Origin: Podarcis muralis
Lineage: Eukaryota
Assembly (NCBI RefSeq): GCF_964188315.1
Contig: NC_135657.1
Location: forward strand, 23,250,001-23,314,000
Length of the DNA: 64,000 nucleotides
Reading direction: 5' to 3'
Positions 1 to 64,000 of this stretch are shown in pieces (within the stretch, counting starts at the first letter, position 1; each line of letters opens with the position of its first letter). A program made the translations under genes and the position numbers. The notes under the pieces were generated by a model, which saw only the letters and a program-made list of their open reading frames with translations, was not told the DNA's origin and made no database searches.

Positions 1-640
1 GCATATTGCTTCCCAGCATGCAAATGAAGGAGGTGAGGACAGGTGACCCCACCTAGGCCAGAAGTCACCCCCCCCCAACCAGGCCTCAAAACTGTCCAAA
101 ATTCCTTTTCTCTCTGCTAAAAATCCACAGCTAAAGTTTTCCTCACAAGATGCTGTTGCAAAGGCAAAATGGTATTCTTTTATCAGTACGAGAAGGCTTC
201 AAAAAGCTAATGAATAGGCTCTGTCTGTCTAAGCAAGCCTGAGAACTGACTCTTATCTCACTCTAGTTGCAACACATCTTGGACACAGTGAACCGCAAGG
301 CTCCTCGACCCCCTTGGCTTCTCACCCCCTTTCCTGGGAAGGGCGCCAAGAGTCCAAAAGAGTCCCAAGACAGGAGCTTTCTGTTCATGCTCAGCGGAAC
401 TCATGGGGCAGGACTCTTGAGGAGGAGGAGACAGGGGAGGGAACTGAAGGGGAATATATGCTCTGTGCAAATGGCTGTGAACTCGTGCTTGTTTTGTGAA
501 TCTATCACACTTGCTCCTTCTGCCACCCCGGATGGCAGAATAAAGCTTTCTCTCTGAAACTATTCCTTGAGTGTCTGTTGACTCCCATTTCCCCGTCCCG
601 GGCGCAAAGCTCTTCTCACCCGAGGCTAAAAAGGCTACAC
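1..640 (+). mobile_element. Possible LTR fragment (U3-R-U5-like layout)
   Basis: TATA-like AATATAT at 453-459, AATAAA at 539-544, then a pyrimidine-rich stretch ending in ...GGCTACA(CA). No partner LTR, PBS or TSD seen. Confidence 0.25.
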
Positions 641-2057
641 AGATATTTTGGAAAATGTGCACCAGCTTTAAATAGATGTTTACAGGATTTCCCTTTATCA
701 GCCCGGCACACAGATGGTAGAATTAACTCTGCGTTGATCATCTCATTGCTCAACAGCACAAGGCTTGCTTACCTGTTACGTTGAACACAGGTATGCATGT
801 AGGAAATAAGCACATTTGGGGCAAAAAAATGGATGTGATATTTGTCACATAATTTGGCCTAGTGTGCTTAACTTAACCGAGGGGTGGGGATGGGTATAGC
901 TGGGATGAGATAAGCCAGATAAGCAACAGAGCATGTGTTTATATGTGTGTAACACATATATATGTATATGTATATGTATATGTGTATGTGTATACAGCAC
1001 AGGGTACATTGTTTAGTCCTTTGCCTCTTTCACTATTCCAATCACAGTGTTGTATCTGGCAGCTTCCTTAAATGTGTGCTGAAGAAGAAGCACTTTTCTC
1101 TAGCCTTTGACACATGAGATATGTTTTCTTCACCCACCCTATTCCCGTGATGGCCATTTGCTTTAAACCGTTTTTAATATTAAATTTTAAATTGTTGGAA
1201 CCTGCCCTGAGACCTGCTGGTGGAAGGCAGGTAAGAAATATAATCATCATCCCACTCCCCACACCTGTGGCAAATGAATGTTTTTCTGTTATTGCACATA
1301 GCAGATACAGAAAAGGGCAATTCTATTCAAGATTGGGGGGGGGGGGTGTTAAAGCCCTCATCCCCTATGCCACAGTCAGCCAGTTATTTATTTTTGAAAT
1401 ACCAATGATTCAGTAACAAACAACACACAATGAACTATCATGTCTGTAAACTGGCCCTGAGAAGAAAGGTTCCATGAAAAAATTCTTCCTTATGTCCTTG
1501 CTATCAACATGCCGCCAGAAACCTAATATACAGCTATTCAACTAATCTCAACTGCACACTGAAACATGCCTATTATGTTTGAAAGACCTTTGCCAGGACT
1601 TTTGATAGGACATGGGGCAGCCCGTCCCATTTTGTTGCCTGCCTGAGGTGAAATGGAGGTGTTGCCTTACCAGGAGTGTGCAGCTACAAATTACAGGTTC
1701 CAGCAAGATCGTGCCAGGAATCTGCAAGATCGCACCAGAACTCAGAACCCACATCCACTTCCCCTTGCTTCTCTGGTGGTGGTGGGAAGGACACCCCTGG
1801 CTCTGGGGTAAGTGAGGAGAAGCAGTGGCAGGTATAAGTTTTCAGGTGAGCGCCACAAGATCTCAAGAGATCTCCCTGGAAACTACTGCCACTTCTCTGG
1901 CTGTGGCAGGAGGGGGTGCCCACGGAAGCACGATGCTTTGGCATTCTACCACCCAAGGTGGCTGCTTCAGTCTGCCTTATGGGTGGGCTGGCCCTGGATA
2001 GGACATTTAAACACTCATTTTATGACTTACGACTCATTTCGCTAAACAAGAACTCAC

Positions 2058-2144
2058 CCAAGTATCCAATGATACATGATAATGACTTCCGAGTGCTTTT
2101 AATCTTCAAAGGATTTCCAACAAATTCACAATGTCTGTCAGCAT
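2058..2144 (-). CDS. MTA3: MTA3 exon ~15: (Y)[28 protein letters not shown]
   Basis: 87 nt; acceptor gatccctag, donor gtgagt; resembles human [28 protein letters not shown]. Confidence 0.94.
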
Positions 2145-5100
2145 CTAGGGATCGAAAACAGAATGTTATTTTAAGACGGAGTAGGGTAGGATGAAGAACC
2201 AGTGACAGCCACAGCTTTCCGAAGCTTGTCAAGGGTTCTGTTGATGAGAAGATCAATAACGGCTGGCAGGTTTTCTGGAAGAAGACAGCACTGGTGCCAT
2301 TGAAAGGATTTCACTCTCCTATGTGCATCTGCACTATACATCTAGAGCACTATGATACCATGTCACAGATTCCCTCAAAGAAAGCTGGGAGCTATCATTT
2401 GTTGAGGGTGCTGAGAGTTGTTAGGAGACCCTTATTCTCCTCCTCACAAAGCTACAATACTCAGAGTGGTTTATCAATCAATCAATCCTCTTTTCCAGGG
2501 AACTCTGGTTAGGGTTCATAATTGTGTGTCCCCAGCACCACCTTCTGAAGACACCCATGCAAGGTGGTCTGGAACCTCTGAATAAATGTACCTCCGGAGC
2601 CGGGCCCAGATGGGTGATCCAGAAGGACACCATTGTTGAGAGAGACACTGAGAGAACATGGAGAACGAACAGGAAATTGGAAGGCTTCTGCTATGTGTTT
2701 GTAGCACACTAAACCAGAAAGGAATTAATTTCACTTGCTCTCCAGAACTGTAGCTGTATTGGTTTGTTATGTCTTTTAAAATTCTCTGAGAATAAGGCCA
2801 TCAAACCCAGTAGAGCTTGTTTTTGAGAAGACATACCGGTACATAGGACTGAGGTAGCTATGGTGAAAATTGAAGTAAGGTGATCTTTATTCCAGGATTA
2901 GTTAATTCAGAACACTCTTGCCTGCGGCTCTACCCATTGTTGGCTCTGAGAGAATGTGTCCCTCAGCAGACAAAACTGCCCATTCTGCTCTAGACCAGTG
3001 TTCTTTGACCTTAGATCCCCAGGTGTTGGTGGACTACAACTCCCATCATCTGCAACCATTGGCTAAACTCTTTGGGGAAGATGGGGGGATAGTCCAAGAA
3101 CATATGGACATCCAAGATTAGAGAACATGGCTCTGGACCATAATTTAGAATCCTGCAGTTCAGTAGCAGAGGTTCATGGGTATCTCAGCAGACATGTCAG
3201 CAATCAGGGGTTCAGTGTGGTCAGGACATCCAGAGCACCCAGACCTACTCATGAGCAGGAGTTCACATTTGGGGCTTTCACAGATTCACAGAATTGTAGA
3301 GTTGGAAAGGTCCACAAGGGTCCTTTAGTCCAATACTCTGCAATGAAGGAATCATTCGCCCAATGTGGGGCTCGAACCCACGACCCTGAAATTAAGAGTC
3401 TAGTGCTCTTACCAACTGGTTAGTGAAAGAAAAAGAAACAGCGCCACTCCTCAGTCTACAAACTTACGCCCTTCCGTGATCCATGTGAGAATCAGGCTCT
3501 AGTAGTTGCTATTTTTAAAATTAAACCTGTCACATTGTACCACTTGAAAACAAAACTTAAAAACACCTTGTAGGACAATGACTGCATAACAAAGACAAAC
3601 TGTAAAGACAATTTGGAAATAAAAATAAAACGTATAATGTTGTAGCAAGCATAAAGCACAGCATATGTACCAAAAAACTGGAAGTCTGTTGGGTGCAAGA
3701 CTGGGGCAATGGAGTGAAGGAGCAGATACATCCATTGAAGTCCAACAGCAAAGGGGTGCCTTCCTCTCTGCCTCTGGCTCAGCAGCACTGGAATCCAAGC
3801 CCAGCCTATGTGGAAAAGCTGCACCATTCAAGAGTCTTTGTAGAATGGGTCAGGCCTGTTCACAAGCCCTTACTCAGACAGTTGCACAAATGTGACCTGA
3901 TTTTCCTCTGCAGTAAGTTACCATTTTACTTGCCTACAGTTCTCTCATAAGAGCAGTCATGGTGTGTTGGCTATAGCAGGGGTAGGGAACCTTTGGCCTG
4001 CCAGATGTTGCTGAACTATAACTCCCATCAGCCCCAGCAAGCATGGCCAATGGCAATGGATGATGAGAGTTGACATTCAAGGATTCCTCACCCCTGGGTT
4101 AAAGTAAGGGAGTAACTACCCAAACCCAGGCACATGAATAGTTGTTGTCCTCCGTTTGCGGACAGAGAAAATGGTGGACCATTTCACTGAATTTTTCTCC
4201 CAATGAGGGGAAATTCTGCAACAACTTCTCAGAGGTAGGGCTCATTGCAATAGCACACCTCCCCCACCTCCAAAGTGTGTGTCTATGTATGTGTGCACTG
4301 CTATCTACTGAAAGTGAAAGCTGTGGCAACTGTATTGGTTGCCAGGCTGTGTGAAGTACTGTCTTTTGACTGTCCTGAATCGTCCAACATTCAGCTTCAA
4401 TGGAAGTCCACGTTTTCTAGTGCTGTGAGGGGGGGGGGGGACTTCTCCCTGTTCACTTTATCCACACCACTTGTAATGTTCTACACTCTTAACACATGAC
4501 TTCTACACTAAAAAGTACCAAACGTCTGCAATCTTTCGCCACAGGGGAGTTGCTGCATCCCTTGATTATTTCGGTTGTGCTTTTCTGAAGGTTTCCCAGC
4601 TCTACGTTATTTGTTTTGAGGTGATCAACCAGAAGTGTACCTCATAAAAGTGCTCATCAGCTGATTCACAGCCTCCTGAGAAAAGGTTCAGGTGGAATAA
4701 AAGAAAACAAAGCAAAAAGGCAGGCAATTATCTCCAGTGCTCCATAATTAGCTGTCACCTGAATTGAAAAACAATGGTCTTTGAATCTCATCATACTCTC
4801 ATTAATGAGGATCTGTCATGGAACCAAAACAGGAAGAATTCATAATGGTGCTATTTTTACAAGTCACTTTTATTTATTTGATACACTTATATCCCACCTT
4901 TCCTCCAGGTTAGCTAAATATGGCATGGATGGTTCAGACCCCCGCCGTTTTAGTCTCACAACAAACGTGTGAGGTAGGCTAGACTGGGAAATGGTGACTG
5001 CCCCAAGCCACTTCATGTCTGAGTGAAAATCAGAAACTGGGGTCTCCTGACTCCTCATCTGACACTTTCTAGCCATTGGACCACACTGGCTTACTGTGCA

Positions 5101-8100
5101 TGTTGACTCAGCAGAAAATCCAATCAAATTCTACTCTCAAGTGAGTGTGCATAGGATTGCAGCCTTTCCTGACCTGGTTATTCTGCTGTCTGTTTAGAAA
5201 AAGGCACCAGCCTCGCATTGCCCTAAATTCCACACAAACCAAGTTACCTCAGGTTGAAAGGCCGAAATAAAGGCTGCATTTGTTTGAACGGCATTGGATA
5301 GGGATTAGTAAAGAAGGCATGCCTGTTTTTTATGCCTCTCATGCATAATCTCTGCACAGGAGCCCATTCCTGCAAATATCTCCCCTTGTACAATGGGATT
5401 TCCTTCCCTTTCCCCAACTCCATCGCCCTAATTTTTTCTGAGGGTTGAGGGGAACCTCAGACAGATTTAGGGTGGAACAGGGGGAATGAGAGGGATATAA
5501 TGTTCCATTGTGCAAAGAGAAATCTTTGTGCTGACAGAGCATTTTAGGTACTGCATGTATAATAGAGTGTATTCAGATTAGATCAGATGTGAAAGTTCAT
5601 CAGGTCTGAACTTTCAAGATCAACTATATGGCTTCAATGGAACGGGATAACCCTCTGTCTTTCTAAACTTGAGCAAAGATCATTTGGCCCTTTAAGATCC
5701 CAGAAGCCATCCTAGAAGAGTTACAAAATCCAATCCTTTCCCCTTTGCTCAGTCCAAATTATAAGTATGAAAGTACTGTAGAACCTTCATTCTCCCCCCC
5801 CCCCGTTAGAAGTGTATGTTAAACAGAAGATAATACTTTATAGGATTGCAGAATCAACACCTCAACAGGTCAGACTACAGCAGAAGAGCTTGAATAAAAT
5901 TGCAAAATACTGAGTTCTTTCAAAAGGTTCAAAAATTGAACCTGAGAACATTTCTAATTCAAATAACTATGCAATGAAACAATGGAGGATGTTGCTGTAT
6001 AAGGAATGTGTATATTGCAAGATTTATTAGTTTAATTTTCAAGAACAGCCCCTTTTATTATGCTTTCAGTGAACAGAAGAATTCAAAACCAACTAGGCAT
6101 TTAAAACTTTGCTCACATATTTTATTTTATGTAATCCTATCTCCACACACTTCCCACACAAATCCACTAACCCTTTTAAAATACAACTTAATGCCATAGC
6201 ATCACAAAGACCAAAAATTCATCTGGCTTTGCCTCAGCAGAAATGTAAAAGCCGAAGTGCAAGATATAAATTCCCTATTTCATTAATCCAGCATGGAAAA
6301 CAATAGCAGAGGCCAAAAATATGCTGGAAGAAATAATGGCTTATCTGAACCTGCACAACTTCCAAAGGTGTAATTTTATAGGGCATGGTGCAAGTCAATA
6401 TGAGAAATAAAAGTTTCAGGACGCCTATTACAAAAAGAATGCTTGCATGCATTCATATGGTTATTATGGGTGAGTTTTTATACTAAAACGTACTGACACA
6501 CAAATAAAACTGGTATGAATATTGAGTTTTTAATTTTTGCCAAGGACTGCAATGTCACATGAAATATCGCCTAACCCATTTCGATCACCTGGGGAAATTC
6601 TATGGATGGCACCACAGAATTTCACAGGGCAGTGACCCAAAAATGGGCATTTTCTGTTTTTGCCCCTGAAGCAGTGTTTCTGTAACTTGGGCCTCCAGTT
6701 GTGGTTGGACTATAATTTCCATCATCCCTGGTAGCTAGGGATGATGGTATTTGTAGTCCAGCAACAGCTGGAGACCCAAATTAGAGAAAAACTGTTATAC
6801 AATGGACTATTTCCCCCTCTGCTGTACATGAAGCAGCAGCCATCAGTTGCTTCAGACATATTGTAAAAATGGAAAGCCTTTTTGCCCAGCTCCCTCTGAT
6901 CCTTAAGACCCTGTTTTCTATGCTTGAATCCCTTAATAATTTTTTTGCTTTGTTTTTCTCTGATATGCTAAAGGTAAAGGTAAAGGGACCCCTGACCATT
7001 AGGTCTGATATGCTACTCCTTGTTAATATACGCTGTTGGTTGGTTTTAGGTTGTATTTTTGTATTAAAGCTATGGTATAGCACTTAGAATTTTATACATG
7101 TTTTGAAATAAAATATACATAATAAAATAAATATGGGGAATGTGCAATCCAGGGTGTGTGTGCATGCACACACAGAATGTGAGACAAATTAATCCCAAAT
7201 GAGCGGGGGATACCTGGCTAGCTGTATGCTTGCAGTCTCTGCTCTTTTTCTTCCCATTCTTTTAGAAGTAATCCCAGACTGACACTTCAGCCCAAATTCA
7301 GGACTGACTGAAGTTAGTTCAAATTCACAAAACCTTCACCAAAAACCACAAACTCTGCTCTTAAATTCTCAGCTTATAATGGCTGGAGCTCCTGAAATGC
7401 ATTCAACCCATAAAAACTATGAGCAGGTGCCAACCCTCAGTACGTTTTATTATAAAGCTTACGACGTCTTTCACATGTTCTTCCTTTTACCTAACTCCTG
7501 CACTTTTTTCCATTCTGTTCCATTTCCAGTCTCTCACTAAGTGGGGTTATGTTCCATTAGGATTATTTTTTATGGAGAGGGAATTGCTCTTGTAACTACT
7601 TGGAGCATGCAAGATGTGGGTGTGGCAAATCATTGAGAGTTATTGTTGAGTCAGAAATGAAATAGCCCAGCATGACTGTAGTTTCCCTGGAAATGTATAA
7701 CTAATTTTAAAAGTTCTAACCCCTAATCGTTGAATACTAAAATGAACTTTCTCCAGCAGAACAATGGCGAGCTTGCTCTGGCAATTCTAATCTAGCCACA
7801 TGCGTTTTCCCTCCATTATTTTCTTTTGAAATGCCATTGTTCATTTCTACCAGCGATTACAGTTAGAGCCCTGCAACAGAAAACAAACATGGCAGAAAGA
7901 ACTCCCTAGAGCCATGTTCAGATTTATGAAACTTTCCTTAAATCTAACTAAGCCCTGGTCCTAATAACACTTGCCTTCAGTTTCAATGTAGGATGAAGAC
8001 ACATGCAATGATTTTTAGAGAAAAGGGGCCCCGCTGGAAACTCTGTCCACAATGCTCGGTCCCAACATACCTTTTCTTCCCCTAGCTGAGGATGGGAGTG

Positions 8101-11100
8101 GGTGGAAATTGCTGTGCAATTTGGAAGAACAAGTGGAAGAGGTCTCCCTCCACTGGACTCTGCTGGGCTGCACTGGTTGAGGGGTCTCAAAGCCAACATA
8201 AGCAAGGAGAAGATGCAGCTAGGCTAGTTAGGAATGCACTACGGCAGTCCAGCTATCAGCAATGGGTCTCTTCATTGCACTGGCCTGGAGCTGGAGTGGC
8301 AAAAATTATGGCGCGCGCACACACACACACACACCTTCCACCCTGGCCGGCGTGAGCAGCAGTTTTCGGAGGTGGCATCACTGTCCCATTTCCATTCACC
8401 TCCATTCCTCAGGCCTCAAAATGACAATCCTTCTTCTACACCCTTTTAAAAAAGCTGCAGCAACATGTTACACTGTATAACAGTTTTACATCCAGCTCTT
8501 GTGTGTATGTGTAATTATTTCCACTGGGAGCTTCTTCCCTCGCTAGTCCCAGCCCTTTAATTTGTTCACATTCCTTTTATTTATCTCCCTGTGCTTTCCA
8601 ACTTATTCTGCTAAGAAGATTACTGTTCTTTAGCATCACTCTGAAGTTCATTCCTCAGCGTGACACGTCTATTAAGAGTCTCGGGGAAGCTCCCTAGTGA
8701 ATTGAAGGGACACCGGTGTGTAAATAAAGGTGATGCCATTACTTGTGGGCTTGAAAAGTTTCTTTCTGCCCCCAGGCCTGAGAGATCATGCTCATCATCC
8801 ATTTCTTAAGAGAGCACCGTGATTCCTCCAAGATCTACAGAAGATAATAGAATCAAATAATTATATTTGGGACCACAAGGGTTATCTAGTACAACCCCCT
8901 GCAATCCAGGAATCTCAGCTCAGTGGTACCACAAGTACCTCAACTACAAAGCTTCTCAGGCTCAAGTATTGGGAATTTCAGAAAAAGGCAGGTGATGTGA
9001 AAGACATCTGCAGGAAACATTGATAACAGAGACATTACTAGGCTACATGGAGCATTAGCCTGAAGTTAGACCACTTATTTCACTGGTCTCATGCTAAAAG
9101 TTGAGTCACATGGCAGCAAACTAGGTTTGCATATAATATAGGTTTTTATGCCTACCCTAACAGCACACTACTTTGTTCCTAAAAATTCAAAATCCTGCAA
9201 ATAATAGATAAATGAACATTATTACCATCACCACTGCTGGGCAGAGTCCACTGAGCATCTCTGCATACAAACCTCAATGCAATGATGGGAGCTGCCCATT
9301 AAGTTGGTACAATAACAAAGCATGCAAATTGAACTCATGTATGCAAAACAAGCACACAGTTCACTTTCTCAGAATCCAGTATCTTGGCGTTAAGTTTGCT
9401 TCTCGTAATGTAATCTGTGTTTTTTAATCATACGAATCTGACTGAAACGTTCATGAAACTATATTACATGTTATCTATTTTGTGTACAAGGAAGCATAAT
9501 AAAAACGAAAGGGAAATGATGTTCATCTTTTATCTCCAACTGGAGATTTGAGGTCTAAAACAAAATCAAGTTGTAACAGGATGAATTAATATTGTATAAT
9601 AAAACACAACAGCCTAGCATGCGTCATCAAGCCTCTCAATGCTTGACAGTGATTTCAAAGTGCTGTTTCAACACACATTCATTTGTGCATCCATTGTATG
9701 AAAAATTAGGGCATGAGCTTGTTAGGTGCCACTACGTCAAGCCTGCGGAGAAATGGATACTATTACAATTCTGCTAAAATACACATTTTTCCCTTGTGGA
9801 ATTAGCTAGCAAAAACTGTGAGTCACAGATGTACACAGTACACATTTTGTTTTTAGACACACTACTGTTGGTAGCAATTTATCTAATAATATTAGGTGGC
9901 ATTTATTAGGTGGTACCTAGCAGTACTGTTCTAATGTTCCGGCCAAGTCATGATTGCAATATTCTACCACCAGCTTCAGTGGCAATGTGTCTGTGCATTA
10001 CCAGAAGCTGGGGAACAACAGCAGGAGAGGCCTGGGGGTCCTTCTGTCCCTCCTGGAAACATACCAGAGGCCACTATGTGAAACAGGATGCTGGACCAGA
10101 TATTGCTCTTGGATCAAATCCAGAAGGGCTCTTCTTATATTTAAATATATAAAAAGGCTATTCTCAAAGGTGATACGATTTTCTATTACATTAACAGTCT
10201 CCAGATCCAAGCACTGACCGGCTCCGGATTACGCTTAGAGTACAGTCCATCAAGCAATCATTTGATTTCAATATAGCTTATGCAGGGTTAATGCGCTCGC
10301 AGCTATGGACTGGCAGAGGAAAAATTCCCCTTTGCAGGTACTCGGAATGCAAATCATGCAAGCAAACAGATTGCAAAAGTGAAGTGCCAAGCAGCTAAGC
10401 AAAGGGACGTACGGATAGTATCAGCCAGCTGACCGGCGCTTACCGAACACCTGCAAAGGGGTGTGCACCAAACGCCAATCAGTAATTGATGCTGAGAGCA
10501 ACCCCAATGGGGAACTTCCTAGTGCAGCTGATCCTGGTGGGGCTGTCTGTGAGCCCCACTTGCCAAGGAAGAAATGGGAGCACACTATTAAGCCACGTCT
10601 TTCCTGTGACATACCCGAGGTTGCATATGGCACCAGGTGTGTTGCTGGTGGGGAAATGACTTCATGGGCCAAATTTGGGCTGCTGGCAGGTCTAATGAGG
10701 CTTGCAGGCCAGAGGTGCCCCACCACTGTGCCAGCTCCCCTGAGATGAACGCAGGCTGTATTGTTAGCAGCGTTTGTGGTCTGAATCTTTTTACTGTGGA
10801 TCTCTGTCCACTAACATATACTGAAACAACTTCTGCTGTGTCGAGCATTCAGGTCCAGGGGATATTTGAACATGCAGAAGGGGGAAAAAGGGGGGGGGGA
10901 GACTGCTGTATACAAAAAGTGAACCCTATTCATAGCAAAGGAGGAGGGAGCTCCATACTCACATTCACAATGTGGAGCTCCCTTAAAATGAATGAGTCTT
11001 GTGTTTTGTATGCTCAAGGAGCCACTGGGCTGCAGTGCTTAACCCAGCTGATCACAGCATCCCCTTCCACCAAAGCCAATCAACAGGGAAGCTTAGCTGG

Positions 11101-13773
11101 GAGCTGTATCTGTGTGCTGGAAGACACTTTCCTATTCTAAAATATACCTCTTTCATTTCAGAGCAATAGTAAAATCCAACATTGATGAGATGTATTTTTC
11201 CCCCCTATAGAAAAACTTCTCATTTTGACATAAGATGAATATGCAAACAGGTGAAAGTGTGGAAGGAATGCATTGTGAAAACAAAAGCTCAATTCAGATG
11301 AAAACAAGGGAGAAGTGGTAAAACAATGCAGAAAACAGCAATAAAAATGTTTCCTTTCCAAGGAAATGTTCAATAAGCAAAACAACATTGTTAATTTACT
11401 TCGCTTGAATGAAGTCTCCTTCTCAACTCTGCAAGAAGCAGAAACCTTCCTCTTTGGTTGTGAAAAATAAGTTCTGAATCATGTTTATCTGGTGAGATAA
11501 ATTGAGGACCGTAGACCTACAGCTCTGCCTGGTGGTGAATCACATCTGGTTAGGGCAAAATTACAGACTAGGCATTTGCTGCTGAAAACAGCACCCCTTG
11601 GTCTCTCTTACGCAGTAGTGTGTGCTCTCAACTTTATCACATCTTGACATCATTTTACCCCAGCCAATGATTTGGACTTCGGGAATGGGGAGACAAAGCA
11701 GATGTCAAAACAGTGGTCCTACACATTACAAGGGAAACAAGGATGGATCCAACATTGGGATGCCATTGTTGGCTGCAGCCCTATGTCTCTTTCAGCTCCA
11801 TCCTTGCATAAGTCAATTGCCTATGGTTGCACTGATATCACTGGCTTTGTCATGGCTAATATGCATTTAGGACAGCTTATAATTGAGTCCTCCTTAAGTT
11901 AGTCCCAACAGAAACCTCATTTACACTGAAGTCTCCCTATAAAAGTTTTTTTGTGCATGACCGCTATGCTGCCCCAGTGCAATGCTGCCATGAACTGGGA
12001 TGCTGCACCTTTAAACAAGCCTTTGCTTTCAAACCTGTGACCCCTTCATTATTTCACTATCTATGCACCATATTGGTTCACGTTATGGCAAAAATATGGT
12101 TCATGTTTTATGAGACTGGGCGCCTGTTTTCCACCAGATACATTAAATGTGGAGAGGTTAAAGGAAGCATGTATGATAGCACACAAAGCTATAATTGGGT
12201 CAATGTCTGCGTTTGACACCTCCTTTATTATTCAGTAGGTACTAAGCTTTCTATAAACTTACAGTATTTTCTTTGTTCTTTGGTGACAAGTAAGACAAAT
12301 GAAAATAAAGTTTTCTTTAAATAAAATAACACAAAGGGGCTATAGACAGAAATGTGTTTATTGCAAAAGAAACAAACAAACGAAAAAAAGACGACAGAAA
12401 GTGGTTGGAATAATGGCACATTGAACTAAGAATTTAGAAACATCTTACATTCTGCCCTAATGGCAGCACAGTTAATAAGGACAAACGGTCTTCTTGCAGC
12501 TCGCTTCAACTGTAGAGTGTTTCTGCAGACCTGGCGGGCAAGTTTAGTCAAGTATGTCGTATGGAGGAAGAACGACTGGCGTGTCTTCACGGCAGATTTT
12601 GGACTGCCTGTGTTCCGGACTGGTATTCCCTGCGTTGCTTGTCGAGACATGTGTGTTCTAACACATGCTTCCTGTAAGGGGGGGGGGGGGAGAATCAAAA
12701 TGCAAACTAAAAGTCTTACTTCTGAGATCTTCCCTTTCATTAATGTACTGTTTTCTTATATGTGGCTATAATATAAAAATCAAAACCCAGTGCCCGAATT
12801 CACTCTTGCCCTCTCCCCTTACCCAATAACCAACTTTGGAACACAGAAACATGGCTTATTCTGAGTCAGGCCATTGGTCCATCCAGGGGGTAGCACATTG
12901 ACTGGCAATGGCTCTCCAGGATTTCAGACATGGGGCATTTTTGCCCCCATTGGAGATGCTGAGGCCAGAACTTGCTGCATGGAAAGCAATGCTCTTACAC
13001 TGAGTTATGTCCTTCCCCTAACTTTACAAAATCCAAGCTAGGGAAGAATTCCAATCTCCTCTCCCTCCGTCCCCACAAGTGCTCCTCACCTACTGAATTG
13101 CAACACAGTAAACCTTGGGAATCCTACATTTCCCATCAGCCTCCTGGCTCCTCTTCCCTCTCACCATCACTGTTTCTCCCAAATTATCACCACTTGGCAA
13201 GGAAGGAAAGGGAAAGTGGGGGGTTAGAGTTGGCTGGGCAGTGTTTGGGCAGTGAGGAGTGATGAGACAAGGGTCATTTTCCTTAGCACAGGATCAGGTC
13301 AAAAAAATGATCCATGCTTCTTTTCAATTTAATCTGAGATGAACAAGGGAAAACTTGCCCATTTGAGAACGGATTAAGTTCCCATAGTGGGAAAACACCC
13401 GAACACACACTCTACAAAGAACTCCTTTCCAGTCTTCGAAGCACAAACACCTTTTCAAAATGCATTGTATAAAGGTGTGTAATTCATACAATGGTTTCTC
13501 TGACCAGGGTAACCCAAGGTAGTCCAACACAACTTTCCAATTAAACAGGAAATATGGAAAGGAGTTAAATTTCCACAATAAAACACAGTGGATAATGTAA
13601 CAATTAATTGTGAATTATAATTATGAAATTATTCCTAATCATATAATGAAATTTTAAAAATCAGCACTACAGAAGCACATGCAACAGGGAGCAGACCCCA
13701 CTGAACATGATGGGACTTACTCCAAGTAAACGTTAAAAGGACTGGGTTGCACATATTTATTATTATTATTATT

Positions 13774-13808
<35 letters not shown>

Positions 13809-14477
13809 CTACAGTATAATGAAATCCTACCTCTGTGGTTTGAGTAGGAGAAAATCTGTCTTCATTTGTTAGTGTTGGCATTTTCAGGCCACCATATTTC
13901 TTCCAATAAATCCAACACGGTGCACATAACCTGCACTGCATGTTGGGTGGACCCCAAGAATACCACTGATGAGACTGTGTGACTAAAAGAAGAAAATAAA
14001 ATTATGTTGATCCATTCAGCATAAAATACTTATCTGCACACGTAAACACACACACACACACATCTATTTATTATAGATGTATACTGCAACAACAAATGCC
14101 ACACATTTGAATAAGAAGCTTTATATATTTTATTCATTTTAACAGTTTGAAAATTCAGGGCATTCACCGAATTCTCAGAGCGACACAACTGCTTATTCAC
14201 TAAGATAAACTTAGCTAAGGGGGCCCACCAGGGACACCATAAACCACCCATTTCTATTGCTTGCCAGTCTGTGCAAAAACGGGGGGTGTTGTAAACACCT
14301 GGTAAACCTCAATATTCAGCTGTTTAGGTTGGTGGTATGCAATCATGCAGGCTTGCTAAAAGAAAAGCACTGATGTTAGTATAGAATTTATGTAAGCACT
14401 ACTCCAGAGCCCTACATGCATGATGCTCTCATGTGAGTACACACGGAGCTATTTAATTGCTTAACATCATGGCATGA

Positions 14478-14517
<40 letters not shown>

Positions 14518-15390
14518 GTGACCATTCTACTTACCATAGCAGCTTTCACAAGCACGGCCTATTAGTGCATTCTGGGCCTGGTGAGGTGCTCCAACCGCTC
14601 CGTTCACGGCACTTGGTTTCCCGTTACTGCTGGATATCTGACTGGGATTTGGTTTGTTGCTTTAAAGTGATCACAAACACACACACACACAAGCACATTA
14701 ACAACATAAGTTAAATGACAGAATCCTCTGTGGTTACCCACATCATTAGCGAGAACGCTACTAACTTCTCAAATACTTTATGCGGAAATGAAAGCAAAAA
14801 ATATTTTGAGAGCTCACAATGTTCTCAAAGGCTTGAAATCCGCCACATGTGCCACTACTGAACTCAGTTTATTACATCCAGGTCCTGTGTGTACTTGCAT
14901 ATAAATGCTGCACGCGCCACTAGGAAGCTAACTGTCTTCCTCAAAGCAGCAGCTAGCAGTAATGAGAACCAAAGGCAGCCTGCAGCACCTAGCAATCCAT
15001 TCTTCGGTCCAGGGTCACTAAATGAGAATTCCTGTGCTTGGCGTTAAAACTTTGTGCAAAAAGCACATATGACTAATCAAATACTGGGGGTCAAACAGAT
15101 CTCTGTTTTAGTCATGATTCTCTAAGAAACAATTCCAATTAATAATATTAATATAATATAATATAATATAATATAATATAATATAATATAATTATAATAT
15201 AATATAATAAATATAATATACTGTGTTAAGATATATACCGTATTTTGGGGGGTATAAGATGCCCCCGTGTATAAGACACCCCCTATTTTTTGGGACTCAA
15301 AATTAATAAAATGTGCTATGCACTATCCGTGTATAAGACGACCCCTTCAAAAATTTAGGAAAAAATATAGTCTTATGCACGGGAAAATAC

Positions 15391-15435
<45 letters not shown>

Positions 15436-17459
15436 AGCTAACCAGAACGTTTTCGCTATAGAATATTATTAGGAATTATTGTTACACTTAGTGTTCAATT
15501 AGCAAAAGATTACATCTGGGATTCTTAATGCTGCTCGCTTCCCGTATTTATTCCTCTCGGGTCAAATAAACTCCTGGAATCTTACTTATGCACTTTTCCC
15601 TTTAATGCAAAATCTTAACAAAGATATGAATACAAATGCTGAAAGACTGATAACACAATCTCTTATGCAGCATCAACACATAGCAGCTACCAAATCATTC
15701 TCAGAAATGCGTCTGAATGGCGGGCCAGAGGTTCCCTGTCCCTGCTTTAGAGAATTCTGCTTTCTTATGGTGCATACTCTTGCAGCTAGCCCGGATTCAG
15801 AGTCTACCAATATATTGGAGTTAATCATACCCCCGACTGCGTCCCTGCAAGCAATATATGCACAGCATTCTAACAATCATTGTAGCAAGGTAAAAATGCA
15901 AAAACAGGGTGGCTGCTTCTGCTTCCAATGCCTGAAGCTTTTGAGCATGTGAAAGTCTCTGAGACATAATCACAGTTCTACTTAGACTTTGATTAGATTT
16001 TGAGTCCTGTTTCAGATTTTTTTTTATCAGTTCATTAGCCATCTTCGTTATTTTTTTTAGGAAGGTGAGATGGAACTGCTGAAAACAAACAAATAAATCT
16101 ATGGCATGGAAGATCCGTCCAGAAGGTCTGCAAAGATCCAGCTGGGTGAGTATTTGTACAGAAATTGGGGGGGGGGGCGGCGAGGCAGAGACTCTGTGCC
16201 TCACTTGATAAATGCATCTGGTAGTGGGGCGCTCCCCCAAAACTATGACATCAGCATCAGAAGGAACATTTGCAAAAATCACTTTTATAGCCTACCAAAC
16301 ACAAGGATGTAAAATTTTGTCCAATACAAAAGCGCCTCTTAAAGTTGTTGCAGGTACACTTAACAATATTGCCTAATGTAAGTCACCTGTTCATACTGAG
16401 GAAATAGTCTCAGATTGTAAACATACACCTTATTTCTCAGGCATGAGTACCATTAACATGGAGCCCTACACATATTTTGTATTCAGTGTTCAGTCAGGCG
16501 TAATCCCAGGTAAGCGTGGATAGGATTGCTGCTGAAGAGGTCTGTGATTTTTGCATTAGCACTGCTACGTAAGGAAATAATTTGAAAACTGTTTTTTTAA
16601 AAGCCTGCATGGGCATAACTGGACCTTACTAGGCTATGAAAAATCTTCAAAGCAATATAGGTTTTATGGATGCTGCTTCTTCGCTTGTCCAATAAAAACA
16701 AGGATTTGTTCTCTACACATTTCACATTATTATTATATTATTATTCTTTCAAAGGAAGCATTAATATTTGTGATACTTACTAGGTTGGTATGTAAACTTG
16801 TTTCAATTTGCTTTCTGCTTCAGCAGCTTTTAGGCGTTTCTATTAGAAAAGATGGAAGAAATTTAGTATCTCACAGAACTACAACATTTCAGTTCCTGTC
16901 AGGCGACCAGATGGACTTTCTCGGTCTTTACGATCCAGCCCAGAGGCCCCAGATCCAGGTTCCCCTACTTCTGGTGGTTGGATGGGTGGTGACAGGTAAG
17001 GGCTTTACAACTTGCGGCAGGCTTCGCTAACCTGGTGCCCTCCAGGAGTTTTGTACTACAAAACCCATCACTGGGGCTGATGGGTATTGTGGTCAAAAAC
17101 ATCTGGAAGGTACCATGTTGGTGAAGGCTGCCTTATGGAATGCCCTTGCCAGGGATATTCATGTGGCATCAAGTTAAACCTGCCCTCTCAATACAGGGAT
17201 AAGTAAAGACTCAACGTTGATCTCACATTTATTTAAACACAGGATTCCCCTGAAGGTTGTTCAACTTCAGGATGACCTTAACTCGGCAGTTGTTACAATG
17301 CTGGTTGATTTTTAAATACTTGTTTCTAAGTGTTACAATGTCATCCTCAAAAACTGATTTGTTAAACATATATCTATATATATATCCTAAAATAAAGGAG
17401 AGTAATTCATGACACTTTGTAATAGCTAAATCAAATGGGCAGCTTGCTGGAAGGTGTGA

Positions 17460-17496
<37 letters not shown>

Positions 17497-18133
17497 CTGC
17501 AAAGCTAAGCTGTGCACAAGCGCCTGTTTCTAGCGCTCACATGCTTTTCCCACAATGCCAATGACTATGTATATGACAACAATATGGACCAACCTTCTCC
17601 TAAATTACTTACTACTTGGATAAATTAACACCAAAATGACTGTCATCAATAGGGTGACACTGATTTGTTACAACAACTCTGCCCTGGGCTCTGCTGAAAC
17701 ACACACAGCCCCGAGTTGAAACAGCAAGCGATGGACGTATTCCCAAATAATGGGAACCAATTGAGGAAAATAAGGTATAAAGTTAAGACCAAGTATTGAG
17801 TTAGAAAAAAGAATTGTTACTGGAGGGGCAATGACGCTGTTGAGTCTTTATTTACAACAACCATTGTGGAATCATACTGTATTAATTAGCTTTTTTAAAA
17901 AATCAGACAAATCAACTGCCTCTTCCCTTCTCTTTCTTCAAGTATCTGCTTCTGTTCAAGTTTGAGCACAAATAGCTCTCCTGTTCAGGAAATGGCTGCG
18001 CTGGATCCAAGCCAAAGTATCTAAATATACGTAATTCCTGGATTTCTTCATCATGTTTAATTATATCCTTCAAAGAAATGAAAGGTCACTTCAAATGCTG
18101 TTAACTTCCTACACAGAGAAATTCCAGGAATTA

Positions 18134-18191
<58 letters not shown>

Positions 18192-21100
18192 TGTGTCACT
18201 GTCGAGTTGTGTGTGAGATCATCACACATGATAATCTGATCTATGGCTACGTGCCAATCCTCACTCAGATGTGTCTTCCATGTGGGTATTTTGACATGTT
18301 TAAAGCCTCCCTAAATTAGATTACCACTGAGATTTAGCTTTCTAAATCCCATTTTCTGGAATCTATACAATATCTGTTTACTGGGCAATCCTCCTGGGTT
18401 GGGGCAGAGAGAACCAAACGTAATCACACTGCAAAATCCAAAGCCCTTTTGAGACCACAATGGGGCAGGCAGGGGGGGGGGGGTTCTGGGTCATTACCCC
18501 CCGACCCAACCTGTTTCTTGTATTGCTTCCATTGGAAACAATTGAAGGAATATGGCATAAGAGATCCTCAAGGTGAATGGAAGCCACTCCTGCCACACAC
18601 ACCCCTTGCCAACCAGAGAAAGGCAAGAGCTTCAGTGAGAAGGGGCCCTGTGAGGTCAGATCTCCTTCTCCCAGAGCAGACCACTCTCAGAGAGAGGTCC
18701 AAAAGCAACCCAGGTGCTACAGAACTTCACGTTCATTTACTTGGCCAACCCAGGGCAAAGTATAAAAAAATTACCTGCTGGATGTATCTGTCTGTAGTTT
18801 TCCACATATAATAATATTCAATGATGCTAGTCAGAGACTTCCAAGGAAGCTGAAAAACGAAACGAAAACAAAAATACTTAATTACAATGTCTGGTAAACT
18901 TCACATTTTAACTGCAATGTTGCAGCAAACTCAGCACGATGTAATTTAGACCCAGGAAAAAAGACTTTTTATAAATCTCACTGCAATTTAGAGGTCAAGG
19001 AAGCATAGTCTACGTTAGCAAAGGTAATAAGAGGGGTGGGCTCGCAATATGTTGTTGTTGTTTTTTGACTACAACTTCCATAATCCCTGACCACCGGTCT
19101 TGCTGGTTGGGGGCTGATAGGAGCTGAAGTCTAACAACATTTGGAGGCCCAGAGGTTTGCCACCCGTAATAAAATTACCTGCTTCTCTCTGGGAAATGGG
19201 TAAGGAAACACACTCAAGAGTTTGGTTAGACAAATTCTGGTGGCTTAGGATCTGGGAAAGTCACTGGGCTTTTGTACTAGTCCTTAGAGCAGGGGTCAGC
19301 AAACTTTTTCAGCAGGGGGCCGTTCCACTGTCCCTCAGACCTTGTGGGGGGCCGGACTATTATTTTTTTTTTGGGGGGGGGGAATGAACGAATTCCTATG
19401 TCCCACAAATAACCCAGAGATTCACTTTATGTAAAATTCATTCATGTAAAATGTGGGCCTTAGTTTGCCTACCCATGCCTTAGAGTAGCGGTTCTCAACC
19501 TGTGGGTCCCCAGATGTTGTTGGACTACAACTCCCATCATCCCTGAGCTCTGGCCTTGCTAGCTAGGGGTGATGGGAGTTGTAGTTCAACAACATCTGGG
19601 GACCCACAGGTTGAGAAAGGCCTTAAATATTCCATTAAAATCTATTTAAGAAATAATTAAAATCTTAAGAAGACATGGATTCTTCTATTAAGGACCTTTT
19701 CAAATGCTGGCATCAGTTTGATACTTTTAAGTTTGTTTGTGTTGCCACTGTTTATAAATTGTACTGTCTGGGGTTGGGGTTTTTTAGTCTCCATGGGTAG
19801 GAGAAGAGGACTAGGAACAAGGGACTCAAAGACCCTCAGAGTCCGTTCTAGCCCTACAACTCTATGTTTCTATGAAGCTGCCTTATATCAAGTCAAACCA
19901 TTGTTCCTTTGAACTCAGTATTTTCAAGGCTGACTCTCCAGGTTTTTGGCTGTCTTATCTGGTGATGCTACGGATTGAAACTCAGACCTTTTGCATGCAT
20001 GCTATGGACTCTACCACTGCACCGTGAACCTTTGAGACAAAGCAACACAGTGCTTTCATTAAGTGTTTTGTTTTTTAAAAAGTGAGGGCTAGCCAGTAAA
20101 AATACTGTTAGCTTTCTACATGTCAGCTTCCTATATTATGAAGAAATCTTGGCACAAGTTGTTTTCAAGTTCGCACGCCTCCAGGAGAGAGGTATTACAA
20201 ACCTTACCTCCATCCCGTTTGTTCTACTCCAAGCCCTAAGTGTTACAAAAGTGATGGAACCCTTCTGCACTGAGCTTTTCACACATCGACACACAGTTAG
20301 TAGGAAGAGTGTGCCAAAATGAATCAGCTGTATGCCACTGTGGATCAACCCTCTTCCCTAAGAAGCAGGCATTCTGTTATCAAATGATTACTTAATGTCA
20401 CAACAGAATTAATTCGCAAGATCAGAGAAGCCAGAGGGGCAGCGATGGCAACTGCAGATGACATACCGAGCAAGACAGCATATCCTCAAAAACAGCACAT
20501 AGTTTTCATGAACTGATATATCATTACTTTAATTATTCTAGTTTTTGGTCCCTACCGGTAACACTGCATCTTAGCAGATAGCTAGTATTTACTTGTGCCA
20601 CATTAGCAGCAGGTCTTTGTACTTCCAGAGTTCTTTCAACTGCTCAGTAGGGTCAACCTCGGATAAAACAGCATGCTTTTTTTTATCTTGGTGCCTTGAA
20701 GATAAGATGTGTATATTCCAAACCTTTATTTTAATCCGGCAGGGATTAAATCACTTAAACTATAAAAATGATACATAAGATGAAACAGAGTACAATTTTT
20801 TTTTTTAAGTGGCGGACTTCTTTATTCCATGTTTAGAGAACTTTGTGGAGATCTCTGACCTTTCCAAGGTTGCAAACTATGTTCTTGAAGCTGACTTTGG
20901 GAACAACCCAAACTCAAGATCTGCAGGGATGAGCAAAGTCTGGAATAAGAGGATCTCTGTCTAAGCCAACTGAGGACCCTCAGCCCAGTTCAGTAGGAAA
21001 CAGGTAAAGGTAAAGGGACCCCTGGCCATTAGGTCCAGTTGCGGACGACTCTGGGGTTGCGGCGCTCATCTCGCTTTATTGGCCGAGGGAGCCGGCGTAC

Positions 21101-21280
21101 AGCTTCCGGGTCATGCGGCCAGCATGACTAAGCCGCTTCTGGAGAACCAGAGCAGCGCACAGAAACACCGTTTACCTATTTGTTTATTTGTTTTCTTAGT
21201 AAAGTTTCATGAGCCCACACCAGTATTAAGAAGAATTCAGAAAGACTTCACCTCATGTCCCATTCCAAACCACAAAAGAA

Positions 21281-21326
<46 letters not shown>

Positions 21327-24300
21327 TAGCCTAGATTCAGGTAGGTAGCTCTGTTTGTCTGACGCACTCAAAATATATTAAAAAATTGTCCAGTAGCACC
21401 TTAGTAAAGGTAAAGGGACCCCTGACCATTAGGTCCAGTCGTGACCGACTCTGGGGTTGCAGCGCTCATCTCGCTCAACTGGCCGAGGGAGCCGGCGCAC
21501 AGCTTCCGGGTCATGTGGCCAGCATGGCTAAGCCACTTCTGGCAAACCAGAGCTGCACATGGAAATGGCGTTTACCTTCCCGCCAGAGCGGTACCTATTT
21601 ATCTACTTTCACTTTGATGTGCTTTCGAACTGCTAGGTTGGCAGGAGCAGGGACCGAGCAACGGGAGCTCACCCTGTCGTGGGGATTTGAACCGCTGACC
21701 TTCTGATCAGCAAGTCCTAGGCTCTGTGGTTTAACCCACAGCAGTTGGAAATACAAGGGCATAAATACACCAACCTGACTCAGCTGGTGATGGCTAAGCT
21801 GAGTCAACGCCTAAAACAGGGGTGGAATAGTGAAGGAGGAGACATACCCCTATTCCAAACTCTGTTTGGACCTAACAATCCAGCAGAAGTTACACTGTCA
21901 AAAAGGGCAATGTAAGAAAAACTCTAGTTTTGAAGGCTTGGGCTGGCTCAGCAGGAAGCAGCTCTGTTCCGGAACAGAGTTTGGAATAGAGTAAGTTACA
22001 CCAGCATGCTTTACCCTATACTTTGGATTCTTTCCACCTTTGTTCTATTTCAACCGTGTTAACAACATCCATCAGTGTTTAAAATTGGGAACACAGAATG
22101 AACTTCATTAATATGTAAACACGGTTCATTGGACTTCAAGCTCTCGTGCCATTTATGTACCTTTTCAAACGGAAAAAAACTGCAAACACTTTCAAATCTA
22201 AACTTCTTTTCTTTTGCAAACTGCTAAAATTTTGTTTACCTCCAATTTGTGATAGTATTAGAGAATAATTTGACTCCTTCTATCAGGCTGAGAATGAGCC
22301 CTGCACACCCTCAGGGGCGTCTCCTTCTCCCCCTCCTTGTGCTCCTAGTGTTGGCCTGACTGGCTAAATTACAGCATCTTAAATTAGGATACTGCAGTTT
22401 AAATGCAGCTTGCAAGCTATGATACAAAACCTCTGATTTAATGGCAATCCTAGCAGCTACGATTAGGCAAACAGGTGCCAATTATTTTTTTAAGAACAGC
22501 CATTATTGTTAAATGATGCCACGAAGGGGGGGAAAGAGCACTCAGGTGCTTTTCGCTCAGTGAACTGTCTACATCAGGCATATTATTTACACTCCACATA
22601 TAAAGATGCCTTATAAAAGGCCAGTCCACTTGCCCAGTATTGTTTATTCTGCCTGATAGCAGCTCTCCAAGGTCTCCAGGCAGAGGACCTCACCAGCACT
22701 GCCACCTTTTTAATGCAGACTTAACAGGCTTTGAGCTGGGACCATTTGCATGCTCTACTACTGAAGTATGGGCCTTCCTCTGATATTTACATGCACACGT
22801 ATGGACTACTTGTAACCAAGGGAAGATGCCTGGGTGCCAGAATGGTGCCTGACATCTCCACCATCTGGAGCTGCATGCCTGGGGATCACTAGATCTGGAC
22901 TGTTTTCACACGCTAATACCTCATCCTGTAGAATTCTATCGGCTATATTTTATCTGCATAATCAGATAATGCAGGAACCAAAATGCTTTTTCTGTGCAGC
23001 CTGAGCAGGAGCAGGGAACAACGTCATAGTTGTTGCTTGTCTTCACTTAGCCCACCCCACTGCCCTGCTCACAGTTGTGAAGGATAGTCTTACGTTATGA
23101 ATGGTCCATGTCACCCTTAAGAAAAAGAGGTAGGACTAGTCCAATATATGTGTGTACTATCCCTGGATCAAGTGACTTTTCTTCTTTAAGTTCTCAAACT
23201 TCTTAACTTAGTTCAAGGTTGTCATCTGAACTAGCTGGATGTTTAACTGGATAATCAAACCTGTCACTCCATCATTTGAAAAATAGGGCTCTAAAGCCAT
23301 CTTGCCCAAGAATGGCAACTAGACAGTCTGTTTTGGCAACTGCCACCTTGGTTTAAGGAGCCATTTGGTGCCTAGCTTATACAACTGAGTTTCTAACACC
23401 AAAATCGAGCTGTCTGTGGAAAACAACTCAATGAGGGATAGAAAGGGGGTATACTTCTACTTACAAAGTCTTGTCGTATGTCGTTGAAGTCTTTGCCGTA
23501 TTTCTCTAGGGCTTCTTCAAACAAACTAGCCTCTGAAGCGGACCATTCTTCCATTTCATCTCTGCAAAGGACAGGCCCTCCAAGTGGAACCAGGACACTA
23601 ATAGCACTGCTCAGGTCATAGTTATGCTTATGCAATGTATCCATGGCATGAAACTGGACAAAAAACACAAAAGCAACCCACTAAATTCAATGGGCTCCAC
23701 AATTCTCTACATGCTAATTGCAGTAAACAAGAGCTGAGAACCCTCTCTCTTCTGTTGCGCTCTTCCCATGATACAGATTTTAATTCAACTGCAGTTTCTG
23801 CTTTCTGTTACCCTCATGCTTCCCTTTCTTGACTATGAAAATAGGCAAGAAACAGTGCAGTTAAGTGAGCAAACCTGAGTCTTGTAAGACCTGTTCAGAA
23901 GACCATCCAAGGTAGAGAAAAAAGCATCAAAGGTAGAGCAATACAATGAGACATGGTGGAGGGGAATGGGATCACGTTCGCACATCCCAAACACCCATGC
24001 ATCAATTGGGTCTTGTTTACAGCCTTTTGTGGGCACATATGCCTGCAGAGTCTGCACAGAGCACCTAATCTGTGTGGGTTTAGGACAAGTCAGTGTGATC
24101 CTATTTACCCCTTCGTGTGTTGATTAATCCTGAATTTTTATTGTCTGTACAATGCTGTAGAAACCTCCAGGAGAGTTCCTTAAACCTACGACTTAGTCCC
24201 ATCTTAAGGGAGGATGCCCGAAGCATGCAACGCATTTTAGAAATAATTTGAAAAGGGCATTAGGAACGAGGGAGGAACACAGAATTGTATGAAGCTGCCT

Positions 24301-27300
24301 TATACCAAGTCAGAATATTGGTCCATATAGGTCTGTACTGCTGACACTGACTAGCATTGGCTCTAAGATTCCCACTGGAGATGCTGGGGATCAAAGCTGA
24401 GACCTTTTGAATAAAATGCATGCACTCTACCGCTAAACATACAGCCTTTAAGAGACACAGCAACAAAGGACTTTCAATTCAGTAAAAGAATAGAACAGAA
24501 AGCAAGGGCTAGCTGCTTAAAAAAAGAGGGTTAGAATACTGTATTTTAACAACCAAGTACTTTCAGGATGGTAATGAAATATATCAAAACCCTCAGAGAG
24601 CACGTCGGCTCCAAATATGATCACCAATTAAGAGTAAAAGTGCTATTTGAAGGGGGGAAACCTCCTCCTTAGCTTGAGAATGAAAAAGAGAACAGAAGTT
24701 TTAATAATGCCAAGAAAGCAGGCAAGAAGTGGTCGAGATAATGAACAAGAGCACAGAATGGTAATTAAATCTGGCCTGGCTCTTCTGGTTAACGAAGTTA
24801 ATCATTAGCAAGGATAAAACTTTCATACAACTGTCCAAAAACTAAATGTATCAGTCAGTCAGTGTACCCAGTGTGTACTTTTGAGGACAGAACAGCCTCG
24901 GAACAGTGTGAAGGAGGGGAAATACAATGCCAGATACCCAAAGGCCATGCATATTTATATAACTTCCCGCTGTTCCTCTATGGTCCCTCCTTCCATTATA
25001 GCTTTGCAATAACCCTCTGAGGTAGAGAGGTAGAGGTAGAGGTAGAGGTAGAGAGAGAGAGAGAGAGACACTAGATCAAGACTGCCCAGTGAGCTTCACA
25101 ATGAAGTAGGGACTTGAGCCTGGATATCCTCTGTGTCTGGTCTAATCCTCTTGCCATTAAACTATTGCCTCTCAATGTAGTTCCACATAGCTACTAGTCC
25201 AAACGCTGTTAAGAGCTGCCTCAGTGCCAGCCTGGCCCTCCTCCCGAGAAGCTCCTGGCTTCTTCTTGAATTTGCAACAGCAAAAGAGGAACAGGTTTAG
25301 CCATTTTAGGTGTGACTGAAGAAGGGTAAGTTATCATACGAGGGGAGCACTGGGGATGAGCTGCGCCTCACCACTGTCTTCATTATCCTCATCATGGAAG
25401 CTCCCCATTCATCTTCCACTAATTTTACAGGGCTTTAAAGCATACAGGGCTCCTCCGCCAGGTACAAGAGGCTGCCCACCTCACACTGACCGTGAGTTGA
25501 AGGGCAATGAGATTGGTGATGGGGACCCAGCTTGCGTGTTCGCCCACTCCGCTTCCTTCCCCCGTGATAACTTAAGTCTTTTAAGTAACTCCTGAAGATG
25601 ACTATTGTGAACTTGCTGAGCAGTTCCCAATTAGCCAAATTCTGCATAACTCCCGTTTTTCAGAAGCCAAGACATGGACCCCCTACTTTTGAAAATGTTG
25701 CTCTCTCTGTGGTAGTTCTCATTATGTGAATAGCGCCAACATGTCCCAGGACAAAACTGGGACGTGCTCCCGTGTGAGTCACATGACCCACACAGTGACC
25801 AAAAACGGGATGTCCCAGACAGTTGACGGGTATGTGCCACAGACCCCCGGGTGCATTGGGCAGACCTCAGGGGGTCTATGGACCACCAATTGGGAACCAC
25901 TGGCCTGGATTGTAAAGATTCGTGTTTCAGATTTCCATATGTAACAGTATCAAGTCATTTTCAGTCAAGCTTTATCACTCTCAGAGACACTGAAAGATGA
26001 GTATCATATTTTCATATGTTTTTGTGCTTATTCTCTTATGACAGCGCATGGTTATCTAAAAGATGCTCTCATATTATGATTAAATGGTATCATTCTTCCA
26101 CTTTCAAAAAATGCATTTTATTATTAGTTTCAGGAACAAAGAGCAACCAATTCCAAACACTGAGAGATGCCAAAATACAGCCCTAAAATAGTGTTTGCAC
26201 AGGCCTGTCAGGTGTCAAGGGATGGATGACATGAACCTACTGTACCCTGAAACACCTGCGTCTTTTGCAGCACAGTCTTAAACATGCCCACTTAAAAGTT
26301 CTCTTGTGTTCAACTGGGCTTACTGCAAGGTGGTATTCATCTACTCAGAGTACACCCACTGAAATTAATAGGCCTAACTTAGTTATGTTCATTATTTTAA
26401 GTGAGTCGACTCCGAGTAAAACTTAGTTGAATATCACTTATGGAATAGGATCGTAGCCTTAGCTCTAAGTTCTGTGGGTGAAATCCAGTGTTGCTGTTCC
26501 ATTTACAGAACAGCTTTGGGTCCTGTAGAAGTATCTGCTAACCTAAAGGGAGACAATTTGCAATCCCCACCCTACCCCTGAATGCTACCTAAAACACCTT
26601 CCATGTGGTGTATTTCTTCCTCCTCCAGCCCCTACCTCCGAGAAAGAAAACCTCATTCATGGGAGTTTTTAAGCAGAGGTTGGGTGGCCATCTGTCATGG
26701 ATGCTTTAGCTGCGATTCCTGCATTGCAGGGGGGTGGGCCAGATGACCCTCAAAGTCCCTTCCAACACTACAGTTCTGTGATTCTATAAGAAGGTTCCCA
26801 GCAGTTTGGCTTGAACAAGAGGCAGCTGAAGGGAGTACTCAGAACATTCACATGCAGGTATTCAAAATCCTTCACATCCTGATCAGCAGCACAGAGGACC
26901 AGGAGGGAGTCCACCTCTTAAATCCCGCCCAGTATGCATTAATGCGCAAAAAGAGGATTTCAAGGAAGCATCTCACCAGAGTGATGTCACGGGAAGCAGC
27001 AGCAGCGCTCATGTGTAAACTAGGTTGTCTTACAGAACTACTGCAGTCCAGAGCTCGGGCAAACGTACCGACCGCACTGAAAAACATACAAAAGAATTGC
27101 AAAAATTAAAAATACCCATGTAAACCAGATATACATTAAAGGCATCATATGCATGCCCGCTCTTTCACATGCGCTCCATAGTTTATCAGCAGGCATGTTA
27201 GGATTCACCTGTGAATGGAAAGACTTCAAAGCAAACTCACAATGTTTAGCGTGAAAACCGAAGGTGAATCTGTATTAACAGGGGCAAATGTCCACCATAG

Positions 27301-30300
27301 ACTATATCTATATCTATAGCTTTCAGATTTGGTGTGCCAATAAAACTTCTGTGCAAGTGGGGGCATGAGTGGAGCGAATAAATTCAGGAAGACACTGTGA
27401 GACAAGCAGAGAGGTCTATTACACATAGAGAGAAAGCTGAAAGTACCTCTAGGCAAATGACTGCAACTTTGTCTTAAACTATATGCACATGGTAGCCATA
27501 GGTGACCAGGAATTGTACACAGGTGAGTAAGCAAGCTTGTATAGGAGGGGTGGAGCTGTCAACCCCTTTGTGGAAGGCTTTTTTTCCTCTACTGTAAGCT
27601 TGCTAAATGGTTAGTAAGCTGCATTTCTATGCCAGGGGCTGAGGGCATGTCTTTTGGAGAGATACTTCTGGCCTCAACCATGCCTTGACACAAACTCACC
27701 CAGAGTAATGCTAACCTACAAAGACAAATTAAGTTGATTTCCAGGAGTTATTAGTGTTACTGAAACACATTTTTTAAAAACACACCCTGTGTTGAGGCTC
27801 AGTATCTCACACACCACCCAAACACCCAGAAAAAAACAGTGTTTTCAGTACCCTTAAAATGCTCTCCCAACCATTTATCTATGAGCAGCTCCTCTGAGAA
27901 CCAGAGAACATTTAAATGGCCCAGACCCACCTCCATACTTGGGTTATTTAAACATTCTACCAATTGGACACAACAGCAACCGAAAGAACAGGGCATATTA
28001 AGTACACTTATGAATCAACCCACTGTGACTCCTGTTCCAATATGTCAATTTTCCTTTTAACTTGAAGGCATAATTGAAGAAAACTTGAAATTTCAAATTA
28101 CATTTCCTTTCATAAAAATCACAATAAAAATCTCTCAACAGTTGGACTACTACAGGACTTTACAGCTGCTGGTTCTACTTTAAAGTGAACTGTGAAAAAA
28201 CAACATCACCAAGGCCATTAATATTCCATGTTTTTTAGCAATTTACACAAGTAAATGAGGCAATCAGCTATTTATTTTCCTCAACCATCATTATTTTAAA
28301 AGGATTTTTTTTGGCTTTAAATTGGATGACCACCTCCACCTTAGCCTGACTGAGAGAGGACTGCTGTGTTATTCAAGCTGTTAAGAGAGGTTTTTTTAGT
28401 TCGACATTTACATTTCAGCTTATTTTTCCTCAATAGTGGTGGGTCATCAGAAACTGAGAAACAACAAAATTAAAGATGAGGGGGTGTTAAAAGATTGCAT
28501 GAGGCCAGTCCTTACAACGTTGCTACAAACTGTAACTATTCCAACATAATACATAAGTGCAGAGCAGGAAATATGCTCAAGGACTCCTAAGAAAGAAATG
28601 TGCTTGCAAATGTGCACGGTGCTTCCCCTCCAAGGCTCAGAAATGATCCCGAAGGGTATCCAATCCCCAAAGTACAGTCTTCCATATTTTCACTCCCCTG
28701 TGGCGAGTGTGACAACCTCCTCTGGCGACCATGACAAGTCCCAGCCTAATTCTGAACTCTGAAGCTGCACCATTAGAAAGGGATCGGTCTGACTGTTGCA
28801 CAGTGATCCCAATTCCCTCCCCAAGTCCAAGGTTGGGAGAAGACATGGGGTTGTATATCTGCCATGTGACCAAGGTATTCAAAACAACTTAGCTAAGCAG
28901 TGTTTCTGAGGTTGTAGGGTGAATATTTAGTTTTTGTGCAGCCAAGGCATCTGGAATGCCTTGGTCACAGTGGCCAAACTAGCAGGGGCTTGGAGGCTAT
29001 CATTTTTTGCTAATACAAACAATACACACAATACACACAAACATTTTCTGTTTCTCCAGTCTTGCCCAAAGGAAGAAGAAGAGGAGGAGTTTGGGTTTGA
29101 TATCCCGCTTTATCACTACCCGAAGGAGTCTCAAAGCGGCTAACATTCTCCTTTCCCTTCCTCCCCCACAACAAACGCTCTGTGAGGTGAGTGGGGCTGA
29201 GAGACTTCAGAGAAGTGTGACTAGCCCAAGGTCACCCAGCAGCTGCATGTGGAGGAGCGGAGACGCGAACCCGGTTCCCCAGATTGCGAGTCTACCGCTC
29301 TTAACCACTACACCACACTGGCTCTCAGAGTCAGTATCTTCACTTGTATCTGCACTTTCCACTAATGCCCCACATCTGCTCCCCATTGAGCTGCACACAG
29401 CGGCGTAGCGTGGGTTATCAGCACCCGGGGCAAGGCAAGTAATTTGCGCCCCCTAACCCGGGGCAAGGCAAGTAATTTGCGCCCCCTAACCCGGGGCAAG
29501 GCAAGTACAGTAATTTACTCTCCCAAGCAGCAGCAGCGAGGCTTCTCTTTCCCCCGCGCTCTCCTGGAGCTGCCTCTTTTCTTTCCTTTTTTCCCTTTCT
29601 CCAAGGCTTTTCGCTTTCTCTCCTTAATTGATTCTTCCTCCACACCGTGGCGTTTCCTGGCTGCTTCCCCCCCCCCCCTTCCCCTCTCTCTCCTCCTCGC
29701 TCTGCTTGCCTTGCCCTGCCCTGCCGGAGGGCGCCCTGAGGAGACTCCGCTCTCCTTTTTGACCAGGCGAGGTGGAAAAAAGGGGGGAAAGTCTCTTCCC
29801 GCCCCCTCGCCAGACTCCCTGCTCGGCTTGGCTCACTACCCAGGCGGCCAGTGGAGAGAGAGCCGCAATTACCATAAAGCTCCTCTCCCTCCGCTTCGCC
29901 AAGCTGTCAAAGCCCGGCAGCAGCGGCAACGGCAGCAGCAGGCGCAGCCAGACCCCCGCCAGCCAGCCCGCCCGCCCGGCTTCCTCTCCTTTTTTTGCCC
30001 GCGGCAGAAGGCTTCGCTCTCCCCCTTCCGCGACCTCCTCGCCAAGCCGAGCGAGCGCGGGCTCCCTAACCCGTGGATTTTAGTAGGGGCAGAGAGCTGC
30101 TAGTGCGAGCGCGCCCCCCGCCCATGTTGCACCCGGTGCGGCCGGCCCCCCTGGCACCCCCCACGCTACGCCACTGGCTGCACAAGAAATATATTGCAGG
30201 CAGATAAGCTTGTTCAGAGCCAGCTCTGATGCTTTCACCAGCACAAAATCATCTGGCAGGACTTAGCCACATGTTATCTAGAGCTTTTCTACAGCAGTTT

Positions 30301-33300
30301 CTTGTTGTGTTGCAATACTAGAACTTGCTCATCTGAACAAAGCTTTGCGTAGACTCTCCTTACTCAGGGCTGTACAACTTCTGGAAAGAAAAGTCAAGAA
30401 CAAAAATAGAGGCAGTAATTTGGGAAGCCCAAATAATAAAAAAGAGAGACAGTTGGAGCATAGGCAGCAAATTGTCAGTGCAAATGCAGCCTGAGATATT
30501 TGTTGTTCTTTGTCCCACATCTACCACACTTGCGCCTTTAAAAAAAGAAGAATAAAAGCAAGAGGCCAGATTCTAACTTGTTTGTGTTTCATTATCGCAT
30601 TTCCCCACACTGAGGTTTTTTGGTTCTGTTTTCTTTAAGGTAGAGAAAACACCAACATCGGTAATAATAAGCACTGCTTGCTCCAAAGGATGAGTTCCTG
30701 ATCCGAAGAACATTTCTTCTCTGAAATAATGCTGCCGACTAGAGTTGATAATATATCCAATATGTCACATTCTCACTGTCTGATGGCTGCAAGTCCCTTG
30801 GGTCAATTCCCAGCTGTAATTATCTGTGAGCTGTTGACACGGAGGGTCTGCGGCTTGGTGTTTTTAGTTAAAGAAAATCTTAATTGGCCCATAGAATGTT
30901 TTTGTCAGCGGTATTGAAGAGACAGACTGCTCCACCCCTAAGCAGGATCCTTGGTGGAATGGGGCACAGCTTTAATACCAAGTCAAGCGCTGGAAAAGGC
31001 GATGGCTTCCTACTGTTAGAAAATACTGAGCAGCCAATATTGTGCTGCCATACAAAGCTGCGGTTGATAAAGCAGGGGTTGTCTCTTTGTCTGACCCTGA
31101 AGAGTCTCCCCTCTTGCATCTGATAATGCTTCTTGCATGACCAGAAGGATAGAGCGAGATGTGAGGGTGTGTGTAGAAACTAGCCCATTGTATAAATGTC
31201 ATATTCACATTCATTGCTTCAGCCATTTTTTATCTCTAGTTCCATCAATTACTTGCATGTGGCCTGCTTGAGGTTGTCCAGGAGGAATGCGGTCCTCGGG
31301 ATTTCTCTCCCCAGTGTCTAGCCTCCAACATGGAGGTCACACGTGGCACAGGCAATGGAGTTCTCCTAGACAGGAGACGAGACTGCCTATATAGTCTTGG
31401 CTTGACCATGCTGAGGTGTCCTATCCTATCCAGCTCATCAGCCTAAAGACAAAGCCACTTCAAGGCACTCCTCTTGTGGAATGGCATTATTCCCTGGTCA
31501 AATCATGCACAAGAGTGGAAGATGCATGGTGGTATCTTTCAAGGGGTTTTTTGCATCAATTGCAGGGATGTAATGGTTAGGGCAGGGACGCGGGTGGCGC
31601 TGTGGTCTAAACCACTGTGCCGCTTGGTTCTTTACCTTTACTTTTTTACCTGTCTAAAGCAGGACACACACGGGCCTCCTAAGCATGAGACCACTATTAT
31701 GGTAACAGTACAGTATGTGGAAATAATTCACAATGGCAAGTCCTCAGAAAGTCATTCTCTGTGCAGGAGCTTTGACAAAGCCCAGGAGAAACACAGTCTT
31801 TGGTGAGCAAGAATTCAGTGGCTGGGGCAGATCAATAGCTGCATTTTTAAAGACTGACTAATTTTCTTTTTGGAAAAAGAAATCAAAATTGTGCTGACTG
31901 AGCTACAAATCAGGAAGTGTCCAACTGGAATCTCACCTCTGTCATTAAATCACAAGGTGGCCTTAGGCAAGCAAAACAAACACAAATAATACTTAATATA
32001 CTGAGTGCATTGTTTACTTTTCTTCTGATTCACTGCACAAAGGAAAATTACTAAAACTGATGGAGCCATATTGGTTTCTTCCACATTTTTCAGCACAGTG
32101 GGAGTGCAACCACAAAGTTACAAAAAAAGACAATTATTTATTGGAAATTAAGTTCTCCTACACTACAAATACAACAGTATATCTACTTCCAATTCAATCT
32201 CAGGAAACAGCAAGAGAAAACTGTTGGCAGGGGAGAATCTCTTTCAAATAACTTGCTAAAGAATATTTTGTGGCAATGCTGAGGCCAAAAGAAAAAAGAA
32301 AGAAATTATAAGAACCAGAACTTCTCACGCTGAAGACTCTTCCATGTAGCATGTTGGAAATAAATGTATTTTTTTTAAAAAAAAACAGAAATGAATAAAG
32401 GGAGAGGGGCTTTATTTGCACTAGTCGAAACATTCAACTTGAGATTTTCCAATGAGGGCAGATAGAACAGAAAGGTCTACTGAGACAATCAGGGCTTAAA
32501 AGCTCATATAAGAGTCAAGTCAGAGTAAATGATAAGATTTTTCTTCTTCGTAAAATATACACACTGGTGGAGGAAGAGGAGTGCGGGGGGGAGTGCACCG
32601 CCCCCGGCAGTGCGATCCCAGTGGAGTGCCATCGCGGCTGTCCCCCCAACAGCGCTGGGCGCCACACCCCTGCAGATGGCATGCCCCACCCTCAGGACAC
32701 ACACCAGCCCCGCCCCCACCTGCTCTCCGCCCCACCCCACCCCCATGCCGGAGCATGAAGCTCCGCCACTGAATACACACACACACACGACTACCTCTTA
32801 ACCCCATACTGATTGTGGAAAACTTAAGATTGTAGGTAAGCAGAGAAATGAAATAAAAGAGAGAAAACAGAGAATTCGCTTCTCTTTCAGGAAAAGCAAC
32901 TTCTGTAATTGTAAGTTCTTTAATCTGTTTTAGTATTGTGCGATGCTATGTTACATCATTAATGTTGTGCTTTCATTGTTGTAATCCTGCCATGGGATCT
33001 CAGCATGAAGGGCAGGTAATAAATTTTAACAACAACAACAGGGTCTGGGGAGGCACTGAGTGGTATACTTGCTGCAACATCTGTAGCTCTGCTGGATAGG
33101 CTGGGAGATGCAGAAACTCCCCTCCCAAGGTCAGAAGGCAGGGAAACAAGCACCTTAGGGGGACCTAGGCAGCTTTGGGTTCAAAGCCTCTGGCACCCTC
33201 CCCATGCCTTCTGCCAGTTACCGCTTTGTTTCATCTTCTGCATGACAATTCTTCATATATTTAAAGGGTGCCAGCGAGTCTACCTTCATTCTTCTCTTCT

Positions 33301-36300
33301 CCAGGGAAAACAGAATAGACTCCTTATAACATTTGTTCCATGGAGGAAAGATTATGCATTGGGGGGGGGGCATGGCTTCTCCACCCCTGGTTCGGATCAT
33401 GCCCTTTATTATTAAGAGGGGGAGAGAATGAAGGTGTTCATCTTACCGGGCTACTACTAAAAACTGGTCGATCTGATGGTCAGTGAGATGGCTGTCTGGA
33501 TCCCATACTTTTACTTCAAGCTTTGCCTGCTCCCGGTCATCTGTTTCTCCTGGCAAAAAAAAAAAAAAGTAGCGCATATAAAAATAATTTTTCTTTCGAC
33601 TTGTCTTGTATCATGCTTAAATTGAACATGTATCCAACAGTTATACACAATGGTCAGTTCAGCACAGTTCAAATGCCGCACTGAATTTTGCAATGCGGTA
33701 AGAAATTAAAAAGTATGGAAATCAGCTGCTGAATATCAAAGAGCTTCTCGTGTTAAAATAATTGCATAATATGTTTTATAAATGCATATAAAATATCAAG
33801 GTGGTGTACAACAATATATACAACAAAACATACAAAACCATAAAAACAATGCAAAGTAATCATTAAAAATGATCATGTGAAGGACTGGGGGTGGTGTGGG
33901 TATACCTGGAGACATTGGGGCATGGCCAAGACACACTCCCAGTCTCTCTACAAACCGTTGCCTTCACATATCCAGACAGAACGCCAAAAAAGGGCTACAG
34001 TTTGCCTCTGGATCAAAAAAATTTAAATATGCAGTTTGAAATGATTTTCCAGTTCTAATTTGGAAGCCAGTTATGCTTTGCAGTAAGCACAGTTTACCCC
34101 ACTCAAGATCTCTTATTGTAAGCCAGCAAATGTTTAGCCTGGAGAAGAGGAGGTTAAGGGGTGATATGATAGCCATGTTCAAATATATAAAAGGATGTCA
34201 TATAGAGGAGGGAGAAAGGTTGTTTTCTGCTGCTCCAGAGAAGCGGACACGGAGCAATGGATCCAAACTACAAGAAAGAAGATTCCACCTAAACATTAGG
34301 AAGAACTTCCTGACAGTAAGAGCTGTTCGACAGTGGAATTTGCTGCCAAGGAGTGTGGTGGAGTCTCCTTCTTTGGAGGTCTTTAAGCAGAGGCTTGACA
34401 ACCATATGTCAGGAGTGCTCTGATGGTGTTTCCTGCATGGCAGGGGGTTGGACTCGATGGCCCTTGTGGTCTATTCCAACTCTATGATTCTATGAAATGA
34501 TGGAGGAAAGTGGCGTACAGGAAAGAAGGAAGGCTTGCAAACCTGAAGCTGGTCCTGGCAGCAAAGCCACAATGGTGGTGAAATTTGAGCAGCATCTACG
34601 ATGCCACCGTCAAGTCTGTGACCATGCAGCTACAATCAATTTGTTTGTGTTTCAGCACCAGTCAGAACAGTCCTTAAAAATACACTTCTCAGATAGACTC
34701 CAACTTAATTGCTTACAGATGCCTGCTTCATAATCACCGACTCAACACACAAATTGCTTTCAACAGACTCTTAAATACCTTTCCCTAAATGCATTGTCAT
34801 CTGCCCTTCGAACAAAAAGCAATTAGCCCCTTTATTTGTGCAGTTCATGAATCCATATCTTCATCTCTGTAGCTAGATTGTGGCTAGACTGCCCGTCTCC
34901 CCTCTTTATTTCCACTAATTTCTTTTGCAGTAAAAAAACCATGAAGCAGCATTAATTGTCCGTGTCTCCCAATTCTGCAGCTAGAAATGGGACATGATAT
35001 GCAAGGTCTCATACTCTAACCTTCACTTATCCAAGCTGAACTGATGAATAATTCACAGAGTTTCTAACTTTGCCTTAAAATGAGCCTTTTCCGACATAAC
35101 AGTATTTCATAATAACTTTCAAGGTAAATCACACCATCTTTCCTAAGCATGTCTGCATGTGTTCAGATTTCCATCTTGTGGAAGGTGTTAATATACTGTT
35201 GCAAGCCACCTCAATTTCTGAGCAGTGTGAGATTCCAGGAGTTCCAGGTGCCAGATCCCGGCCAATTATACATCAGTCTATAATAGCTGCCTTCCAGATC
35301 ACATGCTGCCACAGGGTTGGACCAATCTTAATACCCACACTCCCCCATTGTGGGGCCCTTCTTCTCTGAGTAGGTCTTGCATGTTGGACCAAAGAACAGT
35401 GATGTTTGATCTTGTATCCAACATCCCTATTCATTTCACACCACCCACCTCACAACTAATTGTCAGGCTGCTATTATTATAGTTCAGCTGCACAGATTTG
35501 GGCACATACTCATAACAATATAAAACACAGAAACACATTGCACATTGCAATAAGCAAAATAAATCAAGATGGGCTTTGGGACCATTATGTAGTCGCCATA
35601 CTAACAACTTCTGGGGAAAGAAAATTATGGGTTGCCTTCAATGAAGTCCTATTCAGAGCAGAACAATTAAAATTAGTAAACTAAGTTAGCCATGCCCATT
35701 AACTTCAGTGGGTCTACTCTGAGTAGCACTAGCACTGAATACCACCCCATATTTTGGAAGTGTTAAGAAATGCATATGTTTTAACATTTTTGTGGATTTT
35801 GTATACAATACATACAAACAGGGCTTTCCCCTCCCATATTATATTCAGTTATATAATCTGAACAATAGATTGAAGTGTGCCAAAAGAGAGAGAGAGCCCA
35901 AAGTGTATTCCTCCTTGAAATATACCTCACTATGGGAATGCTCATTATCCAAAATCTCAGTTATCCAAACATAAATAATTATACCCAAACCTCACTACAC
36001 GAATGACTGATTCAGATATCTGAGCAGTTCTCTGCATTTTTCTGGTTGGCAGCAACCATTTCAGGCAGAAACCATGGCGGGAGGGAACTAAAGAACTATT
36101 TCCAGGGAACGTATTATGTTCAGATAGCAGGACCTGCGTGTATTTTAAACCACAGGTGGAAGGGCTGTCATATATACTTGAGACATTCCTTCTTCATGAA
36201 GCAAGAAGAAATGCAGGCTGAAATCCTTCACCCTGACACACTAACTTTCCATGCTCAAGGATTTATTGACTTTTTAAATGTGAAAGTCTTGGTTTCCGGG

Positions 36301-39300
36301 ATGACAGCAACATCGCCCTGCACATTTGAAATGTGTCTAAAAGTATAAACTTGCATCTCCCAATGATCCAGGACTATGATGCATCGACTAATGTGTTTTC
36401 TATATATAGTCAAGAAAAGAGAAGAAGCAAAGGCGGGAGGGAGCAGAGTGACGCAGCCGCAAGTGGAGAAACAGAGCAGAAGTGAGCGTTGCATCTGTTA
36501 TTTGTCAGGAATCCTATGTGTTCCTGCGCACGTGTGCTTGGGAGTAAGCTACACCGAACTCGGTTAGACTTACTTCTAAGTAAGCATGCACAGGAAGTCT
36601 TAAGAGGGTGGAGTGTGGCAATGGATGAAAAAAGCATGGAGGAACTTAGTGAAGACTAGAGCAGGAAGGTATGGATCACAGAGATGCAACAGTCTCTGGT
36701 AGGGCTGGCTGATATATCAATATATCATCTAAAACCAGCTTGAAGTCCATGTTGTGATATCAGTTTCATAATTTTTGACCTGGCAATATATCACAAATCA
36801 TGATGTGTGTGTGTGTGTGTGTGCGCGCGCACACACACACACAATGGCACCATCCTAAGATGTCAGAACTGAGTTCCTGTGAGTTCCCCTTGAAAAAAGC
36901 CTTGTGGTGATATAACGGAATAACATGATGTTTAGCTGGTAATCTATCGAAATGTTGAAACCCAGGTATCACACAGCCCTAGTCTCTGGTCCCAATTAGT
37001 CAGGACAGCAAAAACCTCTTCATTAGACCAGAAGTTTCCACTTATCGTGAGGAACAGCAGTCTTCCTTAATTCACAATCTTGCAAATGTAACAGCTCATG
37101 CACATTTTTAATAGCCTCCCTGCATACATAAACTCTCACAATGCAATCCTATTCTTGTCCACTCAGAACTAAGTCCTGTTAATTTCAACAGAACTTTCCT
37201 CCATATTAAAAAGGGTGTTTTGTTTTGTTTTTAATTTAAAGACTATCTTTTTGTTTGCTTGCACTCCCTCCCTCCCTTTGATGAAAAAGGAGAGATTGGT
37301 GGGATGAGGGCCCCTTCTGTAGGGGTGGGGGTGGAGGGGAGAAGATTTAGCTGGCTGACTTATGCTGAAATGGGAGGTTGGGTACTTTCCCAGGAAAGTA
37401 GAAGTAAGTTTAGTTGGACTCAGTGGGGCTTATGCACGCACAGATTCCACAGGCCTCTGAGTGGGAAAGCAGATGCACCTTGACAAGTAAATCACTTAGA
37501 CTACTCATAAATTAGTTGAAAATATATTAAATATAATATATGGAAGTTTATTTAATACAGTGGTACCTCGGGTAAAGAACTTAATTCGTTCTGGAGGTCT
37601 GTTCTTAACCTGAAACTGTTCTTAACCCGAAGCACCACTTTAGCTAATGGGGTCTCCTGCTACCGCCATGCCGCCGCTGCACGATTTCTGTTCTCATCCT
37701 GGAGCAAAGTTCTTAACCCGAGGTACTATTTCTGGGTTAGCGGAGTTTGTAACCTGAAGCGTATGTGACCCGAGGTACCACTGTACTTTATTACATCTAC
37801 CACTTCCTTATATTTTAAGGCCCTCCACCATTGCAGGGAGGTACGGTGGGATCCTCTAATGCTTTGGGGGGGGGGCACAGCAAGGCGCTCCCCCACCGCA
37901 GATATATGTTGTGATATTTAGCTGGTTATATACTGTGATGTTGAAAACCAGATATCGCCCAGCCCTGCTCCCAGGTAGGCAGATTTAGGATTGCAGACTG
38001 CCTGGCTTAAAAGCAAACTACAGTATTAATGTTGGCATAACTTCTCTTCTTGGTCGCTGAAAAGTATTCTTATGTGCCACTGATTTACAAGCTTGTATGG
38101 AGCAATGGGCTGTACCCAACATGACTCTTACTCAGAGAAGACCCACTAAAAAAAAAGGGGGTAGAATATATTGCTCATGGCCATTGACTTCAACGGGTCT
38201 ACTTGAGCATATTGCCAACCACATGTGCCCTAGGCCACCTCTCTCATAAGAAAAACAGTGTATTCGTTCTTCAAATATATGTTAAAAGAAGAAATGAAAG
38301 GGTCTTGTGCCATAAATCACAGAGGATGTTACTATGTAATAAAGGTCTTACTGAATTTATTTAAAAGTCAATTGCATCTGAGAGATAAGCAAGCAGTTGT
38401 TTTCACCATGTCTCATGACCAGGAACTGTTTTATAGCAAGAACTCCATCAAATGGACTAGGTGCTATAAATAAAACATTTTTTCCCTTTGATGCTTAAGG
38501 TTATTTATAAAGAGCAGGTCAGTTACACAGTTTGCAAAAAACCTTTAAAAAAAGACATGGAAGTCTTGTTTGTTCATAAAGCTGTCACATTACTTCTTGA
38601 TACACTGACATGCATTCCACAGAAGTTGTGTCAATTCACACTGATTTCATTTCTCCTGGGTGAAGGCAATTCTGAATGGAGACCTAACAGCAGCTACTAA
38701 GTCAAGGTAGGGAAACTCCTCAGTTGGTGAATTACACTGTAGTCCTCACTACGATCCATGGAAAGTGCACTGACATGTTTCCAATGGTAGCTGTAGTTTG
38801 GGATGAAGGGGTGCAAAAGCAAGGGTGTGAATGAGCCAGGCTCCTATAGCCACATCCCCAAGACTGCCACTTCCAGACAAGATTCACACCTCGGATCTGC
38901 CTGCTACTGGCTGTATTTTGAAGATTAAATCGCAACAACAGGAAACAGCTTATTTGACGTATGTTTGTTATGGCCACTTTTTATAATTCATAATATCCAC
39001 AAAGACTGAAATGTCATCATCATCATCATCATCATATTCTGACAAATAGGGAATGGCTGTCTCCATCTTTCCTAATGAGGCACCCAACATCCACAACCCT
39101 TTATCCAAGCCACTGCCACCATTTTGTGACAGCAAGGGATAGAGGTAATTCTACTTCTCCTGGATTGGCCTCAACATTCATGGGCATGGACCAAGCTTGG
39201 ACAACTGAATCTCAGCTTAATAAGCAACATATGAATGGGTCTTTTGGTTGTGCATGCAGCCTCGGCACTCCTCCCCTTGTGTGACCAAGTAAACAAACCA

Positions 39301-42300
39301 GGAAGTCTTCCATTAATTCAGGTGTCTTGAAGACTTTGTAATGTTAGCAGGCCTGTGCAATTCTCTGCATTTCTTCTTGAGTAGCCAGCCATTTTAATTA
39401 TTGGTTCTGTTTTAATGGCTTTCATTGCTTCTTGCTGAAGTTTTGCAAGAAAACGGTATACATCTACTTTTATAAATAATAATAAAAATAGCCTGCACAT
39501 TCAAAGCTGCATCAAACCACATCAGACTTAAAAAGAAATAGGTACACCAAGTCAAAACTATAATGTGTTTTACCTTCTGCGAGCATATCTGGAACATCTG
39601 CTTGATATCTGGGACCTACTCTGATTTCTCCTTTGTCTGCTAGAAGTGTTTTCAACGATGGATCATATACCAGTGAATAGAAGAAAGTATCCTAAAAAAA
39701 AAAAAGACATGTATTTTCCAAAGTACTATTAGTTCATGATAAATAAAACAACAGTACATATTTCTGCATTTTAACACACATGCACCAAAAAAATGCTTGG
39801 ACAGATCAGCCCATTTATGTTCCCTGGCAAGTTTTGCATAGGTCAGTTACATCCTATTTTCGGAAGATTTTTTTTTTTTTAAGCATGGAAAAAATGCATT
39901 TATATTTTGGGCACTTTCCCCTAAAGTAAGCATTTCTTCCCCTAAAATACACATTTCATATACTTTTCAATGCATTTTTACCATGGAACATTCATTATAA
40001 TGTACCTAAACACACACAATTCAATGTAAATTTAAAGAATGGGGTAATCCAAATGCTGACAGCATTCCAATCTGTGAATAAATCCTGGGCAGATCAGGCT
40101 GGTTGCTATGAAATGTGGATGGAACAAATTTCTCTTTTTTAAATGATTTTATTTATATATTTTTAATAAATAAAAAAATCAACATTTCAAATTTAGCAAT
40201 CAATCATTCCACCTACGACTTCCCCTCCCTCTCTCCCTCCATGACTCCCCCATAAAATTTCAATTTATGCTGCATATTACAATTACTCTATACCTTCAAC
40301 TTATCACAAAAGAAAGTTCACCCTTCCTGCTGTCCTTAATCAACTCCTGTTTGAGTTTTAACATATTTACACTGAGTTTTTAAGTATTCTGCAAACATTT
40401 TCCCATCTTCTTTAAAATCAGACTCATTCTTATCTCTAATTTTACACGTCAATTCTACATAGTCTATCAATTTCAGCTGTCATTCTTCTTTGCGTTTAAT
40501 ATTCGTGCTGCCGTTGTTGCATAAAAAAAAATATGTATCTGTTTGTGGATGGATCAAATTTCCCTTCCCTCCCAAATCCTGAGTTAATCATATTAAAATT
40601 TAATCCTATATCACTGCGAAAATAATTAGGCAGGCAGAAAGAGACAGCCCATTTTCATTTGCAAAATTCTGGCTGAAAGTCAAAATGAACTGTTTCAGTA
40701 TTGTTATAATAAAGCATCAATAATTCAAGAAACTAAACATTCCAAACAATAAACACAGACACAAATCATTTTCAACTTTAGCTATTCATATTATGCTACT
40801 TAGCAAAAGGATTATTTGGTTTTCCTAACAATCCGCAGGAAAAATCACAATACTAAAGGAAACCACATATAAAAAGGATGCTGAAAGTTATGAAAAATGT
40901 AGCATTACCTCTTTAATGAGATACGACAATACAGACTCTGTCTCATTCAGAAGTGCAACACTGCATTTCCCCCTATATAAACACACACAAAAATCAACAA
41001 CATATTAATGATTTATAATGCCATTTTTTTCAAGCAGCAAATGACAACAGATTAGTCAACCAAGTTCAAAATTTACAAATTTCAGTTAAATCAATGATTT
41101 TTAAACAGGAAATGGCCATGAATGCACCATGAGTAAACAGGATTCAGGAAAGGGTATACGTGTGAAGAAAGTAAGGAAGTTCAGTATCATCGCAAATACA
41201 AATGAACTAAACACATTAATTATTTCTGCATAAAACTCAATGTAGATTAAACATTTAAGGAAAAGGACAGAGGCCTTTAAAACGGTACCATCTTCATTTG
41301 AGGTACACCCCACTTAAATGCATGTTTTCAACACTGGCTGTAGTGAAGTTTATTCAAAACTAAGGTTATCTTAATATTGTTCAAATAACAGGCTCATGTA
41401 AAGCCCCCTTGGGATCCTGGCTGCATAGCTCTCTCTGCCATATGTAGCATCACTGCCTGAAAGATTACAAAAGTGGGGGGACATAAGAAGAGCCTACTGG
41501 ATCAGGCCAATAGTCCATCTAGTTCAGCATCCTGTCTTCACAGTGGCTGATCAGATGCCTGAGGGAAGCCTGCAAGCTAGACAACAGCATTCTGAATAGG
41601 AAGCTGCCTTCTACTGAGTGAGATCATCATTCCACCTTGCTCAGTATTGTCCATGCTAAGTAGCAATAGCTCTCCATGGTTTAAGGCAGAAGGTCTCTCC
41701 CAGCCATACTGGGCATTGCACCTGGGACGTTCTTCTGCATGGAAAGCAGACGCTGTACCACTAAGATCCATCCCTTTCGACCCTAGGAGGAGATCAGAAA
41801 GCTTTGCTGGAAAGGATGAGGATAACAGTTTTCCATCCAACAGAGTAGAAACAAAATGTGGGTTGTCTCCAAGGGCAGTAGGCCATTGAAAACCCCAGAT
41901 AATGTGTGTTTCTCTGGGCCATGGAGCAAAGGCAACGTAGCCTCTATTCATTTCTGAACTGAGGCCTGGGAGCCCAGCCCCTTGAGCTGAACATCACCGA
42001 GACACAAACCATTTTAATTGAATAAAGACTGCAGATTGGCCAGAAAATGGCCCAGATAGTTACAGAGCTTCTGGGAAAGGGAAACAAGCCTCCACAGAAA
42101 TTTCCATCCATTAAATGTGCACATATTTGGAATCCATTCTTACAAATACAGTGGTACCTTGGTAGTTGAACGGCTTGGCTCCTGAACACCGCAAACCTGG
42201 AAATGAGTGTTCCAGTTTGCGAACGTTTTTCAAAAGCTGAACATCAGATGCAGCTTCCGATTGAGTGCAGGAAGCTCCTGCAGTCAATCAAAAGCTGCGC

Positions 42301-45181
42301 CTTGGTTTTTGAACCATTTCAGGAGTCAAACAGACTCCCAGAACAGATTAAATTAGAGAACTAGGGTACCACTGTACTGTACAGTGGATGCTCGAGTTGC
42401 GAATGTGATCCATGCGGGATGCACGTTCGCAACCCGCAGTGGTGCGTCTGCACACACGTGGCTTTCAATTCGGCGCTTCTGCACATGCGCGGCCACCAAA
42501 ACCCAGAAGTAACCCATTCCAGTACTTCCAGGTTTCGGCGGGTGCATAACCTGAAAAAATGCAACCTGAAGCGGCTGTAACCTGAGGTATGACTGTAATG
42601 GGTTAAGATCTGGTGAAGTACAATAACAGCTTTGTAAAGTATACAGTTTGGGATTTTATTCCCCTCCCCCCTTTACTTTCCCTTCTACATGGGTGCTGTT
42701 TCTTTTTATATCTCTCTTTTATTTACATCTCCTCATGTTTAGTGCACATATAATTATGTACTTTTTAAGTTTCAATAAAGATGTCTGCGGGGAAATGAGC
42801 ACAAAACGCCGCCAGGTCTAGTGGATCATGGCTGAAGCATGTGTGTGCATGTTCAAAGCCGAAACAAGCGAAGAATTCACATTGTCAAAGTGCTGAGTCA
42901 TTTTTTTCCCTGGCCACCACTGCAAGAAGCAGTAAAAAGAACTATTAGGTGGGTAACAGGGTGGCCATGTGGCACCAGTATGGTTAAAACAAGAGACTGC
43001 AAAAACTCCAAAAGGTCCTCTGCAAATTGAAGGAATGGACAGTAAAATGGCAAATGTGATTCAATGCAAGCAACTGTAAAGTGTTGCATGTAAGGAGCAA
43101 AAAAATATTAATTTCACATATATACTCATGGGGTCTGAACTGGAGGTGGCAAGCCAGGAGCAAGACCCTGGGGTCATAGCAGATAGCCTGATGATGGTGT
43201 TAGCCCAGTGTGTTGTGGTCATGAAAGAGGACAATTCTATGCTAGGGATCATTAGGAAAGGAATTGAAAACAAAACTCCCCAATATCATAATGGCATTAC
43301 AGTGGTACCTCGGGTTACATACACTTCAGGTTACATATACTTCAGGTTACAGACTCCGTTAACTCAGAAATAGTACCTCGGGTTAAGAACTTTGCTTCAG
43401 GATGAGAACAGAAATCATGCTCCGGCCCCATTAGCTAAAGTGGTGCTTCAGGTTAAGAACTGTTTCAGGTTAAGAACGGACCTCTGGAACGAATTAAGTA
43501 CTTAACCCAAGGTACCACTGTATACAAATCTATAATTTGGGAGTACTGTGTACAATTCTGGTTGCCTCACCTCAAAAAGGATATTGTTGAGTTGGAAAGG
43601 GTTCAGAAAAGGGAAGCCAAAAATGATTGATGGGATGGAGGAACGTTCCTCTGCGAAGGAGCGCTGCAGTGTTGGGGACTTGTTAGTTTGCAGAAAAAGC
43701 AAGTAAGAGGCATCATGACAGAAGTTTGCAAATGTATGCATGACGTGGATAGAGAAAAGTTTTTATCCCTCTCTCATGACCCAAAACTTGTGGACGGCCA
43801 ATGAAACTAACTGTTAGACGATTTGGGACAGATGAAAGAAAGCACTTCTTCACACAAAGCAGAGTCACAAGTATGGAACTTGCTCCCCCCAGGAGGCAGT
43901 TATGGCCACCAACTTGGATGGCATTAAAAGAAGATTGCACAGTTTCAAGGAGGAGAAAGCTACCAACCATGATGGTTATGCTCTCTACCTCCACAGTTGG
44001 AGGCAAGCAAGGCTTCCAAATGCCAGCTGCTGGGAACTACAGGAGGAAAGAGAGATCTTGTGCTCATGTTCTGCTCGCTGGTTTCCCACAGACATCTGGT
44101 GGGCCACTGTGAGAACAGGATGCTAGACCAGATGGGCCATTGGCCTGATCCAACAGGCTATTCTTATGTAAATGTGAAAAACAGCTTCTTGGGAGTATGG
44201 CTTACAGCACTTGAAAGAGGAGAAGTCAAAAGAAGAGCTCTCAAACGGACTTACAAAACTACAGCGCTGAGATTTTTAGATTTCCTGTCTCTCTGCTTAC
44301 ATCATTATCATTCCAAATAAGTGACTCCCTACTAGTTTTTCGGGCTTGTTGCTGACCAGATGTTGTCGTCTGGCCTACGGGATTTTTAGAATGTCTTTAT
44401 TATTATTCAAGGGAATAACATCTGCAGTGCTTAGCCGCTCCAAAAATTCTTTCAGTGTCTTCTTTTGATTCAGTTATTGTTACTGTTATGAAACTTCACT
44501 AGCAATCTAAAAGTGAATGCCCATTTGTAAGTGGATTTTGTTCAACAAAACACTGCTGTTTCAGATCTAATTTCAATGCCAAGTGATGCATTGATAATCT
44601 ATTTAAAATATAAATCCAGGGTTGTACTCTTACTCTTGGAAAATTTCAATAAGACTATATTCAAATGATTAAAGGTGGCTGGGAAGAGGAGATCGCCTAT
44701 TGCAAACATTAAATAAATCTATTAAAAACACTGGAATATTGACAAATTTCTCCCATTCATCAGGTGTCTTGATAATTAGAAGACATCAGAAATAATGTTC
44801 ACTGGAGATGTACAGCAAAATATATACCACTCAATTATTATTTTCAGAATAACTTTCATATATTTATATCACACCATTTTTTTCCAAGGCAGCTCACAAC
44901 AGATTTATAAAGCAAATGCAAGATTACAAAGTTCATACTGTAGAAAAGGGAATCACACAACTATGGGGGGGGGGGGGGGTCACCATCGAAAAGGCCCTGG
45001 AAGTATTAATATTAGCAGCAACTTTAAACAAGCAAACAAAACCCTGTTGTACAAGCTTGGGTAGCTACCTTTTTTGACCCGAGGGCTTCATTCACCCTTC
45101 ACTATCTCCCAGGTGCCACGTGCCAATAGTGGGTGTGACCAAACTGGATAAGTCTCACCCCATACTCTCTCATATGCACAC

Positions 45182-45252
<71 letters not shown>

Positions 45253-48200
45253 CTCCTCCTCAACTGATCTGACCCATGTAATTATTATTTATTATTTATT
45301 TATTAAATTTGTATAGCGCCCTATACCTATAGATATCAGGGCAGTTCACAACATAAAATTGCAATATAAGAATCGCAAAACACATGATAAAAATAAGAAC
45401 AGAAACAAGCCAAGAATCCCTCCCCCCTCCCTTCCACAACGTATTTTAAAGATCATCGGATGTCAATCAGCCAAAGGCCTGGTTAAATAGGAACATTTTC
45501 GCCTGCCACCAACTGAACCTCCCTGGGGAGAGCATTCCATAAATGCGGCACAAATTAGTTGCTGCCATTGCTCTGCTCATAAAACAATTAATCTGCTGAC
45601 TGGGGAATGAGATGGTTTGTGTACCCATCAGGGTGCTGTACTTCGTACTTTAAACAAACAAACAAACAATGCCACTGCTGCCCAACTTGGTTGGGTCTTG
45701 GGGTGGGGACAGAAAAACCAGCTGGGCCGTTTGGGGCTTTAACTGCTAATATTAAATTAAATTATTTAGGAATTACAATAGGGCTGCGATACGTCCAGTA
45801 TTTTCCGGACATAGCCGGGATTCATCGGGACGCAAATGGCGTCCAGGCGTATGGCAGCCCATATTGGAAGTGTGGGGTTTTTTTTGGCGATTTCCCCCTG
45901 AATATAAAAAAAAGGTAAAAACTTCACTATAGTAATTTCAGATACTGTTTGGGAGGACAAATCACAAGTGCAGGTTCACACCGGCACCAGGACCAGGGGA
46001 GGAGTGAAGCAGCCACTGTACCCGCATGCTGCACTGTACCCATATGTGAACAAGGCATTTGCCCATTGCCTGTCTAAGATTAATCTCCATATTATCACAT
46101 TTTCTTTTCCTCTGCTCTTTTTGGCTTGGGACACAGACAGATCTTAGTACCTGCTGGATTTTGTATTCCTGAACCCCCACCCCCCCCACCCCACAAAATG
46201 TAGGGGCAACCATGGTTTTCACTTTGCGACCTGAAATCTATTTTGCATCCCGCAAAAGAAAAGAAAAAGAATTCTGGAGAATTCTCAAAAACTGGCTCGT
46301 TACCTTGTGACATTTACCGTATTTTTCAGTGTATAAGACATGGGTTTTTCCCTAAAAAATAATGTCCAAATTTTTGGGGCATCTTATACACGGGGGGCAT
46401 CTCCCCCCATTTTCTTAAACCATGTCCCCAAAAATAGGGTTTGTCTTAAACATTGGGGCAACTTATAGACAGAAAAATACTGTAGTTAGTCCTAATAAAG
46501 GCATTGGTCTGCTGTGGTATTTTTTTAACAATTAAAAGGAGCTTTCAAAGCATCACATACCAGTTTCAAAGTCAGAAAATTCTCCACAGCACAGGTAATA
46601 TTGTACTTACCTATGAAGCCTCCAGAAATGAATTACTGCGGGGGGCATGGTTGTTTTAAATAAACCACTTCCATCTGAAAACTGTGTTTCAGTTAGTTTA
46701 GTTATTGGCCTAGGTACATGTGTTCTGTGCCTAAAAGCAAGCAGCAACTAAGACAAAAATAATCACAAGAGTCCCCTGTGGTCTTAAAAATCAATGATAT
46801 TGAGCCAAGGGGGTGGGGAGTAGAGCATTTGTTATTCTGTATGTGGGCTTGGCTGGTAAAATCTTAACCATCAAGGCTGCATTCTAACCTCCCCCACCGA
46901 ATTGACTTAGAAGGATACTGTACTGATCATTAAGCTAATTGCTAGATCGCCATCTGATATTCTGTCTCACACAGTTGCAATTAAAAATATCATTGGTCAT
47001 CAGGATTGATTTTTGTAAATCAAAACAATTAAATGGTCCAGATTTTTGGATTATTGACGTTTCGCAATAAATGCATTTAACATTATTTAAATTTAGCTCA
47101 ATAAGCTTGTTAATTTGAAAACCTGTTTGCTTTTTAAAAACCAGTTCCATCCTCAAGATTACATAAAGGCAATATTTGCTCGTTCCTGCAGCGCTTAACT
47201 TCCTTATTCTTCTTTTTCGTTAACACGACCACCTGAGAGATTCAAATCTTATTTTAAACCAGGATGTTTGAGGATAAATGGAACAGAAAAGCAAACACCC
47301 ATTATACCAAGGGATATTGGCCTTAAAGTAATGGCAATAGAAACATTAGTCAAACAGAAGGCTGCGCATGCAGAATAGTGCAAGTTAGTGGGCCATTTGA
47401 ATCAAAGGAGAAGTACCTAGAACGCGTCTGACTTTCCTACGGAAAAATTAATGGGGCTTAGAAGCACTTCAGGAGTGTACTTTGCACTGGGCATTTTAGG
47501 CTGAGAAAGCAAGAGAACTTTGATGTTTTAAATCAATAATACTGCCTTAAAATGAAAGGGATTTCAACTTCCTTGTTAACGCCCTGGATTTAAAAAAAGT
47601 GGACAGATTAAAGAGATCAATCAAATACTAGACTAACTTCTGTACTCCCGGTGGTTGCTAAGGTTCTGGTTTCGAGAAAGCAAGGAGAGATACAGAGGGT
47701 CACACCCAAACTCCAGAATTTATACTGCAACGATAAATAGCTGCAGATGACGGCCAGAGGTTGCCCACAACTTTCCCTACAGCTACCGAAGGTAATTGAA
47801 CTGATTTATATAAACTTTTTTATTTTAACCTAACATTAGAAGAGGGACACGGGAGGCGCTGTGGGTTAAACCACAGAGCCTAGGACTTGCCGATCAGAAG
47901 GTTGGCGGTTCGAATCCCCGCGACGGGGTGAGCTCTCATTGTCCGATCCCAGCTTCTGCCAACCTAATAGTTCGAAAGCACGTCAAAGTGCAAGTAAATA
48001 AATAGGTACCGCTCTGGCGGGAAGGTAAACGGCGTTTCCGTGTGCTGCTCTGGTTTCGCCAGAAGTGGCTTAGTCATGCTGGCCACATGACCCGGAAGCT
48101 GTCTGCGGACAAACGCCGGCTCCCTCGACCAATAAAGCGAGATGAGTGCCGCAACCCCAGAGTCGGTCACGACTGGACCTAATGGTCAGGGGTCCCTTTA

Positions 48201-50824
48201 CCTTTACCTTTTTAACATTAGAAGATGCATGCAAATGTAAGAAGAGTCCTGCTGGATCAGGCCAGTGCCCCACCCAGTTCGACATCCTGCTCTCACAGTG
48301 GCCAACTAGGCGCTTATGGGAAGTTTGCAAGCAAGACCTGAGGTGTAACAACATTTTCTCCGCTTCTGACTCCCAGGAACTGATATTTAGAGACATTCTC
48401 CCTCTGGTAGCAGCAGCAGAACATAGCCACTGAGGGCCTCATCTTCTATGGATGCTGAATCCTCTGGTGACCATCACTACACCTTGTGACAGTGAGTTCC
48501 ACAGTTTAACTCTGTGCTGCGTGAAGAAGTACTTCATTTTTTTTCTGTTCTGAAACGTCCAACATTCAGCTTCGCTAGATGGTTTTGGGTTCTAGTATCC
48601 CCACCCCACCCCTTTCTCCACACCACGCATAAACTTCTACTTTGTCCCACCTCCTTACTTTACTTCTTTGTAAAAAATGTCCCAAATGTTGTGACATTTG
48701 TCACTGGGGAGCTGCTCCGTTCCCTGGGTGATTTCGGTTGCCCTTTTCTAAAAATTTCCAGCTCTACAATATTCTTTTTGAGGAAGCAAGCAGAATCATG
48801 CACAGTATTTCAAGTATGATTTCTATACTGATCTTATGACAATGGGCAGTTTTATTTTCAATTCCTTTCCTAATGATCCCTAACACAGAGAATTCGCCTT
48901 TTTCACAGCTGCCACACACTGGCTGAGCATCTTCATCTGGCTGAGTACAGCATTACTCCCGGTTAGTCATCGCCACTGACTGGTCAGGCTCCCCAGGAGC
49001 ATACACGTAATATTAGGATTTAGTTATTTATAAGCCCCAATGTGCATCACTTGGTACTTGCTTAAAGTGAATCTGCTACTTTACTGCCCCCTCTCCTACT
49101 TTGGAGAGATCCTTTTAGAGCTCCTTGCAATCCGTTTTTGTTTTAGCTGCCTTGAACCATTTGGTACGATCAGCACATCTTGTTACCCCTAACTATAGAT
49201 CCTTAATGAGCAACTTAAAAAGCACAGTTCCAGCAGTGATCCTTGCGGAAATCCACTTTCTGCATCCCTGTCCACTTAATTCTTACTCTCTTCTTCCTGC
49301 TCCTCAATCAGTTTCTGATCCATAGGAGGACCTTATTTCATGACTGGCAAGCTTACTCTCACTTGTATGTCTTTCCAAGTGGTACAGCATTTTCTCCCTG
49401 TAGTGTTTAACTGCAGCATGGCAAATCACTATAACGCATATTGTCTGAAAAATACATCCCGTGTCCTGGATGGACTGCAATTTATACCTTTCTCCAGAAG
49501 AATCTTGTGTGCTTTTACTTCCACATTATTGGAAATGAAACTTTACAAAACGCATAGAAATATATTTCAGTTATATATAAAATAATGCAAACATGTCATT
49601 TGTCCCCATGTTATTTTCCCAGTTAAAATCTATAGCTATNNNNNNNNNNNNNNNNNNNNNNNNNNNNNNNNNNNNNNNNNNNNNNNNNNNNNNNNNNNNN
49701 NNNNNNNNNNNNNNNNNNNNNNNNNNNNNNNNNNNNNNNNNNNNNNNNNNNNNNNNNNNNNNNNNNNNNNNNNNNNNNNNNNNNTGCAGGTGGAAAAGGG
49801 TTCTATTCTCCCTCCTTACTAGTTCCTCTGAACAAAGTAGCACTTAGCCTGGCCTTTAAATTGCAGTGTACTCTGATTGCTTGCAAGCTCACGTAAGTGC
49901 AAGCAACCTCTCCACAGCCATTTGCTACGACATATTCCGCCAGGCTGGGATGCAAAAAATATTGGCAGAACTTCCTCTTCCATACTGTGCAGACGATTCC
50001 TGTCTTGCAGGGGGCGTTGCACTAGATGACCCTCATGGTCCCTTCCAACTCTACAATTGGTTATTTTTAATTATTATTTAGAATATTCCTATCCCGCTCC
50101 TATCATAACCAATCCCAGGGTGGGGTACAATATAATTAAAACTCATGGAAAGTAAGCAATCACAGTAAGAAATCCACTTCATAATAGATAAGCCCCTGCA
50201 ATAACTAACTAAAACAAATTACACTTCAAACGCAACAGATAAATAAATAAGATTTCCACTTGGCACCTTTCAGTATTTCCATCTTTCAGGATCTTTCATC
50301 TTTTTCTGTTTAAAAGTTACAGCGCCCCTTTCCTATTTAATTGAATTCACACTGTCAGTTTAGCTCTCATGCGCTTCTGCCACAATAGGATTCACAGTTG
50401 GATCAGCTAGAATTACTGGTGGCAGATGCAGCTGGCTCTCCCACTTAGGATGCTGAAACAGACAGTGAGAAAGTACAGTTATCCTCCTGGGGAAGAGTAG
50501 CCGGGGCCGAGCATGCTTTTAAAGTGGCAAAATACTCCACCCACCCACCCTTTACTTATTGCGTTGGATTTTGGAATGGGAACTAATTTTTATTCTCAGT
50601 CTTGGGGAAGAAAAAAGAGAGAGGCTGCTATATTCCAAGCCCCAATCGAGTGGCAATGAAAACTAATGTTTTGTATTCCTATTAAATATATGTGTGTGTA
50701 TCCTTAATAAATGACCACCTATTTGTTTATTTGTTTTCTTAGTAAAGTTTCATGAGCCCACACCAGTACTAAGAAGAATTCATAAAGACTTCACCTCATG
50801 TCCCATTCCAAACCACAAAAGAAC

Positions 50825-50875
<51 letters not shown>

Positions 50876-59360: not shown

Positions 59361-59404
<44 letters not shown>

Positions 59405-62334
59405 GAAATTCAGGGCAGTCCCTCAAAGTGCCACAAAACTTTTTGTTGCACAGACTTTGCCTGGGCATTGTCTGGGAGAGCAGTCTGGATCGCCAACCCA
59501 TCTGGACCAGATACTTCTGCATGGCAAGAACATCTGACTCAGCCCTCACTCTCCAATACCAACACAACAGCCAATACGAAATCTATAAAGGGATGAAAGT
59601 TCCAGGTGAAGAGTCAGCCAGTAAAGATAAAGGAAAAAGGAACTGCTGTGCGTATGCTTTCTTTTATGCTGAAAACGGTTAACAAGCCTTTGAATGCGGC
59701 TAGAATGTTATCATAAACTTTCTACTTTTTTTCCTAACTGCCAAACAAGTGTATAAATGCAGGGGGGAAACATATAGCCTACTCTGTTCAGACATTCTCT
59801 GGGGTGGATTGATAGCAGGCTGCATTTGCTTTTATGAGAAACCAAAGAAAAATACTAAGCTGGATCAACCTGAATTACTGAACACCTTGGGAGTTAAGTC
59901 AAGCTTAAAATTGCTTAAGTCTGCTAAGTAGCTTAAATAAACAAATCAAAAATAATACTCTGAGGTTTCAGACAGTGTTTTTTTTTTTCCCTTGCCAGGC
60001 CTATCTGGAGATGCTAGGTATGAAAACGACAACCCTTTGCATTCAAAGAATGTTCCCTTCCCTTAAAGCATCCCAGTTTTCTGTGAATATGTATTACAAC
60101 CATTTCCACCAGTTTATAGAGCCTTCATACTTGGAAGCATATGCTTGTCTTTGTCATAAGACTTAGATGGAAGTACATAAGTGATAATGAAAACAGTACA
60201 TTTCAAAATTATTCGGTAGAATTTCTTAGAAGCTTATGTAGACTGGATAGAAGGCAAATTATCCCCTCTTAGCATTTTTCCTTTGCACAATCATATTTTG
60301 TCTCTCCCCCTTTTTAAAAGAGATATGTATGGGCAGAGGAGAGGGTGGGCATTCCATGGCACAAGTGTAAATCCTTGCACTCATGGGCCATGTTAGTTGG
60401 ATACCACCTTTAAAACTACATGTCTCAACAACTGTGACACACTTGGGAGTGGCAGGGGGTGGGGAGGCTTTTATTGTAAAAATCTTTGAAAACGTTTCAG
60501 TGCTATTGTTGGCAACCGTCTGTCTCAAGAGAGAATGGAGTGCACCTCTGGGGGTGGAGTCAAGCCACTGCGTTAGCAGCACTGAAGTGACCTCCCCAGG
60601 CACAAGCTTGAGCAGCGTGTATGGAGGTCCTCAGCTGCACAGAAGACAAGACTCCATCTCGGCCTCACTGATGTCGTCCAAAGGAAAGCAGAGTAATATG
60701 TCTGGCACCAGCTTAGCTGCAGGAGTTGCCAGGAGGCGGCGTATAAGTCCTTAGGACTCCACTCTGGACTTGTGTAGGGTTCACACCTTAGCCTTTTCTT
60801 CTCCCAAAGATATCCCACAAAGCAGTGAAGGTTTAGGATCGAAGTTTTCTTCTCCTTAATAGGCTATCGTCCCAGGTTGATGAACCCCATCTGCCCCTCT
60901 ATAGGACATGCAGAAACCACCTTCTTGACTGTTGGACCCACTATTGGTCTTGTTTGTGCAATCCATCAGAGTCTTTCTTCACATGCAGGGGAAGTCTCTA
61001 ACTCACCAAGAGTTTGAAATCCATCGGCTATCCTCACCTAGTTCAGCTGGCGAATCTTAGCCATTCCTCCCAGTTAAACAGAGGCAAATTTCTAATTTTC
61101 AGCTTCAAAAGCAGCTGAATTCCATTAGGTTGAAAACTGCAACCATTCAGCAAGCACAAAACGCCTGTGTGTTCTTAAAATGCTGCCACCTTCCCTTACT
61201 TCTTCATGACCTCATTAGCTTCCTGTGAGAATTGTATCTAAATTGCCTAGGTAAGGTCAGCCACGGACTGGGCATTATCTGCAGCCTATAAACCTGAACT
61301 TCATTACTGTGGCATGCTTGAACCTGCTCCCGCTTCCCAGCTTTCAGCTCTCATCCACTGTTAATTAGCTCTACAGCGACTCCCCACTTACCAACTTCTG
61401 TCCCCTCCTGTTCATCATAAAACAACGAAACAATTATGTATCTAATCCACCAAAAGCCAAGGAGGCCACCAAGCAGGTGCCCATCATTCCTAGACCTTCT
61501 CCAGATCAATAGTTCTCCTCCTCCCAGCTACAGTTATCATTGCTGGGAGCCAGTGGTATCTATCAGAGGGAGAAAAGCCAAAACCAGCCAACTACATATT
61601 GTACCTGGTCCTATGCAACACTCTATGCAGCAAGAAACTGTATCCTGGATGCAGCCATGCCACACGTGATTCCCTGAACCTCATTCCCTCTATTCAGTTC
61701 TACCAGGGACTGAAGATATTTGGTAGGAAGCAGCTACATGGTCTCTTGATTTTCACATAAAAATCAGGGCTGTTGCGCTTGGAGAACACTTTGCTACACC
61801 CCTTAGAGGCCCATTGTGACATGTTTCCACAACTCTTTGAGGATGAAGTAACTCTCCTTCAGCACCATATTGATGGGATAGTTACAGCAGCTTCTAATGA
61901 GGTGTCCAACACTATTAGTGGGATCAATTTCAGCTGACGTGGCATGGTGATACAAAGTGCTTGAAGTGACACACTCAACTATGTGCCTCTCTTGCGAGCA
62001 AGATATGACTGGTTGGGCACAAGGGGTGGTTTACATCTTGACACCTGGTTACCACTGGTCCCACTCATCTGCCAGACAGGCCGGCTTAGGATAGGGGAGG
62101 TCAGGATCCTGTACCAGCTGCATTCTGTTCCCTGCCCCTGTTTTATGCCCTTGGTGTGTTTCCTGCTTCGGCTGCTTGTATAAGCTTGCTTTTCACTGTC
62201 CCCCTCCCCTTACATTGCTTCCTTATTTGAATCATTGTTATTACTATTTTTACTGGTCACTCCCCTAAAAGCCTTACTGTTGAAAGTATGAGTTTATTTT
62301 TAAGATTGTCCTCTTTCCTCCTCCAGAAAGTTGG

Positions 62335-62720
62335 CTCAATGTCATGGAAATGGAAATCCCCAAGGATGTGCTCTATGGGGAGCGGGCTTCAGGCACCAGG
62401 CCCATCGGCAGACCAACTCTTTGCTACAAAGAATGAGACATGCAAATAAGACATGAAGGCTGCCAACATTAACCTCGCCATGTGGGAATCCCTTGCGGAC
62501 CACCTGAGTGCCTAGAGACAGGGTCAGGTCATGTATCCATAGGAAGATCCATTCTTCACAGGAAGAATGGCTGCTAGGAAGAATAGAGAAGACACACAAT
62601 GGTGCATCTGCAGCAGCACAACTGGACGCCTTTGTCTGCCTCAGCTGCAACACAACAGGTCTCTCCTGTATCAGTCTCTACAGCTACAGCAGGTGCCGTA
62701 CCTCTCTAACAGTTTGACTT
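62335..62720 (+). mobile_element. RTE-clade LINE fragment (ORF C-terminus)
   Basis: Frameshifted remnant resembling IPKDVLYGE..SGTRPIGRPTL..K..MKAANINLAMWESLAD. Confidence 0.7.
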
Positions 62721-64000
62721 CACCCCCAAAGACACACAGAATGCCAACAAAATATTAAAGGATTCCCAAGTTGGTTTAGAAAAGCTTTCAATCTCTTTAT
62801 CTACCTTATTAGTGTCATTCCCTTCCTCCAAGGAGCTGAGGGCAACATGCATGAGACACTGATAGATTACAGTTCTCATCACCCCTGACCATCAGGGATT
62901 CTAGCTGGACTGCCAGGACCTCTGGAGGAACACAGGATCTCCAACCCCATGAGATGAATTCAGCTGAAAGGCACTGACTTACCTGTAATATCCCTAGTTT
63001 CCTGTATGCATTTTGTAGGAAGATACTAAGAGTTCTCCCATGCCTTATAAATCTGAATGCAAGACATGATACATAAATACAAAGCACTTCTACTGGAGCA
63101 TGCAAAACTCTAGGTACAAAATGACACAAAGCTGGTAAACAGATGTATTTACACAGGGTGGAGGTCTGCAGAATAAAATCCCCTTTACAAGAGCTTTGCT
63201 TTCCCAAATCTCATTAATATATTAACAAGCCATTCACTAAAATAAGCCTATTGTGTGCTTATGACAATATAAAACTTTTGCTCTGTACTTAAAGAGTTGA
63301 CACTAATCTGGTTAATGAGACGCTCGTGAACAGGAGTCAACTACTAATTATACACTGTCATTCACAAAAGGGAGAAATGGCTATTATGTCAAGGAAAGGA
63401 ACTCATTATTAGTGTTCCTTTATGTCCTCGCCCCCAGGGTGGGAGAGGCACAGCATGTCTTCCTCAAAATAAAACCAAATAAAGCAGAATTATTAGATGA
63501 CCACCGTTAAAGAAAGACAACAGAAGGTTTGTTTGTTCAATCTTCTGCTTATTTGTTTCAAGAAGTTCAGAGAAGCTCACATTAAACTGCTAGGCAGGCT
63601 TCGCTCCACTCTATCTCTGAATAACAGATGATAGGACATAACTATGACAAACAGCTGTTGCATTTATGCTCTGCTCTTCAGCTTCCTAGAGGCATCTGCA
63701 AGGCCATGGCCAAAGTCAAAAAGAAGATGCTGAACTCAATGGAATTTTAGCCTCGTCTTGTGTTCAGGTACTCTGTGCTGTTAATTCCTTGTTATTCAGA
63801 GCTTAACGAAACGTCCAACACTTTTAAGCAGCTCAGGGGCTGAATCACAAGGAACTTATGACATTCCATTCCATTATTTGTTTACTTCTCCAGTTTTCGC
63901 AACCTGAAGTTTACATTGCCCAAGTGTAACGTAAGCCAAGGTGCTACTGTACACTTGTTGAATGCACAATGTGAATACCCCTATTTTTAAGAGACTTGTC

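What the first reader, a model, noticed from the sequence alone, without database searches (positions are those of the whole stretch)
21003..21742. SINE-templated intragenic duplication: 570 bp of intron 4 copied 29.5 kb away into a second SINE
Seen in sequence: 21174-21742 is a direct copy of 50717-51291, with roughly 15 differences by eye, many of them CpG decay in the 21-kb copy. The copy includes about 150 bp of unique flank, a (CA)n tract, half of a PLE-derived element and a Sauria SINE. It joins a different SINE 3' end (21003-21177, with other diagnostic bases: tttattgg/gcgtac/catgact versus tcaactgg/gcgcac/catggct) at a 4-bp microhomology ACCT. The whole composite is flanked by a degenerate 12-bp direct repeat, CAGTAGGAAACA (20991-21002) / CAGTTGGAAATA (21742-21753). 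Inference, two models: (a) one retrotransposition event with a template switch from a SINE RNA onto MTA3 pre-mRNA, which is same-sense and locally tethered; or (b) a break in a resident SINE repaired by invading the 51-kb SINE, copying past its tail and rejoining by microhomology. A T7 run about 20 nt past the donor SINE tail argues against simple Pol III read-through transduction. Either way, SINEs are acting to move unique sequence.
Basis: partly seen in the sequence, partly recalled or inferred. Interest (0 to 1): 0.75.

Follow-up and report, generated by a model that had tools for sequence, protein, structure and literature searches.

The report
SINE patched from neighbouring SINE, flank captured
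A 570-base piece of one intron of a lizard MTA-family gene (a jumping-gene copy plus 230 bases beside it) was copied 29.5 kb away into a second copy of the same jumping-gene family, most likely when a DNA break was repaired using the neighbour as template; this is a clear example of a known kind of repair-made duplication, not a new mechanism.

Summary
Window 21174-21742 is a direct copy of 50717-51291, with 15 substitutions and one 6-bp (CA)n indel. It joins the 3' half of a different Sauria SINE (21003-21177) at a 4-nt overlap. The whole composite lies between 12-nt direct repeats that match at 10 of 12 positions.

The host gene is an MTA-family gene on the minus strand, and all three SINE pieces are in its sense orientation. 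The 51-kb locus is the donor, because its nested insertions with their own target duplications are intact there.

An ordinary, slightly 5'-truncated resident SINE was broken. Its head end invaded the SINE 29.5 kb away, copied that SINE's remainder and ran on 230 bp into its flank. The new strand rejoined the other broken end at ACCT.

The main argument is that the copy ends exactly where SINE-to-SINE homology ends. A reverse-transcriptase jump onto pre-mRNA would give that by chance at roughly 10^-3. Weaker support comes from the degenerate target duplication and the lopsided CpG decay.

It fits the published class of repair-mediated duplications. The scan reported a similar case before on other DNA of this genome (s1-184756).

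Reads and orthologues could not be checked, so this verdict is inference.

The parts
20991..21002 (-). 3' direct repeat (target-site duplication) of the acceptor SINE. Sense strand reads TGTTTCCTACTG.
   Evidence: Matches 21742-21753 at 10/12.
21003..21177 (-). SINE piece B: the 3' 172-175 nt of a Sauria SINE, ending in (ACCTTT)2ACC. Read here as the tail half of the resident (acceptor) SINE.
   Evidence: 88% identity to the donor SINE; subfamily bases differ from A/A' at alignment columns 212, 218, 246, 304-307 and 322.
21174..21177 (.). Junction overlap ACCT, shared by SINE B and the donor flank (50717-50720). On the gene-sense strand it reads AGGT.
21178..21405 (-). Captured non-SINE flank of the donor. 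It holds two-copy sequence, (CA)n at 21285-21324, and a copy of the left half of the donor's host element (21337-21405) with that element's target repeat (21322-21336).
21406..21618 (-). SINE A', the part shown to be copied from the 51-kb SINE. It shares that copy's private and subfamily bases (columns 154, 212, 218, 246, 304-307, 322 of alignment A2).
21619..21742 (-). SINE head segment, SINE positions 15 to about 138. No marker tells whether it is the resident SINE's own head or copied from A. It differs from A at 5 sites (21675-21709), and in all five the 21-kb base is a CpG-decay change from the inferred ancestral CpG (at 21675 A has changed as well).
21742..21753 (-). 5' direct repeat of the acceptor SINE. 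Sense strand reads TATTTCCAACTG, with TTT at -12 to -10 upstream.
   Evidence: The signature is as described for Podarcis muralis Sauria SINEs in PMC13295347.
50717..51291 (-). Donor tract.
50954..51305 (-). Donor Sauria SINE A, full length, with a 4-bp TTAG target repeat at 50950-50953 and 51306-51309.
50886..51369 (.). Short inserted element that hosts SINE A, flanked by a perfect 15-bp repeat ACAATTAGCCTAGAT (50871-50885 and 51370-51384). This nesting shows the 51-kb locus is the original.
50928..50934 (-). T7 run on the SINE sense strand, 18 nt past the tail of SINE A (a Pol III terminator-like run). It is T6 plus A in the copy (21380-21385).

Best explanation
This is a repair-made duplication primed by SINE-to-SINE homology.

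Step 1 (shown by anatomy): a Sauria SINE, here called R, inserted by the usual Bov-B route at about 21 kb. It lacked its first 14 nt and made a 12-nt target duplication.

Step 2 (inferred): R later suffered a break, or a stalled fork, near SINE position 183-196.

Step 3 (inferred): the head-side 3' end paired with SINE A, which lies 29.5 kb away in the same orientation. DNA synthesis copied the rest of A. It then failed to hand back within the SINE and ran 230 bp into A's downstream flank.

Step 4 (inferred): the displaced strand was joined to the tail-side end of R at a 4-nt microhomology (ACCT). This left R's tail half (B) as a second partial SINE. The donor stayed unchanged.

A replication-based template switch (MMBIR-type) gives the same product and is included in this explanation.
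For: (1) The copied tract ends at SINE position 15, directly next to the target repeat. That is where homology between two SINEs ends, as expected if copying was started by SINE-SINE pairing.

(2) P. muralis has 77,228 Sauria SINEs in 1511 Mb (PMC13295347). At that density, a random intron piece ending within 30 nt of a sense SINE's 5' end has probability of about 8e-4. A donor drawn at random from all copies would lie within 30 kb with probability of about 4e-5. So both homology and cis-proximity acted.

(3) The outer edges are an ordinary Sauria SINE insertion: an (ACCTTT)n tail, a 12-nt repeat starting with T, and TTT at -12 to -10.

(4) The repeat has 2 mismatches in 12. That has P of 0.009-0.04 if it were as young as the duplication, and is easier to explain if R is older.

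(5) Since the copies split, CpG decay is 8 sites in the 21-kb copy against 1-2 in the donor (binomial p 0.04-0.11). Five of the 8 lie in the marker-free head (5 of 7 CpGs there against 3 of 18 elsewhere; Fisher p 0.017, change-point permutation p 0.10). If the head is R's own, older sequence, the asymmetry largely disappears (3 against 1).

(6) A 4-nt microhomology with no poly-A, inside an interrupted transposable element with a linked single-copy donor, matches the published hallmarks of repair-mediated duplications (PMC2671141).

(7) An earlier follow-up in this genome reported the same kind of event with an inverted donor SINE (s1-184756). I did not check that claim.
Against: There is no positive marker of a resident head: 21619-21742 has no non-CpG difference from A.

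Piece B looks no older than the copied part. B has about 4 of 18 CpGs decayed and about 1 other private change; the copied part has 3 of 15. So R would have been patched fairly soon after it inserted, or the counts are too small to tell.

The head's CpG decay (5 of 7) is also higher than B's (4 of 18; p 0.06), which either model leaves partly unexplained.

Ordinary strand annealing should have used the roughly 160 nt of 88% homology rather than 4 nt, so an extra assumption is needed (heteroduplex rejection, or loss of that end).

At 29.5 kb the donor lies outside the <5 kb class that Pace et al. treat as confidently repair-made.

The arrangement (donor upstream, everything sense to the gene) and the AGGT overlap are coincidences under this model, at about 1/8 and 2%.

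No orthologue or read evidence could be obtained.
Confidence: 0.68

Rival explanations
1. One retrotransposition event with a template switch. The Bov-B reverse transcriptase started on a SINE RNA (B) at the 21-kb target. After 172 nt it jumped at AGGT/ACCT onto nascent MTA-gene pre-mRNA tethered nearby. It copied 570 nt of intron, including SINE A, and the cDNA was joined to the target 14 nt short of A's 5' end.
For: A single 12-nt repeat with the Bov-B signature flanks the whole composite. The 3' end is an intact SINE tail. Both parts are in the same sense. The gene is on the minus strand, so the pre-mRNA carries A and its flank in sense, and the donor is upstream of the target. B and the copied part look about equally old. 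Chimeric retrocopies made by template switching are well documented for L1 (10.1101/2025.02.02.635956), and one was reported by the scan in this genome (s1-152556; I did not check it).
Against: Nothing in this model makes the copy contain a SINE, or stop at that SINE's 5' end. The chance is about 4% given the entry point, and about 8e-4 overall at the genome's SINE density. The entry point is inside an intron, not at an RNA 3' end, unlike the common U6/L1-type chimeras. The target repeat has 2 mismatches in 12 although the copy is only 1.2-2.6% diverged (P 0.009-0.04). The CpG decay is lopsided, 8 against 1-2.
Confidence: 0.12
2. Read-through transcript of SINE A as template. Pol III started at A, ran past its tail into the flank, and this RNA was picked up by template switching from SINE B RNA during insertion (a SINE 3' transduction variant).
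For: It would explain why the copy begins close to A's own 5' end (position 15 of the SINE).
Against: The transcript would have to pass a T7 run 18 nt after the tail and a T4 run further on. The junction is not at a T run. Re-insertion 29.5 kb from the source in a 1.5-Gb genome is unexplained for a free RNA.
Confidence: 0.03
3. RNA-bridged repair. A rare, cryptically spliced MTA pre-mRNA joined the intron sequence just downstream of SINE A (exon-like end ...AG, intron GT...) to an AG|GT inside the resident SINE 29.5 kb downstream. This RNA, or its cDNA, templated repair of a break in the resident SINE, with the far end resolved through SINE-SINE homology.
For: The 4-nt overlap read on the gene-sense strand is AGGT, so the junction is compatible with removal of a GT...AG intron. 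Random junctions with a 4-nt overlap show this in 2.05% of cases. The donor is upstream, the acceptor downstream, and both are sense in one transcription unit, a chance of about 1/8 under plain DNA repair. Like the best explanation, it accounts for the copy ending at the SINE head.
Against: Both putative splice sites are weak by eye: GTGGTC at the donor, and no pyrimidine tract with A at -3 at the acceptor. It needs three rare steps. No RNA data could be examined. The GT-AG fit was noticed after the fact.
Confidence: 0.05
4. Assembly artefact: the 21-kb composite is a chimeric or misplaced piece of the 51-kb locus.
For: Read support could not be checked. A 145-N run lies 0.9 kb from the donor (49640-49784).
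Against: The copies differ at 15 sites, mostly CpG transitions, plus a microsatellite length change. That is the pattern of two loci that have evolved apart, not of a duplicated read. Both junctions are clean and lie within 740 bp. The outer edges carry a proper target duplication.
Confidence: 0.03

Closest known systems
Repair-mediated duplications (capture of proximal chromosomal DNA by SDSA; Pace, Sen, Batzer & Feschotte 2009, PMC2671141)
   Same: A transposable element is interrupted by a copy of linked, otherwise single-copy DNA. The size is within range (up to 619 bp for proximal cases, a mean of 302 bp for distant ones). There is a microhomology junction, no poly-A, and the donor is unchanged.
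   Different: Here one side of the copy was primed by about 90% homology between two dispersed SINEs rather than by microhomology, so part of the 'insert' is itself SINE. The donor is 29.5 kb away, outside their confident <5 kb class. No squamate was in their survey.
Coupled homologous and non-homologous break repair, and long-tract or aberrant SDSA (Richardson & Jasin 2000; Drosophila gap-repair work). Cited from my own knowledge; the titles only appeared in reference lists.
   Same: Invasion and synthesis by homology on one side, with an end-joining finish on the other and extra copied sequence in between.
   Different: Those are experimental events at induced breaks. This is a fixed or reference germline event between natural repeats.
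Non-allelic gene conversion between neighbouring SINEs (Alu; PMC8230782)
   Same: A nearby family member is used as the template to overwrite part of a SINE, with a proximity effect.
   Different: Ordinary conversion stays inside the homology. Here synthesis overshot by 230 bp and duplicated unique flank and half a SINE.
Template-switch chimeric retrocopies (U6/L1 and related; 10.1101/2025.02.02.635956; PMC2104539)
   Same: Two same-sense parts, a 3' part that is a 5'-truncated retroelement with an intact tail, and one target duplication around the whole.
   Different: The 5' part here is intron DNA entered at an internal point. It ends exactly at the limit of SINE homology. The target repeat is more decayed than the copy.
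Earlier scan case s1-184756 (TMCO6 intron 2, same genome)
   Same: It was reported as an older SINE patched from a second SINE, with the repair running about 50 bases past that SINE's end.
   Different: The donor there was inverted and 2.6 kb away, with a shorter overshoot. I did not re-examine that locus.

Membership tests
Bov-B-mobilised Sauria SINE insertion (outer edges of the composite) | tRNA-related head and Bov-B-type 3' region ending in (ACCTTT)n | tested here: met
   Alignment A2 with two other copies in the window. The tail is ...CCCTTTACCTTTACC. The repeat unit is as in Table 4 of PMC13295347. ARAGORN calls no tRNA in the window, as expected for a degenerate tRNA-like head.
Bov-B-mobilised Sauria SINE insertion (outer edges of the composite) | Target-site duplication of about 12 nt whose first base is T, with TTT about 10 nt upstream (Tn-TA signature) | tested here: met
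   The 5' repeat is TATTTCCAACTG with TTT at -12 to -10. The two repeats match at only 10/12. The control SINE at 47843-48205 has a perfect 13-nt TAACATTAGAAGA.
Repair-mediated duplication (Pace et al. 2009) | A transposable element interrupted by sequence present at only one other place in the genome | tested here: inconclusive
   The flank has two copies in the 64-kb window. Genome-wide copy number could not be tested.
Repair-mediated duplication (Pace et al. 2009) | Donor closely linked on the same chromosome (their confident class is <5 kb) | tested here: not met
   The donor is in cis but 29.5 kb away. That falls in their '>5 kb' group, which they did not classify with confidence.
Repair-mediated duplication (Pace et al. 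2009) | Breakpoints with microhomology, deletion or filler, and no poly-A/T tail | tested here: met
   There is a 4-nt ACCT overlap, no filler and no poly-A at the inner junction. The other boundary lies within SINE homology.
Repair-mediated duplication (Pace et al. 2009) | Uninterrupted acceptor element in an outgroup or other allele | not testable with these tools
Protein-based look-ups of flanking ORFs were blank. No relatives were found in the scan index.
Template-switch chimeric retrocopy | One target duplication and an endonuclease signature around two same-sense RNA-derived parts, the 3' part being a 5'-truncated retroelement | tested here: met
   The resident-SINE model explains these features equally well.
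Template-switch chimeric retrocopy | The 5' part is a copy of a discrete RNA, typically entered at that RNA's 3' end, with limits unrelated to homology with the 3' part | tested here: not met
   The entry point is inside an intron with no RNA end or T run. The 5' limit coincides with the end of SINE homology.
SINE 3' transduction by Pol III read-through | Flank copied up to the first effective downstream terminator | tested here: not met
   The T7 run at 18 nt and a later T4 run lie inside the copied flank, and the copy ends at no T run.

The most novel reading that the evidence does not exclude
The patch was templated not by the distant DNA but by a cryptically spliced MTA pre-mRNA (or its cDNA) that bridged the broken resident SINE. 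On this reading the AGGT junction is a splice scar, and the locus would be a natural germline record of transcript-templated break repair in a vertebrate.
Probability: 0.05. Interest if true: 0.8.

Novelty: new member of a known kind. Interest (0 to 1): 0.3.

Why it matters
The locus is a cleanly resolved example of abundant SINEs acting as landing pads for ectopic repair over tens of kilobases. P. muralis has about 77,000 Sauria SINEs. Such repair can overshoot and duplicate unique intron sequence. This extends repair-mediated duplication, previously catalogued in mammals, chicken and zebrafish, to a squamate and to a homology-primed form. Together with the earlier TMCO6 case it suggests the process recurs in this genome, so a genome-wide count would be worthwhile. 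No functional consequence is evident. The copied flank holds no recognisable RNA gene or exon and sits in an intron.

Tried and rejected

Fetching orthologous contigs through ORFs beside or across the junctions: the word search with the right-flank ORF found nothing. Exact look-up of seven ORFs found none in the collection. The scan index held no look-alike stretches. These blanks say nothing about other species.

Only two single exons were scanned, by reference.

Rfam scans of both loci gave only far sub-threshold hits: SCARNA7 at 20-23 bits against a cut-off of 65, lying over the microsatellite. I rejected these as chance.

ARAGORN found no tRNA-like gene.

Rejected readings:
- A retrocopy inserted into a pre-existing truncated SINE B. 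B alone has no flanking repeat; the repeat flanks the whole composite.
- Copying in the 21-kb to 51-kb direction. The nested insertions with intact target repeats exist only at 51 kb.
- Strand-specific editing as the cause of the excess changes. C-to-T and G-to-A both occur, and all are at CpG.
- A molecular-clock ordering of B against the copied part. The counts are too small.

Scans of the metagenome, bacterial and viral collections were not attempted, because they cannot be expected to hold lizard DNA.


Full report
**1. What is there**

Reading both loci and aligning them confirms that 21174-21742 is a direct copy of 50717-51291. There are 15 substitutions (2.6%) and one 6-bp difference in the (CA)n tract.

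A repeat search of the whole window finds these as the only long direct repeat pair of this kind. A BLAST of the donor SINE against the window finds three substantial Sauria SINE pieces besides the donor:
- the copy at 21406-21742, 97% identical;
- a 172-nt 3' fragment at 21006-21177, 88% identical;
- an independent full copy on the other strand at 47843-48205, 90% identical.

The non-SINE part of the copied tract occurs only twice in the window. The window has one N run (49640-49784), which I left untouched.

**2. Orientation and host gene**

Two minus-strand open stretches carry a GATA zinc finger (13720-14001, PF00320, E 9e-9) and the MTA R1 domain (12429-12755, PF17226, E 4.5e-24). In MTA proteins the GATA finger precedes R1, so the gene runs from high to low coordinates.

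I did not determine which paralogue it is, nor the intron numbers.

All three SINE pieces at 21 kb and 51 kb are on the minus strand, so they are sense to the gene, and the donor lies upstream of the acceptor.

**3. Which locus is the original**

At 51 kb a short element (50886-51369) is flanked by a perfect 15-bp repeat (50871-50885 and 51370-51384). SINE A (50954-51305) sits inside it, with a TTAG repeat of its own.

The 21-kb copy contains only the left half of that element and lacks SINE A's first 14 nt. So the 51-kb locus is the donor. The Penelope-like origin proposed for the host element was not tested.

**4. Anatomy on the SINE sense strand**

In 5' to 3' order:
- target repeat TATTTCCAACTG;
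- SINE A' from position 15 to its (ACCTTT)n tail;
- 228 nt of A's downstream flank;
- the overlap AGGT;
- SINE B from about position 183 to its tail;
- target repeat TGTTTCCTACTG.

The outer edges match the insertion signature published for P. muralis Sauria SINEs: repeats of about 12 nt beginning with T, and TTT about 10 nt upstream (PMC13295347). Here TTT is at -12 to -10. The control SINE at 48 kb has a perfect 13-nt repeat that also starts TA.

**5. How much of A' is demonstrably copied from A**

In the four-way alignment (coordinates), A and A' share bases that B and the 48-kb copy lack, from column 154 (window 21618) to the tail.

Upstream of that, 21619-21742, A equals the family consensus as far as the outgroup shows. 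No marker there says whether this head was copied from A or belongs to a resident SINE. The five A/A' differences in that head are all at ancestral CpG sites, and in each the 21-kb base is a CpG-decay change (at 21675 the donor has changed too).

**6. Choosing between the models**

*The decisive point.* The copied tract ends at SINE position 15, directly against the target repeat. That is exactly where homology between two SINEs ends. If copying was started by a broken resident SINE pairing with SINE A, this is automatic.

If reverse transcriptase jumped onto pre-mRNA, neither the presence of a SINE in the copied piece nor the stop at its 5' end is expected. The genome has 77,228 SINEs in 1511 Mb, about one sense copy per 39 kb. 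The chance that a random piece ends within 30 nt of a sense SINE's 5' end is therefore about 8e-4. Even given the entry point it is about 4%.

The same density means a donor picked at random would lie within 30 kb with probability of about 4e-5. So a cis-proximity effect acted, as is typical of repair-mediated duplications.

*Read-through from SINE A.* A Pol III read-through transcript of A would explain the 5' end. But it must pass a T7 run and a T4 run, and then re-insert next door.

*Weaker pointers in the same direction.*
- The target repeat has 2 mismatches in 12. P is 0.009-0.04 if it is as young as the copy.
- CpG decay since the split is 8 sites in the 21-kb copy against 1-2 in the donor (p 0.04-0.11).
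- Five of those eight are crowded in the marker-free head (Fisher p 0.017; change-point permutation p 0.10).
If that head is the resident SINE's own, older sequence, the asymmetry falls to 3 against 1.

*Against the repair model.*
- There is no positive resident marker in the head.
- B does not look older than the copied part.
- A 4-nt join was used instead of about 160 nt of 88% homology.
- The donor is further away than the confident class of Pace et al..

**7. Mechanism proposed**

Shown: the anatomy, the donor direction, the microhomology and the ordinary SINE insertion edges.

Inferred:
- a break or fork collapse in the resident SINE near position 183-196;
- invasion of SINE A by the head-side 3' end, which is the SINE sense strand, so synthesis proceeds towards A's tail and on into its downstream flank, as observed;
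- correction of the heteroduplex towards A;
- a 230-bp overshoot;
- microhomology-mediated rejoining at ACCT.

This is homology-initiated, end-joining-terminated repair. Its product belongs to the class of repair-mediated duplications (PMC2671141).

**8. A point noticed in passing**

On the gene-sense strand the overlap is AGGT. The junction could therefore also be written as removal of a GT...AG intron from a transcript running from the donor to the resident SINE. Random 4-nt-overlap junctions in this window are GT-AG compatible in 2.05% of cases.

Together with the upstream, sense arrangement, this keeps alive a low-probability reading in which a cryptically spliced pre-mRNA bridged the break. 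Both sites look weak, and the fit was noticed after the fact.

**9. Age (rough inference)**

Pairwise divergence is 2.6%, or 1.2% at non-CpG sites. The rate implied by Table 2 of PMC13295347 (9.7% corresponds to 61 My) gives about 4-8 My.

**10. Limits**

Attempts to reach orthologous contigs through ORFs failed, and the scan index had no relatives. As a result, assembly support, polymorphism, the ancestral state and the genome-wide copy number of the flank are all untested.

Rfam found nothing credible in either locus.

**11. Earlier scan notes**

s1-184756 describes a similar SINE-patched-from-SINE event with flank capture elsewhere in this genome, and s1-152556 describes a template-switch chimera. 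I used them as leads only and did not test them.

**12. Verdict**

It is most likely (about 0.68) a SINE-homology-primed repair duplication: a new member of a known kind, of modest interest.

Noticed in passing
21174-21177 / 50717-50720: On the gene-sense strand the junction overlap reads AGGT, so the join is compatible with GT...AG intron removal between the donor and the resident SINE. Chance expectation is 2.05% for junctions with a 4-nt overlap. Both putative splice sites look weak.
   Followed up: partly
21544-21709 versus 51093-51258: CpG decay since the duplication is lopsided: 8 sites in the 21-kb copy against 1-2 in the donor. Five lie within 35 bp of the SINE head (21675-21709). The repair model explains this only partly.
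   Followed up: partly
50950-50953 / 51306-51309: The donor SINE A has only a 4-bp TTAG target repeat, much shorter than the roughly 12 nt typical for this family.
   Followed up: no
47843-48205: An independent plus-strand Sauria SINE with a perfect 13-nt target repeat TAACATTAGAAGA. It has a 10-nt internal insertion relative to the other copies (near 48094-48103).
   Followed up: partly
49640-49784: A run of 145 N lies 0.9 kb from the donor tract. I left it as it is.
   Followed up: no
6976-7005 and 31584-31621: Two isolated Sauria SINE scraps: a 30-bp tail piece 100% identical to SINE A's tail, and a 38-bp head piece.
   Followed up: no
43297-43426, 54045-54174, 37554-37773 / 54074-54293: Another dispersed repeat family, with direct and inverted copies 91-92% alike, unrelated to the finding.
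   Followed up: no
21275-21437 and 50827-50986 (minus strand): A sub-threshold Rfam SCARNA7 match (20-23 bits against a cut-off of 65) lies over the (TG)n tract in both copies. I take it to be a microsatellite artefact.
   Followed up: yes
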